DNA of 64,000 bases from an uncultured Desulfobacterales bacterium (GCA_964577615.1 CAZNZW010000004.1:11511-75510), one strand, 5' to 3'. Positions 1 through 64,000 are shown, numbered from the stretch's first letter. Translations and numbers: made by a program. The notes: generated by a model from the sequence alone, not told the origin.

Positions 1-1235
1 CCACCGATCCCATCGCCAATGCCGTTTTTTTCAGTATGCTGGCCAATGTGGGGGCCTATGTGGTGGGGTCGCTTTTCAGCCGGTCATCGGCCATGGAGCA
101 TACCCAGGCCGCGCTTTTCGTTGATGTGTTTCGATTTTCGCGCCAGGGACGTGATTCCCCTTTCTGGCGGGGAACGGCATCAATACCTGACCTGCGGGCC
201 CTTCTCGCCCGGTGTCTGGGGGAAGAACGGGCGGATTATGCCCTTTTTGCCTATGCGCAGAAACGGAATCTCAACTGGGACAAAAACGTCACGGCTGATG
301 CCGGGCTGGTGGAGTTTTCCGAAAAACTCCTCGCCGGCGCCATTGGATCCGCATCGGCCCGGGTGATGGTTTCTTCTGTTGTAAAGGAGGAACCGCTGGG
401 AATCGAGGAGGTCATGGGGATACTTGACGAAACCCGTCAGGTCATTGCCCACAGCCAGGAACTTGAAAAAGCGACCGACGAGCTGCGGGCGGCCAACGAG
501 CGTCTCAAAGAGCTCGACAGCCTGAAAGACGAATTTATCTCAACGGTGACCCATGAATTGCGGACGCCGTTGACCGCTGTTCGTTCCATCGCCGAAATCA
601 TTCACGACAGCCCGTCTCTCGGGGCCGAGCGGCGGGTAGAATTTGCCGGAATTATTATCAAGGAAAGTGAACGCCTTACCCGTCTGATCAATCAGGTCCT
701 CGATTTCCAGAAACTTGAGTCCGGCCGGATGGAATGGCAGATGGCAAAGGTTGACCTCTCCTCCGTGCTTCACCGGGCGGTCACCGGCATCAATCAGCTG
801 ATCCAGAACAAACATATACGGATCCATCTGGACCTCCCCGACCAGGTACCTGAAATAGACGGAGACAGGGACCGGCTGGTCCAGGTAATGATCAATCTCG
901 TGGCCAATGCGGTCAAGTTCTGCCCGGCGGATTCGGGCCGGATCGATATTTCACTCGTGGTCAAGCCAGCGGTTGTTCAGATCAATGTCAGGGACAACGG
1001 TTCCGGCATCACCTCTGATGAACAGAAGATCATCTTTGAAAGATTCAGACAGATCGCCGCCTCCGGCAAGGGCCGTCCCTCGGGCAGCGGGCTGGGGCTG
1101 TCGATCACCAAACATATCGTTGAATACCACGGGGGAGATATCTGGGTACAAAGCCGGCGCAATGAAGGGACGGTTTTCTCTTTTACGCTGCCGATTCACC
1201 GGCCGGACCACCACGGGGATCGAAACCGACCGTAA
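1..1235 (+). CDS. Sensor histidine kinase, C-terminal part (5' end is upstream of the window)
   Basis: The frame of ORF 36..1235 stays open back to the window edge. H-box EFISTVTHELRTPLTAV, N-box MINLVANAVKF, G1 VRDNGSGI and G2 GSGLGLSI indicate HisKA + HATPase_c. Confidence 0.9.
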   Translation, partial: TDPIANAVFFSMLANVGAYVVGSLFSRSSAMEHTQAALFVDVFRFSRQGRDSPFWRGTASIPDLRALLARCLGEERADYALFAYAQKRNLNWDKNVTADAGLVEFSEKLLAGAIGSASARVMVSSVVKEEPLGIEEVMGILDETRQVIAHSQELEKATDELRAANERLKELDSLKDEFISTVTHELRTPLTAVRSIAEIIHDSPSLGAERRVEFAGIIIKESERLTRLINQVLDFQKLESGRMEWQMAKVDLSSVLHRAVTGINQLIQNKHIRIHLDLPDQVPEIDGDRDRLVQVMINLVANAVKFCPADSGRIDISLVVKPAVVQINVRDNGSGITSDEQKIIFERFRQIAASGKGRPSGSGLGLSITKHIVEYHGGDIWVQSRRNEGTVFSFTLPIHRPDHHGDRNRP

Positions 1236-1310
1236 CTGCGCCATGCCTGTCCGCCCCGGGCCTGTCAGGTAAACCAATATCCTCAACGCCGGGCTCCGTT
1301 CCGTATCCCA

Positions 1311-3485
1311 TCAGTATTTCAACCGTGCCAGGTAGGTTTTCTGGGAGGCTTCCCTGGCGTCCTTGAGGGTGTAAATCCCCATCTCGAACAATAGCGGAAT
1401 AAGTTTTAAAAAAATATTCGCCGTGGCAATGGTGTCTCCCATCGCCGTATGGCGTCCCTGCACTTTCACGCCCATCCGTCTGGCAATATCCTCCAGCCCA
1501 TGGCCGCTGAGAGACGGATGCACCACGGCGGAGAGCAGAAGCGTATCCAGCACCGGATTGACAAATTTCAGGCCGGTATACCGTTCATTTATCTGCAGCA
1601 GGCGCATATCAAAGGCCGCATTGTGGGCCACCAGGACGGTTTCGTCAGCGAAATCGTAAAACCGGGGCAACACCTCTTCGATCGACGGCTGACCGGCCAC
1701 CATGTCGTCGGTAATCCCATGAAATTTTGTCGATGCGGCCGGAACCGCCCGGCCGGGATTGACCAGCTGATCGAATGGCTCGTCCGGAAGCAGACGGGCA
1801 TTGACAATGCGGACGGCGCCGATGGAGACAATCCGGTCCCCCCCATTGATATCCAGTCCCGTCGTTTCCATGTCAAACACCGTATAGGTCAGATCATCCA
1901 GGCGGCGGCTGTCGATCCGGTCATCCTGCCCCAGCTGATGAAAAAGATCAAAATCAAAAAATTCAGGCCGGCTTTCGGGGAGAATCGCCGCGCTCCTCTG
2001 CCGGAGCGGTTCGGAAGCGGTGTGCGCCGGCATAAAAATCCGGATATGCGGCCGGCTGCCGTCCGTTTTACCCGAATAGGCACCAATGTCCATGTGATGA
2101 TGACCGAGGATTTCTTTCAGCGTGAATGGCAGATGTTCCTCCCCGACCCGGATCGACTGATCTTCCCATATTTTCATCTGTTCGATCTTGACCGGATCGC
2201 CCGCCCAGACCATGTCGAGAACGATAAATCGCCCCGATTTTTTTAAAGACAGGGAAAGGCGGGATTGACCGCTGAAACGGTGCAGCCGGGCCAGGATAAA
2301 AACGGCTGCCAGGGTCATCGAATAGGTGTCGACCCGTACCCATCCACACGATTCATCCGTATCGCAGGTCAGCTGGAAACCGGCTATGCCCGCTGCTTTC
2401 TGAATAATCAGGTCGATCAGGTCCAGATCTTTGATAAACACCAGCGGCCAGCGCGTACCCGCACAGCAGCCGGCATACGCGTCTGATGTCTCGTCCAGTA
2501 CATGGCCCAGGGTCAGGGCCTGCTCATGAATCAAGTGAAAAAGCCGTGTCTTTTGGGCGGTGGACATGTCGGGATAGTCAAGGGTTGTTTCAATGGCCGA
2601 ACGGATGCCGGTAACGGCGGAGCGTACCTGTCGGGTCAACGTCTGCCAGAGAAAACGCGTGCGGCCTTCCACCTTCAGATCGGTCGTGATATCGTAGAGT
2701 ATGAGGACAAACCCGGCAAAGGCGTTGAGGTGATCCAGAATCGGGGCCGCCTCCACCCTGAGTGTCTGTGGATCCCTGTTAAGGACAAAATAGGCAGCCA
2801 TGTCCAGCTCTTTGTCGGCCAGCCGGGATTTCATCTCAGCCACGGCGTGCTGGATCATGTGAGGATCGATGAGATCATGAATCCATCGGCCGAGGCCGAC
2901 GATTTGATACGACCGCTGTTGACGGTCACCATCGCCACGGCGATTATTGCGGTTGGCGGCGAGAAAAAGTTTGGCGTGCTTGTTGTAGAGGAGAATTTTT
3001 CCGGCCGCATTGCAGATGACCACGCCCTCGGGCAATTCCGCCATGAAAGCCGCCAGAATATTTTTCTGGGTTTCCGATTCGGATCGCGCTTCGGTGATCC
3101 GGGCTTCGATGTCGGCCTGTTCCGATTCGATCTGCTCGGCCCATGCATTGATAATACCGGATAGTTTTACCAGCGTGCGGCTGCCGGCCGGCTGAATCCG
3201 GTGGGCAGGGTTCCCCGTGCGGATGAGTTCGGCCTCTTCGGCAATCCGGGCAACCGGAAAGACATACCGCTGCAGTACCCACACCAGTCCCGCGCCCAGT
3301 CCGAGCATCAACGCGCCGGTACCGACCAGGTAAAAGCGCAGTCCGCCCCGCAGGGTATCCGTCAACTGCATCTGTTGCGGGGGCGGCAGAAACAGCCAGA
3401 AAACAGAAAAGATACCGCAGAAAAGAACCAGGGGAAGGAATAAAGCAAAAACAGCCAGCAGATAGAATTTATCGGTCCGATTCAT
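1311..3485 (-). CDS. Membrane sensor fused to a DEDDh 3'-5' exonuclease (2 TM, HAMP/PAS-like region, His-less kinase-like core, DnaQ/Pol III epsilon-like C-terminus)
   Basis: Two N-terminal hydrophobic helices and a PAS-like stretch (AELPEGVVICNAAGKILLYNKHA). The DHp-like stretch FLWQTLTRQVRSAVTGIRSAIE aligns to an H-box but has Arg in place of His. Exonuclease motifs: FDMETTGL, HNAAFDMRLL, HTAMGDTIATA. Confidence 0.8.
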   Translation of the reverse strand: MNRTDKFYLLAVFALFLPLVLFCGIFSVFWLFLPPPQQMQLTDTLRGGLRFYLVGTGALMLGLGAGLVWVLQRYVFPVARIAEEAELIRTGNPAHRIQPAGSRTLVKLSGIINAWAEQIESEQADIEARITEARSESETQKNILAAFMAELPEGVVICNAAGKILLYNKHAKLFLAANRNNRRGDGDRQQRSYQIVGLGRWIHDLIDPHMIQHAVAEMKSRLADKELDMAAYFVLNRDPQTLRVEAAPILDHLNAFAGFVLILYDITTDLKVEGRTRFLWQTLTRQVRSAVTGIRSAIETTLDYPDMSTAQKTRLFHLIHEQALTLGHVLDETSDAYAGCCAGTRWPLVFIKDLDLIDLIIQKAAGIAGFQLTCDTDESCGWVRVDTYSMTLAAVFILARLHRFSGQSRLSLSLKKSGRFIVLDMVWAGDPVKIEQMKIWEDQSIRVGEEHLPFTLKEILGHHHMDIGAYSGKTDGSRPHIRIFMPAHTASEPLRQRSAAILPESRPEFFDFDLFHQLGQDDRIDSRRLDDLTYTVFDMETTGLDINGGDRIVSIGAVRIVNARLLPDEPFDQLVNPGRAVPAASTKFHGITDDMVAGQPSIEEVLPRFYDFADETVLVAHNAAFDMRLLQINERYTGLKFVNPVLDTLLLSAVVHPSLSGHGLEDIARRMGVKVQGRHTAMGDTIATANIFLKLIPLLFEMGIYTLKDAREASQKTYLARLKY

Positions 3486-3856
3486 GCCGGATCGTTGAGC
3501 AGCTTTCTGACATTTTCGATGATATCCATATTGGAAAACGGTTTGATGATATAGGCGTCCGCTCCCAGGACCATCCCCTTGGCCACATCCACATCCCGTC
3601 CCTTGGCGGTTAAAAATATAATTTTAACATGCTGACATTTCGGGTCCAGGCGGATGATTTCACATACCTCATATCCATCGATGCCCGGAAGCATGATATC
3701 CAGCAGAACCAGATCAGGATTATGCTTGCCGATTATTTCCAGCGCTTCTTCGCCGCTGCCGGCCACCAGTACGGTGTATCCGTTTTGTTCCATTAAAAAT
3801 TCGATGGGTACAACAATATTCGGTTCATCATCAACAATCAGAATCGTTTTGGGCAT
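3482..3856 (-). CDS. Stand-alone CheY-like response-regulator receiver
   Basis: ILIVDDEP, LVLLDIMLPGIDG, IIFLTAKG and IIKPF receiver motifs, with no output domain. Its stop overlaps the start of the downstream sensor-exonuclease (ATGA). Confidence 0.9.
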   Translation of the reverse strand: MPKTILIVDDEPNIVVPIEFLMEQNGYTVLVAGSGEEALEIIGKHNPDLVLLDIMLPGIDGYEVCEIIRLDPKCQHVKIIFLTAKGRDVDVAKGMVLGADAYIIKPFSNMDIIENVRKLLNDPA

Positions 3857-3912
3857 GACAGGCGTCCTTACCGCTGGCGGAAGAGTCAGCTTGTGAGAAA
3901 AGTCGGACGGGG

Positions 3913-3940
3913 ATTATGGTTCTCTCTCCCCTCTTTACAA
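3913..3940 (-). promoter_or_regulatory. Candidate sigma70-type promoter of the receiver / sensor-exonuclease operon
   Basis: On the minus strand: TTGTAA (3940-3935), 16-nt spacer, CATAAT (3918-3913), about 55 nt upstream of the ATG at 3856. The -35 lies inside one arm of the palindrome at 3931..3979. Confidence 0.3.
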
Positions 3941-3979
3941 AAAAGGTATTTTCTCCTTTTTACCATATTTTGTAAAGAG
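3931..3979. repeat. 12-bp perfect inverted repeat (CTCTTTACAAAA / TTTTGTAAAGAG)
   Basis: The arms lie within 3931-3944 and 3967-3979, separated by about 24 nt. The repeat sits between the prpE-like stop and the receiver start. It could be a terminator without a U-tract or an operator. Confidence 0.5.
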
Positions 3980-4058
3980 GAAAGAGTATATTTCGCTAAT
4001 ATTTGCCTGCTTCTGACCGATTTTCGCAGTTTCCTGCCCATCTGCCTTTTTGTTGAGC

Positions 4059-5972
4059 CTAAGTATCTCCGGTCCTGGCATAGCCGATATCCCTCAGCGC
4101 GTCCTTCATTTCACCGAGAATCGTGGGATCATCGATCGTCGCAGGGACTTTGTAGGGTTGATTGTCCGCAATCTTCTGAATGGTCCCCCGCAGGATCTTT
4201 CCCGAGCGGGTTTTGGGCAGGCGGGCCACCACGGTTGCGGTTTTGAAGGAAGCGACCGGACCGATGCGGTCCCGCACGGCCTGAATCACTTCTTTGATTA
4301 TTTCGGTCTTATCGCGGCTGACCCCGGCATTCAGGACGAGAAAACCAACCGGGATCTGGCCCTTGAGCTGATCCGCCACGCCAAGAACGGCGCATTCGGC
4401 CACGTCGGGATGATCGGCGAGCACCTCCTCCATGGCCCCTGTAGACAGGCGATGGCCGGCGACGTTGATGATATCATCGGTTCGGGACATGACAAACACA
4501 TAGCCGTCCTCGTCAATGAAACCCGCGTCCGCAGTTTTGTAATATCCCGGGAATTCATCCAGATACGACTCTATATATCGCGCGTCGTTGTGCCACAACG
4601 TCGGCAGACTGCCCGGCGGCAGCGGCAGCTTGACGGTCAGCGCGCCAATCTCGCCAGCCGGTACGGGGTGGTTGTCCGTATCAACCACCTGAACATTCCA
4701 GCCGGGCGCCGGCTTCGTTGGTGAGCCTTCCTTGACCGGATATGGATGCAGCCCCATGCAGTTGGCACAGATGGCCCATCCGGTTTCCGTCTGCCACCAG
4801 TGATCGATGACCGGTACGTTCAGGGCGTTTTCCGCCCAGTGCAGGGTATCCGGATCCAGGCGCTCACCGGCGAGAAAAAGGGTTTCGAATCCGGATAGGT
4901 CGTATTGCCGCATCCGCTCGGCCCGGGGATCCTCGCGCTTGATGGCGCGAAACGCCGTCGGGGCCGTAAAAAGACATTTGACCTTATGATCGGCAATCAC
5001 CCGCCAGAAGACGCCGGCATCCGGCGTGCCCACCGGTTTACCCTCAAAGAGGATTGTGGTGCATCCCCTGAAAAGGGGGCCATAGACAATGTACGAATGC
5101 CCGACAACCCAGCCGACGTCAGAGGCGGCCCAGTAAACATCCCCGGCATCCACATTGTAAATATTTTTCATCGTCCAGTTCAGGGCGACCACATGGCCGC
5201 CATTGTCCCGGACTACGCCTTTGGGTTCACCCGTGGTTCCCGACGTGTAGAGGATATAGAGCGGATCCGTGGCCGCCACCGGTACACAGTCATGGGGCCG
5301 GGCCGCGGCCATGGCCGTCTGCCAGTCCACATCCCGGCCGGCATTCATGTCAGCCGCCTGCTGGGGCCGCTGATAAATCACGCATTTACCGGGCCGGGCA
5401 TCGGCGGTGGACATGTCGATGGCCTCATCGAGAAGCGGTTTATAGGGGATCACACGGGTCACCTCAATGCCACAGGAGGCAGACACAATGACTTTTGGCT
5501 TGGCGTCGTTGATCCGGGTGGCCAGCTCATTGGCGGCAAACCCTCCGAAAACAACGGAATGCACGGCACCCAGACGGGCACAGGCCAGCATGGCGATGGC
5601 GGCCTGGGGAATCATGGGCATGTAGATCAGCACCCGATCCCCTTTTTGAACGCCCAGATCAGCCAGAACGCCGGCAAAACGAGCCGTTTCGTCCCGCAAT
5701 TCTGAAAACGTATAGGTCTTGACGGTATGGGTTACGGGACTGTCATAAATCAGTGCCGCCTGGCCGCCCCGGCCGCTATCAACATGTCTGTCAAGCGCAT
5801 TATAACATGTATTTAGCTCACCACCTGTGAACCATCTATAGAAGGGTTTGTGGGTATCATCCAGCACCTTGTCCCATTTTTTATACCAGTGGATACTCTC
5901 GGCGGCTTCCCCCCAGAAGCCGTCGGGATCCCTGATGGATCGTTCAAAGGCGATTTCATAAGGGTTGGCCAT
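4059..5972 (-). CDS. prpE: Propionate--CoA ligase-like acyl-CoA synthetase (PrpE/Acs family)
   Basis: The start is set at MANPYEIAFERSIRDPDGFWGEAA (ATG 5972, SD AAGGAGGG upstream). FYRWFTGGELNTCYNALDRHV, YTSGTTGEPKG, DHWWQTETG and LPKTRSGKILR motifs are present. The N-terminal pattern resembles PrpE more than Acs. Confidence 0.82.
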   Translation of the reverse strand: MANPYEIAFERSIRDPDGFWGEAAESIHWYKKWDKVLDDTHKPFYRWFTGGELNTCYNALDRHVDSGRGGQAALIYDSPVTHTVKTYTFSELRDETARFAGVLADLGVQKGDRVLIYMPMIPQAAIAMLACARLGAVHSVVFGGFAANELATRINDAKPKVIVSASCGIEVTRVIPYKPLLDEAIDMSTADARPGKCVIYQRPQQAADMNAGRDVDWQTAMAAARPHDCVPVAATDPLYILYTSGTTGEPKGVVRDNGGHVVALNWTMKNIYNVDAGDVYWAASDVGWVVGHSYIVYGPLFRGCTTILFEGKPVGTPDAGVFWRVIADHKVKCLFTAPTAFRAIKREDPRAERMRQYDLSGFETLFLAGERLDPDTLHWAENALNVPVIDHWWQTETGWAICANCMGLHPYPVKEGSPTKPAPGWNVQVVDTDNHPVPAGEIGALTVKLPLPPGSLPTLWHNDARYIESYLDEFPGYYKTADAGFIDEDGYVFVMSRTDDIINVAGHRLSTGAMEEVLADHPDVAECAVLGVADQLKGQIPVGFLVLNAGVSRDKTEIIKEVIQAVRDRIGPVASFKTATVVARLPKTRSGKILRGTIQKIADNQPYKVPATIDDPTILGEMKDALRDIGYARTGDT

Positions 5973-6164
5973 TTTTCCCTCCTTATTTCCTGCTGTCAGC
6001 TGCGTTAAAGGTTTGATGGCGGTTTTTCCCCGGGAATAAGGGCTTTCGGATATCGGATGGCGGTCTCGACGATTATCGCCTGCGCGATATCCAGCGATCA
6101 GCGCCCGCAACAGCATACCGCCGGGCGTATCCTCCCCCATTATCCGAAAGCCGGGGCAAACCGG

Positions 6165-8198
<2,034 letters not shown>

Positions 8199-8341
8199 GA
8201 GCTCCCCTCCTCATTTCTGTGTAGATGTTGGTGATTGTCCGATTCGGCGTATCTCGTACCGAATTTTCCAGATACTGCCCGGTGCGAAAACCGCTCTCTG
8301 CGGCATGATACAAACTTTGAATACAATTTATTATTTTATCG

Positions 8342-8371
8342 AGTATAAATTATTTACTGCCCGCATGTCAA
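8342..8371 (-). promoter_or_regulatory. Candidate sigma70-type promoter of acs
   Basis: On the minus strand: TTGACA (8371-8366), 18-nt spacer, TATACT (8347-8342), about 140 nt upstream of the acs ATG. Confidence 0.4.
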
Positions 8372-8438
8372 GAAAATTCTCGTTCATAACGTCTGCCCGC
8401 CCGGATATTTCCCATGCAACAAGCCGCCTTGCAAGGCC

Positions 8439-8984
8439 TCAGCGTTTTGCCTTTTTGATAATGGCCACATCCTCCTCATTGATGACCCCGTCATGATTTA
8501 TATCGGCGGAAAAAGGCGCTTCATTAATCGGAAAAAACAGACCGGCAACCAGATTTCCCGCTTTTTCTTTGAAAAAAGGAAATTGCAGAACCGGCTTTGT
8601 ATTGCCGTAGCGCATATTAATAGTGACAGAGCCTTCTCCGCTGGATTTAAAAATCGGATAGGATTTTCGGACATCATCAATACCCAGCTTTGTCTTTATG
8701 GCCCAGACCTTATAATAATAAAACAATTCTTCGGGACGCCTTTTCCGGTATCGGGCAATCAGCGCGGGCCAGGTGGCGGGAGGGTGACCATTCTCCAATA
8801 TTGTTTTAAGAATATATCGGGTCTGGTTGACTGCCCGCTTGTCCGATATGCTGATCGCCATACGATTCAGTTGAATCAGAATTTCATCAAAAAAACTGGT
8901 CCGATAGTGCCGGGAAAGCAGGAATACAGTACCGTAAACAATTGTTGACAGGAGGATTAAGGTAATCGCGATTCTTTTGGGCAT
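8439..8984 (-). CDS. Hypothetical membrane-anchored protein with a C-terminal EF-hand/dockerin-like Ca-binding loop
   Basis: N-terminal hydrophobic helix (ITLILLSTIVYGTVFLL) and C-terminal DINHDGVINEEDV (D-x-N-x-D-G-x-I-x-x-x-D pattern). The codon usage is visibly more AT-rich than in the neighbouring genes. Confidence 0.55.
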   Translation of the reverse strand: MPKRIAITLILLSTIVYGTVFLLSRHYRTSFFDEILIQLNRMAISISDKRAVNQTRYILKTILENGHPPATWPALIARYRKRRPEELFYYYKVWAIKTKLGIDDVRKSYPIFKSSGEGSVTINMRYGNTKPVLQFPFFKEKAGNLVAGLFFPINEAPFSADINHDGVINEEDVAIIKKAKR

Positions 8985-9157
8985 ATTGTTTTACAGCGCT
9001 CTGAGGGGTTCGTAAAAAACCGAAGCTGTTCAATATCGGGTCCTGAATTATTTTAAAAACCGCTGAGACCCTTCATATTAAACATATTTTTTTATCATAC
9101 CGCAAGCCCCCAGAACAATCAAGCGTCTTCATATATAATAAAAGCATAAAATCTCTC

Positions 9158-9186
9158 TTGACATTAATATGTATTATTGAGATACA
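9158..9186 (+). promoter_or_regulatory. Candidate sigma70-type promoter of the symporter operon
   Basis: TTGACA (9158-9163), 17-nt spacer, GATACA (9181-9186), in an AT-rich divergent intergenic region. Confidence 0.3.
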
Positions 9187-9251
9187 GAAAGTATGATCCC
9201 GTTTAATTTAGTGAACGGTATTTATCAATCTATTACCAAGGAGGGAAAAAG

Positions 9252-9509
9252 ATGAGTGAGAATTCAAGGGAGGAGTACTGGCGACAAAACATCAGACTGG
9301 TCATCGGATGTTTGATCGTGTGGTTTGTCGTTTCTTTCGGGTTCGGTATCATCCTGGTTCATCCGCTCAACGCCATTTCAATCGGCGGTTACAAACTCGG
9401 TTTCTGGTTCGCCCAGCAAGGTTCTATCTATGTCTTTGTGTTTCTGATTTTTTTCTATTCCAATCGGATCGGAAAACTGGATAAAAAATTCGGTGTCGAA
9501 GAAGAATAA
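9252..9509 (+). CDS. Small membrane subunit of a sodium:solute symporter (DUF4212 family)
   Basis: An 85-aa, two-helix protein (YWRQNIRLVIGCLIVWFVVSFGF...GFWFAQQGSIYVFVFLIFFY) located immediately upstream of an SSS transporter. Strong SD (AAGGAGGGAAAAAG-ATG). Confidence 0.85.
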   Translation: MSENSREEYWRQNIRLVIGCLIVWFVVSFGFGIILVHPLNAISIGGYKLGFWFAQQGSIYVFVFLIFFYSNRIGKLDKKFGVEEE

Positions 9510-9522
9510 AAGGAGATAAATC

Positions 9523-11280
9523 ATGAGCTTGAAACTTATGACATACCTTGTTGTGGGGGCGACTTTTGCCCTTTACATTTACATTGCCATTCGCTCCAAA
9601 GCCAAAAACACCGGCGATTTTTACATTGCCAGCAAAGGTGTCCATCCGATTTTCAACGGCATGGCAACCGGTGCCGACTGGATGTCGGCCGCATCGTTTA
9701 TTTCAATGGCCGGTCTGATCGCTTTTCTGGGTTACGACGCATCGGTTTATCTGATGGGCTGGACCGGTGGGTATTGTCTGCTGGCCATGCTGCTGGCCCC
9801 GTATCTCAGAAAGTTTGGAAAATATACCGTTTCCGAATTTATCGGGGAACGGTACTATTCCAATACGGCCAGAATGGTCGCCGTGATTTGCCTGATCACT
9901 GCATCGGTTACCTACGTTATCGGTCAGATGAAGGGCATCGGCGTCGTCTTTTCCCGGTCCCTGGATGTCTCTTTTCAGATGGGTATTTTTATCGGCATGA
10001 TTATCGTTTTTATCTATGCGGTGTTCGGCGGCATGAAGGGCGTCACCAATACCCAGGTTGCTCAATACTGCGTGCTGATATTTGCCTATACCGTACCGGC
10101 CATTTTTATCGCTTTTCAATTGACCGGCATGCCCATTCCCCAGCTGGGGCTTGGCAGTACCATGAGCACCGGCCACGGCATGTACCTTCTGGATAATCTC
10201 GATAAAATCCTTGTTGATCTGGGGTTTGCCAAATATACGGCCCAGAAGATGTCAACAACGAACATGCTCTTTCTGACCATGTCGCTGATGATCGGAACCG
10301 CCGGCCTGCCCCATGTGATCATGCGCTTTTTTACCGTTCCCAGCGTCAAGGATGCCCGCTCATCCGCCGGCTGGGCGCTTGTCTTTATCGCCCTGCTTTA
10401 CACCACGGCGCCGGCCGTGGGTGCCATGGCCCGCATGAATCTGATGCACACGATCCAGAAGGGAGAAGTGGGCAGTGTCGATGGAAACATCGAATATGCA
10501 AAAGTACCAGCCTGGTTCAAAAGCTGGGAAAAAACAGGCCTGCTGAAATTCGAGGATAAAAATGGAGACGGCCGGATTCAGTACTATAGTGAAAAAGGGC
10601 TGAAAAATGCCGCGTCGTACGGCTGGAAAGGCAACGAAATGGTAAAGGTTGACAGGGATATCATGGTTCTTGCCAATCCTGAAATCGCCGGACTGCCCAA
10701 CTGGGTCATCGCGCTGGTCACCGCCGGCGGGATTGCGGCGGCATTGTCCACGGCAGCGGGGCTTCTGCTGGCCATCGCCACCGCGATTTCTCATGACGTC
10801 CTCAAGGGCTGGCTGATGCCGGACATCGATGACAAAAAGGAATTGTTATATTCCCGCATAGCCATCGGCGCCGCCATTCTCGTTGCCGGCTATCTGGGTC
10901 TGAACCCACCGGGTTTTGCCGCGCAGGTTGTGGCGCTGGCCTTTGGTCTGGCGGCATCTTCCATCTTCCCGGCCATCATGATGGGAATCTTTTCAAAGCG
11001 CGTAAACAACAAGGGCGCCGTGGCCGGCATGCTCTGCGGTCTGGGCAGCACCCTGGTTTACATCTTTATTTATAAGGGCTGGTTCTTCTTTAAATCAACG
11101 GCCATGCTCCCCGATAACGTGGGGCACTGGCTGTTCGGTATCAATCCCCAGGCCTTCGGTTTTGTCGGCGCGCTGATCAACTTTCTGGTGGCATATCTGG
11201 TGTCCCGCAGCACCGAACCGCCTCCCGAGAGAATTCAGAAACTGGTTGAGGACATTCGCGTGCCCATTGCCAGCAAATAA
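9523..11280 (+). CDS. Sodium:solute symporter, VC_2705-like subfamily (likely acetate/short-chain carboxylate uptake)
   Basis: A 585-aa polytopic SSS-family sequence paired with a DUF4212 gene. The substrate is inferred only from the acs/prpE context. Confidence 0.88.
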   Translation: MSLKLMTYLVVGATFALYIYIAIRSKAKNTGDFYIASKGVHPIFNGMATGADWMSAASFISMAGLIAFLGYDASVYLMGWTGGYCLLAMLLAPYLRKFGKYTVSEFIGERYYSNTARMVAVICLITASVTYVIGQMKGIGVVFSRSLDVSFQMGIFIGMIIVFIYAVFGGMKGVTNTQVAQYCVLIFAYTVPAIFIAFQLTGMPIPQLGLGSTMSTGHGMYLLDNLDKILVDLGFAKYTAQKMSTTNMLFLTMSLMIGTAGLPHVIMRFFTVPSVKDARSSAGWALVFIALLYTTAPAVGAMARMNLMHTIQKGEVGSVDGNIEYAKVPAWFKSWEKTGLLKFEDKNGDGRIQYYSEKGLKNAASYGWKGNEMVKVDRDIMVLANPEIAGLPNWVIALVTAGGIAAALSTAAGLLLAIATAISHDVLKGWLMPDIDDKKELLYSRIAIGAAILVAGYLGLNPPGFAAQVVALAFGLAASSIFPAIMMGIFSKRVNNKGAVAGMLCGLGSTLVYIFIYKGWFFFKSTAMLPDNVGHWLFGINPQAFGFVGALINFLVAYLVSRSTEPPPERIQKLVEDIRVPIASK

Positions 11281-11304
11281 ATAACCGTTACATCCAAAAC
11301 AAGA

Positions 11305-11340
11305 AAGACGCCGCCCGGATCATGGGAGGCGTCTTTTTTG
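11305..11340 (+). terminator. Rho-independent terminator after the symporter
   Basis: Stem GACGCC (11307-11312) / GGCGTC (11328-11333) followed by TTTTTT (11334-11339). Confidence 0.7.
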
Positions 11341-11495
11341 TTATTTCCGGGTATCGATCCAGATATCGGCCCGGATTCCGGATAAATCCCCCCTCGCCTT
11401 TCCATCATTTTTATAGTACAGTATTCATATTCGCGTTAAGACAAGCTGTCCTGCGCATGAATACGACCTGGCAAGATCCCCACCGAGGAGCGGCC

Positions 11496-13826
11496 ATGAA
11501 CTCGGAAATTTTCTCATTCTTAGCTGATATGCCCCACTTTTCCCTTCTTCCCGAAGCGGAAATCAAAAAAGTGGCCGCATCGGGCACGGCCAGGCAATAT
11601 GACGCCGGAACCGTTGTGGCCGTGGCCGGACAAACCCGCATTAAAGAAATCTTTGTCGTTATCAAGGGGGCGCTGTCTCTTTTTGATGAAACCGACGGGC
11701 AGCGGAAACCGGTGGGATCAATCCGGGAAGGCGAGATTTTCGGCGGCATCACCATCGAGATGAACAACGGAATTTCCCTCAAAACAGTCGTTGCCGAACA
11801 AACCTGCGCGGGCTATGCCATCCCGGCGGATATTTTTCAGGATCTATGTGTCCACCATCGAGACTTTTTTGAATACTTCATCGAACATTTCAGTCATAAC
11901 ATCTCCGACCCCTCCCTTTTCGCCATCATAGAAACCGGCCAGACCCGATATTTTCTCACCACGCTGGCGCCATTTTCCTTTCTTCCCGAAGAAGAGATCG
12001 ACCGGGTTGTTTCGTCGCTGTCCGTTGTCAAATATGCCGAAAACACGATTCTCTTTGTACAGCAGCATTCCCGCATCGGACATCTGTATATTCTCCAAAA
12101 GGGTGCAGCCGAGCGCTATTACGAAACCCGAAAAGAAAAAACCATGCGGGGGATCCTGAGCGAAGGCGACCTGTTCGGCGGCATTTCCATTCTGCACAAC
12201 GACGGTGTGGCGGTTCGCAGTTTTCGGGTCACCGAGCCCTCGATATTTTATCTCCTGCCCAAAGCCGATTTTCTCGCGCTATGTGAAAACTATCCGGTTT
12301 TTATAGAATATTTTACCGATATTTTCGGCAAGCGGATGCTGGAAAAATCCTACGCCGCCCTTATCGCCAAAACAACACACCCGCCGGAGATGGAGAACCA
12401 GTTTTTCAACCAGCCCATCTCGTCCATCTGCACGATGGAGCCGATATTCGGAGATACCGGCATGTCGATTCAGGCGGCGGCCGGCGTCATGCAGCGGCAG
12501 CAGATCAGCGCGCTTTTTCTGAAATCACCCGGCGGCGACTGTGCGGGGATCGTGACGGAAAGGGACCTGGCGCGGCGGGTGGTCGCGCCGGGCCACGCCA
12601 TCACGGGGCCGGTATCTGAAATCATGTCCTCCCCGGTGATTACCTTTCCCATTGATGCACCGGTTTTTGAAGCCTGCATGGCCATGATGCAGCAGAACAT
12701 CCGGCACCTGGCCATCCGGGACACCCAGAATGAGGTGGTGGGCATTCTTTCCAATCGGGATATTTTAAAAAACCGCGGCCAGTCTCCGCTTTTTCTGATC
12801 CGGGAAACCGGTGACGCCGACGACATGACCAAACTCATTGAAAAACAGCACCGGCTGCCGGCAGTACTGCAGGAACTGGTCTCCAGTGGTGCCCATTCCA
12901 AAAACCTGACCCGGTTTATTTCAACTTTTTCCGATGTTATTTTAGATAAAATCATCGGGTTTACCCTCAACGAACTGGGGCCGCCGCCCGCCCAGTTTGT
13001 TTTCATGATCCTGGGCAGCGACGGCCGGTTCGAGCAGACCCTGAAAACCGACCAGGACAACGCCATTATTTACGAAGATGTCCCGTCGGATGCACAGGAA
13101 AGCGTCAATGCGTATTTTCTCCGCTTTGGCGAAACGGCCTGCGCTCTATTGGATCAGGCCGGATATACGTTCTGCACGGGGAACATCATGGCGCAAAATC
13201 CGGAATGGTGTCTGTCTCTGTCACAGTGGCAGGCCAAATTTTCCAGATGGATTCATGCCGCCGGCCCGGAGGATCTGCTGCATGCCAGCATCTTTTTCGA
13301 TTTTCGATGCGGATATGGCGACTGCGCTCTCATCGACCGGTTGCGGACATTTTTATTTGATTCATTGGAAAAAAGGCGGGGATTCTTTACTTACATGGCT
13401 GAAAATGCGCTCAGGGCCCGCCCGCCCCTGGGATTCTTTCGCAATTTCGTGGTTGAACCGAAGGGCAAACACCGCAGCAAATTCGACATCAAAAAGGCCA
13501 TGCTGCCCATCGTCGACCTGGCCCGGGTCTATGCCCTGAAAAACAAAGTCGAAACCACCAATACACTGGAGCGGCTGTACGACCTGAAACTTAAAAATGT
13601 GTTCACCCTCAGTCAATTCGATGAACTTGAAAAGGCGTACAGCTTTCTGATGCAGCTGCGTCTGGTCCGACAGATTACCGCCATCCGCGATGAAGGCCAG
13701 CCGCCGGACAATTATATTAATCCCAAAAAACTGACCCAGATCGAACAGAAAATGCTCAAGGAAATTTTCAGGCGGATCGAGTCGTTTCAGTCCAAAATGG
13801 AGGTTGACTTCACCGGTACCATTTAA
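11496..13826 (+). CDS. Signal-transduction protein: 2x cNMP-binding + CBS pair + DUF294 (Pol-beta-type) nucleotidyltransferase + DUF294_C
   Basis: The start is set at MNSEIF (GAGGAG SD 5 nt upstream). Two cNMP-binding-like regions, CBS-like stretches (VSEIMSSPVITFPIDAPVFEACMAMMQQNIRHLAI) and the NTase motif FVFMILGSDGRFEQTLKTDQDNAII are present. Confidence 0.85.
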   Translation: MNSEIFSFLADMPHFSLLPEAEIKKVAASGTARQYDAGTVVAVAGQTRIKEIFVVIKGALSLFDETDGQRKPVGSIREGEIFGGITIEMNNGISLKTVVAEQTCAGYAIPADIFQDLCVHHRDFFEYFIEHFSHNISDPSLFAIIETGQTRYFLTTLAPFSFLPEEEIDRVVSSLSVVKYAENTILFVQQHSRIGHLYILQKGAAERYYETRKEKTMRGILSEGDLFGGISILHNDGVAVRSFRVTEPSIFYLLPKADFLALCENYPVFIEYFTDIFGKRMLEKSYAALIAKTTHPPEMENQFFNQPISSICTMEPIFGDTGMSIQAAAGVMQRQQISALFLKSPGGDCAGIVTERDLARRVVAPGHAITGPVSEIMSSPVITFPIDAPVFEACMAMMQQNIRHLAIRDTQNEVVGILSNRDILKNRGQSPLFLIRETGDADDMTKLIEKQHRLPAVLQELVSSGAHSKNLTRFISTFSDVILDKIIGFTLNELGPPPAQFVFMILGSDGRFEQTLKTDQDNAIIYEDVPSDAQESVNAYFLRFGETACALLDQAGYTFCTGNIMAQNPEWCLSLSQWQAKFSRWIHAAGPEDLLHASIFFDFRCGYGDCALIDRLRTFLFDSLEKRRGFFTYMAENALRARPPLGFFRNFVVEPKGKHRSKFDIKKAMLPIVDLARVYALKNKVETTNTLERLYDLKLKNVFTLSQFDELEKAYSFLMQLRLVRQITAIRDEGQPPDNYINPKKLTQIEQKMLKEIFRRIESFQSKMEVDFTGTI

Positions 13827-13965
13827 CTAATGCACGGGCGTATAATATACTTTTACAACATATTAGATATACTTTCCTATTGTATTTGTTTAACTTATGC
13901 TTTGCCCTGTCTCACCCGCAAAAGACGACGCCGGGGATATTCGCCAATACATCTGACAGACGGAT

Positions 13966-15114
13966 TTATACCGGCTTTTTTCTCTTCCCATATCCCATCA
14001 GGCCGTCTCCCCGTAAAAACAGGGGATTGAATCCCGGGGCATGATGAATCCCCCACCGCACCAGATCGTGAAACCAGCCGGCCGGTTTGTTGAACGGACA
14101 GACCCGGATGCAATTGGCGCAGTCGGTACCATTTTTCGCCCAGAATGACAGACAGGTCTCGGCATTGATATGCCACGCCCGTACCCCTTCCCGGTTGGAA
14201 ATGTTGTGGATTTTTTCAGAAGGCCCGCCATGCATGATGCTCTGGCTGGGGCATTTCCGGGCGCATTTCTTACAGATCCGGCAGAATTCCCAGACACCAA
14301 ACGAAATCGGCCGGTCCGGCCGCAGGGGCAGATCGGTCAGGACTTTGGCCAGCCGAATCCGGGGGCCGAAGGCCGGGGTCACCAGCAGGCCGTTTCGGGC
14401 CATTTCCCCCAGGCCGGCATCAATGGCAATGGGAATGCTGCAGGCCGTATCGTTGCCACAGGGGATCGCCTGATACCCCAGCCCCCGGATATATTGCGCC
14501 AGCAGGCCGGCCGTGAAGGCCATTTTGGAATATCCCGTCCCGGTGGCCGCCGAAGCGGCTGCCGACGGCGACGTCCGGAGGGTTGGATAATCCATCTCCA
14601 CGGCAAGGGCAATGGCGGTTCGAAATGTGTCGGGGATGACGTTTTCCGCCGGCTTTCCCCCTTCCGAGGTCAGCAGATAGGCCGGGTCATAGAGCCAGCG
14701 CCGGTCCAGGTCACAGATTCCCACCAGCGAGGCCCCGAACAGCCGGGCCGCCTGTTTCACCGGTCCGGCCATGCGCCGGGCCACATCGGCCGATATTTTC
14801 AGGCCGGCCGGTACCCGGGGAAAACTGAATTTGCCGCTCCACTGCCAGCCGTACAACCCCATGCGGCCGCCGCGCACGCCCTGGGCAAACTCCCCTTCCA
14901 CCCGCCAGGACGCATTGGTCAGCGCCATGTCGGCCAGCCGATACCCGGGCCGGTCTCCGGGCATCACCGGCGCACGATAAAACCGGTCTCCCAGTTCCGC
15001 CAGGGCCGGGTCCCACCAGGGCCGCTTAAACATCTCGTTTTTCTGGTCAAAAGGCGTGATCCGGCCGACCACATACCGGCTGGCGCCCCGGTCCACATAG
15101 GAAAACGTTTTCAT
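13966..15114 (-). CDS. Reductive-dehalogenase-family (RdhA-like) corrinoid/Fe-S protein, cytoplasmic type
   Basis: FGASLVGICDLDRRWLYD, GYSKMAFTAGLLAQYIRGLGYQA, and GNDTACSIPIAIDAGLGEMARNGLLVTPAFGPRIRLAKV. Fe-S motifs CRICKKCARKCP and C-x10-CANCIRVCP. There is no twin-arginine signal. At 382 aa it is short for the family. Confidence 0.72.
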   Translation of the reverse strand: MKTFSYVDRGASRYVVGRITPFDQKNEMFKRPWWDPALAELGDRFYRAPVMPGDRPGYRLADMALTNASWRVEGEFAQGVRGGRMGLYGWQWSGKFSFPRVPAGLKISADVARRMAGPVKQAARLFGASLVGICDLDRRWLYDPAYLLTSEGGKPAENVIPDTFRTAIALAVEMDYPTLRTSPSAAASAATGTGYSKMAFTAGLLAQYIRGLGYQAIPCGNDTACSIPIAIDAGLGEMARNGLLVTPAFGPRIRLAKVLTDLPLRPDRPISFGVWEFCRICKKCARKCPSQSIMHGGPSEKIHNISNREGVRAWHINAETCLSFWAKNGTDCANCIRVCPFNKPAGWFHDLVRWGIHHAPGFNPLFLRGDGLMGYGKRKKPV

Positions 15115-15192
15115 CGTCCCGCTTCTGTATTATTGTAAATGACTGTGATTGTGATATGGTGCCGTTTCAGTTAACATGGCCGGTGCCGCTTG

Positions 15193-15219
15193 GCAATTAA
15201 TCGGCAGATAATTAATGGC
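15193..15219. promoter_or_regulatory. Imperfect palindrome GCAATTAAT-N9-ATTAATGGC between the RdhA-like and D-LDH-like genes (candidate operator)
   Basis: The 9-bp arms match at 8 of 9 positions, centred near 15206 in the 204-bp divergent intergenic region. Confidence 0.3.
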
Positions 15220-15318
15220 TGCTGAGCGCTGAAAACAGGCGTCGCGGCGGTGACTGCCGTTAATCGACGCTGTTCAATCGACAATCGCCAATAATTTTTA
15301 CACCACCCGGAGAGCCCA

Positions 15319-16710
15319 GTGACCCACCCGCCCCTTTCATCCACCGACCTCGCCGCCCTGTCGGCCATGGTTGACGCGGATCGTTTTTCCACCGGCGACT
15401 CGGTGCTGGATCTGCATGCCAGAGACCAGTCCCATCACCGCCCCCACAGGCCGGAAGCCGTCATCTGGCCAGTCAAGACATCCGAAGTGGCCGCCATTGC
15501 CGCCTATGCCAATGCGCACGGTATTGCTGTGACCGGCTGGGGATCCGGATCCAGTCTGGAAGGCAACCCGATTCCGGTCAGGCGGGGAATTGTTCTCGAT
15601 TTTTCCCGCATGAACCGGATTCTTTCCATCCAGGCGGAAAACTTTCAGGCCGATGTGGAGCCCGGTGTCATCTACCAGGATCTTAATGCCCGTCTGCGGC
15701 ACACCGGCCTCTTTTTCCCGCCCGATCCCGGCGCCCGGGCCACCATCGGCGGCATGATCGCCAACAATGCCGGGGGCACCACCACCGTTCGGTACGGTTC
15801 CACCAAGGATTATGTACTGAAGCTATCCGTGGTGCTGGCCAATGGCGAACTTATCGACATGGGCTGCCGGGTTAAAAAAACATCTTCCGCCTATGATCTG
15901 ATCCGCCTCTTTGTGGGATCTGAAGGAACCCTGGGCATCGTTGTGCGGGCCACGATCCGGCTGGTGGGACTGCCCGCGGAATTTTCCGCGACGATTGCCA
16001 ATTTTCCATCGGTGGAAGCGGCCAGCCGGGCCGTGTCTGAACTGATCCGGGCCGGCCTGGATCCGGCCGCGCTGGAGCTTCTCGACGCCGAGTGTATTCG
16101 ACTGATCAACCGCGAAAAGCAGCTGGGCCTCAATATCTCCCCCACCCTCTTTATGGAATTTCAGGGGCCGACATTGAATCAATTATCGGAAACCATGGAG
16201 ATGGCCCAGACGATCTGCGAAGAAACCGGATGCAGCGAATTCAGAACCGGGCTGGGCCGGCAGGAACGGAACCGCCTGTTTGAGGCCCGGCATGAGCTGG
16301 GAGAAATGGTCGTCCGCAACCATCCGGACGGCCGCATCCGGGTGATGGACATGGCCGTTCCCATTGCCACCTATCCGGAAATGATCGCCGATGCCCGCCA
16401 GGCCCTGACCGCGTCGGGACTGTCCGGTTATATCTTCAGCCACGCCGGCGACGGAAATATCCATATCAACGTCATCGGCCGGAAAAACAACTCCGCTCAA
16501 TGGGCACAAGTGGATCAGCTGACCGACCAGCTGGTGCAAAAAGCCCTGGATCTGGACGGCACGGCCACCGGCGAGCATGGGGTCGGCATCGGCAAGCGCC
16601 CATTCATGAAAGCGGAACATGGCAGCAGCCTGGCCTGGATGCAGCGGATCAAGTCTCTTTTTGATCCCAACAACATCCTCAACCCCGGGAAAATTTTCCC
16701 TGCCCCATAA
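15319..16710 (+). CDS. FAD-linked oxidase, D-lactate dehydrogenase / GlcD-like
   Basis: FAD_binding_4-type N-terminus (VIWPVKTSEVAAIAAYANAHGIAVTGWGSGSSLEGN) and a C-terminal GTATGEHGVGIGKR motif. GTG start. The gene lies upstream of lutABC. Confidence 0.85.
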   Translation: MTHPPLSSTDLAALSAMVDADRFSTGDSVLDLHARDQSHHRPHRPEAVIWPVKTSEVAAIAAYANAHGIAVTGWGSGSSLEGNPIPVRRGIVLDFSRMNRILSIQAENFQADVEPGVIYQDLNARLRHTGLFFPPDPGARATIGGMIANNAGGTTTVRYGSTKDYVLKLSVVLANGELIDMGCRVKKTSSAYDLIRLFVGSEGTLGIVVRATIRLVGLPAEFSATIANFPSVEAASRAVSELIRAGLDPAALELLDAECIRLINREKQLGLNISPTLFMEFQGPTLNQLSETMEMAQTICEETGCSEFRTGLGRQERNRLFEARHELGEMVVRNHPDGRIRVMDMAVPIATYPEMIADARQALTASGLSGYIFSHAGDGNIHINVIGRKNNSAQWAQVDQLTDQLVQKALDLDGTATGEHGVGIGKRPFMKAEHGSSLAWMQRIKSLFDPNNILNPGKIFPAP

Positions 16711-16808
16711 AACCCGAAAAACACGAAAACAACAGACTTATGTTAAAAAAACAGTGCAACGCCACACCGCAGACCGCCAGAAATCAATTTTCAACCGTTA
16801 ACCTGATG

Positions 16809-16845
16809 CCGTCGTCACCGGATGGCGGTGATGTCGGTTTTTTTT
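16809..16845 (+). terminator. Rho-independent terminator between the D-LDH-like gene and lutA
   Basis: 12-bp stem CCGTCGTCACCG / CGGTGATGTCGG (one wobble, one mismatch), loop GATGG, then T8 (16838-16845). Confidence 0.65.
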
Positions 16846-16864
16846 CCGAAACGGACAATCAGCC

Positions 16865-17608
16865 ATGAGCGCTCCCGTACCGGTTACCCTGTTTATTCCG
16901 TGTCTTGTGGACAGTTTTGCCCCGGACGTGGGCAAAGCCCTGGTACGGATTTTTGATCAGCTGGATATTCCGCTGGTCTACCCCCTGGACCAGACCTGCT
17001 GCGGTCAGCCCGCCTACAACGCCGGCTACCGCAACGAAGCCCGGACCGCTGCCGACCGGTTTATCGATATTTTTGAAAGCGCCGAAGCCATTGTCTGTCC
17101 ATCCGGATCGTGCGTCCACATGGTGCGGGATCATTACCTGGAATTGTTTAAGGATGATACCGGCCGCAGAAAACGCGCCCGGGCGATAGCCGATAAAACA
17201 TTTGAATTCACGGAATATCTGGTCGATGTTTTACAGATCACCGACCTGGGGGCCCGGTATGATGGCCGGGTCACCTATCACGAATCATGCCATTTGAACT
17301 ACGGCCTGAAAATCAGCGCGCAACCCCGGCAGCTGATCCAGGCTGTTGCCGGATGTGAGCTGGTGGAAATGGAAGAAGCCGACCGCTGCTGCGGGTTTGG
17401 CGGCAGTTTTTCCGTGAAGTATCCGGAGATTTCCATCGCCATGCTGGACGACAAGGTGGACCGTATCGTGGCCTCGGGCGCGGACACGGTCATCGGGTGT
17501 GATTTGGGCTGCCTGCTCAACATTTCGGGCCGGGTTTCCCGTCGCCAGCTGCCCATCAAGGTGCTGCATATTGCCCAGCTTTTATCCGGACAAGGAACCT
17601 CCCTATGA
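16865..17608 (+). CDS. lutA: Lactate utilization protein A (CCG-domain Fe-S oxidoreductase)
   Basis: VTLFIPCLVDSFAPDVGKALVRIFDQLDIPLVYPLDQTCCGQPAYNAGY and a second CCG motif (RCCGFGGSF). Confidence 0.9.
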   Translation: MSAPVPVTLFIPCLVDSFAPDVGKALVRIFDQLDIPLVYPLDQTCCGQPAYNAGYRNEARTAADRFIDIFESAEAIVCPSGSCVHMVRDHYLELFKDDTGRRKRARAIADKTFEFTEYLVDVLQITDLGARYDGRVTYHESCHLNYGLKISAQPRQLIQAVAGCELVEMEEADRCCGFGGSFSVKYPEISIAMLDDKVDRIVASGADTVIGCDLGCLLNISGRVSRRQLPIKVLHIAQLLSGQGTSL

Positions 17609-19056
17609 ACTCAAGTCATGTCACCACGGATCAATATCGGCAGGCCGCGCAGAAAGGGATCGAAAACCCGGTGCTGCAATCTGCCCTGGCCGGTCTCCAG
17701 GCCCGCATCGGCAGAGGCGCGGCGGCCGCCTACCTGGCCCTTCCCGAAGGGCCGTCACTGCGTCAGAAAGCCCATGCCATCCGGATGAAAAGCATCGATC
17801 ACCTCGATGTTCTTCTGGAAACCCTGGCCGGCCGGGTTCGCCAAAACGGCGGCCATGTTTTCTTTGCCGACACCGGAGCGGATGCCGTCAATTACTGTCT
17901 CAAGGTGGCCCGCAAACACCAGATCAAGCGCGTCGTCAAGGGCAAATCCATGGTTACCGAGGAGATCGGCCTCAATGATGCGCTGGCACAGGCCGGCATC
18001 GAACCGGTTGAAACCGATCTGGGCGAATACATCATTCAACTGGCCCACGAATCGCCATCTCACATCATTGCCCCGGCCATTCACAAAACCCGGAAAGAAA
18101 TCGGCGAATTGTTCGCCCGCAAACTGGGCATCCCCTATACCGACGATCCCCCGACCCTGACCCAGGCGGCCCGCAAGGCGCTGCGGGAAAAATTTCTCTC
18201 GGCCGGCATGGGCACCTCCGGCTGCAACCTGGCCTGCGCCGAAACCGGGCACATCGCCACCTTGTCCAACGAGGGCAATATCCGCATGTCCACCACGATG
18301 CCCAGGGTGCATATGTCTTTCATGGGCATGGAGCGGGTCACCGCCCGCCTTTCCGATCATGACATGCTTTTCAGGCTGTTGTCCCGGGGCGCGGCGGTCC
18401 AGACCATGGCCACCTACGTCAACTACGTCGGCGGACCGAGGCAACCCGGCCAGTCTGACGGCCCGGATGAATTTCATCTGGTGATTCTCGATAACGGCCG
18501 CAGTAAAATCCTGGCCGATCCCGAATTACGGGAAATTCTCGGCTGCATCCGCTGTGCCGCCTGCCTCAATGTCTGCCCGGTTTACGGCAAGATCGGTGGC
18601 CACGCATACGGATTTGCCTATTCGGGGCCGGTGGGGACCGTTATTACGCCGCTGCTGACCGGCATCAACCGGGCCAAAGACCTCTGCATGGGGGAAACCC
18701 TCTGCGGCGCCTGCAGGGAAATCTGCCCGGTTGAGATTGATCTGCCCCGGCTGATTCTGGCGCTGAGGGCCCGCCTGGCCGACGGCGATCCGGCCTGGGA
18801 TGTCACCCCGATCAGCCGCATGGAAAAAGGCGGCATGGTTGCCTGGGCAAAAATCATCCAAAGCCGAAAACGATACGACCACGCTCTGGCACTCGCCCGG
18901 CTGGGACAGAAGCTGCTGCCCGGAAAAGACGGCATGCTCCGCCGGCTGCCACCGCCTTTCAGCGGATGGACCGGCAAACGGGATTTGAAACGGATCGCCG
19001 ATGACAGTTTTAATGCCTGGTGGCGGGAAAAAGGCGCGGACCCCGGCAAGCGGTGA
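17605..19056 (+). CDS. lutB: Lactate utilization protein B (4Fe-4S, LUD domain)
   Basis: CIRCAACLNVCPVY and CGACREICPVEI ferredoxin motifs. ATGA overlap with lutA. Confidence 0.9.
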   Translation: MNSSHVTTDQYRQAAQKGIENPVLQSALAGLQARIGRGAAAAYLALPEGPSLRQKAHAIRMKSIDHLDVLLETLAGRVRQNGGHVFFADTGADAVNYCLKVARKHQIKRVVKGKSMVTEEIGLNDALAQAGIEPVETDLGEYIIQLAHESPSHIIAPAIHKTRKEIGELFARKLGIPYTDDPPTLTQAARKALREKFLSAGMGTSGCNLACAETGHIATLSNEGNIRMSTTMPRVHMSFMGMERVTARLSDHDMLFRLLSRGAAVQTMATYVNYVGGPRQPGQSDGPDEFHLVILDNGRSKILADPELREILGCIRCAACLNVCPVYGKIGGHAYGFAYSGPVGTVITPLLTGINRAKDLCMGETLCGACREICPVEIDLPRLILALRARLADGDPAWDVTPISRMEKGGMVAWAKIIQSRKRYDHALALARLGQKLLPGKDGMLRRLPPPFSGWTGKRDLKRIADDSFNAWWREKGADPGKR

Positions 19057-19126
19057 CGCGGCAGGGTTTCAGACCAGAGAGTAAACAGCGCCCTTTATCG
19101 TCATTTTAAGAAACGGAAAGCACACC

Positions 19127-19951
19127 ATGGTTGATCATAACGAAAAGACATTTATCGGGAGAGTCAAAACCGCTCTGAACGTATCTGAAGCGCCTCCCCG
19201 GCTATATTCGGAAATATTTCCCGGCCGGCCCGAAGAAACCACGCAGGCGATTCTTGACCGGGTCCAGAGCCGGGATACCGCCCAGCGCCTGGCGCTGCTT
19301 GACCGGTTGAAGGAAATCGCCGAAACGATTAACCTGAACGTCATCGCCCTGCCGGATATATCCGCTGTCACTGCCGCCATTGCCGGCCTGGCCCGGGACA
19401 AACAGCCGGAATGGGGAGATCATAAGCAGCTGGCCGTCTGGAAACACCCCTTGATCGACGCGCTGGGACTGCCCGACGCCCTCGCGGATCAGAAAATTAT
19501 CGTACATGATACGGCGCTGACCGATACGGAAACGCCGGCCGACGGTCGCCGCCGGATCCGGGAGCAGATCGTCGCTGCCTATATTGGTGTCACTGCCGCC
19601 GATTACTGCGTGGCCGATTCGGCGACCCTCGTCATGAAGACGCGACCCGGCCAGGCCCGCGCCGCGTCTCTGGTACCCGTCATTCATGTGGCCGTTATTT
19701 ATCTCGATCAGGTCCTTGCCAGTCTCACCGAATTGTACGTCCGGCTGAAAGCAGACCCGGATTTTGAGAAAACCGGCATCACCAACTGCCTGACCTTTAT
19801 TTCCGGCCCCAGCAAAACCGCGGACATTGAGGTGGTGATGGTTCATGGCGCCCATGGCCCCCGGGAAGTATACCTGTTTGTCATCACCGGCGACCGGCCG
19901 GCGATTTCCCAAAGCTCCCCGACGCCAGCGCCCCTGCCCGAGAGCCGGTGA
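19127..19951 (+). CDS. lutC: Lactate utilization protein C (LUD domain)
   Basis: Position after lutAB. LUD-like C-terminal half (IGVTAADYCVADSATLVM...ISGPSKTADIE). Confidence 0.78.
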   Translation: MVDHNEKTFIGRVKTALNVSEAPPRLYSEIFPGRPEETTQAILDRVQSRDTAQRLALLDRLKEIAETINLNVIALPDISAVTAAIAGLARDKQPEWGDHKQLAVWKHPLIDALGLPDALADQKIIVHDTALTDTETPADGRRRIREQIVAAYIGVTAADYCVADSATLVMKTRPGQARAASLVPVIHVAVIYLDQVLASLTELYVRLKADPDFEKTGITNCLTFISGPSKTADIEVVMVHGAHGPREVYLFVITGDRPAISQSSPTPAPLPESR

Positions 19952-21201
19952 CGCAGATGGATACCCGTTCCACACAGCACCCGTCCGTAAAAAGGCTGCT
20001 CTTTCTGTCCGGCCTGGCCCTGGCCTGGTTCTGGTTTATGATCGCGGCGCTCACCGGCCTGATTTACCTGTTTACCTGCCCGGCTTCAGCAGGCAAAATT
20101 CAAATCCGTTTATTTTTATACGCTCTGGGGGGTGGCGGTCTGCTGCTGGGCGTCGCCCTCAACCGTCGCCTCGCGGTCCGCCGGACAGAGCCGGGCCTGA
20201 TCCCCATCGGATCCATCGGAATGTCTCTTTTCGCACTGGATATGTGCTTCGCTCTGCGCACCGTGTCCGGTCTTTTTTCCCGCGCCGATTTCGGCAGTCT
20301 GTCCAGCCTGCTGTCTACCGGGGCCGGGTGGCGGCTGTCCGCCGACATCCTCTTTTTTACCGTGTCCGCCGGGCTGTTTGCCCTGCCGCTGCAGGCCTTT
20401 ATCCGCAATCAAAAGCATATCCGGACCGGCCGCTGTTTTCTGCCCGACAATTTCCGGCGGGCCCTGATTTTTGCCGGTGCCGCGCTGGCCCTGATCGCCA
20501 CGCTTTCCCGTCTGGGGCTGCCCGTCTGGTGGCATTGTATCGTTCTTGCCGTTTTGAACCTGATGGTGGCGTATGGTATTTACCGCGTGATCCCCGAATT
20601 TTTTTTCCGATTCCTCTGTTTTGTTCTTTCCCGGATAATCTACCGCGTTACCGTTGACGGATTGTCGCGCCTGCCCGAAAAGGGCCCGGCGGTCCTGGTC
20701 TGCAATCACATCACCTTTGTCGACTGGCTGATCATTGCCGGCGCCTGTCCGCGGCCCGTCCGGTTTGTCATGGACCAGGCTTTTCTGGATATCCCTTTTA
20801 CCGGACGTCTTTTCCGGGACGGCAAGGTCATTCCCATTTCTCCCGGCAGAAAAAGCCCCCGCCTGTTGAAAGCCGCTTTTGAAAGGATCGCCCTTGAGCT
20901 GGCATCCGGCAATATCGTCTGTATTTTCCCCGAGGGGGAAATCACCCGCACCGGCCGGATCAATCCGTTCAAGCCGGGTATCGAACGGATCATTTCCACC
21001 ACGCCGGTCCCCGTCATTCCCATGGCCTTGAATGGCCTGTGGGGCAGTTTTTTTTCCCGGAAATACGGCCGGGCCATGTCCAGACCGTTTCGCCGTTTCC
21101 GCTCCCGGATCACCCTTACAATCGGATCACCTGTTGCGCCGGAAACGGTCACTGCCGCCGGACTTCATGCGGCGGTGGCCGCGCTGTTTACCGGCCGGTA
21201 A
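19948..21201 (+). CDS. Membrane-embedded lysophospholipid acyltransferase (about 6 TM MFS-like half + PlsC domain)
   Basis: NHITFVDWLI (H-x4-D) and IFPEGEITRTG acyltransferase motifs follow a hydrophobic N-terminal half. The GTG at 19948 overlaps the lutC stop; an alternative ATG lies at 19957. Confidence 0.8.
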   Translation: MTQMDTRSTQHPSVKRLLFLSGLALAWFWFMIAALTGLIYLFTCPASAGKIQIRLFLYALGGGGLLLGVALNRRLAVRRTEPGLIPIGSIGMSLFALDMCFALRTVSGLFSRADFGSLSSLLSTGAGWRLSADILFFTVSAGLFALPLQAFIRNQKHIRTGRCFLPDNFRRALIFAGAALALIATLSRLGLPVWWHCIVLAVLNLMVAYGIYRVIPEFFFRFLCFVLSRIIYRVTVDGLSRLPEKGPAVLVCNHITFVDWLIIAGACPRPVRFVMDQAFLDIPFTGRLFRDGKVIPISPGRKSPRLLKAAFERIALELASGNIVCIFPEGEITRTGRINPFKPGIERIISTTPVPVIPMALNGLWGSFFSRKYGRAMSRPFRRFRSRITLTIGSPVAPETVTAAGLHAAVAALFTGR

Positions 21202-21237
21202 CAACCGCGCCGGAAAACAGAAACACAGGCGTTGCCA

Positions 21238-22551
21238 TTACAGCCGCCCGGAATTTTTGATATTGAGATACCGGTTGACCAGGGCCGCGGGCAGACGGTC
21301 CGCAGTGACATCAAGCGTCTGAATACCGCGACGGTTAAGGTTGTTCTGCTGGGCCGTGCGCTGGTTGAGATAATCCTGAAGCGCCAGGTGGCGCAGCGCA
21401 CCGTCAATTTTTTCAATGGGATCGTCAAGGGTCTTGTCGAGAATCGACTCCCTCAGGTCGGCAACGATGACAAGATGCCGCCGGGCCAGAAGAGAAGCGC
21501 CCTGACGGACATCGTTCTGATCCTCGGCGCGGCTGTTGGTCAACAGAATCACCAGGGCCCGGCGCCGCTGGAGAGCCATGAGCCTGCCGGCGGCGGTGAC
21601 ATAATCGGCGGCCGCGGTCGTGGCGTGCAGGTCAAAGGTGTGGTCAAGGAGCTGCCGGATGGCGTCTTCCCTTTTCAGGGGCGGAATCCAGCGGTCATGT
21701 CCGCCAAAGGTAAAGACGCCGGCCGCATCTCCCTGACGGACGGCCACGTGGGCCAGGAGCAGCAGGGCATTGAGCGCCTGGTCAAAAAACGTCCGTCCGG
21801 TTTCGGCGTGGCGCATGCGCCGGCCACAGTCAAGCAGAAAGATAATCTGCTGATCCCGTTCTGTCTGAAATTCCCGGGAAATCAGGCGCCCCATGCGCGA
21901 CGTCGCCTTCCAGTCTATCCGGCTGAGAGGATCTCCCTGCCGAAAATCCCTGAGTTGATGAAATTCCCCGCCCCGCCCCTTGTACCGGATCGCCCGGATC
22001 CCCATCCGGTTGAGCTGGTGACTGAGCGCCAGGAGGATATAGCGGCTGATCTGGCGAAAATTGGGAAAAACCCGGACGGTTGCCTCACAGGGGAAAAAGT
22101 ATTTCCGGCGCCAGAGCCGTAGCGGACTGGTGACGGCCACATCAACGCCGGAAAAGACAAATGTCCCCCGGCGGGTCGGGTAAATCCGGTAGGTCAGTGT
22201 GGCCGACCGACCAGGCGGCAGCGTCAGGTCAACCGGCATGCGGCGGTAGTGAAAATCGTACGGGATGCAGTCACAGACAGACAGGCCCAACGCCGCGGCG
22301 CCCTGATTTTCCATCTGGATCGTCCCCCGGGTCCAGGCCGTTACCGCCAGGCTCGGACGAATCGTCCGGCTGACCTTCAGATGGGGTTGCCGGCATACAC
22401 GGCGCCCATCGATCAGGGCTGCACCGGCAAAGGCACCGACACAGACAAGCCACAGGGCCGGCAGCCAGGATGCCCAGGGCATCACCGGCACCAGTATGGC
22501 CAGGCCCGTGAGCAGGACCAGACAGATCAAAGACTGGCGGGTCGGCGTCAT
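21238..22551 (-). CDS. DUF58 (vWA-like) protein, MoxR partner
   Basis: Two N-terminal TM helices. GGEFHQLRDFRQGDPLSRIDWKATSRMGRLISREFQTERDQQIIFLLDCG is the DUF58 signature. Confidence 0.85.
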   Translation of the reverse strand: MTPTRQSLICLVLLTGLAILVPVMPWASWLPALWLVCVGAFAGAALIDGRRVCRQPHLKVSRTIRPSLAVTAWTRGTIQMENQGAAALGLSVCDCIPYDFHYRRMPVDLTLPPGRSATLTYRIYPTRRGTFVFSGVDVAVTSPLRLWRRKYFFPCEATVRVFPNFRQISRYILLALSHQLNRMGIRAIRYKGRGGEFHQLRDFRQGDPLSRIDWKATSRMGRLISREFQTERDQQIIFLLDCGRRMRHAETGRTFFDQALNALLLLAHVAVRQGDAAGVFTFGGHDRWIPPLKREDAIRQLLDHTFDLHATTAAADYVTAAGRLMALQRRRALVILLTNSRAEDQNDVRQGASLLARRHLVIVADLRESILDKTLDDPIEKIDGALRHLALQDYLNQRTAQQNNLNRRGIQTLDVTADRLPAALVNRYLNIKNSGRL

Positions 22552-23558
22552 GCGCGGGGGGCATCCACGGATTCAATCAGATCGGTTAATACCTGGTCCG
22601 GCGTGAACCCTTCGATGTACAGATCGGTGGAAAGGGTAATCCGGTGCCGCAGTACGGGGATGCTTACCGCTTTAACATCATCGGGGATTACATACCCCCG
22701 GCCGTCAAGCAATGCCATGGACCGGGCCGCCCGCAGCAGATTGATCGATCCCCTGGGGCCGGCGCCCCGCTCGATACCGTTCCATTTCCGCGTGGCCCGG
22801 ACCAGGCGGACCACGTAATCGATCAGGGCGTCGTCCACCGTGAGAGACGCGGTAATGACCTGGAGTGCGGTCATCTGTTCGGGCGTCAGCACCGGTGCGA
22901 TATTCTTGAGATCGAGCGTATCGCCAACGGCATTTTCAGTGACCGTCCGGACAATCCGCCCTTCGTCCGCGGCCCCGGGGTAGGCAATGTGTACCTTGAA
23001 GAGAAACCGGTCGGTCTGGGCCTGGGGCAAGGGATAGGTACCTTCCTGTTCCACGGGATTCTGGGTGGCCATGACGAGAAAGGGGTGGTCCAGGGCAAAA
23101 GACTGGCCATCGATGGTCACCTGCTGCTCCTGCATGGCTTCAAGCAGGGCCGCCTGGGTTTTGGCCGGTGCCCGGTTGATTTCATCGGCCAGCAGCAGGT
23201 TGCAGAATACCGGTCCCTTGCGGACCACAAACCGGTTTTCATTTTTGTCAAACATGGAATGCCCGCTGATATCCGCCGGCATCAGGTCCGGCGTGAACTG
23301 GATCCGGCCGAACCGGCCGCTGATCGCCGCGGCCGCCGCGCGTACCAGGAGCGTTTTGCCAAGCCCCGGCACCCCCTCAATGAGGACATGCCCGCCGGCC
23401 AGAAAAGCCGCGGTCACCTGGCGAACCACCGCCGCCTGCCCGATCACCACGTTCATCAGGGTTTTTTCCAGCTTCAGCGCCAGGTCTGCCGCGGCCTGGC
23501 GTCGTTTCTCATTTTTGTCATCCGTACGCATCTGTTCTTCCTTTTTGCTTGATTTCAA
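22548..23558 (-). CDS. MoxR-family AAA+ ATPase
   Basis: VIGQAAVVRQVTAAFLAGGHVLIEGVPGLGKTLL (Walker A), LLADEINRA (Walker B), VMATQNP. ATGA overlap with the DUF58 gene. Confidence 0.92.
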   Translation of the reverse strand: MKSSKKEEQMRTDDKNEKRRQAAADLALKLEKTLMNVVIGQAAVVRQVTAAFLAGGHVLIEGVPGLGKTLLVRAAAAAISGRFGRIQFTPDLMPADISGHSMFDKNENRFVVRKGPVFCNLLLADEINRAPAKTQAALLEAMQEQQVTIDGQSFALDHPFLVMATQNPVEQEGTYPLPQAQTDRFLFKVHIAYPGAADEGRIVRTVTENAVGDTLDLKNIAPVLTPEQMTALQVITASLTVDDALIDYVVRLVRATRKWNGIERGAGPRGSINLLRAARSMALLDGRGYVIPDDVKAVSIPVLRHRITLSTDLYIEGFTPDQVLTDLIESVDAPRA

Positions 23559-23641
23559 CTGTTTTCGCTTCGATCACCCTGTTCCGGTTTGTCGCCACGA
23601 GTTGGCCGGGCCGATCCGGCCCCCGGACGTTACATACTCTT

Positions 23642-24967
23642 TTACGGTTTTTGCCGCCGGGCCGACCCCGCCTGCCTTAACTGCTGCAGGGTCCGGGCGA
23701 CCCCGATCAGATCCTGTTCGCTCTTTACCGTTCCGAACAGACCGGCCTTGATTTCATCCCCGGTCAGTCCGCTCAACCGGCCCACTGTTTCCGGATCAAT
23801 CGCCGATATGCCCTTGCGTGGGGATCGCCGTGACCAATACTGCAGAACCGGTTCCCGGACCCGGGAAAGCAGCCCGGCCGCCTGGTCCAGATCCCAGTTA
23901 AACTGCCCCAGACCATCGATGTGGGCGAGGATATGCCGGCGGGTTTTATCCGGTGGATCCCGCGGCGGCCCGATCCGGTATTGATACCGCCAGATAAAAA
24001 AGAGGACCAGCCCGGCCAGGGAAAAGAGAAACCGGGGCATCCGGTGGATCAGCATTGTAAAAATACCATCCATGTTATTCGAATACAGCAGCCAGGTGTT
24101 GGGATTGTCTTTCACCAGCCAGGCCAGCAGCCAGGCCCGGCCGTTTCCGTCAATCCGGGAATTGCTGAAGATGCTGCTTGCCGCCAGAAAAGTCAGTTTA
24201 CCTTTACCGATCCGGTACTGGAGAAGATATGCGCCGTCCTGCCCGGGGACGCCGATGCGAAACAAAGGCGCCTTCTCTCCGGATTCCAGGTAGTAGCGAT
24301 TGGGGAAATCAATATCGACCTGCATCCCGTCGGTGGTAACGGTAACCGCGTCATGGGTATCCTTTTTTTTCACCGGTTTTTCTGCGGACGCATCTGTTGA
24401 CGCCGTGGATGATTTCGACGGGTGCTGGATATCCGGCGGTTTTGCTTTGGTTGGATCGGCCGGTGCGCCCGCCGGGGTGCCGGTGCCCGTTTCATCATCT
24501 CTCTTCGGTTTGGACGGGCAGCCACAGTCCGTGTCTGAATTTTGGTACCGGAGGCGCACGCCGACCGCCTGGGCAATGCCGCCCGCCGCCGTTCCGTCAT
24601 TATCCTTATCCGGGCTGACTTCTTTGGGTTGCAGGATCAGATGACCGCCCGCCGACATCCAGTCAAAGAGCGCATCCCGTTCGGTGGGTGACAGGGTGCC
24701 GGCCTGCCGGTAAATAACAATGGCGTCCCCCGCCGGCGGCAGTGTGATGAGCAGATCGCGGCCCCGATGACTTTCCGCGTGCCGGCCCAGCGACTGGAGA
24801 AAACGGGTCGCCGCCAGAAGCGGGTTCCGGTAGGCCGCCGGAGACATACCGGTATGGATCTCGACCGGCTTGCGTTCGTAGCTGCTGAGAAACCAGATCA
24901 CCGACACTCCCGCCGCCAGCGCGCCACAGAGAAAAATCAGAATGGTGCGTTTTTTATCCGGCCGCAT
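23642..24967 (-). CDS. DUF4350-like membrane-anchored protein
   Basis: The start is set at MRPDKKRTILIFL (ATG 24967); ORF-track start is 25009. LFDWMSAGGHLILQP-type segment, a low-complexity acidic/Pro linker and a C-terminal TM. The family call comes from pattern and context. Confidence 0.65.
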   Translation of the reverse strand: MRPDKKRTILIFLCGALAAGVSVIWFLSSYERKPVEIHTGMSPAAYRNPLLAATRFLQSLGRHAESHRGRDLLITLPPAGDAIVIYRQAGTLSPTERDALFDWMSAGGHLILQPKEVSPDKDNDGTAAGGIAQAVGVRLRYQNSDTDCGCPSKPKRDDETGTGTPAGAPADPTKAKPPDIQHPSKSSTASTDASAEKPVKKKDTHDAVTVTTDGMQVDIDFPNRYYLESGEKAPLFRIGVPGQDGAYLLQYRIGKGKLTFLAASSIFSNSRIDGNGRAWLLAWLVKDNPNTWLLYSNNMDGIFTMLIHRMPRFLFSLAGLVLFFIWRYQYRIGPPRDPPDKTRRHILAHIDGLGQFNWDLDQAAGLLSRVREPVLQYWSRRSPRKGISAIDPETVGRLSGLTGDEIKAGLFGTVKSEQDLIGVARTLQQLRQAGSARRQKP

Positions 24968-25763
24968 GGGCGTCCCCTTCCCCGTCATACATCTGGTCCC
25001 AGCGATCAATCAGGGTGTCGATCCGGTCCCGCCCCGGATGACGATGACCATACGCCGTATTCAGCCAGCAGGCGGTCAGATGGTTAAATAATTCGGTTTC
25101 ACCGGCCGGCCGGTGGCTGGCAACCAGCTGGCGGCATTCCATTTCCGTGGCAGCGGCCGGTACGGGCAGGCCATGGACATGGAGTATCCGGGACAATGTG
25201 GCGCGGTACAATAAAGCCAGTGCCTGGCGCGGCTTTCCGTCTGTCAGCAGCCGCCGGCAGCTGCCCGGAATATCATCGGGAAGGCTTTCCGGGGTCACCG
25301 CCAGACCGAAAAGAACCGGGGCCGGCTGCCCGCCCGCTGGCGGTTTCCCGGCCGCATTGGCAAGCCACTTTTGAATATGCGTATAACGATAAATCAGCCA
25401 GACACCGCCGCTGCCGGCCAGTATCCATAGCAGTCCTTCACAGACAGTGGCCAGCGGTCCGGTCCATTGTTTAAAAAAGGCAGCCATGGCATCCAGCGCC
25501 GACGACAACCCCTTGAGCAGACGGTTGAGCCAGGAATCCGTCTTTTTTTTCCGGATCCGTTCCCAGCGGTAAACGGTTTTTTTCTGTCCAAAATCATTCT
25601 GCATCAAGACCTTTTGAAGGGCCTGCCGGCATTGCCGCGGCGGGGGCGTCCCGGCCGCCCGGGCCGGCATCCCTGACCATCCGCACATCAGCGCCCCGAT
25701 GATGATACCGGCGATCAGATGGATGCGTCCATACCGGCGGGTTTCTGTTGATTCAACCGGCAT
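24954..25763 (-). CDS. DUF4129-like membrane protein
   Basis: C-terminal ALALLYRATLSRILHVHGLPVPAAATEMECRQLV...WLNTAYGHRHP pattern. The start is ambiguous (25763 or 25817). Confidence 0.62.
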   Translation of the reverse strand: MPVESTETRRYGRIHLIAGIIIGALMCGWSGMPARAAGTPPPRQCRQALQKVLMQNDFGQKKTVYRWERIRKKKTDSWLNRLLKGLSSALDAMAAFFKQWTGPLATVCEGLLWILAGSGGVWLIYRYTHIQKWLANAAGKPPAGGQPAPVLFGLAVTPESLPDDIPGSCRRLLTDGKPRQALALLYRATLSRILHVHGLPVPAAATEMECRQLVASHRPAGETELFNHLTACWLNTAYGHRHPGRDRIDTLIDRWDQMYDGEGDAHAAG

Positions 25764-26502
25764 GATCACCTCGATGGGCTGCGGCCCGGTCCGCCATTTT
25801 TTTAAATCCGATTTCAAGGTCCCAGGCTTCGAGGTCCACCCGCCGGGAAATATAGAGCATGAACCCCCCTGTCACGTAAAAAGGCGCAATAATCGACACG
25901 GCGGCCAGATAAGCGGCCACGTAAAACAGCGGGAACGCAAACGGCGAGTGATAGTCAACGGCCATGCGCATGCTTTCCGGAACGAGAAACAGGGCCAGCA
26001 GAATGATGGACAGGCAGATGACACCCTCAACAGCCAGACAGGCACCGGTCAGCCAGAGGCCGCCGGACTGCTTCTTACCCAGAACCCGGTGCCGTTGCCT
26101 GCGCGTTTCCCGGGTGCCCCCTTCGAGAAACCGCACGGGCATCAGAAAGGACCGTTCGGGCAGAAAGCGGTCCCGGGTAATCAGACGGAGCAGATGCGGC
26201 CCCAGAATCCAGCGCCATTTTCCAGCGACCGGACGGACGGGAAGCGTTTCACCGAATACCGCCCGGCTCAGCCAGTATAAAAGCAACGGTTCGTGGATCG
26301 GTTTGAGCCACCAGATGAGCACCACCGCCAGACGGGGATATTTCAAGGCGATCAGACATCCGATGAGCCCGGTTGGCAGGCCGGTTACCAGCCACAACCG
26401 CCAGAGCCGGCCAAACCATTTTACGGCGACCCGGCATCCCAGATCCATGGCTTCCCAGGCGGATCGGGGACGGATGACGAGGGTCACATGGTCAAGATCC
26501 AT
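25753..26502 (-). CDS. Polytopic membrane protein of unknown function
   Basis: Four or more hydrophobic helices. It overlaps both neighbouring genes by about 11 nt, which suggests operon membership. Confidence 0.6.
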   Translation of the reverse strand: MDLDHVTLVIRPRSAWEAMDLGCRVAVKWFGRLWRLWLVTGLPTGLIGCLIALKYPRLAVVLIWWLKPIHEPLLLYWLSRAVFGETLPVRPVAGKWRWILGPHLLRLITRDRFLPERSFLMPVRFLEGGTRETRRQRHRVLGKKQSGGLWLTGACLAVEGVICLSIILLALFLVPESMRMAVDYHSPFAFPLFYVAAYLAAVSIIAPFYVTGGFMLYISRRVDLEAWDLEIGFKKMADRAAAHRGDHAG

Positions 26503-27484
26503 GTTGTCTCCCGGCCAGAACGAAGTAAGCGCTTACCATCAGCCAGTTGAAAGCGGCCACAGCCAGGCGCACCCCCGGAGGAACGGCGGACGGTGACCAG
26601 AATGCCTCCACGAAGGCGGCAATGAGCAGCATAAAGGCCGCGCCCATGACGAGTTTCAGCGCCTGCGGGGCCATTGCCTTCAGCGCGCCGCGCCGCGTCT
26701 GAATACCGGGCATGATCAGCGCCCGGGCCAGGAGCAGTCCGGCGGTTCCGGAAATAACGATGGCCGTCAGCTCAAAAGCGCCATGTCCGGCCACAAAGGG
26801 CCAGAATACCCCGGCATAGGGCGCATGGGATAAATGCCCGGCCACCGCGCCCAGAAACAGGCCGTTGAACAGAAGGGACAGCAGGGTGCCCAGCCCCAGC
26901 AGCATGCCGCCGGCAAAGGTCCGGAATCCGATGGAAATATTATTGAGAATATAAAAACCGAACATGCGCACATTGGTCTCCGATGTCCGGTTCATGTCCC
27001 GGCCGGGCTTGCGGTTCTGGGGATCGTACATGTATTCGACCCGGCTGACCTGGCCCTCATCCATGATGCCGTAAATCATCACCGGATCATGATAGGTGAG
27101 ATATCCGGCCACGGCGGCCGGTACAGCAAAGATCAGCAGGGTCAGATAAAAAATCGCCCGGTGCCGCCGCAGGGTACGGGGGAAGTCCGATCCGATAAAG
27201 GCAATCGCCTTCTGCACCCATGCCCGGCGGGGTCGATATAACTGCCGGTGCCCCCTGAGTACAAACCGGTGCAGACGCGCCACCAGGGCCGGGCTGTACT
27301 GCCGGCTCCGGGCCAGCGCGTAGTGGTTGCAGATCGTTTTATACAGACCCGGAAAATCCGCCGGATTATCGGATTCGGCGTCATGATGACCGTCATTTCC
27401 GGCAGACGCTTCAAATCCGGCCAGCATCCGGTTGAATCGCTCCCACAGGGGCGAATATAATGTTTCAAACTGTTCCTGACGCAT
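26492..27484 (-). CDS. SpoIIM-like (DUF95) membrane protein
   Basis: FGFYILNNISIGFRTFAGGMLLGLGTLLSLLFNGLFLGAVAGH is typical of the stage II sporulation protein M-like family. Confidence 0.75.
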   Translation of the reverse strand: MRQEQFETLYSPLWERFNRMLAGFEASAGNDGHHDAESDNPADFPGLYKTICNHYALARSRQYSPALVARLHRFVLRGHRQLYRPRRAWVQKAIAFIGSDFPRTLRRHRAIFYLTLLIFAVPAAVAGYLTYHDPVMIYGIMDEGQVSRVEYMYDPQNRKPGRDMNRTSETNVRMFGFYILNNISIGFRTFAGGMLLGLGTLLSLLFNGLFLGAVAGHLSHAPYAGVFWPFVAGHGAFELTAIVISGTAGLLLARALIMPGIQTRRGALKAMAPQALKLVMGAAFMLLIAAFVEAFWSPSAVPPGVRLAVAAFNWLMVSAYFVLAGRQHGS

Positions 27485-27487
27485 TAT

Positions 27488-28189
27488 TTATCGGCTCCCG
27501 GAAAACCAGTTGGCAAAAGCGAGCAGGGTCTGCTCGGGCGCTTCACCGTCCATGGAAAGAAAAGAGAGCCGGCCGGCCAGTTCCCGCCGCCGCCCGGCGG
27601 ACAATGAACCGCTCCGCTCGGCAAAATCCATGATCAGGCGCTGCTCGGCAAGGGTAAACGGCCGGGGCGGCCGGCGGGCCGGATACGCCGGAATTTTCCG
27701 GCGGCCGTCTTCTGTGTCTGTGTACACCACTACGGTGCCGGCGGCCAGGTCGCCCAGGCGCTGAAATTTCCCGTTCATCACCATGGCCACCAGGCCGGTA
27801 CCATAAAACAGCGGAAAAAAATCGGCGGTCCGGAGCAGATTGCGCAGCAGCGCGGTGGACCAGTTCAGCGGGGTGCCGTCGGCCTGCATGACCTCCAGCC
27901 CCAATGCCATTTTACCTGGTGTGGCCCGTTTGTACATTTCGAAAAGCACCGGATAAAACCACTCCATCAGGAAGATGAAGATCATGACGGCCGCCGTTCC
28001 CACTCCGCCAAACAGCGTTGAAACCGAAACCATCAGAACGATGAAATAGGCCACGGCCCGGATGGCCATGTCGATGGCCCAGGCCATACCCCGGGCCACG
28101 GGGCCGGCCGGCCGTAAAACCAGGGGAATCCCCTCCGGGGTCTCGTAGTCAAAAAGGGTGTCCAGGCCGGATGAGGCGATGGCGTTCAC
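27488..28189 (-). CDS. RDD-family membrane protein
   Basis: LRPAGPVARGMAWAIDMAIRAVAYFIVL...TPGKMALGLEV RDD-domain pattern. The GTG start overlaps the upstream stop (GTGA). Confidence 0.75.
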   Translation of the reverse strand: MNAIASSGLDTLFDYETPEGIPLVLRPAGPVARGMAWAIDMAIRAVAYFIVLMVSVSTLFGGVGTAAVMIFIFLMEWFYPVLFEMYKRATPGKMALGLEVMQADGTPLNWSTALLRNLLRTADFFPLFYGTGLVAMVMNGKFQRLGDLAAGTVVVYTDTEDGRRKIPAYPARRPPRPFTLAEQRLIMDFAERSGSLSAGRRRELAGRLSFLSMDGEAPEQTLLAFANWFSGSR

Positions 28190-29433
28190 GAATAAAACAG
28201 ATCCCGGTAGCCGGTGTAGATCGACAGGCTGACCACCGATATAACCGGTACCATCACCACCATCATCACCAGAGGGAAGATAAACATGGCTGGCAGCGCG
28301 CCCTGTACGCTGAAAAAGAGCGGGACCAGAATGGCCATGGCAATGCCGGAGATGATGGTGATGCCCATGAAGAGGAGCATGAGCACCAGCCCGTAAACGG
28401 TAAACGGCCAGAAATTTTTCCAGCAGGCCGCAAAACTGAGTTTCATGGCCGGCCAGGCATCGTAACCGTTTATCGCAATCAGCGGGGTCGCAAACCAGGC
28501 CGCCATATAGAGCGGTATGGACACCCCCAGACTGACAAGAAATCCGACCACAAGCATTAATATATTTCCACTAGAAAAAGACTCGGGAGAAACCGCGCCC
28601 GTAAAGATCGACACCCCGAAAAAGAGAAAAAGAGGCGCCACGCAAACGAGTATTCCCAGGACCATCAGGAGGGCGAACAGCATCAACTGGTTTCGATTGA
28701 TGGCAAATCCGGCGAACAGATAATTGAGCTGAAAAATGTCACCGTCGTTATGCGCCTGGGCCCCCAGCATCAGCCCGCCGAAAAAAACCGGGAAAAGGAA
28801 GTATCCGATAAACGGGCCGATCAGTGGTACCAGATTGGTCAACAATCCCAGAAAATACATCAGGGCAATGGCCCCCATCCAGGCCCAGGGGCGTTCCTTC
28901 AGCATACTGTAGGCATCCATCAGCCATTGCCAGCCCTGACCGGCCCGGACTTTCCGGGGCGTACCGAAACGGGTTTTGTCTGCCTCTTCCGCGTCCAGAT
29001 CCGCCCGTGGTGCGGCATACGGGTTGGCCGATGACGCTCCGGCCGCGCCGATGTTTTCAGCAGATGGCGATACCAGGGGCGGTCCGGCCGGTTTGAGTGG
29101 TGTGTCGGACGATTTGGCCGGGGTATCGGGCGGCACCGGGGGCGGGCCAGCGGGACCGGCCGGGGCCTGACTGGCCATTTCGGCGGACGGCGCCGCCGGG
29201 GTTGGCACCAGTTCAACGACCAGGCCGGCCTGTTCCAAGTTGCGGCGGATGGTTTCCCCTGTTTTCCGGTCAACGTCTTTTTTCACGATCACCTGTTTTC
29301 CGGCGGACACCAGCTGATCGGCCTGATCCGCCGGCAGGCCAAACCGGGCCGTTAATTTTTTTGACGTGTCGCCCGGTTCACACCCTGTCCGCAGATGCCC
29401 CAGAAAGACAACCTGATAGGTAGTAGATTCCAT
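28186..29433 (-). CDS. Membrane protein: small soluble N-domain, Pro-rich linker, polytopic C-terminal domain
   Basis: The start is set at MESTTYQVVF (ATG 29433). Linker PAGPAGPPPVPPDTPAKSSDTPLKPAGPPLV, then about 6 TM beginning GQGWQWLMDAY. This is the first gene of the MoxR operon. Confidence 0.6.
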   Translation of the reverse strand: MESTTYQVVFLGHLRTGCEPGDTSKKLTARFGLPADQADQLVSAGKQVIVKKDVDRKTGETIRRNLEQAGLVVELVPTPAAPSAEMASQAPAGPAGPPPVPPDTPAKSSDTPLKPAGPPLVSPSAENIGAAGASSANPYAAPRADLDAEEADKTRFGTPRKVRAGQGWQWLMDAYSMLKERPWAWMGAIALMYFLGLLTNLVPLIGPFIGYFLFPVFFGGLMLGAQAHNDGDIFQLNYLFAGFAINRNQLMLFALLMVLGILVCVAPLFLFFGVSIFTGAVSPESFSSGNILMLVVGFLVSLGVSIPLYMAAWFATPLIAINGYDAWPAMKLSFAACWKNFWPFTVYGLVLMLLFMGITIISGIAMAILVPLFFSVQGALPAMFIFPLVMMVVMVPVISVVSLSIYTGYRDLFYS

Positions 29434-29566
29434 TTTTTCATCCTTTTTCAGATTCCGGTTGCTTTTTTCAGGTAAGTATTTCCGTTTCCGTGCCAGACCT
29501 TTATTAAAACGTTTCACTGGAAACAGTCAACAATCTATAATCGTAAAAGATACAACAGGCTCTGGT

Positions 29567-29977
29567 TCAGACGCCGGGTGAAGCTGATGGAGATGTCTCC
29601 GTGTCATTGGCAATTTCAATCAGATTGCCATCCGGATCCCTGAAGTAGAAAGAAAGGATGGAATGGCGGGCGCCCGCGCGCGCCACCGGCCCTTCGATGA
29701 TGGGTACTCCCATATTTTTAACATGCGCCATGGCTTTTTCGAGGGGCGTCTTCGTCATAAAGCATACGTCCTGCGCACCGGGCATCGGCACATTAGCCGC
29801 TGGATCAATTTCCCCGCCCTGCGGATGAAGGTTGATTTTCTGCCGGCCGAACACCAGGGAGATACGGCCCCTGGCATCGGTCCTTACGTTCATACCGAGA
29901 ACAATGCGGTAAAAACGAACGGTTTCTTCAATATTTTTAACCGTCAGGACGATATGGTCGATGTGGGAAATATCCAT
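29567..29977 (-). CDS. VOC-family (glyoxalase/bleomycin-resistance/dioxygenase fold) protein
   Basis: MDISHIDHIVLTVKNIEETVRFYRIVLGM ... FYFRDPDGNLIEI. Confidence 0.85.
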   Translation of the reverse strand: MDISHIDHIVLTVKNIEETVRFYRIVLGMNVRTDARGRISLVFGRQKINLHPQGGEIDPAANVPMPGAQDVCFMTKTPLEKAMAHVKNMGVPIIEGPVARAGARHSILSFYFRDPDGNLIEIANDTETSPSASPGV

Positions 29978-30138
29978 TGCGCCCCTTTTTCCTCGATAAC
30001 CGGTTTTCCGCAGTATTCCGGCCCGTGGGGATTTGACTGTTCAACCGGCAGGCGCCTGTTGGGTTCATTGATTCCCGCCGGGCAGAATGATACCAGACAG
30101 GCTCAGAAAATGTCCAGATGTACACCCATTTATTTTCA

Positions 30139-30167
30139 TTGACTCGCCATGTGACGCTGATTATACA
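30139..30167 (+). promoter_or_regulatory. Candidate sigma70-type promoter of pepA
   Basis: TTGACT (30139-30144), 17-nt spacer, TATACA (30162-30167), about 65 nt upstream of the ATG. Confidence 0.35.
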
Positions 30168-30233
30168 TTTTACCGGGTCATTTGATCTCAGAGCAAACGG
30201 TTCCGCATTTTACACATAAAAGGAGAAATTTTC

Positions 30234-31709
30234 ATGCTGCAGCTTTCGACAGTCGATCCCGTTAAAACTAAACTGGCCCTGCTCGTCATTCCGGTCGCCG
30301 AAGACAACCCCCTCGGCGGAGACCGGACCCTGACCGCCCTGATCCGGAAAGTCAAAGCGCTTAAAGAATTCAAAGGCGCCAGAGATGACTCCCTCATGCT
30401 TTACGAATCGCCGAAAATCAAGGCGGACCGCGTGCTCTTTCTTGGATTGGGGAAAAGCGGGGAAATCAACGCCGAGCGATTGCGCAGCATGGCCGGCGAG
30501 GCTGTGAAAAAAGCGATCGCCTCAGGCCTTGCCGACATCGCGTTTTTCATCCCGCCGGCCAGACATCTGCCTCTGGACAAAACACAGGTTCTGACAGCCA
30601 TTGCCGAAGGGGCCCGTCTGGCCAATCATCGGTTTGACAGATACAAGAAACCGACGCATCCGCCTTTAAAACGGATCAAGATGCTTGTCAGCGCCCCGGC
30701 CAAGGCCGGTGACCGCGCTCTGCTGGCCAGAATCGACACGGTCTGCGAAGGGACCCTGACGGCCCGGGACTGGATCAACACGACGGCCAATGATAAACCA
30801 CCGGCGGTTTTTGCCCGCGAAATTAAACGGATCGCGCTGAAAACCGGTCTGAAGGTCGATGTCTACGATGAGCGCTGGCTGAAAAAAACCGGGCTGAACG
30901 CGCTGCTGGCCGTGGCACAGGGAAGTGAAAACCGGCCCCGGCTGATGGTCCTGCGGCATCGTCCCGGGAAAGGTAAAAAACCGGTTGCCCTGATCGGCAA
31001 GGGGGTGACCTTTGACTCCGGCGGTATCAATCTCAAGCCTTCCGGATCCATCGAAACCATGAAATGCGATATGTCCGGTGCCGCGGCCGTTGCTGCCACG
31101 CTCATCACCGCCGCCCGGCTGAACCTGGCAACTCCCCTGGTTGGCGTGATTCCAATGGTCGAGAACATGCCGTCGGGCAATGCCATCCGACCCGGCGATA
31201 TCGTCAAATCGTGGCTGGGAAAAACCATTGAGATCGGCAACACCGATGCCGAGGGCCGGTTGATCCTGATCGACGCCATGGCCTGGGCCATCAAAAAGTT
31301 TTCACCGGCGGTCACCATCGACATGGCAACGCTTACCGGCGCCTGTGTCGTCGCGCTGGGGGAAAACATCGCCGGCACCTTCTCACCCGATGATGCGCTG
31401 GCCGATGCGCTGGTGCAGGCTGGCAGAGACGTTCATGAACGCTGCTGGCGGATGCCGCTCCCGGATGATTATAAAGAGCTGCTCAAAAGTGATTTTGCCG
31501 ATCTGAATAATATCAGCGCGACGCGATGGGGCGGCGCCATTACCGCGGCGCTGTTCCTGTCCGAATTCGTCAAGGATACCCGCTGGGCGCATATCGATAT
31601 CGCCGGCCCGGCTTTTTTAAAAAAAGGCGCCGCTTACGGGGAAGCCGGGGCCACCGGATTTGGTGTCCGGCTGATTTGCCGGTTTCTGGAATCGTTTAAA
31701 GGTGTTTGA
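30234..31709 (+). CDS. pepA: Leucyl aminopeptidase (M17)
   Basis: IGKGVTFDSGGINLKP, MKCDMSGAA and NTDAEGRLILIDA motifs. Confidence 0.92.
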   Translation: MLQLSTVDPVKTKLALLVIPVAEDNPLGGDRTLTALIRKVKALKEFKGARDDSLMLYESPKIKADRVLFLGLGKSGEINAERLRSMAGEAVKKAIASGLADIAFFIPPARHLPLDKTQVLTAIAEGARLANHRFDRYKKPTHPPLKRIKMLVSAPAKAGDRALLARIDTVCEGTLTARDWINTTANDKPPAVFAREIKRIALKTGLKVDVYDERWLKKTGLNALLAVAQGSENRPRLMVLRHRPGKGKKPVALIGKGVTFDSGGINLKPSGSIETMKCDMSGAAAVAATLITAARLNLATPLVGVIPMVENMPSGNAIRPGDIVKSWLGKTIEIGNTDAEGRLILIDAMAWAIKKFSPAVTIDMATLTGACVVALGENIAGTFSPDDALADALVQAGRDVHERCWRMPLPDDYKELLKSDFADLNNISATRWGGAITAALFLSEFVKDTRWAHIDIAGPAFLKKGAAYGEAGATGFGVRLICRFLESFKGV

Positions 31710-31829
31710 TAAAGGTATCTGCCCCCCCGTTTCCCGCCACAAAGAAATCCGGCCGGATGGGTCCGCAATCCGGGCGCCCGTCCGGCCGAATCTGCCGATT
31801 TCACGCCCCTGCTGGTTTCCAACGCCCGC

Positions 31830-32906
31830 CTATTTAAACCGGATATCCAGCTGATAAATATTGTCTTCCATGATAAACTGCTGCTCGACGATATAATCGT
31901 GTTCGGGAATCAGATCGACCACAACGCGTATCTTCGGCTTTTTTCCCGCATGTATCCCCAGGCGGATGGCCCGGACAATCCCCGTTCCATATTCGACCTT
32001 TTTTTTCATCCCCGGAGACAGGTGCAGCCCGAAAAAATCGCTGACCACCCGGGGACGCTCGCCTTCCAGCACCATGGTGTGGGGAAGATGATAATTATTT
32101 AACACGATCTTGACAGTTTGCCGGTCGGCCACAGGGGTTTCAACAAGGATGGCCCGGATGAGGTTGTCGTCCGCCGCCGGCTGTGCAGGCGCATCCATCG
32201 AGAATAACATGCCATGAGCCCATCCTGTCCGGCCATCCTCGGTGTTGATCTGGTACCATCCGTCACGGGAGGCACTCACGGAAACTTTGTCGCCCTGTTT
32301 CAGATAAAAGAGGGTTCTGGCATCTGTGGACGGGGATTGGCGGACCCGCCCCACCGGGATTTTGACGTATAGCGTCTCCGGGCCTGAAACCAGATCCGAC
32401 TTTGGGTCGGATTTGCGATCCATTGTTTTGCTGAGGGCCGGATCCGGATTCGGCTTCTCTTTCCCGGCAAGCAGCTCTCCATCCTTTTCCACCGCCGCTG
32501 ACGCCAGCGGACGATCCGCTGCCGCCTCCGGCAGAGGATCGTCGCTGGTTACCGTTTTGTCTGGTTTTTCACCGGCCAGGGCCGCAGAGGCGTCCTCCCC
32601 CCCGGTATCCGGGGCCGCCGGCGTCTTTTCCGCGTCAGTATCCGTGCCCCCTTCGGACGCCGTTTTCTCTTCAACAGGCTGCGGCAAGTCCGCTGACACC
32701 TCTTTATTTCCCGGCAACGCCGGATGCGGCGGTGTCACTTTGTAACGTGCCGGGGGCGCAACAGCCACCGCCGCCCCCCCCAACCCGGACTGCGCCTCCT
32801 TATCGTTGGCAAAAATATTGTATAAGATATAGCCAGCGCCAACAGCCACCATAAGCAGAACAATGGCCGCTCCCCAAAAACCCGGTTTATTTTTTTTATT
32901 TGTCAT
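31830..32906 (-). CDS. Membrane-anchored SH3 + AMIN domain protein
   Basis: N-terminal TM, an acidic/Pro low-complexity linker, a bacterial SH3-like segment (VRQSPSTDARTLFYLKQGDKVSVSASRDGWYQINTEDGRTGWAH) and an AMIN-like C-terminus (RPRVVSDFFGL...KIRVVVDL). Confidence 0.65.
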   Translation of the reverse strand: MTNKKNKPGFWGAAIVLLMVAVGAGYILYNIFANDKEAQSGLGGAAVAVAPPARYKVTPPHPALPGNKEVSADLPQPVEEKTASEGGTDTDAEKTPAAPDTGGEDASAALAGEKPDKTVTSDDPLPEAAADRPLASAAVEKDGELLAGKEKPNPDPALSKTMDRKSDPKSDLVSGPETLYVKIPVGRVRQSPSTDARTLFYLKQGDKVSVSASRDGWYQINTEDGRTGWAHGMLFSMDAPAQPAADDNLIRAILVETPVADRQTVKIVLNNYHLPHTMVLEGERPRVVSDFFGLHLSPGMKKKVEYGTGIVRAIRLGIHAGKKPKIRVVVDLIPEHDYIVEQQFIMEDNIYQLDIRFK

Positions 32907-33149
32907 ATCTGTCTCTTCTCAGGAACGAATGCATACTTTTTTTCTACCAAAAATGAAGTAAAAGAACAAGAGCATACGCTGGTTATGGTATCCACACGAA
33001 CACAATATCCCCGCTGTTTTCATTCTTGCATAAATATCGCATATGGAAAATTACCTTTTTTTGTGATATCAAGGAGTTTAACGATTGTCGATTCCGTTGA
33101 CCGGCGCCCACATTTTCACATAAGACCGCCACCTCAAAAGGAGACTTCC

Positions 33150-34841
33150 ATGGAAAAGGAAATCAGGTATGCGGATAAACCGTGGCTGGACAATTACGGA
33201 GAGGGAACCTCTGCTGAAATAGCATTCGAAGAAACGTGTCTACCGGCGTTTCTGGATGCATCCGCCCGCAGCTTCCCCAGCAGCACCGCCCTGATTTTTC
33301 AAGGGTATAAGATGGATTATCAGCATCTCAATCAGGCGGTAAATACGTTTGCCGCCCGTTTGACGCAATTCGGGATCCAAAAGGGGGACAGCGTCGCCAT
33401 CCACCTGCCCAATCTCATCCCCTGTGTTATTGCTTATTACGCCATCCTCCGAATCGGCGCGATAGCCGTGATGAACAATCCTCTTTACGCGGATCGGGAG
33501 CTGGCCCACCAGTTCAATGATTCAGAGGCAAAACTGCTTATTACCCTTGATCTTCTGGGAAACCGGATGATTGATTTAAGGCCCAGGACAAAAATCAAAC
33601 AGATCATCATTGCATCCATCGGCGATTACCTGCCCTTCCCAAAAAATTTACTGTTTCCCCTGATCGGCAAAAAAAAGGGACTGGCGGCCGATGTCAAGCC
33701 GGCATCGGATGTTTACAAATGGAAAACACTGATGGCCGGTGCGCCGGAAGCGGCGGCGGATGTCGAAATCGCCTTCAATGACACCGCCATGTATCAGTAT
33801 ACGGGTGGCACGACCGGTGTTTCCAAAGGCGTGATCCTGACGCATGCCAACCTGAGCAGCAATGTCCAGCAGGTGCGATCCTGGTTTCCAAAGTTTAAAC
33901 GAGGGGAAGAAATCATGCTGGGCGCCCTGCCCTTTTTCCATGTCTTCGGTTTGACCACGGCCATGAATTTTGCCGTATATATGGGCTGGGGCAATATTCT
34001 CGTTCCCAAACCCCAGCCCGCGCCCCTGCTGGACGCCATTGAAAAATTCAAACCGACTTTTGCCCCTCTGGTTCCCACCATGTATATCGGCATGCTCAAT
34101 CATCCCAAAATCAAACAGACGGATCTCACTTCGATCAAGGGATGTTTTTCAGGAAGCGCGCCCCTGCCCGTTGACGTGATTCGCGAGTTTGAGGAAAAGA
34201 CCGGCGCCCGCATTGTCGAAGGATACGGTTTGACCGAATCATCACCGGTCACGCATACGAATCCCTTTTCCGGGGGGAAACGTAAAGTGGGGAGTATCGG
34301 CCTGCCCCTTTCAGATACGGTCTGCCGTATTGTTGACCTTGAAACCGGTGAGACAGACATGCCAGTCGGTGAATCCGGGGAGCTGATTATCCAAGGCCCC
34401 CAGGTGATGCAGGGGTATCTCAACCAACCCGGCGAAACAGAAAAAACCCTTACGGATGGCTGGCTGCATACCGGCGATATTGCCCGGATGGATGAAGAAG
34501 GGTATTTTTATATTGTTGACCGGAAAAAAGACATGATTATCTGCGGGGGCTACAATGTCTATCCCCGGGATATCGAAGAAGTCCTTTTTGAACACCCCTT
34601 AATCGTCGAAGCGGCGGCCATCGGTGTTCCCCATCCCACCCGTGGCGAACAGGTCAAAGCTTTCATCGTTCTCAAAGAGGGCGAAACAGCGACCGAAGCG
34701 GAAATCATTGCATACTGCAGGGAAAAACTGGCCACCTACAAACTGCCGACCCAGATCGAATTCAGAGACGCCCTGCCGAAAACCAACGTTGGCAAGATTC
34801 TCAAAAAAGATCTGAGACAGGAAAAAGAGGAACTGGCATAA
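33150..34841 (+). CDS. fadD: Long-chain-fatty-acid--CoA ligase
   Basis: The start is set at [12 protein letters not shown] (AAAGGAG SD). [28 protein letters not shown] and [12 protein letters not shown] motifs. Confidence 0.88.
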
Positions 34842-36448
34842 TGGTCGACTTCAACTTCACGGACATGTTCCCCCTCGCGGCAGACACCACCACCTACCGC
34901 CGCCTGGAAACCGATACAATATCCACGGCCACTTTTAACGGCGAACCGATTGTCAAGGTTGACCCCGGCGGATTGACACTTCTGGCCGAAACCGCTTTCC
35001 GGGACGTTTCTCATCTGCTGCGCACCGCGCACCTTGAATCACTGGCCAGAATCATAAAGGCCGCCGATGCGTCGGACAACGATCGCTATGTGGCGCTGGA
35101 AATGATTAAAAACGCGGTAATCGCCGCGGAAATGGAATTTCCCATGTGCCAGGACACGGGAACAGCCATCATCATCGGCAAAAAGGGGCAACGCGTATGG
35201 AGTGGGGACACCGATGCCAAGGCACTGTCCCGCGGTGTTTTCAATGCCTATACCGGGAACAACCTGCGTTATTCCCAGAATGCCCCGCTGACGATGTATG
35301 AAGAAAAAAATACCGGATGTAACCTGCCCGCCCAGATCGACCTGTATGCCACGGCCGGGGATGCCTATACTTTCCTGTTCATTGCCAAGGGCGGCGGGTC
35401 GGCCAACAAAACCTATCTCTACCAGGAAACCCGGGCCGTCCTGACCCCCGACAGTCTTGTTGATTTCATGCGCGCCAAAATGAAAACCCTGGGAACGGCC
35501 GCCTGTCCCCCGTACCATCTGGCCTTTGTCATCGGCGGCACATCGGCGGAAATGACCCTGAAAACAGTCAAACTGGCCTCGACCGGATACCTCGACGGGC
35601 TGCCGACTTCAGGCAGTGCCACCGGCCATGCCTTCCGGGATACAGCGCTGGAAAAGACCGTGCTGGCGCTTTCCCGGGACCTCGGGATCGGCGCCCAGTT
35701 CGGCGGCAGATATTTCTGCCACGACGTTCGGGTGATCCGGCTTCCCCGCCACGGCGCCTCCTGCCCCATCGGCATCGGGGTCAGCTGCAGCGCGGACCGG
35801 AACATCAAAGCCCGGATCACGGCGGACGGCATGTTCCTGGAACAGCTCGATACCGATCCGGCCCGGTTTCTGCCGGCACCCGCGTCGGCCGACGAAAAAG
35901 CCGTGGCCATCGATCTGAACCAGCCCATGGGCAAGATCCGGGAAACGCTCACCCGGTATCCGGTGGCCACCCGGTTGTCCCTCAGCGGCCAGATCGTTGT
36001 TGCGCGCGATATCGCCCACGCCAGGCTCAAAGAACAGCTCGATCAGGGCGGTGATCTGCCCGATTATCTGAAAAAACATATTATCTACTATGCCGGGCCG
36101 GCCAAAACGCCGCCCGGATACGCATCCGGATCATTCGGTCCCACAACGGCCGGACGCATGGATCCGTATGTGCCCCTTTTCCAGAAAAAAGGCGGCTCGC
36201 TTGTGATGCTGGCCAAGGGCAACCGGTCCAGGATAGTAACGGATGCCTGCAGGGAAAACGGGGGATTTTATCTGGGATCAATCGGCGGGCCTGCCGCCCG
36301 CCTGGGAAAGGATTGTATCACTAAAGTTGAGACACTGGCTTACCCTGAGCTGGGAATGGAAGCGATCTTCCTGATTACCGTCAAGGATTTTCCAGCATTT
36401 GTCATCGTGGACGACAAAGGTAACGATTTTTTTGAAAATTTGATGTAA
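34841..36448 (+). CDS. Class I (Fe-S) fumarate hydratase, fused alpha/beta
   Basis: [20 protein letters not shown] and a C-terminal GPTTAGRMD segment. The ATG overlaps the fadD TAA by 1 nt. Confidence 0.9.
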
Positions 36449-36566
36449 CGGGCGCTGACTGACCCGGAGCAGGCGCCAACCCGGGCCAGTCAATCAACGC
36501 GTATTTACCCATGCCCGCAGTCCCGGGCAACGGCATGCTTCAGAAAAACAGGCCGACTAGACGCCA

Positions 36567-36881
36567 TTAAAAAACCATGTATCGGTCAACCTCGTGGATC
36601 ATTTCCGCGTGCCTCGCCTGGGTGGCAAAATCCTTGAACCCGACGCCCGGCACTTCGTCCTCGCGGCCATGAAAGCCATAGGCCCGGAAGCTGACGTCAC
36701 ACACGGACAGCCTGGCCTTTCCCACCAGCCGTTTGAACGCCGGCTCCAGGGTTAAATAAACGCCTTTCCCGGAAAAAAATATACGCACGTCCTTGCCCTT
36801 TGCGTGGGCCGCTTCAGTCAGATTGACCAGTTCATCGAGATGTTTATTTGAGCTTACCAGAATGCCAAGTGTATCAGCCAT
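36567..36881 (-). CDS. DsrE-like sulfur-relay protein (Cys-containing)
   Basis: 104 aa with GILVSS...GKDVRIFFSGKGV and a conserved-looking Cys in LSVCDVSFRAYG. This is the last gene of the YeeE-TusA operon. Confidence 0.6.
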   Translation of the reverse strand: MADTLGILVSSNKHLDELVNLTEAAHAKGKDVRIFFSGKGVYLTLEPAFKRLVGKARLSVCDVSFRAYGFHGREDEVPGVGFKDFATQARHAEMIHEVDRYMVF

Positions 36882-36960
36882 TTTTATCCCCTTCTTTAAA
36901 ACAGATACCCGCGTGTCATTTTTTAAAATAACAGGTCCGGGTTTTTACGCTCAGCCCCGT

Positions 36961-37134
36961 CTACCACCAGCTGACAACCTTATCATGTGAAAAGATATCG
37001 TCGACCAGTTGAGACCAGTCTACATTGTCTTTGTATAATGCGACCGAAGCGGCTTCTTCACCACTGGATACGGATTCGCTTAACTGCGTAACGACCGCAT
37101 CCGGCTCACTGCGAAATATATTCAGTACCTTCAT
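36961..37134 (-). CDS. 57-aa ORF not in the ORF track; minimal DsrH/TusB-like protein?
   Basis: Manual translation gives MKVLNIFRSEPDAVVTQLSESVSSGEEAASVALYKDNVDWSQLVDDIFSHDKVVSWW. An AGGAGA SD lies 6 nt upstream of the ATG (37134). It fills the gap between two DsrE-like genes on the same strand. Confidence 0.6.
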   Translation of the reverse strand: MKVLNIFRSEPDAVVTQLSESVSSGEEAASVALYKDNVDWSQLVDDIFSHDKVVSWW

Positions 37135-37144
37135 TGTTATTCTC

Positions 37145-37438
37145 CTAAAACGGAATAATCGTATCCGCTGATTTAATCTTTTCGCCGACTTCCGCCATCG
37201 TTACCGGCTGGAATCCATGTTTTTCGACATTGGCCGGGACATTTGAAAAGCGTTCCCCTTCCATTTCGTCCAGAAAGCCCATGTTGTCGCTGTAGGCTTC
37301 ATCCATATTGGCGATCTCATGATCGAGTACGAACATCTGCACTTCGGTCATTTCAAGCAGCAATCCCAGGCTGGTTCGCAGGCCTTCGTATTGCTTTTCG
37401 ACATCCTTGATCAGCACAGCTACCTTTTTCATGGCCAT
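37145..37438 (-). CDS. DsrE/DsrF-like family protein (no Cys)
   Basis: 97 aa with KKVAVLIKD...EGLRTSLGLLLEMTEVQMFVLD. The start abuts the TusA stop. Confidence 0.55.
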   Translation of the reverse strand: MAMKKVAVLIKDVEKQYEGLRTSLGLLLEMTEVQMFVLDHEIANMDEAYSDNMGFLDEMEGERFSNVPANVEKHGFQPVTMAEVGEKIKSADTIIPF

Positions 37439-37684
37439 CTACCCTTTCTGAATAAAGTATCGCGTGTATCCATCCGAGACATCGATCATGCCGAGAAACG
37501 TGTTGCCCCCTTTGTTGCCAAAGTCGGGGATATCGTTTTTTGACCCCGGGTCCGTCCCCTGGATTTCCAGAATCTGTCCTGCGGACAGGCCCTTCAGGGT
37601 TTTTTTGGTTTTCAGCATCGGCATGGGACAGGTCAGTCCCTTGGCATCCAGTACCTGATCCGGTTTAATATCTGCAACATCCAT
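37439..37684 (-). CDS. TusA/YeeD-like sulfurtransferase
   Basis: The start is set at MDVADIKPD (ATG 37684, AAAGGAGA SD). The CPxP active site is in GLTCPMPMLKTKK. Confidence 0.88.
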   Translation of the reverse strand: MDVADIKPDQVLDAKGLTCPMPMLKTKKTLKGLSAGQILEIQGTDPGSKNDIPDFGNKGGNTFLGMIDVSDGYTRYFIQKG

Positions 37685-37709
37685 TTTTTTTCTCCTTTTC
37701 CAATGTGAG

Positions 37710-38906
37710 TTAAAAAATAACAAATTTTTCGGACGATTCGTTCCAGAGGGCCACAAACACCCAGAACAATAAAAAAATCAAAAATACCGGAATGGTCACA
37801 TACCAGGAAATCAGGTCCGGGATAAACACGCCGTTACCCAGTTTGTCAAAGATACCGATCTTTTTGAAAAGCGTCGCGGCAATGGAATTGGTCAGGGCAA
37901 AGGTGACCAGCGTCACCAGCAACTTGGTATGGCCTTCACCCACCCGCCAGAGTGTACTGCTGGCACACCCGCCGGCAAGAAGCATGCCGATACCGAAAAT
38001 CATGCCGCCCAGCAGGCTGCCGACCCAGAAATTATGATAAACGCCGGTCATGGGATCCTGGATAAAGCTCCATTTGATCACCGCCGCGCCCAGTCCGTAC
38101 ACCATCAGGCTCAGGGCCACGGCCTTGACCGTTTCGGCCTCGCCGGTCATCAGCGGGCATCGAAATGCGCGGACAAAACAGAACCGCGCCCGGTGCATGA
38201 CAAATCCGATCAGAAAACCGAAAAACAGCAGACCGCCATTAACAGTGGCCTCCAGGGCCGCGTACAGATAAAAAACCGCCACAACAATCAGCATGAGGGT
38301 CCCACCGGCAACAGGCTGCACACGATTCCAGTCGATCCCTTCGGTTTTCGGCTTTGTCGCCAGGGTAAACCAGCCCTGCGGCAGATGCTCCATTTCCCAG
38401 AGAAGATACCGCAGGCCGAGATAGGCACCGGCGCCCAGGCCAAACATCATGGCGATGCCCCCCAGGTCAAAAACAGCCAACGCAGTATAAAACCCGCCGA
38501 CATTACAGCCAGCGGCCAGAACCGCTCCGGTTCCCATCAGCACGCCGCCGGCAAGGGCTTTGACGTATTCAAACGCCGGCGCCCGCCGTACCTTGAACTG
38601 GCGGCTCATCAAAGCCGAAACAAGGGCACCGACAAACAACCCGAAATTGGACAGCGACATGGGCGACATCCAGGGCGGAAACGGGGGATGGGTCTTGTAA
38701 ATTCCCAGAATATAGAGGATCCAGTTTCCCCAGTTCCGGTACCCGCCGGCAATGCCCCAGGGGCTGCCGCCCCAGAGGTAAATCTGCAGGGCCAGAACAG
38801 CAATAAACAGCCCGGCCAGCCAGACCGGCCAGTCCTTTTCAAACAGAACCGAATACCCTTTCCGGCTTTCCGATTTGATCGTACCGATAAAATTGTCACT
38901 TTCCAC
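37710..38906 (-). CDS. YeeE/YedE-family sulfur-compound (thiosulfate-type) transporter
   Basis: Two sulf_transp halves with the conserved Cys motifs LAAGCNVGG and LLAGGCASS. Paired with a TusA-like gene. Confidence 0.85.
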   Translation of the reverse strand: MESDNFIGTIKSESRKGYSVLFEKDWPVWLAGLFIAVLALQIYLWGGSPWGIAGGYRNWGNWILYILGIYKTHPPFPPWMSPMSLSNFGLFVGALVSALMSRQFKVRRAPAFEYVKALAGGVLMGTGAVLAAGCNVGGFYTALAVFDLGGIAMMFGLGAGAYLGLRYLLWEMEHLPQGWFTLATKPKTEGIDWNRVQPVAGGTLMLIVVAVFYLYAALEATVNGGLLFFGFLIGFVMHRARFCFVRAFRCPLMTGEAETVKAVALSLMVYGLGAAVIKWSFIQDPMTGVYHNFWVGSLLGGMIFGIGMLLAGGCASSTLWRVGEGHTKLLVTLVTFALTNSIAATLFKKIGIFDKLGNGVFIPDLISWYVTIPVFLIFLLFWVFVALWNESSEKFVIF

Positions 38907-38986
38907 GGCGATGTTCTCCCGGCTGACACTCTGCGGGTGATTATTCCGGTAAATCGTTCAGCACCCGCCAGTTGCTCTTTTCTGAT

Positions 38987-39022
38987 AAAAGCCGGCATCC
39001 ATTAATAATGCAAATGCCGGCG
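38987..39022 (-). terminator. Rho-independent terminator (second of two hairpins after the porin gene)
   Basis: On the minus strand: stem GCCGGCAT / ATGCCGGC (39022-39015 / 38999-38992) followed by TTTT. Confidence 0.55.
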
Positions 39023-39040
39023 TCAATTCCAGTATTCAAG

Positions 39041-39077
39041 AAATTCAACCGACACCACAGGCGCCGGTTGAATTTCG
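39041..39077 (-). terminator. 12-bp perfect hairpin directly after the porin stop
   Basis: GAAATTCAACCG (39041-39052) / CGGTTGAATTTC (39066-39077) with a 13-nt loop. There is no long U tract. Confidence 0.45.
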
Positions 39078-39101
39078 TCTCTGTGTTTTCTCAATCCGGG
39101 T

Positions 39102-40919
39102 TTAAAACCGCATTGTTATAGACAGGTAGGCCGTCCAGACATCATCCACCACGGCATTTAAAGCATCAAGACCCGTGGCGTCTTTGATTTTGACCGGTTT
39201 GCCCAGCGGATTACCGCTGCCCGTATACTCGTAATCGTAATACTGCCCGCCAAGCTTGACAAAGAAATGCTGTCCAAAAATCGGCTGGATGTAATACGCT
39301 TCGTAAACGCTGCCCCGAACGGCCAGCTTGCTGCCCACCAGGGAGTCTTCGGCGCCGGTAAAGTTAAACCAGTACTTCGATCCCCAGTTGTATTCAAGAC
39401 CCAGACGCCCGTCTTTCGGCATGGGAAAGAGCACGCCGGCATATACATTGTATCCGTCATGGCTCTTAAGCTCGCCGTTGGAGCTGAGCAGCCCCTGGCC
39501 CATCATTTCATAGAAAGGATTGCGGGAAATTCGATCCGGACTCGTATGGGTCCACGATCCGGCAAAGAAGAAATCGATATCGGCAAACATTTCCGAGAAA
39601 TTGGTCCGTAATAAAAAGGTGGCCGCGTCCCAGTCGCCCAGATTGGTCGAAGGTTCCATGCGGGTGATAAAACCGCCGTTATTAGGTGTGAAGTAGTATT
39701 CGTTTTTCCCGTCTCCATTGGTATCCTGGCGGGAAATGATAAACGGCATGACCGTCAGGCCGGTAAACCCATCGGTAATATCCCAGGCATGGGCATAATT
39801 CAAAACCGCGCTGGTCATATCGTTATCGAACAGGGTGGCAATGAAACCTGCCAGATGGACATCATCCACCTGCGGGCGGGTTTCGTTGAGCGAAAAGGTG
39901 TTGCCCCAGTCGCCTTCAAATCCGACGCCGTAACAGAGTTTAAAAGCCGCTCCCGGGATCCCGGTGGCATCTTCCAGCCCGAAATTCAGGGACGCGCCGT
40001 CAAACTGCCAGTTGATAATCGTTCTCAGTGGAGATCCGCCCTCCAGGCTGTAGTTGCCGTATTCCGCCGGCGGGCCTTCAGTCGCCGGGCGACGCCCCAG
40101 TGAGAAATTGATCGGCACGGGCCCGACCGTCTTTTTATAGTTAAAATAGGCCCGTTCCAGACGGAGAACATCCCCATGAGGCAGGCTGCTCGTGTTCCCG
40201 TCAAACGTGACGTCCCCCAGGCTGCCCTGGTTGAATTTTACGCCGGTACTGTCTCCAAATACTTTATAGGCGGACAGCCGTCCGGCAAAATTCAGGCTCG
40301 AGTTGAATTTTGCCTTCATACCGAGCCGAAACCGGTTCGTAAAAATGACATCATTATCGGCATCATGTTTTTCGGCCGGAGGCACCATGCCGGCATAATT
40401 CATCAAGCCCATCATGCCCTGAATCTGCCCCAGCGTCGCGCCGTTAAAGCCGCCACTCATCTGGCCCATCATCTGCTGTACCTGGGCCGGGCTCATCATC
40501 TGCATGAGTCCCTGAAAATCGGCCGCGCCCATGCCGGCCACCTGGGGATTCACATTGGTGAAAAAGCTGTTGATCATCTGGCCGGGCGCCATCCGGGTAT
40601 CGCTGTAATGCAGAGAATCGGCTTTGGTTCTCAATTCCACACCAAAAGAGACTTTGTCGGTCGCCGTGTGGATTTCGGCCTTATTCAGCCGCTCATCCAT
40701 TTCTTTGATTCGTTTGGTCTTTTTAGCGTCTGTCGTCTGTAGTTTTTCCAGTTTATCCTGCACCTGTTTCACCTGGTCGGATAAAACTTTCAACTGATCC
40801 TTCAGCGCCTGAATATCATCAGACGCCCAAGCACCGGGTGCCGCCATCAACATCAATAGCAAAAAGATTCCACACCGCCCCAATAAGCGCATTCCCCCAT
40901 ACTTGCCGTTTTTCCTCAT
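39102..40919 (-). CDS. Outer-membrane beta-barrel porin with an N-terminal coiled coil (DUF3373-like)
   Basis: The start is set at MRKNGKYGGMRLLGRCGIFLLLMLMAAPGAWA (signal peptide, AGGAGG SD). Coiled coil LKDQLKVLSDQVKQVQDKLEKLQ, alternating beta-strand pattern and a C-terminal Phe (SITMRF). Confidence 0.65.
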   Translation of the reverse strand: MRKNGKYGGMRLLGRCGIFLLLMLMAAPGAWASDDIQALKDQLKVLSDQVKQVQDKLEKLQTTDAKKTKRIKEMDERLNKAEIHTATDKVSFGVELRTKADSLHYSDTRMAPGQMINSFFTNVNPQVAGMGAADFQGLMQMMSPAQVQQMMGQMSGGFNGATLGQIQGMMGLMNYAGMVPPAEKHDADNDVIFTNRFRLGMKAKFNSSLNFAGRLSAYKVFGDSTGVKFNQGSLGDVTFDGNTSSLPHGDVLRLERAYFNYKKTVGPVPINFSLGRRPATEGPPAEYGNYSLEGGSPLRTIINWQFDGASLNFGLEDATGIPGAAFKLCYGVGFEGDWGNTFSLNETRPQVDDVHLAGFIATLFDNDMTSAVLNYAHAWDITDGFTGLTVMPFIISRQDTNGDGKNEYYFTPNNGGFITRMEPSTNLGDWDAATFLLRTNFSEMFADIDFFFAGSWTHTSPDRISRNPFYEMMGQGLLSSNGELKSHDGYNVYAGVLFPMPKDGRLGLEYNWGSKYWFNFTGAEDSLVGSKLAVRGSVYEAYYIQPIFGQHFFVKLGGQYYDYEYTGSGNPLGKPVKIKDATGLDALNAVVDDVWTAYLSITMRF

Positions 40920-41090
40920 CATCTCCTCCTGTAGATATGGATCCAATTAAAAAACCGGGCCGTAGTGCCTACCGCCCACTTCAACAAATACCTGCATTTC
41001 CGGTTTTTCCATATGCGCAGTAAAAAAAATCCAAAAATACCGACCGGACCCAATCACTGGCATGTAAAACCAGACTGTCCCTTATCAAAA

Positions 41091-41109
41091 GATTGAAATT
41101 TCTTCAATC
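41091..41109. promoter_or_regulatory. Palindrome GATTGAA-N5-TTCAATC upstream of the porin gene
   Basis: Perfect 7-bp arms located about 170 nt upstream of the porin start. Confidence 0.3.
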
Positions 41110-41180
41110 ACCGTCGGTTATTTTCATATTATGAACATTTTCCCTGCCTGCCGGCGGCTGAAAACAAAACACCCGCCGCA

Positions 41181-41660
41181 TCACACCATCAATTCCTTAA
41201 CCGCCAGCATCGACGATCGCAACAGGTGCAGATCTTCAAGGACCGTCTTTCTCTGGTCAGATGTGAATTGCCGCAGGGTTTCCCGGTGAACATAATTCAA
41301 AAATTCCCGGATGGTGTCCATCCGTTTTTGCCCTTCGGGGGTTAAACTGAGAAGCGTTATGCGTGAATCTTCCGGATCTTTCACACGTTTAAGAAATTTT
41401 TTTTCAACCAGTCCATCAACAATTTTTGTCACCCGGCTTTTAACGACATTGAGCTTGTAGGCAATTCTTTTACTCGTCAGATACCGACTCTTCCCAAACA
41501 GGAGCAGGCAGCGTATTTCAGCATCGGGCAGCTGAAACTTTTCGCTCTGGTACTGTGCCCGTTCCTGACAGCATCGGAACAGGTCGGATATCAACGATTC
41601 AAACTGCGTCAGCTGATAATCGGGTATGTCCGCCTCATTTGTACGGGAATTATCTTTCAT
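41181..41660 (-). CDS. MarR-family transcriptional regulator
   Basis: The start is set at MKDNSRTNE (ATG 41660). Winged-HTH stretch LTSKRIAYKLNVVKSRVTKIVDGLVEKKFLKRVKDPEDSRITLLSLTPEG. Confidence 0.85.
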   Translation of the reverse strand: MKDNSRTNEADIPDYQLTQFESLISDLFRCCQERAQYQSEKFQLPDAEIRCLLLFGKSRYLTSKRIAYKLNVVKSRVTKIVDGLVEKKFLKRVKDPEDSRITLLSLTPEGQKRMDTIREFLNYVHRETLRQFTSDQRKTVLEDLHLLRSSMLAVKELMV

Positions 41661-41856
41661 AGCGTGAATTATATTGAATTCCGGTGGGATGTCAATACTT
41701 CTTTTCACTCTCCGGACAGGCCGGGGTCGGGATCCACTCAACAGTTGAAGGATTGATAAAAAAGCGGCACAATGGTATGAACAACAATCCATCCCGCATC
41801 AACGCGGCATCCCGCCGAAAGACATTTTGAGTGCCAGCGGGCATGCGGATCTGGTC

Positions 41857-41879
41857 ATTCAATGCGGCCGCTGTTGAAT
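41857..41879. promoter_or_regulatory. Palindrome ATTCAA-N11-TTGAAT in the marR / rhodanese divergent region
   Basis: 6-bp arms around a GCGGCCGC core, about 30 nt upstream of the rhodanese ATG. Confidence 0.3.
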
Positions 41880-41906
41880 TCAGCCGGATAACATAAAAGG
41901 AAACAC

Positions 41907-43031
41907 ATGGATCGAATATACAAAACGCCGGGCGTGCTTATTATAAAAATAATCGCGGTTTTTCTTATCGGATGCGCACCCATGCCGGCGCACCGGGCCG
42001 CCCCTCCGCCTCAGGCAGAAGCAGCGGGCCAATTTCATACACTGGTGGATGTGGCATTTGTCCGGCCATACATCCGCATGCCCCGCCCCCGGGGAGTCGC
42101 CATTATTGATTCCCGGCCTTATCTGTCCGGGTTTATTGCCGGACACATCCCCACGGCCGTCAGCATCCCCGCCGCACAATTCGATCAGTTTACCCATCGG
42201 CTGCCAGCGGATAAAAACAGTCTGCTGATTTTCTATTGCGATAACACCACCTGCCGGCAAAGTCACGCGTCCGCCAGGAAAGCGGAACAGCTCGGGTACC
42301 ATAATGTCAAGGTTCTGGCCGGCGGATATTCAGCGTATATCCGCTCGCCAGGCGCTTATGCCGGTATTTCCGCGCCGTACCTGATCCAATTGCTCTCATC
42401 CGGTCGCTTAATGCTCGTCGATGCCCGGCCCAGGCGGGCCAAATACGACAAGGGCTATATCCCCACCGCCATCAGCATGCCCGTCACCGAGTTTGATCAG
42501 CTCAAAGGCAAACTGCCGGCCGACAGGACCTTCCCGCTCGTTTTTTATTGTTGCGGATTGACATGAAAGCTGAGTCATCAAGCCGCCCGGCGGGCGGTTG
42601 CAATGGGATATACCAACGTCAAAGTCTTTGAGGCCGGCTATCCCGGCTACCAGAAATACATTGCCGCCCATGGCGATGATGCTGTACTCGAAGCGGGAAA
42701 AGAAGAGGGAGCCGTCGATATCGCGGCCTTTAAAAAGGCCCTGTCAGATCATCCGGCCAGCATGATGATTATCGATGTCCGCGACCCGGACGAATTTGCC
42801 GATGGACATTTCAAGACAGCCGTCAATCTCCCCCTGGGTACTTTTGATGAAAAAATCCCCGCCCTGCCTGCGGATAAACCCATTGTCCTTGTCTGCGCCA
42901 CAGGCGGTCGGGCCGGAGAGGCTTTCTATATGATCCAGGACCTGCGGCCGGCGCTGAAAAATGTCTATTTCCTCGATGCCGAATGCACCTACCACAAAGA
43001 CGGGTCATACCAGTTGAAACCACCCGAGTAG
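41907..43031 (+). CDS. Lipoprotein with three rhodanese domains; predicted selenoprotein (UGA 42564-42566 read as Sec)
   Basis: ORFs 41907..42566 and 42603..43031 share a frame and are separated by a single TGA. Lipobox AVFLIGC. The TGA aligns to Cys of FYCDNTTCRQSH in domain 1 (domain 2 reads FYCCGLT-TGA-KLSH). The third domain has CATGGRAGE. Confidence 0.7.
42576..42605 (+). other. Candidate bacterial SECIS hairpin
   Basis: Core stem CCGCC (42583-42587) / GGCGG (42593-42597), loop CGGCG, extended by AAC/GTT and CAT/ATG pairs with bulges. The apical loop lies about 24 nt after the U of UGA. Confidence 0.45.
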
Positions 43032-43059
43032 TTGATTAGTCTTCGCAGGCCGGGACGCC

Positions 43060-43701
43060 TTACCGGCCGTCACCAGTCGCTTGAATGCTCAACCGGATCG
43101 CCTGACCGGGCCGCCCGGCTTCCAGCAGCGCCGCGAGGGTCACTTTCTTACCGTCCAGCATCAGCGAACTTTCCGATCCGGTCAAAACCGGCGCGGCAAG
43201 ATTTAGAAATACCCGCACGGCCGAGACGTCCACATCGACCCCTTTTTCCAGAAAAGCCGGCCCGAGTTCCCGGGCCACAACGTTAAAAAGCCGGATCGTC
43301 ACCGTTCCCAGTGTGGATTCGGCTGGTGAATCGCCGCTTCCGGTACCCGTTGCCTGACAGGAAATACGTTGTCTCAGCTTGGCATAAAAGCCGCCCTTGC
43401 GCATGGTGGCCCCCACCAGGCCGGGCATGGCGGCGGACAGGGCCACAATGTCACCATCAGAAACCACCGTTTTTTCAACATCATCCACCGGGCTGCTGTT
43501 TAAAAACAAGGTCTGTACCCGGTTTTTCAGATAATCCGCATCGATCCCGAGTTGACCGCACAACAGACGGGAAAGAGATCCACCCACCCGGGCCTGTACT
43601 GAAAATCCTTTGGACAGCAGCGCCTGCAGTCCGGGCAAAACTGTTTCCCGCGAGCGGATGTAAATTCCAGATTCTTTTGTATCCATGTTTGATAAAGTCA
43701 T
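43060..43701 (-). CDS. Hypothetical protein (213 aa), last gene of the corrinoid/MtmB-like operon
   Basis: AAGGAGG SD upstream of ATG 43701. I recognise no motif. Confidence 0.55.
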   Translation of the reverse strand: MTLSNMDTKESGIYIRSRETVLPGLQALLSKGFSVQARVGGSLSRLLCGQLGIDADYLKNRVQTLFLNSSPVDDVEKTVVSDGDIVALSAAMPGLVGATMRKGGFYAKLRQRISCQATGTGSGDSPAESTLGTVTIRLFNVVARELGPAFLEKGVDVDVSAVRVFLNLAAPVLTGSESSLMLDGKKVTLAALLEAGRPGQAIRLSIQATGDGR

Positions 43702-43744
43702 GCAGCCTCCTTATGCCAGGAACATTGAAAATGCCGATTGTCGA

Positions 43745-44236
43745 TCACAAATCGTACAGGGTATCATCCCGCCGGGGGGGAAGTCTGCGCCGGGCCGTCT
43801 TACTTTTCCGATCCGGCAGCAGAAACGGATCTTCCGTTTCAAGCAGATCCCCCATCTGCGCTTCGATTTCATCCGGATCCTGACCGTCTTTCATCCGTTG
43901 AAGCGCTTCCTGCATCCCCGGGCCCAGTTCCATGCCGGTGATATCGGTCAGTTTTTCCATCAGTTTTGCGGCCTGGCGGGGATCGTCTTCGTTGATCTGT
44001 CCCGCCTCGGTGGCCAGCATCTGCATGGCTTTTTCCATCTTGCGCTCGTCAATGGGAAAATCGTCCACGGCATCTTCTTCCTGTTTACGGCCGCCGATGG
44101 CAAAAAGGGAGATTTCACGTGTCAGGGACCGGGTTTTACATTGGGGGCACTTGGGGCGTTTGGTCGTGTTGATGGTCTTTGAGAAAAAATTGAATATCGT
44201 ATGGCATGCATCACAATAAAATTCGTAAATCGGCAT
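43745..44236 (-). CDS. FmdB-family zinc-ribbon protein with an acidic tail
   Basis: MPIYEFYCDACHTIF...CPQCK (CxxC...CxxC), typical of the FmdB-type putative regulatory family. Confidence 0.8.
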   Translation of the reverse strand: MPIYEFYCDACHTIFNFFSKTINTTKRPKCPQCKTRSLTREISLFAIGGRKQEEDAVDDFPIDERKMEKAMQMLATEAGQINEDDPRQAAKLMEKLTDITGMELGPGMQEALQRMKDGQDPDEIEAQMGDLLETEDPFLLPDRKSKTARRRLPPRRDDTLYDL

Positions 44237-44271
44237 GGCGCTTTCCTCTCTGATCGCGGTTTTTTCATCAG

Positions 44272-44299
44272 GGGATCTGATGGGTTCACATCAGATCCC
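44272..44299. other. Perfect 11-bp hairpin in the mtmB-like / fmdB intergenic region
   Basis: GGGATCTGATG (44272-44282), loop GGTTCA, CATCAGATCCC (44289-44299). No U tract follows it on the coding (minus) strand. Confidence 0.6.
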
Positions 44300-44376
44300 T
44301 TGCGACTTAATTTACCACGAATTCATCAAAGAAAAAAGACGGTATGCACCGATCAAAAAGGCCGCCGCTTCGCTGT

Positions 44377-45759
44377 CTAAAAAGGAAACACCACGCCCAT
44401 TGCGGCAATGTCGTCTTTCACCTTTCGATACATGTCATAATGCTCCTGGCTGGGAAGCGCTTTGGCAACATCATAGCATTCAGGGTATTCCTTGCCCATG
44501 GACGCGGTCGCCGCCTGATCTTCGTATTTGGCCAGCAGTTTCAGGGCAATCTCATTGGCTGCCTCGCGGGTCATCCCCATCTGGGCCACGGCATGGCCGA
44601 CCTCGACCCCCAGGCGGGCTTCCATGGGCGTGGCACGGTTCCGGTATTTATTGCGGGTGGAGGCCATCTCCCATAAATGCCAGCCACTGACCGTACTGAC
44701 CAGGGCATGGCAGGCCGTTTCATAAAAAAGCATCTCGGTCATGGGGCCGGCATTGGCAAAACCGTTACTGGTGTACAGCAGCTTGCTGTTACGCGCCATG
44801 GCCTGACCGGCCATGGCAATGGGCCACAGCAATTCCCGGGTGGTATTGGATCCATAATTGAGATGAAAGGGAAAATGCTGATTGAACATGGCCCCGTGAA
44901 TCAGAAGCCCCTTGAGACTGTAAGCCACCAGAGTAACGGCCACGCCTTCGGAGCCGCCGCACCAGCCGCCGTAAATGGGGCCGGTCAGATTGCCGGTGTA
45001 ACAGCCATATTGGGCATAATGAACCGAGCGGTTGAGAAGGGTGTCGGCGGTTTTAAATTCGGTTAACGATCCCACCAGGCGGGCGTCGGTGGTGCGGACG
45101 CCCCATTCGTCGTTGGAAACTGCAATCTGGCCGGCATCATGCTCGGCCGTCCCCACAGCCACAAAAAAGGTGCCCGGGCGACCCAGTTGCCGGGCAGCGG
45201 CCCGCATATTGTAAATATGCTGGATGCAGCCGTTGATTTCAGTCGGCCCGCCCGACTCGATCAACTGCCCGATGGCATCTTCCAGAATCGGGGCGCAGAA
45301 GCCGTCGAGCAACGGCTCTTTCAGGTAGGCGGCGCACATGGAATGATGCAGATGTTCGTCAACGGTAATGTCCGGGCTGTAAATACAGAAAGGCGGCTCG
45401 GTATCCTCCACCTGCCGATGTTTCCACAGCCTGGCATCTTTGCCTTCACCCACCCAGTACCGGTCTTTGGCAACATACAGCGCCTCTTTGATCTCCGCGT
45501 CGGTCACCTGAATGATGCGGTGAGAATCGATATTATAGACGCCGACTTCCCGGAAAAGGTCCCAGCCCGCCTGCCAGATGCGATCCGCCATGGCATCGTC
45601 GGCGGGCAGCGGCGTTTCCGGATCGTATTTTATCTCGTATTTTTTGATAATTTTCTTGAGCGTCGGGGTAAACAATCTGGGCAGAAAATCGTCTTCGTCA
45701 ATGTGGGGGCCGGTCTTGGACCGGTCCATCATTTCCCAGATGCGATAGGCTGTGGTCAT
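44377..45759 (-). CDS. MtmB-family (monomethylamine methyltransferase-like) protein without pyrrolysine
   Basis: 460 aa, collinear (from memory of archaeal MtmB) with GRPG..., GSNTTRE, AGPMTEM, TPMEARLGVEV and the C-terminal GKEYPECYDV...MGVVFPF. There is no in-frame TAG. Confidence 0.75.
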   Translation of the reverse strand: MTTAYRIWEMMDRSKTGPHIDEDDFLPRLFTPTLKKIIKKYEIKYDPETPLPADDAMADRIWQAGWDLFREVGVYNIDSHRIIQVTDAEIKEALYVAKDRYWVGEGKDARLWKHRQVEDTEPPFCIYSPDITVDEHLHHSMCAAYLKEPLLDGFCAPILEDAIGQLIESGGPTEINGCIQHIYNMRAAARQLGRPGTFFVAVGTAEHDAGQIAVSNDEWGVRTTDARLVGSLTEFKTADTLLNRSVHYAQYGCYTGNLTGPIYGGWCGGSEGVAVTLVAYSLKGLLIHGAMFNQHFPFHLNYGSNTTRELLWPIAMAGQAMARNSKLLYTSNGFANAGPMTEMLFYETACHALVSTVSGWHLWEMASTRNKYRNRATPMEARLGVEVGHAVAQMGMTREAANEIALKLLAKYEDQAATASMGKEYPECYDVAKALPSQEHYDMYRKVKDDIAAMGVVFPF

Positions 45760-45877
45760 GGTGATTCCTCCCGTCGGTTATCAGTCTCCCGCATACAGAC
45801 CATCCTCAGGTCATCTTTGAATAAATCAATACCTGAATACCGTCATTGAAATTTGGCTGGTTCCGTTATCCCCAGTT

Positions 45878-46516
45878 CTATTTATCCAACAGGTCCGCCA
45901 TTTTGGTCGCCGCGCAATTGGCATCTTCGCAATAAAGATCGGCCCCGATCATATCCGCCCACATCTGGGAAGTCGGCGCCCCCCCGATGACGACCTTGTA
46001 CTTGTCCCTCAGGCCCTTATCCTTTAAAAACTCGATAATCTCTTTCTGGCGCGGTATCGTGGTGGTCATCAAGGACGATGCGCCGATAAAATCCGCCCCC
46101 ATCTCCTCGGCCGCCTTGATAAAATCCAGGGAGTCCACATCGTAGCCGAGATCTTTGACCTCGAATCCATTGGTTTCCAGCATCAGCTTGACAATATTTT
46201 TTCCGATTTCATGCAGATCGCCCTTTACCACACCGATAACCACCTTGCCCCTGGAAAAATCCCCTTTCGTGTCTTTCAGCTCGGGCTTGACGATATCCAC
46301 CACAGCGGTCAGGGCTTCCCCGGCCATCATGACTTCGGGCAAAAAAATTTCCAGGTCGGCAAACAGGTTGCCCACCCGCTCCATGGTTTTGGTCAGGCTG
46401 TCCAGGATTTCCAGCGGATCGGCCCCCTGGTCCAGAAGCGCCCGGGCGGCGGATTCACTGGCTTCTGTTTCACCGGTTTCAACCAGTTTATTCAATTCTT
46501 CCAATGACATGGACAT
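45878..46516 (-). CDS. Cobalamin-binding corrinoid protein (MtmC/MttC/MtgC-like)
   Basis: N-terminal B12 cap helix bundle plus a Rossmann domain with DxHxxG (GDLHEIGKNIV) and SSLMTTT. Confidence 0.9.
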   Translation of the reverse strand: MSMSLEELNKLVETGETEASESAARALLDQGADPLEILDSLTKTMERVGNLFADLEIFLPEVMMAGEALTAVVDIVKPELKDTKGDFSRGKVVIGVVKGDLHEIGKNIVKLMLETNGFEVKDLGYDVDSLDFIKAAEEMGADFIGASSLMTTTIPRQKEIIEFLKDKGLRDKYKVVIGGAPTSQMWADMIGADLYCEDANCAATKMADLLDK

Positions 46517-46616
46517 CCTCCTTGAAAAAAAGGCAACAATGCGTCATCTTATCGATTCCTGACGCGGCCATCCCGGCCACGATTCATGATCATTTTTAAT
46601 ATATTAATAATATTTT

Positions 46617-46647
46617 TGTCAATCCATTACTGATATTTATATTGACA
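46617..46647. promoter_or_regulatory. Candidate GntR operator TGTCAAT-N17-ATTGACA
   Basis: Perfect 7-bp arms (46617-46623 / 46641-46647) in the AT-rich divergent region between the corrinoid gene and gntR. Confidence 0.4.
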
Positions 46648-46678
46648 TTTTAGATGGATCGGTTAATAGGTTAAACCC

Positions 46679-47311
46679 ATGAATAAAGAAGAGGCCTACG
46701 AAAATCTGCGCATGCGCATTATTACCAATGATGTCGCGCCCGGAGAAATCCTCAACGAGAAGGATCTCATGGCCCGGCTCGGTATCGGCCGGTCCCCGTT
46801 GCGGGAAGTCCTTTTCCGGCTGCAGGAGGAGAACCTGATCAATCCCCTGCCCCGGCTGGGCTATATGGTGACTCCCCTGGATATCTCGGATGTGCGCGAA
46901 CTGGTGGAGCTGCGCCGGGAGCTGGAGGGGTTTGCCGGATATCTGGCGGCCCAGCGCATCACCGACAGTCAACTCGAAGACCTGCGCGCCCTCATCCACC
47001 AGGCCGAAACAGACGCTCCTCAAAAGCATGAATTCACCAGCATTTCGGAATATTACGACACCCGGTTTCATGATCTGCTTTACCAGGCCGCCCACAACCG
47101 GAAACTGGCTAAAACCTTACGGGGGCTGCATATCGACATGCTCCGGATCTGGTTTCATGTGGGACTCGATGCCATTGGATTTTCACCCGAGGTTCAAAAT
47201 TTTCACACTGTTCTGGCCGCCCTGGAACAAAAAGATGCCGAAAAGACCCGAAAGGCCATGGAAGCCCACGTGGATTTTTACGCGGCCCAGGTCAAGGATA
47301 AATTTCTATAA
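46679..47311 (+). CDS. GntR-family regulator (FadR/FCD type)
   Basis: NEKDLMARLGIGRSPLREVLFRLQEENLI wHTH plus an all-helical FCD-like C-terminal domain. Confidence 0.88.
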   Translation: MNKEEAYENLRMRIITNDVAPGEILNEKDLMARLGIGRSPLREVLFRLQEENLINPLPRLGYMVTPLDISDVRELVELRRELEGFAGYLAAQRITDSQLEDLRALIHQAETDAPQKHEFTSISEYYDTRFHDLLYQAAHNRKLAKTLRGLHIDMLRIWFHVGLDAIGFSPEVQNFHTVLAALEQKDAEKTRKAMEAHVDFYAAQVKDKFL

Positions 47312-47323
47312 GAGGAACGTTTC

Positions 47324-48796
47324 ATGAGTGATGAACCGGCGTCCCGCTGTATCCCCCACCACTACCGCCTGCTGACTGACGCGCAGATCAAACGCCTTCA
47401 TACCGCCACACTTGACATCCTGGAAACGGTCGGGGTCCGGGTTGAACATGATCAGGCCCGCCGGATGCTGGCCGATGCCGGGTGCCGGATCGCTGAAAAC
47501 GGAAATGTCCGTATCCCCGGCCAGATGGTGGAAGATGCCATTGACAGTGCGCCTTCACAGATAACCGTATACAACCGCCTGGGAGAAAAAGCCCTTCAGC
47601 TGGAAGGCCACCGCATCCACTTTGGCATGGGCACCGATCTTGCCAAAACCTATGACCTTGACACCGGCGAACTGCGGGCATCCTTGCTGAAAGATGTCCA
47701 AACAGCCGTCCACATTGCCGATGCCCTGCCGGAAATTGATTTTATCGCTTCATACGCCATTCCCACGGATTCGCCCTCCAACATGATATACGTGGATGCA
47801 TTTAAGGCGCAGCTGGAAAATTCCACCAAGCCCATATTTTTCACAGCCGCCGGACGGGAAGATATCGAGATCATCCGGGACATGGCGGCCGCGGCCGCTG
47901 GCGGGAAAAAAAATGTCCGCGACAAACCGTTCTGGATCCATTACGCGGAACCGCTCAGCCCGCTGATTCACACGACCGGGGCGATAGACAAGCTGTTTTT
48001 TTGCGCGGACAACCATATTCCGATCACTTACACACCGGGCATGATGTCCGGCGCCACGGCCCCGGTAACGCTGGCCGGTGCCCTGGCCCAGGGAAATGCC
48101 GAGGCATTGAGCGGACTGGTAATGCATCAGCTCCGCTGTCCGGGCGCGCCGATTATTTCGGGCATCGGCATGTCGACCATGGATATGGCCCGGGCCACCT
48201 GCATCTATGGATGTCCCGAATACCGTCTGGCCCTGTCGGCCTGTGCCGATCTGTACCACCATTACCAGCTCCCCATGTGGGGAACCGCCGGTGTCACCGA
48301 TGCCAACTGCCTTGACCAGCAGGCCGGGATGGAGTGGGGAATTTCCCTGATGCTGAACGCCATGTCCGGTGCCAACCTGATTCACGATGTCGGCTATATG
48401 GGTCAGGGGCTGATCGGCCACCCGGCCGCCCTGGTTATCTGTGATGAAATCATCAGCTATGTGAGACGATTTATGCGTGGATTTGACCTGGACGATGTCC
48501 ACCTGGATCTGGACTCGATCCGCCAGGTGGGCGCGGGGGGCAGTTTTTTATCCACCGATCAGACGGCGATGCGGTTCAGATCGGAGCATTGGTATCCCAC
48601 CCTCTCCAATCGAAAACCGGTGGGACTCTGGGAAAAAGAAGGGACCCGAGGCATGATTGACCTTGCGGTGGAAAAAGCCAGGGATATCCTGCGGAACCAT
48701 TCCCCGGCCCCCTTGACCGAATCCGTTCAGCAGGAGCTGCATGAGATTCGGTCTCAGGCAGAACACAGCCTCCGCAATATTCGTTTTGAAACCTGA
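47324..48796 (+). CDS. MttB-superfamily methyltransferase without pyrrolysine (quaternary-amine:corrinoid type)
   Basis: LTDAQIKRLHTATLDILETVGVRV N-terminus. The region aligning to the archaeal Pyl site reads WGTAGVTDANCLDQQAG, with no TAG. Confidence 0.82.
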   Translation: MSDEPASRCIPHHYRLLTDAQIKRLHTATLDILETVGVRVEHDQARRMLADAGCRIAENGNVRIPGQMVEDAIDSAPSQITVYNRLGEKALQLEGHRIHFGMGTDLAKTYDLDTGELRASLLKDVQTAVHIADALPEIDFIASYAIPTDSPSNMIYVDAFKAQLENSTKPIFFTAAGREDIEIIRDMAAAAAGGKKNVRDKPFWIHYAEPLSPLIHTTGAIDKLFFCADNHIPITYTPGMMSGATAPVTLAGALAQGNAEALSGLVMHQLRCPGAPIISGIGMSTMDMARATCIYGCPEYRLALSACADLYHHYQLPMWGTAGVTDANCLDQQAGMEWGISLMLNAMSGANLIHDVGYMGQGLIGHPAALVICDEIISYVRRFMRGFDLDDVHLDLDSIRQVGAGGSFLSTDQTAMRFRSEHWYPTLSNRKPVGLWEKEGTRGMIDLAVEKARDILRNHSPAPLTESVQQELHEIRSQAEHSLRNIRFET

Positions 48797-48840
48797 TTTT
48801 ATCTGGGATGGGACAACACGCAGATGCCAGTCCGGCCCCA

Positions 48841-49722
48841 TCAATCGTTGCGCGCCATATAGGTCTCCAGCCACTGGACGCCGAAGGAAAGCGTCAGGCA
48901 CATGACAAGATACATGGCGGTAATGGTGAGCCACACCTCGATGGTGACATGGGTGGCGGCCATCACCTGCATCCCCTGAAAAGTAAGTTCCTGGATCGAA
49001 ATAATCGACACAATGGCCGAGTATTTGATGGTATTGATGAACTCATTGGCCAATGGCGGCAGCACCCGTTTGAGCGCCTGGGGCATAACGATGTCCCGCA
49101 TCTGCTGCCGCCAGGACATCCCCAGGGCATAGGACGCTTCCCATTGACCTTTTTCAATGGATTGAATCCCGGCACGCACAATTTCGGTGATATAAGCGCC
49201 TTGAAAGACGGCCACTGTAACGACACCGGAAATAAAAGCCGTAAACAGATCCGGCGTCGAGAACAACCAAGCGAGGATTTTCTGGGTGCCGGGATCCCGG
49301 CTCCGGATAAACGATTCGACCCCCAGAATGGGCATGATTTGAGAGCTGACAAAAAAATAAAAGATAAAAATCAGCACCAGCGGGGGAACATTGCGGATCA
49401 ATTCCACATAAGTGCGGCCCACCAGGCGGTTGAACAGGCGGGGCGTTGTTCGCAATACGCCGGCCACCAGTCCGAAAACCGTGGCCAGCAAGGTGGCCCA
49501 CACGCTCAAACGGATGGTGGTAAACAGCCCCTGCAGCAGGACATTGGCTTTCCAGCGACCTTCGGCTTCATCAAAAAACCAGAGGTATTGGGGAATAATG
49601 GACCAGTTCCACTTGTAGTTGAGTTTGACGGCCAGCCGATAGACAATGAAAGCCGCCAGCGCCAATAGCAGTGCGGTCACAACCACATCCAGTCGGGTTA
49701 TACGTGTTTTGCGATGGTGCAA
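48841..49722 (-). CDS. ABC transporter permease (polar amino acid type)
   Basis: EAA-loop-containing HisM/GlnP-like permease with a long N-terminal extension, paralogous to 51578..52402. Confidence 0.85.
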   Translation of the reverse strand: MHHRKTRITRLDVVVTALLLALAAFIVYRLAVKLNYKWNWSIIPQYLWFFDEAEGRWKANVLLQGLFTTIRLSVWATLLATVFGLVAGVLRTTPRLFNRLVGRTYVELIRNVPPLVLIFIFYFFVSSQIMPILGVESFIRSRDPGTQKILAWLFSTPDLFTAFISGVVTVAVFQGAYITEIVRAGIQSIEKGQWEASYALGMSWRQQMRDIVMPQALKRVLPPLANEFINTIKYSAIVSIISIQELTFQGMQVMAATHVTIEVWLTITAMYLVMCLTLSFGVQWLETYMARND

Positions 49723-49823
49723 AAAAGCCCTCTGCGCTATACCTGTTTATCCAGTTCAGCCAATCTGTCCACCAGGCCCGTCTCTACCCCTGGAAGGGGC
49801 AGAGTCCGGCCCGATAGGATCCA

Positions 49824-50654
49824 TTATTCGACCAGGCTGGCCCAGTCCCTTGTTCCAAACCAATAGTAATGCCTGTCCTGGAGCCATCCCTGGTCATTTT
49901 TTGTCTGGATCCAGCTGTTAAAAAAAACCAGGGTATCAAAATCACCTTTTCGCAGGGCAAAACCGATGGGTTCCTTGGTGAAATTATCCCGCATGGGCAT
50001 AAACAGGGTGTCCGCGTACTTGACGGCTTCATACGCGGGCCGGGGGGCAGATCCGACCACGGCATGCACATTGCCGTTACGCAGTTCCTGATAAGCCTGG
50101 GCCTCATCTTCAAAAAGCCGCAATTTGGCTTTGGGCATATATTTTTTGGCCGCCATTACGGCGGTGGTGCCCAGCTTGACCGCCAGTTGAACATCCGGTT
50201 TGTTGAAATCATCCAGCGACTTAAATCCGGCTGCTTTTTTCCTGTGCGCCACCATGGACATCCCCGAGTAATCATAGGGAATGGTAAAATTCACCTTCAG
50301 AGCCCGTTTGGTCTGAATCCCCATGCCGCCGATAATCACATCAAATTTGCCGGTCAGCAGCGCCGGAATAATTCCGGCCCACTTGGTGGGAATAAATTCG
50401 ACTTTTACGCCCATGTCTTCGGCCAGTTGACGGGCCACATCAATTTCAAACCCGACAAACTCGCCGGTTTTGCTTTTCATGGCCCAGGGCACGAATGTAT
50501 CCATCCCCACCCGTATAACGCCCCGTTTCAGGATCTGTTCCAACGTGCTTTCTTTGGACAGCTTCATCTGCAGCTCACCGGCCGTGACACTGGCAGATAA
50601 ACAAAAACCCAGCGTCAAAATCAATGCGATGATTACCGTTGCGTTTCGTTTCAT
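49824..50654 (-). CDS. ABC transporter periplasmic substrate-binding protein (family 3)
   Basis: Signal peptide, then GVIRVGMDTFVPWAMKSKTGEFVGFEIDVARQLAEDMGVKVEFIPTKW. Confidence 0.88.
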   Translation of the reverse strand: MKRNATVIIALILTLGFCLSASVTAGELQMKLSKESTLEQILKRGVIRVGMDTFVPWAMKSKTGEFVGFEIDVARQLAEDMGVKVEFIPTKWAGIIPALLTGKFDVIIGGMGIQTKRALKVNFTIPYDYSGMSMVAHRKKAAGFKSLDDFNKPDVQLAVKLGTTAVMAAKKYMPKAKLRLFEDEAQAYQELRNGNVHAVVGSAPRPAYEAVKYADTLFMPMRDNFTKEPIGFALRKGDFDTLVFFNSWIQTKNDQGWLQDRHYYWFGTRDWASLVE

Positions 50655-50795
50655 TGTTTTTCCTCCTTTAAATAGATATTTCCGGTTAAAATAAAGATCT
50701 TACGATCACGGCGGTTCCTGTTTAACATGATAAAGGCAACTCCGGGGCCCCGAACCAACATCCGGAGACCCGTCCCAAAACCGGATATCCGGTAT

Positions 50796-51548
50796 TTATA
50801 AAATCTGGCTTAAAAACAGCCGGGTACGATCTTCGGTCGGCGCAGTAAAAAAATGTTCCACGGTACCGGCCTCTATGATTTTGCCATCTTCCATGAAAAT
50901 AACCCGGTCACTCACCTCACGGGCAAACCCCATCTCGTGCGTCACGCAGATCATGGTCATCCCCTCACGGGCCAGTGCTTTCATCACATCCAGCACTTCA
51001 CCGATCATTTCAGGGTCAAGCGCACTGGTCGCCTCATCAAAAAGCATCACCTTGGGCATCATGGCCAGGGCGCGGGCAATGGCCACCCGCTGCTGCTGAC
51101 CGCCGGAGAGCTGGTTGGGGTAGTTATCGGCCTTATCGGCAATACCGACTTTTTCCAAAAGGTCCATGGACATGGCCCGGGCCTGCTCCTTTGTTTTTTT
51201 ACGGACGCGCCGCTGGGCCAGGCTGATATTTTCCAATACCGTCATGTGGGGAAACAGGTTGAACTGCTGAAAGACCATCCCCACCTCTTTCCGGATTTCA
51301 AGCCTGTTCTTTTTATGGTCATCCAGAACAATACCGTCAATGGTAATGGCACCGCTGTCGATCTCCTCCAGGCCATTCAGGCAGCGCAGAAATGTTGATT
51401 TTCCCGAGCCGGACGGGCCGATGACGACCACCACTTCACCGCGATGGATCCGGGTGGAAAAATCGACGAGCGCCTTGACACCGTTGGGAAACGTTTTGCT
51501 GATATGTTCAACAACGATGATATAATCTCCCGAATCCGTAACGGGCAT
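50796..51548 (-). CDS. ABC transporter ATP-binding protein
   Basis: Walker [10 protein letters not shown], signature LSGGQQQRV, Walker [13 protein letters not shown]. Confidence 0.93.
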
Positions 51549-51577
51549 GTAAAATCTCCAATTTCTCTGTTTCCGGA

Positions 51578-52402
51578 TCAGCCAACCACTTTGAAACGGT
51601 GTTCCATGTAATTGACGATGACAGACAATGTCGCCGTGACAACCAGATACATCCCCGCCACGGTAAACCAGAGTTCAAAGGTTAAAAAGGTTTCCGCAAT
51701 CACGGCCTGGGCCTGCATGGTTAAATCGTAGATGGCAATGGTGCTGACCAGCGCGGAGTCCTTGATGAGCGAGATGGCCTGGCTGGTCAGGGGCGGCAAT
51801 ACCCGTCGAATCGCCTGGGGTAAAATAATATAAAAATAGGTGTCAAATCCGCTCAACCCCAGGCTATGAGCCGCCTCCCACTGCCCCCGGCGGATAGAAA
51901 CAATCCCTGCCCGGAATATTTCGGAAGTATAAGCGCCTTCAAACAGGCTCAGGGCAAGAACGGCCGATGTCATCCGGTTGATGCCCAGCACCGGCCCCAG
52001 AACAAAATAGATAAAAAACAGTTGGATCAAAAGCGGGGTGTTGCGAACCACCTCAAGATAAACCCGGGCAATGGCTTGAGCGACAAACGAATGTGACAGC
52101 CGAAAAAGAGCGGTACCCAGGCCGATAATAAATGCCAGTACCAGGCTGATTCCCGAAATTCGCAAGGTCACCATTAACCCCTCCCACAAAGGACCGGCAT
52201 AGTAGCCGGTTTCATCGTGGGTGAAGATATATTTGGGAATCTGGTACCATTGCCAGTTATAGCCCAATTTTTCAGTACCGGCGGAGAAAAACCAGACGAC
52301 AGCAAGCACCAGGAGGGTGAACTGGGCAACATCGAAAAGAGGTGACCGGTAAATGCGGCGCCAGAGCGGTTTACGCTGTGATGGATGAGATGCGCCCATC
52401 AA
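51578..52402 (-). CDS. ABC transporter permease (polar amino acid type)
   Basis: Paralogue of 48841..49722 ([14 protein letters not shown]... versus NYKWNWSIIPQYLW...). Confidence 0.85.
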
Positions 52403-52626
52403 TTACCTGTTTTTAAAAAGAATTGCAGATCCGCAATATAAATGTGCATCAGGAGTTTCTGTAATTTTGGCATGTTTTTGTATATCAAATCAATCCATCT
52501 CTGTCTATAATCGAATCGGTGGCCATGCGGGAAACCGGCCCGCCGGGTATGCCCAACACGGATGGTTTCTCCTCGCAATTTCGCCTGTATCATGATATTC
52601 TTAACTGATTCACGGGAGTCATGATC

Positions 52627-53115
52627 ATGAAAGTCGTATTCATTGAGCAAGACCGCTGCCTGGCGTGCCGCAATTGCGAACGTGCCTGTTCATTCCACGA
52701 TTCCAGAAATTTCAAGCGCGAATCAGCCAATATCTGGGTCCATATCGATATGGATATTCGCTCCATTTTCACCCTGACCTGCCAGCAGTGTGAAACGCCC
52801 GCCTGTCTCAATGTCTGCCCGACCGGAGCGATCAAACGTGACCCGGAAACCCGGGCCGTGATCGTTGACGAAGAAACCTGCGTCGGCTGCCGGATGTGCG
52901 TCAATGCCTGTCCTTTCGGCTGTGTCCATTTTGATGAAGCCGGGCATATTGCCGCCAAGTGCGACCTGTGCGGCGGAACGCCCAAATGTGTCCAGAACTG
53001 CATGTCCGGTGCCCTGCATTACGCTGACATCAACGATCTGGCCGTTATCAAGCGCCGCAAAACAGACAAAATCCGGGCCAACGCCGCCCTGTCTCATAAA
53101 ACGAAAGTCCGGTGA
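52627..53115 (+). CDS. 4Fe-4S dicluster electron-transfer subunit
   Basis: CLACRNCERAC, CQQCETPACLNVCP, CVGCRMCVNACP, CDLCGG...C. The start is more likely the second ATG (52627), 8 nt after GGGAG. Confidence 0.85.
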   Translation: MKVVFIEQDRCLACRNCERACSFHDSRNFKRESANIWVHIDMDIRSIFTLTCQQCETPACLNVCPTGAIKRDPETRAVIVDEETCVGCRMCVNACPFGCVHFDEAGHIAAKCDLCGGTPKCVQNCMSGALHYADINDLAVIKRRKTDKIRANAALSHKTKVR

Positions 53116-55181
53116 TGAAAGTAGATACAACGATAACCAATGGCAGTGTCCAGACCCTGTGCCGGATGTGCGATACCCGCTGTGCCATTAACGTCCACAT
53201 TAAAGACAGCGTGATAACCGAAATCACCCCATTTGAGGGGCACCCGATCAACCAGGGACGGATATGCCCGCGCAGCGAAGCGGCCATTGATATTTTTTAC
53301 CATCCGGATCGCATTCTGAAGCCCCTCAAACGCCGTGATACCGGCGGCTTCACCGAAATATCCTACGATCAGGCCCTGGATGAAATCAGCGCCAGGTTAA
53401 AAATCCTGAAAAAAGAACATGGCGCGCATACCGTGGGCGTCTGGAAAGGCGAAGGACTCGGGTTCTATCACCAGGAGGGTTATGCGCGGCGGTTTATTCA
53501 GGCCTTTGGTTCGCCGAATTACTTTTCCAACGACTCCGCGTGTTACAACGGCCGCTATCTGGGGCATCACCTGGTATGCGGGTTCTGGAATACGTTTCCC
53601 GAATTCAGCCAGGCCGGACTGATTCTGCTTTTCGGAACCAACCCGCCGATATGCCATCCTCCGTTTACACGCGAGCTTGCCGATGCACGGGAAAACGGCA
53701 CCCGGCTGGTGGTCATCGATCCCCGCCTGAACCCCATGGCCTGCTATGCCGATATCTTTGCCCAACCCCATCCGGGAACGGACGGCGCCCTCGGCTGGGG
53801 GCTGATTAACTATCTGATCCAAACCGGGAACTATGATCATAACCTGGTTGAACGATATGTCGTTGGATTTGAAAAAATCGCCGCCTATGCCCGAAAATTC
53901 ACCCCGCAATATGTTGAAGCGCAAAGTGGCATCTATGCCGATGTCGTGGAGTCCATCGGCCAGCTCATTATTAAAAACCAGCCCGATATCAGTATTTTTA
54001 CCGGCGCGGGGCTGGAACATCACGAAAACGGAGTGAACAGTGTCCGAACCCTGGTGATCCTCTCCTGTCTGAGCGGCGCTCTGGGCCGCCCCTGCGGTCT
54101 CTTCAAGCCTGAACCGCTGGGCACCCGGGAGTTGGTCCCTGACCAGGATCTGGCGTCATCTGATATCAAACCCATCGGCAGCGATAAATTCCCGGTGCTC
54201 TATGACATTCGCAAAGAATGCCACACCATGACAGCGATGGATTATATGCTGGGCCAGGGGGACTACCCCCTCAAAGGCCTGATCATTGCCGCCGCCAATC
54301 CGGCCGTCACCAACCCCAATACGGCCAAAGTGGAAAAAGCACTGAAAAATCTTGATCTTTTGGTCGTCAACGACTTTTTCATGACCAAAACCGCCCGGCT
54401 GGCCCATTATATTTTACCGGCCACCACTTTCCTGGAGCGCGAGGAGCTGCATTTTTATCCCAAGCTTCAAATGGTCAACCTCACCCGGCGCGTCGCCACG
54501 GTGGACGGGGTGATGGATGAATACCGGGTCTGGCGCGAGCTGGCCCTGCGCCTTGGATTCGGAGATCAATTTTTTCCCTGGGAAAACGACTCGGCAGTCA
54601 ACCGCTGGCTGCTGGAACCGACCGGCCTGACCGTGGAATTTCTGCACAATCATCCCGAGGGGTATGTCTATCAACCGATCCGTTATCAAAAACATTTGAG
54701 CGAAAATTTACCGACGCCGTCGGGCAAGCTGGAGTTTGCTTCCCCCTACCTTGAAAAGATGGGCCTTGACGAAATCCCGGTATACCGGCCCCCCTACCAT
54801 CGCCGTCATCCCAATAAGCAGTTTCCGCTGGTCATGACAACCGGCGCGCGCAAATCGTTATTTTATCATTCCCGCAATCAGAATATCCCCCGTTTTCGCC
54901 ATGTGCATCCTGAAGCCGAAGTGGAAATCCACCCGGAAGACGCGGCCCGGTTAAAAATCAAAGACGGAGAGGAAGTCCGGGTTATTTCCGAAATGGGCCG
55001 GCTCATCATCCGTGCGTCAATCAAGCATCACTCGGAATTGCGCCGGGGTATTGTGGAAATATACCATGGCTGGGAAGACTGGCGGGTCAATTTCCTCACC
55101 TACGATGAAATCAATGACCCCATCAGCGGCTTTCCCCTGCTCAAAGCCGTTCCTGTACGGATCGAAAAGATAGCCCCTTAA
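53112..55181 (+). CDS. Cytoplasmic molybdopterin (bis-MGD) oxidoreductase, substrate unknown
   Basis: N-terminal Fe-S motif CRMCDTRCAINVH, no Tat signal, candidate Mo-ligand Cys in NDSACYNGRY, C-terminal molydop-binding barrel. The ATG at 53115 overlaps the upstream TGA. Confidence 0.85.
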   Translation: MMKVDTTITNGSVQTLCRMCDTRCAINVHIKDSVITEITPFEGHPINQGRICPRSEAAIDIFYHPDRILKPLKRRDTGGFTEISYDQALDEISARLKILKKEHGAHTVGVWKGEGLGFYHQEGYARRFIQAFGSPNYFSNDSACYNGRYLGHHLVCGFWNTFPEFSQAGLILLFGTNPPICHPPFTRELADARENGTRLVVIDPRLNPMACYADIFAQPHPGTDGALGWGLINYLIQTGNYDHNLVERYVVGFEKIAAYARKFTPQYVEAQSGIYADVVESIGQLIIKNQPDISIFTGAGLEHHENGVNSVRTLVILSCLSGALGRPCGLFKPEPLGTRELVPDQDLASSDIKPIGSDKFPVLYDIRKECHTMTAMDYMLGQGDYPLKGLIIAAANPAVTNPNTAKVEKALKNLDLLVVNDFFMTKTARLAHYILPATTFLEREELHFYPKLQMVNLTRRVATVDGVMDEYRVWRELALRLGFGDQFFPWENDSAVNRWLLEPTGLTVEFLHNHPEGYVYQPIRYQKHLSENLPTPSGKLEFASPYLEKMGLDEIPVYRPPYHRRHPNKQFPLVMTTGARKSLFYHSRNQNIPRFRHVHPEAEVEIHPEDAARLKIKDGEEVRVISEMGRLIIRASIKHHSELRRGIVEIYHGWEDWRVNFLTYDEINDPISGFPLLKAVPVRIEKIAP

Positions 55182-55307
55182 ATATCGATCGGGACCATGC
55201 TTTATTTATCAATGTAGAATTTACATCTCTCATTTCCATTTGAGTCACAATACTTCCGGCAAAGCCGGAGGCCCGTATCTGTAAACCGCTCAAAGCGGTT
55301 ACTGTTT

Positions 55308-55345
55308 GGCCACTTGAAAGGTGGCGAAACCTTACTTGAACAAAC
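55308..55345. repeat. 38-bp element, left copy (inverted relative to 57073..57110)
   Basis: GGCCACTTGAAAGGTGGCGAAACCTTACTTGAACAAAC. It matches the reverse complement of 57073..57110 at 30 of 38 positions and contains the hairpin GCCAC-N7-GTGGC. Confidence 0.6.
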
Positions 55346-55361
55346 TTCGTCGGGCTAAACG

Positions 55362-56744
55362 CTAATATGTCATGCCTCGTTCCACCTCGCCGATGACAGT
55401 ATCGATAATATCCAGGGCCTGGTCAATCTCATCAGGGCTGATGATCAGGGCCGGCCGCAGGGTGATGATGTTGCCCTCGATCAGCTTAAAGGCCAGGCCT
55501 TTTTCCATGCATTTATACATGATTATTTCTGCCTCTTGCTCGGCCCTTTCCCGGGTGCGGGGATCTTTGACAAGATCAATGCCGATATGCAGACCTAGGC
55601 CGGCAACGTGGCCGATGAGCCGATGCGCCTCCTTCATCTTGTTTAAGCGTTCCATCGCATGATCACCTAACCGGCGGGCATGTTCGCAAAGGTTATTTTC
55701 ATTTATATACTTGATTTCCGCCAGAGCCGCCACCGAGCAAAGGGCATTTTTTTCGTGGGTGTAATGCCCGATCGATCGATGCGGACAGATATCATAGCGT
55801 TCGTGGGTGATCATCCCGGCGAAAGGAAGCAATCCGCCGCCCATGGATTTACCCAGTACGAGAATGTCGGGGGTGAGGAAATGCTCGCAGGCAAACATTT
55901 TTCCGGTGCGGCCAAATCCTTCGATGATTTCGTCAAATATCAATAACGCATCGTATGCTTCACAGAGTGCTTTTACACCCTCCCAGTAATATTTGCTGGG
56001 AATCACCGGATTGGCTGAAATCGGCTCTCCGATAACAGCTGCCACACCGGGCTCTTTTTTTAGAATCAATTCTATTTGTCGAAGACATTCGGCATCCACA
56101 TCCGCTTCGTTTTTAAACCCCCAGGGATTTCGGTAATAGTTGGGGAACTCAACATGCAGGGCACCGGGACTCATGGGTCCCATCCCCCCTTTGAAATGTG
56201 CTTCACCGCCAATACTGGCCGCGGCAAATCCGGCACCATGAAAGGCGTCCCAGAACGAGATGGTTTTAAATTTTCCCGTCACCTGTTTGGCCAGGGACAG
56301 GGCCATCTCAATCGCCTCGGAGCCGCCGGGACAAAACAGGGATTTACATAAATCGCCTGGCGTGATTTCTGCCAGGGCTTTGGCCAGGCGCACGGCGGTC
56401 TGGTTCGTGTATCGTCGCGGGCAAAACGTGAGCTCATTATCGAGATGCTGTTTAACGGCCGCGATGATTTCCGGATTATTGAACCCCGCATTATGGACGC
56501 CGTTACCATGCATATCAATATATTGCTTACCATCCATATCTTCGATGTAAGCGCCATGTGCCCTGGAAATGACATTCAATACCGGCGTGGACAGGCTTTG
56601 GTGCAGAAAATACCGACTATCCTCTTTGAAAATTTTTCTGGCGCCGGGGGAAAGGTTTTGCTCCCAATATTTTTTCCGATTGGCCGTGGTGTTGACATCG
56701 CCCTGCTCACGGCCCGTCTGTTTCGGGTCAGTTTTCGAGTTCAT
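55362..56744 (-). CDS. Class III (omega-type) PLP-dependent aminotransferase
   Basis: FCPGGSEAIE, LIFDEIIEGFGRTGKMFACEHF, LVLGKSMGGG (PLP Lys). Confidence 0.9.
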   Translation of the reverse strand: MNSKTDPKQTGREQGDVNTTANRKKYWEQNLSPGARKIFKEDSRYFLHQSLSTPVLNVISRAHGAYIEDMDGKQYIDMHGNGVHNAGFNNPEIIAAVKQHLDNELTFCPRRYTNQTAVRLAKALAEITPGDLCKSLFCPGGSEAIEMALSLAKQVTGKFKTISFWDAFHGAGFAAASIGGEAHFKGGMGPMSPGALHVEFPNYYRNPWGFKNEADVDAECLRQIELILKKEPGVAAVIGEPISANPVIPSKYYWEGVKALCEAYDALLIFDEIIEGFGRTGKMFACEHFLTPDILVLGKSMGGGLLPFAGMITHERYDICPHRSIGHYTHEKNALCSVAALAEIKYINENNLCEHARRLGDHAMERLNKMKEAHRLIGHVAGLGLHIGIDLVKDPRTRERAEQEAEIIMYKCMEKGLAFKLIEGNIITLRPALIISPDEIDQALDIIDTVIGEVERGMTY

Positions 56745-56987
56745 TCAACGATCTCCTTCCACTTCGCTGATGGATGTTTCCAATATATCTGCGCTCACAA
56801 TCAGTACCGGCGTTAAAACCGCCCTACCCATTGTCAACTTGAATCTCAATCCCATGGAAAGGTTCTGGTACATCACCGCTTCGGTTTCGTCCACCGCGTG
56901 CCGATCATCTTCAATCAGCTGATACCGCGTTCGGGCCACGATTGAGAGTCTGGTTACGATAAAGTATCGAAGGCCAGAGGTTATCAT
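56745..56987 (-). pseudogene. 5'-truncated remnant of a second, diverged class III aminotransferase
   Basis: The 80-codon ORF ends ...ETEAVMYQNLSMGLRFKLTMGRAVLTPVLIVSADILETSISEVEGDR. This parallels the C-terminus of the intact gene (...EAEIIMYKCMEKGLAFKLIEGNIITLRPALIISPDEID...GEVERG). Its TGA abuts the downstream ATG. Confidence 0.5.
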
Positions 56988-57072
56988 ATTCCCATCGGAG
57001 GCTGAAATGAATTAACGATCCATGAATACGCTATCTATCCAATTAATGAGGAACGCCGCTGATCTCAACTAT

Positions 57073-57110
57073 GTTTGTTCGATTAAGTCTTCGCCACCCT
57101 TTAGGTCGCC
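57073..57110. repeat. 38-bp element, right copy
   Basis: GTTTGTTCGATTAAGTCTTCGCCACCCTTTAGGTCGCC, the inverted partner of 55308..55345. Confidence 0.6.
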
Positions 57111-57150
57111 GGCAGTTGGCAAATCTGGGATCATCGGTAAATTTTTTAAA

Positions 57151-59661
57151 TTACTCTCCTTGACTGGCCTCCAGGGCGGGACGAATTTTTATCTTTTGAC
57201 CATTGGTTACCATTTGGATGGCGCCGCTCCTGCCTGTACTGAAGATTTTATATCCCCTCCGGCGATATCTTTTCAAGACGGTGGGATGGGGAAAATGGTA
57301 ACGGCCGGCCCTGTCGCAGGAAATAATCACTGTTTCCGGCGAGACGGTATCTAAAAAGTCCGGGCTGCTGGATGTGCGGCTGCCGTGATGGGGAGCGATC
57401 AAAATCGTGCTGCGCAAGGCATCACGCTGGAGGGCTGCCAGCTCTTTTTCCGCTTCCTTTTCAATATCGCCGGGAAAAAGAAACGATATTTTCCCCAGGG
57501 AAATTTTAACGACCAGAGAATGATTATTGGCATCAGCATCATCGTTGCTGTCCGGATGAAAGGTTGCCGGTGGATACAAAATGGCCACCCGGGCACCGTG
57601 AACAGAGATGATTCTCGGTAAATTGCGAAATAAAGGGGCATCGATCCGGCGTCTGGCCACCACCTTCATCAGCTGCCGGTATCCATAGGTATGAGCGGGC
57701 TCGCCATTGGACCAGAACCTTTTGACATGAAAATGGTCGGCAATATAGATCAGACCGTTTAAATGATCGCTGTTGGGGTGGGACAGAACGATGGTGTCCA
57801 CGGTCATGATCTTTTGGTGCCATAATACCGGCGCCACGACCCGGGCGCCCACATCGAAGACCGTGTTGTCGGTAAACCCGCCGCCATCGATCAGCATAAC
57901 CGGCCCCCGTGGAAATTCGACCAGCGCGGCGCTGCCGGTGCCCACATCGATAACAGTCACCCGTAGGTCGCGGTGCAGGAACCGATGGTAAATCCAATAC
58001 CCGCCATCGACTGCGGTGGCTGCCCCGATGATGATAACCGCGGCCACGAGCCGCCGGACCGGAATATCGGCCACGACGCCCGGTCTTTGTCGACCGTGTC
58101 TGCCACGCAGCCAGCTCAGAAAAGCGGGGGCAAGCCAGATCCCCATCGATACCCAGGCATAATACAGCACCGTTTCGATGCGTGTCGGGCTGAAGGTTTT
58201 TATGGCGGCAAACGGACAGTCGGCCAGAAACCGTATTACCGCCAGCGACACGGAAAGGAAAAATCCAGCCACCTGAAAACAATACATCGCAAGGGCGGCG
58301 CTGAATGCATGGGCCAGCGCACCGAACAGTCCGATCGGCACAACGATAAATCCGATCAATGGGACGGCGATCAGGTTGGCCCCGATTCCGATCAGCGATA
58401 CCGTGTTGAAAGTGCCCATTACCAGCGGCAACGTGCCGGCCGTGGCCAGAAACGTGGTGCCGGTCAGAAGCCCGATTCTCTTCAATCCCGGCCGGGCCGG
58501 GGATTTTCTGGATGATATTTCCGGCCAGCGGCGGGACATGCCGAGGATAATAAACCCCACTGCGGCAAAAGAGAGCTGGAAAGAGATGGAAAACAGTGCC
58601 GGTGGAAACACGGCAAGAATAATCATTCCGGCCGCCGCCAGGGTATTGGCCGTATCATGACGCCTGCCGATGATATAGGCCAGCAGAAAAACGGATATCA
58701 TCACAACGGCCCGCTGGGTCGACGGCGACATGCCGGCCAGAACCCCATAGACAAGGACAGGGACAAGCGTAAAAAAAGCGGCCGTTTTTCCGGCCCAGGC
58801 CCGGCGACGCAAAAATCGGCTGAAAACCAGCAGCCATTTTAACAGAAAAAAAGAAACCGATGCAACGATACCAATGTGCAGGCCTGAAATGGCCAGCAGA
58901 TGCCCGGTACCGGTCCGGCTGAAAATCTGTCGCAGTTCAGGAGAAATCCCGGACCGGTCGCCGATGATCAGTGCTTTAAGGATCGGGCGGCTGTCGCTGG
59001 AAACGGCCCGGTCAATCTGTCCGGAGACCGCATCCCGTATCCGGCTGATCCAGCGGGTGACCGGTGGCGCTGCCGGGCGTTCCAGAAAGATCAGGTGCCG
59101 GGAAGACACCCACATCCGGCACCAGATTTTTTTAAACGCGAGATACCGCTCGTAATTAAAACCGCCCGGATTGTGAAACCCATGGACACGCTTGAGGTGG
59201 CCCGTCACCTGAATCCGGTCGCCCGGCCGAATGCGCACCGTATTTTCGTCGCCCAGACTCACCCGGATCCGGCCACAGACGGGAAAATCCTTTTTGCCGC
59301 GTTTCAGCCCGGTGGCTGCCAGGGTGAACTGGATCCGTTTGGGCCGGATCACCGGCGTATCGGTGACCACCCCGGTAACGGCCCATTTACGGGAATCCGC
59401 GTGATGAATGACATGCTGTACGGGAAACACCGGAGCCGTCCAGGGCTGGATTGACAGATATCCGATGGCGAGAAAAAGCGTCAACGGCAGGGCCAGCGCT
59501 TCCCGTTTTCGCCACCATGCGCCGGCAACCCCGACTGCGGCCAGCATAGCTACCCATAAAATCCAGCTATCGTATCCAGGCAGCCGGTCACCGCAGATAA
59601 TGCCGGCCATGACGGTAATCAGAATTGGAATAATGGGTCGGGCAAATAGATTCGCGCCCAT
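57151..59661 (-). CDS. comEC: ComEC/Rec2 DNA internalization protein with a metallo-beta-lactamase domain
   Basis: DUF4131-like N-terminus, polytopic competence domain and a C-terminal beta-lactamase-fold motif VLSHPNSDHLNG. Confidence 0.88.
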   Translation of the reverse strand: MGANLFARPIIPILITVMAGIICGDRLPGYDSWILWVAMLAAVGVAGAWWRKREALALPLTLFLAIGYLSIQPWTAPVFPVQHVIHHADSRKWAVTGVVTDTPVIRPKRIQFTLAATGLKRGKKDFPVCGRIRVSLGDENTVRIRPGDRIQVTGHLKRVHGFHNPGGFNYERYLAFKKIWCRMWVSSRHLIFLERPAAPPVTRWISRIRDAVSGQIDRAVSSDSRPILKALIIGDRSGISPELRQIFSRTGTGHLLAISGLHIGIVASVSFFLLKWLLVFSRFLRRRAWAGKTAAFFTLVPVLVYGVLAGMSPSTQRAVVMISVFLLAYIIGRRHDTANTLAAAGMIILAVFPPALFSISFQLSFAAVGFIILGMSRRWPEISSRKSPARPGLKRIGLLTGTTFLATAGTLPLVMGTFNTVSLIGIGANLIAVPLIGFIVVPIGLFGALAHAFSAALAMYCFQVAGFFLSVSLAVIRFLADCPFAAIKTFSPTRIETVLYYAWVSMGIWLAPAFLSWLRGRHGRQRPGVVADIPVRRLVAAVIIIGAATAVDGGYWIYHRFLHRDLRVTVIDVGTGSAALVEFPRGPVMLIDGGGFTDNTVFDVGARVVAPVLWHQKIMTVDTIVLSHPNSDHLNGLIYIADHFHVKRFWSNGEPAHTYGYRQLMKVVARRRIDAPLFRNLPRIISVHGARVAILYPPATFHPDSNDDADANNHSLVVKISLGKISFLFPGDIEKEAEKELAALQRDALRSTILIAPHHGSRTSSSPDFLDTVSPETVIISCDRAGRYHFPHPTVLKRYRRRGYKIFSTGRSGAIQMVTNGQKIKIRPALEASQGE

Positions 59662-59751
59662 GGTTTCGAGCTCCGCCCCGGTACGTATTTCCCGCCGGAT
59701 GAATATCCAGCCGCCCGGTCGTCCCGTTTTGGTGACCGCCTCGCCCGGCGG

Positions 59752-61002
59752 TTATTTTTCCCGACGGATATTGGCGCCCAGACTGGCCAGTTTTTTCTCC
59801 AGGGCCTCATATCCGCGATCAAGATGGTAGACCCGGTTGACCACTGTTTCTCCTTTTGCCACCAGACCGGCCAATATCAACGACGCACTGGCCCGCAGGT
59901 CTGACGCCATGACCGGCGCTCCGGACAGGTGGGGAACGCCCCGGACGATCGCCGTCTGACCGGAAATGGTTATATCCGCGCCCATCCTCAGCAGTTCACT
60001 GACATGAATGAGCCGTTTCTCGAAAATCGTTTCAGCAATCAGGCTCGATCCATTGGCCACGGTCATTAATACCATAAACTGGGCCTGCATATCGGTGGGA
60101 AAGCCGGGATAGGGCATGGTCTGAATATCGGCACTGAGAATCGTGTCGGGCCCCGTCACCTGGATGAAACGATCGCCGACAATGATACTGGCGCCCGCTG
60201 CTTTTAATTTATCGACGACCGCTCCCAGATGTTCAGGCTCACAATGGGTCAGGCGCACATCTCCCCGGGTCAGGGCCGCCGCGACCATGAGCGTTCCCGC
60301 TTCGATCCGGTCGGGGATGATGCGCACTTCCACAGGATTGAGCCGGTCAACCCCTTCAACAGTTACCACGGCCGTTCCAGCGCCCAGAATTTTCGCGCCC
60401 ATCTGGTTGAGCATTTTGGCCAGGGCCACCACTTCCGGTTCCCGGGCCGTGTTCCTCAGCACGGTTGTCCCCCTGGCCAGTACGGCCGCCATCATCATGT
60501 TTTCCGTACCGGTGACGGTGACCACATCAAAGTTGATTTCGCACCCTTTGAGGCCGTCGGTCACCGCTTCCACATCGCCATGCGCAAGGTTAATCCGGGC
60601 GCCCATCTGTTCAAGACCCCGCAGATGCAGATCAATCGGCCGCGCACCGATTGCGCATCCCCCCGGCAGAGAGACCCGGGCCTTTTTTAGGCGGGTCACC
60701 ATGGGACCGAGCACCAGTACCGACGCCCGCATTTTCCGGACGAGGTCGTATGGCGCCACGTGATGGTTCGCCTCCCGGGTATCGATCTGTACCCGGTCAC
60801 CGTCGGTTTCAATGCGGGCCCCCAGATGCGCCAGCAGCAGTTTAATGCTGTGAATATCCTGCAGCTGCGGCACATTGGTAAATGTGCTGACGCCTTCCGT
60901 TAAAAGAGATGCGGCCAGCATCGGGAGCGCGGCGTTTTTCGCGCCGCTGACGGCCACTTCGCCGGTCAGCCGGTTTCCGCCGTTGATAATGATTTTATCC
61001 AT
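59752..61002 (-). CDS. murA: UDP-N-acetylglucosamine 1-carboxyvinyltransferase
   Basis: MDKIIINGGNRLTGEVAVSGAKNAALP and the active-site Cys in LPGGCAIGARPIDLH. Confidence 0.95.
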   Translation of the reverse strand: MDKIIINGGNRLTGEVAVSGAKNAALPMLAASLLTEGVSTFTNVPQLQDIHSIKLLLAHLGARIETDGDRVQIDTREANHHVAPYDLVRKMRASVLVLGPMVTRLKKARVSLPGGCAIGARPIDLHLRGLEQMGARINLAHGDVEAVTDGLKGCEINFDVVTVTGTENMMMAAVLARGTTVLRNTAREPEVVALAKMLNQMGAKILGAGTAVVTVEGVDRLNPVEVRIIPDRIEAGTLMVAAALTRGDVRLTHCEPEHLGAVVDKLKAAGASIIVGDRFIQVTGPDTILSADIQTMPYPGFPTDMQAQFMVLMTVANGSSLIAETIFEKRLIHVSELLRMGADITISGQTAIVRGVPHLSGAPVMASDLRASASLILAGLVAKGETVVNRVYHLDRGYEALEKKLASLGANIRREK

Positions 61003-61065
61003 GCCCGTTCCTGTCTGTTACCTGTTTCAGGTTGTGTATTGCGCCGTCATGTGCCGGGTTCAGAA

Positions 61066-61106
61066 TGAAAAAGCGCCTGCCCGGATGCTTTGTTCGGGGC
61101 AGGCGC
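61066..61106 (-). terminator. Rho-independent terminator after the Mo/FeS/NrfD operon
   Basis: 11-bp stem AGCGCCTGCCC / GGGCAGGCGCT (61072-61082 / 61096-61106), followed on the minus strand by TTTTT. Confidence 0.75.
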
Positions 61107-61132
61107 TGAGACCGTCAATCATGTTATTTTTT

Positions 61133-61294
61133 TCAGGAATGTGAATTGTTTCCGCCGTCCCGCGTCGTGTCAATCACCGTCTTGACAATACAATACGTCA
61201 TCCCGATGCCAATCATGGACAGGGCGTACCAGAGCCCGCCATGAAAAACCATATGCCCCATGTCCCAGATCCATTCAAAAGAAAACGGAAACAT
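61133..61294 (-). CDS. 53-aa single-TM protein not in the ORF track, downstream of the NrfD-like gene
   Basis: Manual translation gives MFPFSFEWIWDMGHMVFHGGLWYALSMIGIGMTYCIVKTVIDTTRDGGNNSHS. An AAGGAG SD lies 8 nt upstream of ATG 61294, and the terminator follows directly. Confidence 0.55.
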   Translation of the reverse strand: MFPFSFEWIWDMGHMVFHGGLWYALSMIGIGMTYCIVKTVIDTTRDGGNNSHS

Positions 61295-61318
61295 AAATAA
61301 TGCTCCTTATATAATCGA

Positions 61319-62647
61319 TTAGGCCGGTGTCGGCGCGCCGTCCACGATCACGGCGTCTGAAGCTGTTTCTGTGTCTGTTTCATCTTCAGGCAAAGCCGCC
61401 GGGGCCGATGGGGCCACCGGGTTCAGTTCAACTTCTTGTGGAAAAATTGGCAGATAACGATAAGATATCATTATCAAGATAACGCCATAAGCAACCGGCA
61501 GGACCGTGGTGGCCACTTCCTGCCAGCTGGGAATATACATGGCCCAGGTATCAAAGGGCAACACGGGAACGGCCATGACCTGCAATACCATGACCCATCT
61601 GTTAAGGCAGACGCCGATGATGCCCAGGACAATCGCGACAATCCGGATCCGTGGATTGGCCCGCCATTTCGGGCTGACCAGAATAATTGCCGGTACCACT
61701 CCGCAGACACCGATTTCGACCACCAGAATCCAGATACCATAAAGGGGATTATGGGAATAAAAATCATTCAGGGTAAATCCCCTGGCCGGAGCGGTCACCG
61801 TGGCCCAGTAAATCGTATCGGCTATTTTGGCGATGATATACGTGAGGATCATCCAGCCGGATATTTTGGCGAGCAGTTGTTTAACATTATCCCTGACCAG
61901 TTCCTTGCCGGTGATTTTCTCCGTGAGCCAGGTAATAAAAAGCGTGAAACAGGGTCCGTACGCCGCAGCTGACCAGGTAAACAGAAAAAAAGTATACGGC
62001 CAGACAAGAATATGTTCGCGATAGGCAAACGGCCGGCCAAAGAGGACACCGGCCACCCCGCCCAGTGAACCCTGGTGGAAAAAAGACAAAAAGGCGCCGG
62101 TCGCGGCAAAAACGGCCATGATGTGATGCATGTTATGGCCCAGATGGTGGGCAAACGGAATTCGGTCAATCTGGCGGTTTTCAAGAATCAGGGGCACATA
62201 TTCGATGGTCAACACCCCGAAATAGCAGGAGAGACAGAAAGCCACCTCGGTCAGCATGGAATGGACATTGGCATGCCAGAAAATAAACCAGCTCCGCAGC
62301 GGCTGGCCCACATCAATGGCCAGAATCAGCAGCGCCGAGCTGTAACAGATAAATCCGATGAGGACGGCATAATTGATGATGTTTTTCAGTTCATCAATGC
62401 CGAAAATATAGCGCAGCAGCCCGGTAAAAAAGGCACCGCCGCCCAGGGCGATAACGGCGAGGTCCGCCCAGATCCAGATGGCAAACCCGTAGTAATCGTT
62501 CATGTTGGTTTGATTGAGCCCCTTGACCCAGCAGAGGATCAGGCCCACCACTCCCCAGATCAGAACCGCGCCGGCAATGGCGAGGCCCAGGAGGAATTTG
62601 TTAATGTGGCACCGTTTTACACCGACGGGGAAAAGTGCGGAATCCAT
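61319..62647 (-). CDS. NrfD/PsrC-family integral membrane quinone-interacting subunit
   Basis: 442 aa with about 10 TM helices, positioned after the Mo and FeS subunits. Confidence 0.82.
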   Translation of the reverse strand: MDSALFPVGVKRCHINKFLLGLAIAGAVLIWGVVGLILCWVKGLNQTNMNDYYGFAIWIWADLAVIALGGGAFFTGLLRYIFGIDELKNIINYAVLIGFICYSSALLILAIDVGQPLRSWFIFWHANVHSMLTEVAFCLSCYFGVLTIEYVPLILENRQIDRIPFAHHLGHNMHHIMAVFAATGAFLSFFHQGSLGGVAGVLFGRPFAYREHILVWPYTFFLFTWSAAAYGPCFTLFITWLTEKITGKELVRDNVKQLLAKISGWMILTYIIAKIADTIYWATVTAPARGFTLNDFYSHNPLYGIWILVVEIGVCGVVPAIILVSPKWRANPRIRIVAIVLGIIGVCLNRWVMVLQVMAVPVLPFDTWAMYIPSWQEVATTVLPVAYGVILIMISYRYLPIFPQEVELNPVAPSAPAALPEDETDTETASDAVIVDGAPTPA

Positions 62648-62681
62648 CGTTTACCTCTGGTTCAATCGTCGTTGGTTGACA

Positions 62682-63494
62682 TTATTCATGTGAAGCGGGT
62701 GTTTCGTCATTTAAATAATGATCTCCGGCCCGCCGGACCCATTCCCGGCTGGAAATATAGTAAATTTTTGGGTTGGTATGCAGCCTTTCCAGCAGCCGGA
62801 ACGCCTTGGGATTTCGTGGCCGCCCGTGGTGATGGGGATCCGGCTGGGCCAGTTGATGCACCTGATGCTCGGGATTGTTCAGATCCCCAAAGACAATGGC
62901 GCCCGCCGGGCAGGCCTGGGTACAGGCCGTCTGATATTCGGCTTCCTCCAGCTCTTGCCGCCCCTCCAGGTGCGCCTTTTCCATGGCCAGCTGAGCACGG
63001 TGATAACAGAAGCTGCACTTTTCCACGATCCCCCGCATCCGGGGGGAAACATTCGGGTTAAGCGACTTTTCCATCTCGCCCGGCCAGACCGGATCCCACC
63101 AGTTGAAATAGCGGGCATGATACGGGCAGGCCCCCATGCAGTATCGGCATCCGAAACAGCGGGTGTAAATCTGGCTGACGATGCCCGTCTCGCGGTCATA
63201 ATCGGTGGCCGTGGCCGGACAGACAGACACGCAGGGAGAATGGCCGGTATGCTCGCCCTCGCAATGCTGGCAGGGCCGGGGCAGATAGCAGATATCATGG
63301 TCGGGATAGGATTTGCCGTTGGTCAGTTTGTATACCCGCATCCAGGTAATACTCAACCGTTTATCGGTTTCATCCTTTTTAAACGGCACATTGTTCTCGG
63401 CCATACAGGCGACCATGCAGGTTCCGCAACCGGTGCATTTATCCAGGTCGATGACCATGCCGTATTTTTTGGCTTTTGCTTGCGCGTATTTCAT
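62682..63494 (-). CDS. 4Fe-4S cluster subunit (PsrB/QrcC/DmsB-like)
   Basis: YGMVIDLDKCTGCGTCMVACMAENN, CQHC...CVSVCP, CFGCRYCMGACP, CTQACPAGA. Confidence 0.88.
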   Translation of the reverse strand: MKYAQAKAKKYGMVIDLDKCTGCGTCMVACMAENNVPFKKDETDKRLSITWMRVYKLTNGKSYPDHDICYLPRPCQHCEGEHTGHSPCVSVCPATATDYDRETGIVSQIYTRCFGCRYCMGACPYHARYFNWWDPVWPGEMEKSLNPNVSPRMRGIVEKCSFCYHRAQLAMEKAHLEGRQELEEAEYQTACTQACPAGAIVFGDLNNPEHQVHQLAQPDPHHHGRPRNPKAFRLLERLHTNPKIYYISSREWVRRAGDHYLNDETPASHE

Positions 63495-63566
63495 GAAGAC
63501 CTCATGTGGTCCTTGGGATCCACGTCAACCTGATCCCATTTTTCAGGTAAATTTCGTCCTGCCGGC

Positions 63567-64000
63567 TCAGGCCGCCGTCACTTTGGCCCGGATACCCCAG
63601 GCGGCGTCAAAGCCGGAAACCGGATCTTCCATCGGGCCAATGAGCTGATTGACATTGACGCCCTTGCCGGCCAGGTAATCATCAAAGGCCGTATGCCCCA
63701 GTCCTGTCGGCATGGCCAGTATCCCGGGTTTGATTCTTTCGGACAGATGAATTCGTACAGCTGCCTGCCCCTTGGGCGTGGATAGCACGGCGGCCGATCC
63801 TTCGCCCAATTTGTATTGGCCGGCGGTTTCCGGGTTGACCGCGACAAAAATATCGGAGTGGACCAACACGGTATCCGCCACAATTTTGGTAACAAACGGG
63901 GGATTGGCAATATTTCCACTGGACAGACGCATGGAATCGTATGGCACGAGCAGAAGCGGGAAGTCCCCGCTTTTGCCGCCTGCGTCCAGGGAAACCGCCT
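63567..64000 (-). CDS. Molybdopterin-oxidoreductase-family large subunit, C-terminal part (5' end beyond the window)
   Basis: The frame is open to the window edge. Molydop-binding barrel sequence VAVNPETAGQYKLGEGSAAVLSTPKGQAAVRIHLSERIKPGILAM. Confidence 0.8.
   Translation of the reverse strand, partial: AVSLDAGGKSGDFPLLLVPYDSMRLSSGNIANPPFVTKIVADTVLVHSDIFVAVNPETAGQYKLGEGSAAVLSTPKGQAAVRIHLSERIKPGILAMPTGLGHTAFDDYLAGKGVNVNQLIGPMEDPVSGFDAAWGIRAKVTAA

Follow-up and report, generated by a model that had tools for sequence, protein, structure and literature searches.

The window analysed here, a 64-kb stretch of DNA from an uncultured Desulfobacterales bacterium, contains a gene for a methyltransferase of the MtmB family together with genes for a corrinoid protein, a second methyltransferase, a regulator, a transporter and a molybdenum enzyme (Table 1). 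An initial annotation made from the sequence alone had correctly assigned the MtmB-like gene to a bacterium, and the 460-aa and 212-aa reading frames that it described lie where it placed them. It had also suggested surveying the neighbours of homologous genes, and such a survey did reveal a conserved cluster; the MttB-like gene, the GntR regulator, the ABC transporter and the ferredoxin–Mo enzyme pair had been overlooked.

Table 1. Features of the methyltransferase cluster, in window coordinates
Feature	Coordinates	Strand	Evidence
Pyrrolysine-free MtmB-like methyltransferase (MT1)	44377..45759	-	460 aa; PF05369, PDB 1L2Q, AF2 and Foldseek
GTG codon, Val200 (Pyl202 equivalent)	45160..45162	-	Alignment and codon reading
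Cognate corrinoid protein, 212 aa	45878..46516	-	B12-binding_2 cap (PF02607) and B12-binding Rossmann domain (PF02310)
DxHxxG cobalt-ligand motif (DLHEIG, residue 100 of corrinoid protein)	46202..46219	-	Sequence reading
Divergent A+T-rich control region, corrinoid/MtmB-like versus GntR/MttB-like genes	46517..46678	.	Promoter-like sites
GntR/FCD transcriptional regulator	46679..47311	+	Pfam GntR and FCD; same position in 12 orthologous loci
Pyrrolysine-free MttB-family methyltransferase, 490 aa	47324..48796	+	PF06253, E = 1.1e-95; ORF uninterrupted
Polar-amino-acid-type ABC transporter	48841..52402	-	Pfam and NCBIfam
ABC transporter second permease	48841..49722	-	Pfam and NCBIfam
ABC transporter binding protein	49824..50654	-	Pfam and NCBIfam; 68% identical to PDB 9E2B
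ABC transporter ATPase	50796..51548	-	Pfam and NCBIfam
ABC transporter permease	51578..52402	-	Pfam and NCBIfam
4Fe-4S dicluster ferredoxin-like protein (DmsB/PadI-like)	52621..53115	+	ORF, NCBIfam; family in 17 loci
Cytoplasmic Mo/W-bisPGD oxidoreductase, N-terminal 4Fe-4S domain, 689 aa	53112..55181	+	Pfam

A full-length MtmB-family protein with valine at the pyrrolysine site

In a Pfam search, the 460-aa protein matched the MtmB family (PF05369) end to end, with residues 7–455 covering positions 3–449 of the 450-position profile (E = 3.6e-87; 293.5 bits against a cut-off of 25). Residues 5–458 also match MtmB1 of Methanosarcina barkeri (PDB 1L2Q/1NTH; E = 1.8e-47), and the AF2 model (pLDDT 94.2) superimposes on these structures with a TM score of 0.95 and an r.m.s.d. 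of 1.4 Å over 454 columns, at 27% identity (Foldseek). By sequence and by predicted structure, the protein is a full-length MtmB-family member with the TIM-barrel fold of M. barkeri MtmB, in agreement with the collinearity proposed originally. Because the profile match, the PDB matches and the superposition all span the full length, the homology is not confined to the C terminus. All of the motifs that had been listed as shared are visible in the alignment with MtmB1, namely GRPG, GSNTTRE/GSTNTRE, AGPMTEM/AGPCTEM, TPMEAR/TGMEAR and GKEYPECYDV..GVVF.

In the same alignment, the pyrrolysine of MtmB (Pyl202, the X of GRPGMGVX) falls opposite Val200 (GRPGTFFV). The protein has this valine in place of the UAG-encoded pyrrolysine of MtmB proper (EC 2.1.1.248), and its reading frame contains no in-frame TAG, as expected from the earlier description of an uninterrupted frame. 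Among 112 orthologues of exactly 460 aa, which are 73–90% identical to the MtmB-like protein, the equivalent residue is valine in 110 and isoleucine in two. Together with the GTG codon and the lack of a TAG, this pattern excludes a sequencing error that hides a TAG. Neither pyl genes nor tRNA genes were found in the 64-kb window. Elsewhere, pyl genes are present in the Olavius Delta1 symbiont, and a related genome carries a TAG-split MttB paralogue close to its own cluster.

Val200 is the last residue of the strand formed by residues 198–200 in the AF2 model and is followed by a clade-invariant motif, A201-V-G-T-A-E206-H207-D208-x-G-Q211 (AVGTAEHDxGQ). The placement of the invariant E206-H207-D208 just beyond the strand that holds the pyrrolysine equivalent would suit hydrogen bonding to a protonated amine.

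Distribution of the clade

Non-pyrrolysine MtmB homologues are very numerous, with 992 50%-identity clusters matching the MtmB-like protein. The clade to which it belongs is compact, its members all being 460 aa long and 73–95% identical, whereas the other full-length MtmB-family cluster representatives listed are at most 37% identical, save one at 52%. The clade is found in Desulfobacterota, Spirochaetota and other metagenome-assembled genomes (MAGs); members are abundant among marine sulfate reducers and related bacteria, one of which is the symbiont of a gutless worm, and purifying selection on the clade is strong. The nearest locus, from a Deltaproteobacteria MAG, is syntenic with the window and shares 95% amino acid identity and 85% nucleotide identity over 8.6 kb. 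The closest paralogue clades adjoin aminotransferase genes, and one at 36% identity adjoins genes for a tautomerase, an Aminotran_1_2 protein and an Ldh_2 protein.

A conserved cluster with one corrinoid protein and two methyltransferases

The corrinoid protein gives its top NCBIfam matches to methyltransferase cognate corrinoid protein (199.8 bits, cut-off 215.3), MtbC and MtgC. A homologue is present in 58 of the 64 orthologous loci; where upstream sequence is available, its gene almost always immediately precedes the MtmB-like gene, which bears out the earlier view that the methyltransferase has a dedicated corrinoid partner. Co-transcription of the two genes had also been claimed. Their shared strand, the gap of 118 bp between them, in which no promoter- or terminator-like site was found, and their conserved adjacency all suggest a common transcript, and we retain the claim as a probable arrangement. 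The control region upstream of the pair contains promoter-like sites on both strands, at 46616–46643 (+) and 46674–46647 (−), which are consensus matches only.

The MttB-like gene is located 0.8 kb from the corrinoid/MtmB-like pair, behind the divergent GntR regulator. Its product matches PF06253 over the full length without a UAG codon, and a valine aligns with Pyl334 of PDB 7XCL. Homologues occur in about 32 loci, as orthologues that are 56–85% identical and as more distant paralogues, and they usually lack a corrinoid gene of their own. One orthologous locus bears a second, paralogous trio of MtmB-like, corrinoid and MttB-like genes. These two observations suggest that one carrier is common to both methyltransferases. 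MtgB binds glycine betaine through Y97, R312, H348 and F356 (PMC13080624); the aligned residues of the MttB-like protein are T104, W319, H354 and G362, of which one in four is kept, and we rejected its assignment as a glycine betaine enzyme on this basis.

Neither an MT2 nor a reductive activase was found within the 64-kb window. Among the orthologous loci, uroporphyrinogen decarboxylase-type (URO-D) proteins of the MtaA/CmuA family, which are MtaA-like MT2 candidates, occur in 26, a Met_synt_B12-like protein in 18 and a RACo activase in 12.

About 22 loci combine the ABC transporter with the cluster. Among solved structures, its binding protein is closest to PDB 9E2B, a Desulfonauticus protein that was crystallized with L-tryptophan. 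The gene for 9E2B belongs to a plain transporter operon without methyltransferases; an origin in a homologous methyltransferase cluster was rejected on this context, and 9E2B therefore shows only the kind of ligand that this transporter lineage accepts. AF2, run on the single sequence, modelled the binding protein poorly (pLDDT 42.5).

The ferredoxin-like protein is the predicted electron-transfer partner of the Mo enzyme. For the latter, no NCBIfam equivalog was found, and its best PDB match is acetylene hydratase (2E7Z). It is 28–30% identical to the MES modules of ergothioneine synthase, and its scores against MES (208–218 bits), acetylene hydratase (227 bits) and FdhF (218 bits) are similar. 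Acetylene hydratase and FdhF are at least as near to the Mo enzyme as MES is, and a close relationship to MES was rejected. Orthologues of the Mo enzyme are encoded in about 25 loci, in the same operon as the MtmB-like gene or as hutU–hutH, and the enzyme has NADH-linked partners. The class-III aminotransferase gene at 55362..56744 was also considered as a pathway member and was rejected: its product, an equivalog of PbfA, belongs to phosphonate catabolism, and the gene is not part of the conserved set.

Genes of histidine metabolism adjoin the cluster in other genomes. Equivalogs of HutH (667 bits, cut-off 539), HutU (435 bits, cut-off 375) and HutI (455 bits, cut-off 298) are found beside it in 7 of 63 species-level loci, in several distinct gene arrangements, and the HutU protein is a true urocanase rather than a thiourocanate hydratase (305 bits, cut-off 930). 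Nineteen loci encode a HutC-like GntR/UTRA regulator. A HisC equivalog is present in nine loci, just upstream of the corrinoid gene or one or two genes from it. HisC-family enzymes are generic and transaminate aromatic amino acids as well; HutH and HisC both require a free α-amine. In Spirochaete loci, HisC, the corrinoid protein and the MtmB-like protein are encoded together without a close (at least 56% identical) MttB-like orthologue, although two of these loci have a distant MttB-like homologue at 40% identity.

Proposed function of the cluster

The conserved neighbours and the Hut genes found at some loci narrow the likely class of substrate. Most likely, it is an N-methylated amino acid that is imported by the neighbouring amino-acid-type ABC transporter, given the recurrence of this transporter and the relationship of its binding protein to a tryptophan-bound protein. 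Our best guess is an N-α-methylated histidine, because the Hut enzymes, the HutC-like regulator and HisC all point to a histidine skeleton. Tentatively, and at somewhat less than an even chance, we propose that the cluster carries out the sequential corrinoid-dependent N-demethylation of histidine betaine (hercynine, or ergothioneine) to histidine, with the MtmB-like enzyme taking the non-quaternary methyl groups.

Family, fold, the lack of pyrrolysine and the make-up of the conserved cluster are established by the data above; the substrate, the sequence of reactions and the part played by the Mo enzyme are inferred, as follows. Hercynine would lose its first methyl group, from the quaternary amine, to the MttB-like enzyme. 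The MtmB-like MT1 would then hold the methylated product, N,N-dimethyl- and/or N-methyl-histidine, at the top of its TIM barrel, and the remaining methyl group or groups would go one at a time to the neighbouring corrinoid protein in its Co(I) state, a carrier that would serve both enzymes. An MtaA-like MT2, encoded outside the window, would move each methyl group on, presumably to tetrahydrofolate, and a RACo-type activase would repair oxidized cobalt. The histidine product would feed into the Hut pathway. A modified substrate may be made ready by the ferredoxin/Mo-oxidoreductase pair; reductive desulfurization of ergothioneine to hercynine would be one example.

A non-quaternary step is assigned to the MtmB-like enzyme because HutH and HisC need a free α-amine, because the Spirochaete loci lack a close MttB-like protein, and because its paralogue clades adjoin aminotransferases and E206-H207-D208 is invariant. 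This division of labour could be reversed, since the one characterized non-pyrrolysine MtmB homologue, MtqB, acts on quaternary amines. The role suggested for the Mo enzyme draws on its operons with the MtmB-like gene or hutU–hutH, on its NADH-linked partners and on the reversibility of sulfur exchange between ergothioneine and hercynine by the metallopterin module of MES (PMC9516567). Against the histidine reading, the Hut genes are found at a small minority of loci, with none within the 64-kb window, and the nearest solved binding protein holds tryptophan instead of a histidine derivative. The generic nature of the HisC family, the even scores of the Mo enzyme and the lack of MT2 and activase genes in the window also count against it. 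A complete and undescribed anaerobic ergothioneine/hercynine pathway, in which NADH-linked desulfurization by the Mo/W-pterin enzyme, running the MES reaction backwards, is followed by transfer of all three N-α-methyl groups through one corrinoid protein to tetrahydrofolate and by entry of histidine into the Hut pathway, is doubtful. Our literature searches combining hercynine or ergothioneine with corrinoid, cobalamin, MttB or molybdenum catabolism returned nothing relevant besides the MES paper.

Alternative substrates

The tryptophan bound in 9E2B fits an enzyme system with the same MttB-like division of labour that demethylates another methylated aromatic amino acid, such as hypaphorine (tryptophan betaine) or N-methyl-tryptophan, -phenylalanine or -tyrosine. 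The breadth of the HisC family agrees with this alternative, as does the paralogue clade at 36% identity, whose tautomerase, Aminotran_1_2 and Ldh_2 neighbours are a typical aryl-pyruvate/aryl-lactate set. However, the catabolic genes adjacent to the cluster encode HutH, HutU and HutI rather than tryptophanase or aromatic-acid enzymes, and the regulator in 19 loci is HutC-like. We consider an aromatic substrate unlikely, albeit the foremost of the alternatives.

A little less probable is that the MtmB-like protein is a bacterial counterpart of MtqB, acting on a quaternary amine (of the tetramethylammonium or choline type) or removing the first methyl group of a betaine, with the MttB-like protein doing something else. 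The transporter is of an amino-acid and not a choline/betaine type, and together with the Hut genes of some loci it speaks against activity on tetramethylammonium or choline. MtqB is said to branch near the pyrrolysine-containing MtmBs, whereas the MtmB-like protein is 27% identical to MtmB and reaches at most 37% identity with the full-length cluster representatives listed, its own and the one at 52% excepted. By description, the MtqB pocket is rich in sulfur and aromatic residues; here, Glu-His-Asp is invariant beside the pyrrolysine site. In favour of such a counterpart, MtqB is the sole non-pyrrolysine MtmB protein with a proven function, its branch includes bacteria and MtqB-like genes were reported in foraminiferal symbionts (PMC13044021). 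The MtmB-like gene also follows a corrinoid gene, as in mtqCB.

Marine Desulfobacterota demethylate glycine betaine, and two methyltransferases on one corrinoid protein would fit its stepwise demethylation, in which the MttB-like enzyme makes dimethylglycine and the MtmB-like enzyme demethylates dimethylglycine and/or sarcosine. The enzymes of the dimethylglycine step remain unresolved in anaerobes (PMC9768040), which leaves room for this assignment. Nonetheless, we judge it improbable: the MttB-like protein keeps a single glycine-betaine-binding residue of MtgB, the cluster contains no BCCT or OpuA-type transporter, and the Hut genes, the HutC-like regulator and the Mo enzyme would stay unexplained.

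The likelihood is low that the methyl donor is not an amine at all but methylthiol, dimethylsulfoniopropionate (DMSP), a methoxylated aromatic or a halomethane. The transporter, the regulators and the flanking catabolic genes all indicate an amino acid, and the characterized non-pyrrolysine members of the MttB family, to which the partner MT1 belongs, are all quaternary-amine enzymes (PMC13044021), even though a non-pyrrolysine MtmB-superfamily protein is the one most strongly induced on dichloromethane in 'Ca. Formimonas warabiya' and the family of the Mo enzyme includes S-oxide reductases.

A monomethylamine methyltransferase working without pyrrolysine, to which the database name (monomethylamine:corrinoid methyltransferase) and the weak activity of MtqB on monomethylamine (11 nmol/min/mg; PMC13044021) would point, is very improbable given the clade-wide change of Pyl202 to Val or Ile, the low identity to MtmB and a cluster that has an amino-acid importer and a second MT1 but no ammonium/methylamine transporter. 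With valine in place of pyrrolysine, monomethylamine would not be activated in the manner of MtmB; the substrate is almost certainly not monomethylamine, and the original expectation of a different methyl donor is supported.

Significance

A single non-pyrrolysine member of the MtmB family has a known substrate, and the context of the present clade yields a short list of substrates for testing. A histidine betaine would be a kind of substrate not previously demonstrated for this family. If the histidine-betaine reading is true, the cluster would show a route by which anaerobes consume ergothioneine or hercynine, the way in which the MttB and MtmB families share out stepwise N-demethylation, and the activation of a non-quaternary N-methyl group without pyrrolysine, an open mechanistic question. 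If the complete pathway holds as well, the clade would be the first non-pyrrolysine corrinoid methyltransferase shown to use an N-methyl amino acid whose amine is secondary or tertiary. Should the reading prove wrong, the cluster remains a marker of an unassigned methylotrophic substrate whose C1 units feed sulfate reduction in sediments.

Comparison with known systems

M. barkeri MtmB shares with the MtmB-like protein the full-length PF05369 domain, the TIM barrel and the conserved motifs, and its gene likewise adjoins that of a DxHxxG corrinoid protein. It differs in its pyrrolysine, and the context of the MtmB-like gene is a bacterial one, with an amino-acid ABC transporter, an MttB-like second MT1 and a Mo enzyme. 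The methyl acceptor of the MtmB system is coenzyme M, whereas tetrahydrofolate is the expected acceptor here.

The initial annotation held that no non-pyrrolysine MtmB-family member had an assigned substrate. That statement has been overtaken by MtqB of Methanococcoides methylutens Q3c, a non-pyrrolysine MtmB homologue that demethylates tetramethylammonium and choline (PMC13044021, March 2026). Like the gene studied here, mtqB directly follows a corrinoid protein gene, and it provides a precedent for the use of a larger methylated amine where pyrrolysine has been lost. MtqB is archaeal and feeds coenzyme M through MtbA, whereas the MtmB-like clade is bacterial and belongs to a cluster linked to amino acids and histidine; the two are set apart by the published description of MtqB and not by sequence comparison. 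None of the 20 representatives in our cluster look-ups has a Methanococcoides name, and P0271, a member of the cluster of P0249, which is among the representatives nearest to pyrrolysine-containing MtmB, has no MtqC-like gene in its context. A profile search built from representatives near MtmB retrieved 16 proteins, none of them named.

MES of Caldithrix abyssi and the Mo enzyme are both cytoplasmic bis-MGD proteins of the acetylene-hydratase-like group; each has an Fe4S4 motif at its N terminus and a cysteine in the stretch that aligns with the metal ligand. MES acts on trimethylhistidine and ergothioneine by reversible sulfur transfer (PMC9516567). It carries a fused cysteine desulfurase, in place of which the Mo enzyme has ferredoxin-like and NADH-reductase-like partners, and desulfurization of ergothioneine by the Mo enzyme is speculation.

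A system in which an MttB-like and an MtmB-like MT1 share one corrinoid protein is not described in the literature examined. In sequence, the MttB fold family bears no relation to MtmB, and the MttB-like protein of the window differs from MtgB in its binding residues, as noted above. Nevertheless, the non-pyrrolysine MT1s of the MttB superfamily, to which the MttB-like protein belongs, offer close parallels. MtgB, MtpB, MtcB and MtyB, known from bacteria such as Desulfitobacterium hafniense and Eubacterium limosum, have another residue in place of pyrrolysine and act on amino-acid betaines. These systems combine an MT1, a corrinoid protein, an MT2 and an activase, and several MT1s can draw on one corrinoid protein and MT2.

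The MtmB-like protein is a pyrrolysine-free member of its family

The two genes that the initial annotation had joined as a pyrrolysine (Pyl)-free MtmB-family methyltransferase and its corrinoid partner were recovered at their positions (Table). PF05369 (MtmB) covers the 460-amino-acid protein end to end in the Pfam profile search (E 3.6e-87), which gives no other family, and residues 5-458 align with the solved M. barkeri MtmB1 (E 1.8e-47), with all the previously quoted motifs present; the homology thus extends beyond the C terminus. An AlphaFold2 model computed from 47 input sequences (pLDDT 94.2, pTM 0.93) superimposes on 1L2Q/1NTH with a TM score of 0.95 and an rmsd of 1.4 Å at 27% identity; the runner-up structures, MttB/MtgB barrels, reach TM ~0.5.

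In the alignment, the Pyl of MtmB (X in GRPGMGVX) corresponds to Val200 in GRPGTFFV. The open reading frame (ORF) contains no in-frame TAG, and the site holds V (110) or I (2) in the query and 111 homologues of 460 residues, which excludes a TAG hidden by sequencing error and shows that the absence of Pyl is genuine. Neither pyl genes nor tRNA genes occur in the 64-kb window. Sequence and fold both place the protein in the MtmB family; it lacks Pyl, the residue that defines MtmB proper, and by analogy probably works like the non-Pyl substrate-specific methyltransferases (MT1s) of quaternary-amine systems. In the AlphaFold2 model and clade alignment, the strand that finishes with V200 is followed immediately, on the barrel's catalytic face, by the stretch A201-V-G-T-A-E206-H207-D208-x-G-Q211, which is invariant in the clade of 460-residue orthologues, as are 128 of the 460 positions overall. 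A 'TAE' motif is also seen at the corresponding position of the closest paralogue clades.

The ORF itself ends in TAG (44377..44379(-)), the codon read as Pyl in Pyl decoders; this is consistent with, and no proof of, ordinary TAG stop usage in the source genome. Separately, an uncultured Desulfobacteraceae locus (L015) carries, a few kilobases from the orthologous cluster, an MttB paralogue (19361..21379(-)) that is 39-41% identical to the window's MttB-like protein and is divided by a single TAG into two in-frame ORFs. Such a split is the hallmark of a Pyl-encoding mttB, so Pyl decoding can occur in genomes that carry the Pyl-free MtmB-like clade.

Gene neighbourhood in the window

The upstream corrinoid protein contains the expected DxHxxG motif as DLHEIG, and in NCBIfam it best matches corrinoid proteins that are cognate to methylamine and glycine betaine methyltransferases. 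Shine-Dalgarno-like sequences precede both genes, and the 118-bp gap between them contains no promoter- or terminator-like site, making co-transcription plausible. Across the control region, the uninterrupted MttB-family ORF encodes Val at the position of Pyl334 of M. barkeri MttB and keeps one of the four glycine-betaine-binding residues of MtgB (T104/W319/H354/G362 for Y97/R312/H348/F356; MtgB residues from PMC13080624).

Features of the methyltransferase region and their occurrence across loci
Feature	Position	Strand	Basis or setting	Loci with homologue
Protein without family match, 213 aa	43060..43701	-	Just downstream of MtmB-like gene; kept in nearest relative only
FmdB-family zinc-ribbon protein	43745..44236	-	Just downstream of MtmB-like gene; kept in nearest relative only
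MtmB-like methyltransferase, 460 aa	44377..45759	-	ORF + Pfam PF05369
Val200 codon GTG (Pyl-equivalent site)	45160..45162	-	Alignment + codon inspection
Corrinoid protein, 212 aa	45878..46516	-	Cap + Rossmann B12-binding domains (Pfam)	58/64
Divergent A+T-rich control region	46517..46678	.	Promoter-like sites in both directions
GntR/FCD regulator	46679..47311		Other side of divergent control region
MttB-family protein, 490 aa	47324..48796		12 bp after GntR/FCD regulator	about 32 (orthologues 56-85% identical + distant paralogues)
Polar-amino-acid-type ABC transporter, four genes	48841..52402			about 22
4Fe-4S protein, 164 aa	52621..53115
Cytoplasmic Mo/W-bisPGD oxidoreductase (Mo enzyme), 689 aa	53112..55181		Overlaps 4Fe-4S gene	about 25
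MtaA/CmuA-family URO-D proteins (MT2)			Absent from window	26
Met_synt_B12-like protein			Absent from window	18
RACo reductive activase			Absent from window	12
PadH-like NADH reductase			Absent from window	11
CobW			Absent from window	some

A second 460-residue ORF, at 55362..56744(-), has a class-III aminotransferase fold and scores 651 bits for PbfA, (R)-1-hydroxy-2-aminoethylphosphonate ammonia-lyase, above the NCBIfam equivalog threshold of 525. This points to a probable role in phosphonate catabolism, and the ORF is not among the genes conserved alongside the methyltransferase cluster. Elsewhere in the window, a weak reductive-dehalogenase-like Fe-S protein (13966..15114) adjoins a lactate-utilisation-type set of a GlcD-like FAD oxidase, a CCG-domain protein and two LUD-domain proteins (region 13966..19951). 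In the regions 4059..8198(-) and 9523..13826(+), two tandem acetyl-CoA-synthetase-like genes precede a sodium:solute symporter and a regulator of the cNMP/CBS/DUF294 nucleotidyltransferase type; the intervening stretch at 8-10 kb is low in G+C (0.44). Region 21238..29517(-) encodes in succession MoxR AAA ATPase, DUF58, DUF4350, DUF4129, SpoIIM-like and RDD proteins and resembles, by its gene content, a MoxR-associated membrane-protein cluster.

The cluster is conserved across distant carriers

Scanning one genome per species yielded 63 loci, 61 with orthologues (74-95% identity) and two, from Dehalococcoidaceae, with distant homologues (37-38%). Carriers comprise Desulfobacterales, Desulfobulbaceae, Desulfosarcina, Desulfococcaceae and the Olavius 'Delta 1' symbiont, together with Spirochaetaceae, Gemmatimonadota, Myxococcota and Anaerolineae MAGs. 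The nearest locus, in a Deltaproteobacteria MAG (L005), shares gene order with the window on both flanks, and its DNA is 85% identical over 8.6 kb, indicating that the window derives from a related Desulfobacterota-type bacterium. Among the matches listed, 111 of 120 database homologues (73-90% identity) have exactly 460 residues. When a 50%-identity clustered library was searched, the protein matched 992 clusters at E <= 1e-3; among the matches listed, the nearest full-length representative, from an Aminicenantes cluster, is 52% identical and the others are at <=37%. Identity to Pyl-containing MtmB is 27%.

ORFs were called in all loci and then matched or clustered (Table). Desulfobulbaceae-type loci share the co-directional order regulator, corrinoid, MtmB-like, Met_synt_B12-like, reductase, ferredoxin, Mo enzyme, transporter and MT2 (the methylcorrinoid:acceptor methyltransferase), with RACo and the MttB-like gene divergent. 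Most loci have one corrinoid gene per two MT1s. In one Desulfobacterales genome (CP070697.1, L001/L022 5499..9039), a second paralogous trio (MtmB-like 37%, corrinoid 44% and MttB-like 34% identical) adjoins the orthologous pair, which suggests that the MttB-like/MtmB-like pairing recurs as a module.

Neighbouring genes suggest a methylated histidine as a possible substrate

Seven species-level loci (L003, L012, L015, L018, L027, L032 and L033) have histidine-utilisation (hut) genes next to the cluster, in several distinct arrangements, and the products exceed their equivalog cut-offs (HutH 667/539, HutU 435/375 and HutI 455/298 bits). In L012, L027, L032 and L033, hutU, hutH, the ferredoxin gene and the Mo enzyme gene are co-directional. 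By our own estimate, given a 20-kb view and genomes of several Mb, one hut operon would neighbour the cluster at random in well under 1% of loci. A GntR/UTRA regulator, with HutC as best match, occurs in 19 loci. Nine loci encode a HisC equivalog (329 bits, cut-off 277) either immediately upstream of the corrinoid gene or 1-2 genes away from it; several of the nine are from spirochaetes and lack a close MttB-like orthologue, two of them having a distant 40% homologue. The nearest paralogue clades neighbour aminotransferases, a tautomerase and a 2-hydroxyacid dehydrogenase. Between the HisC-like and corrinoid genes, L011, L014 and L055 encode a 565-residue FAD protein of the fumarate reductase/AprA flavoprotein type (cluster c28, for example L014 3940..5649) with no equivalog match.

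The transporter binding protein shares 68% identity with PDB 9E2B, a Desulfonauticus sp. solute binding protein with L-tryptophan bound (PDB title), other relatives being AncCDT-1 and Wolinella 3K4U. The 9E2B gene lies in a plain permease/binding-protein/permease operon beside type IV pilin-like genes (L068-L070), no literature citing 9E2B was found, and the structure indicates only the ligand range possible for this lineage. The family of the window's binding protein (49824..50654(-)) is very large, with 7,471 database proteins at E<=1e-40.

All characterised non-Pyl MttB-family members act on quaternary amines (PMC13044021). HutH and HisC require a free alpha-amine. We propose that a methylated amino acid would be imported, that the MttB-like enzyme would take the first methyl of a betaine and that the MtmB-like enzyme would strip the remaining methyl(s) to leave the free alpha-amine. 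One corrinoid protein would accept methyls from both enzymes, and an MtaA-like MT2 would pass them on, presumably to tetrahydrofolate. The division of labour between the two MT1s could be reversed, because MtqB, a non-Pyl MtmB homologue, takes quaternary amines.

Hercynine (N-alpha-trimethylhistidine) would best fit the Hut linkage. Because hercynine needs no redox enzyme and the NADH-linked Mo enzyme is conserved, a modified form, such as ergothioneine, is suggested. The HutU beside the cluster is a true urocanase rather than a thiourocanate hydratase (305 bits for the latter versus a cut-off of 930), so any sulfur would need earlier removal. The metallopterin module of the ergothioneine synthase MES is related to acetylene hydratase and catalyses a reversible ergothioneine/hercynine sulfur exchange (PMC9516567). 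Acetylene hydratase is the best PDB match of the window's Mo enzyme, which is 28-30% identical to MES modules, with acetylene hydratase and FdhF equally close; a role in ergothioneine desulfurisation is speculation.

Comparison with known systems

In March 2026, the description of MtqB from Methanococcoides methylutens Q3c superseded the earlier statement that substrates had been assigned to no non-Pyl MtmB homologue. MtqB transfers methyl groups to cob(I)alamin from tetramethylammonium (37 nmol/min/mg), choline (42) and, weakly, monomethylamine (11), trimethylamine and glycine betaine not being substrates; the same paper presents an MtmB-family tree of 1,061 sequences (PMC13044021). Our protein is not demonstrably in the MtqB clade, the relation being bounded indirectly, through cluster-representative identities. 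Non-Pyl MtmB homologues had earlier been noted in Olavius symbionts (PMC1976440), and another, in 'Ca. Formimonas warabiya', showed strong induction on dichloromethane (PMC9768040). A Pyl-free MtmB homologue in a bacterium is, by itself, known biology. The searchable literature yielded no link between hercynine or ergothioneine and corrinoid methyltransferases, and the literature searched describes no system combining MttB-like and MtmB-like MT1s on one corrinoid protein with a Mo enzyme and hut genes. The conserved cluster yields a well-defined hypothesis, open to testing, about the substrate of a large orphan family.
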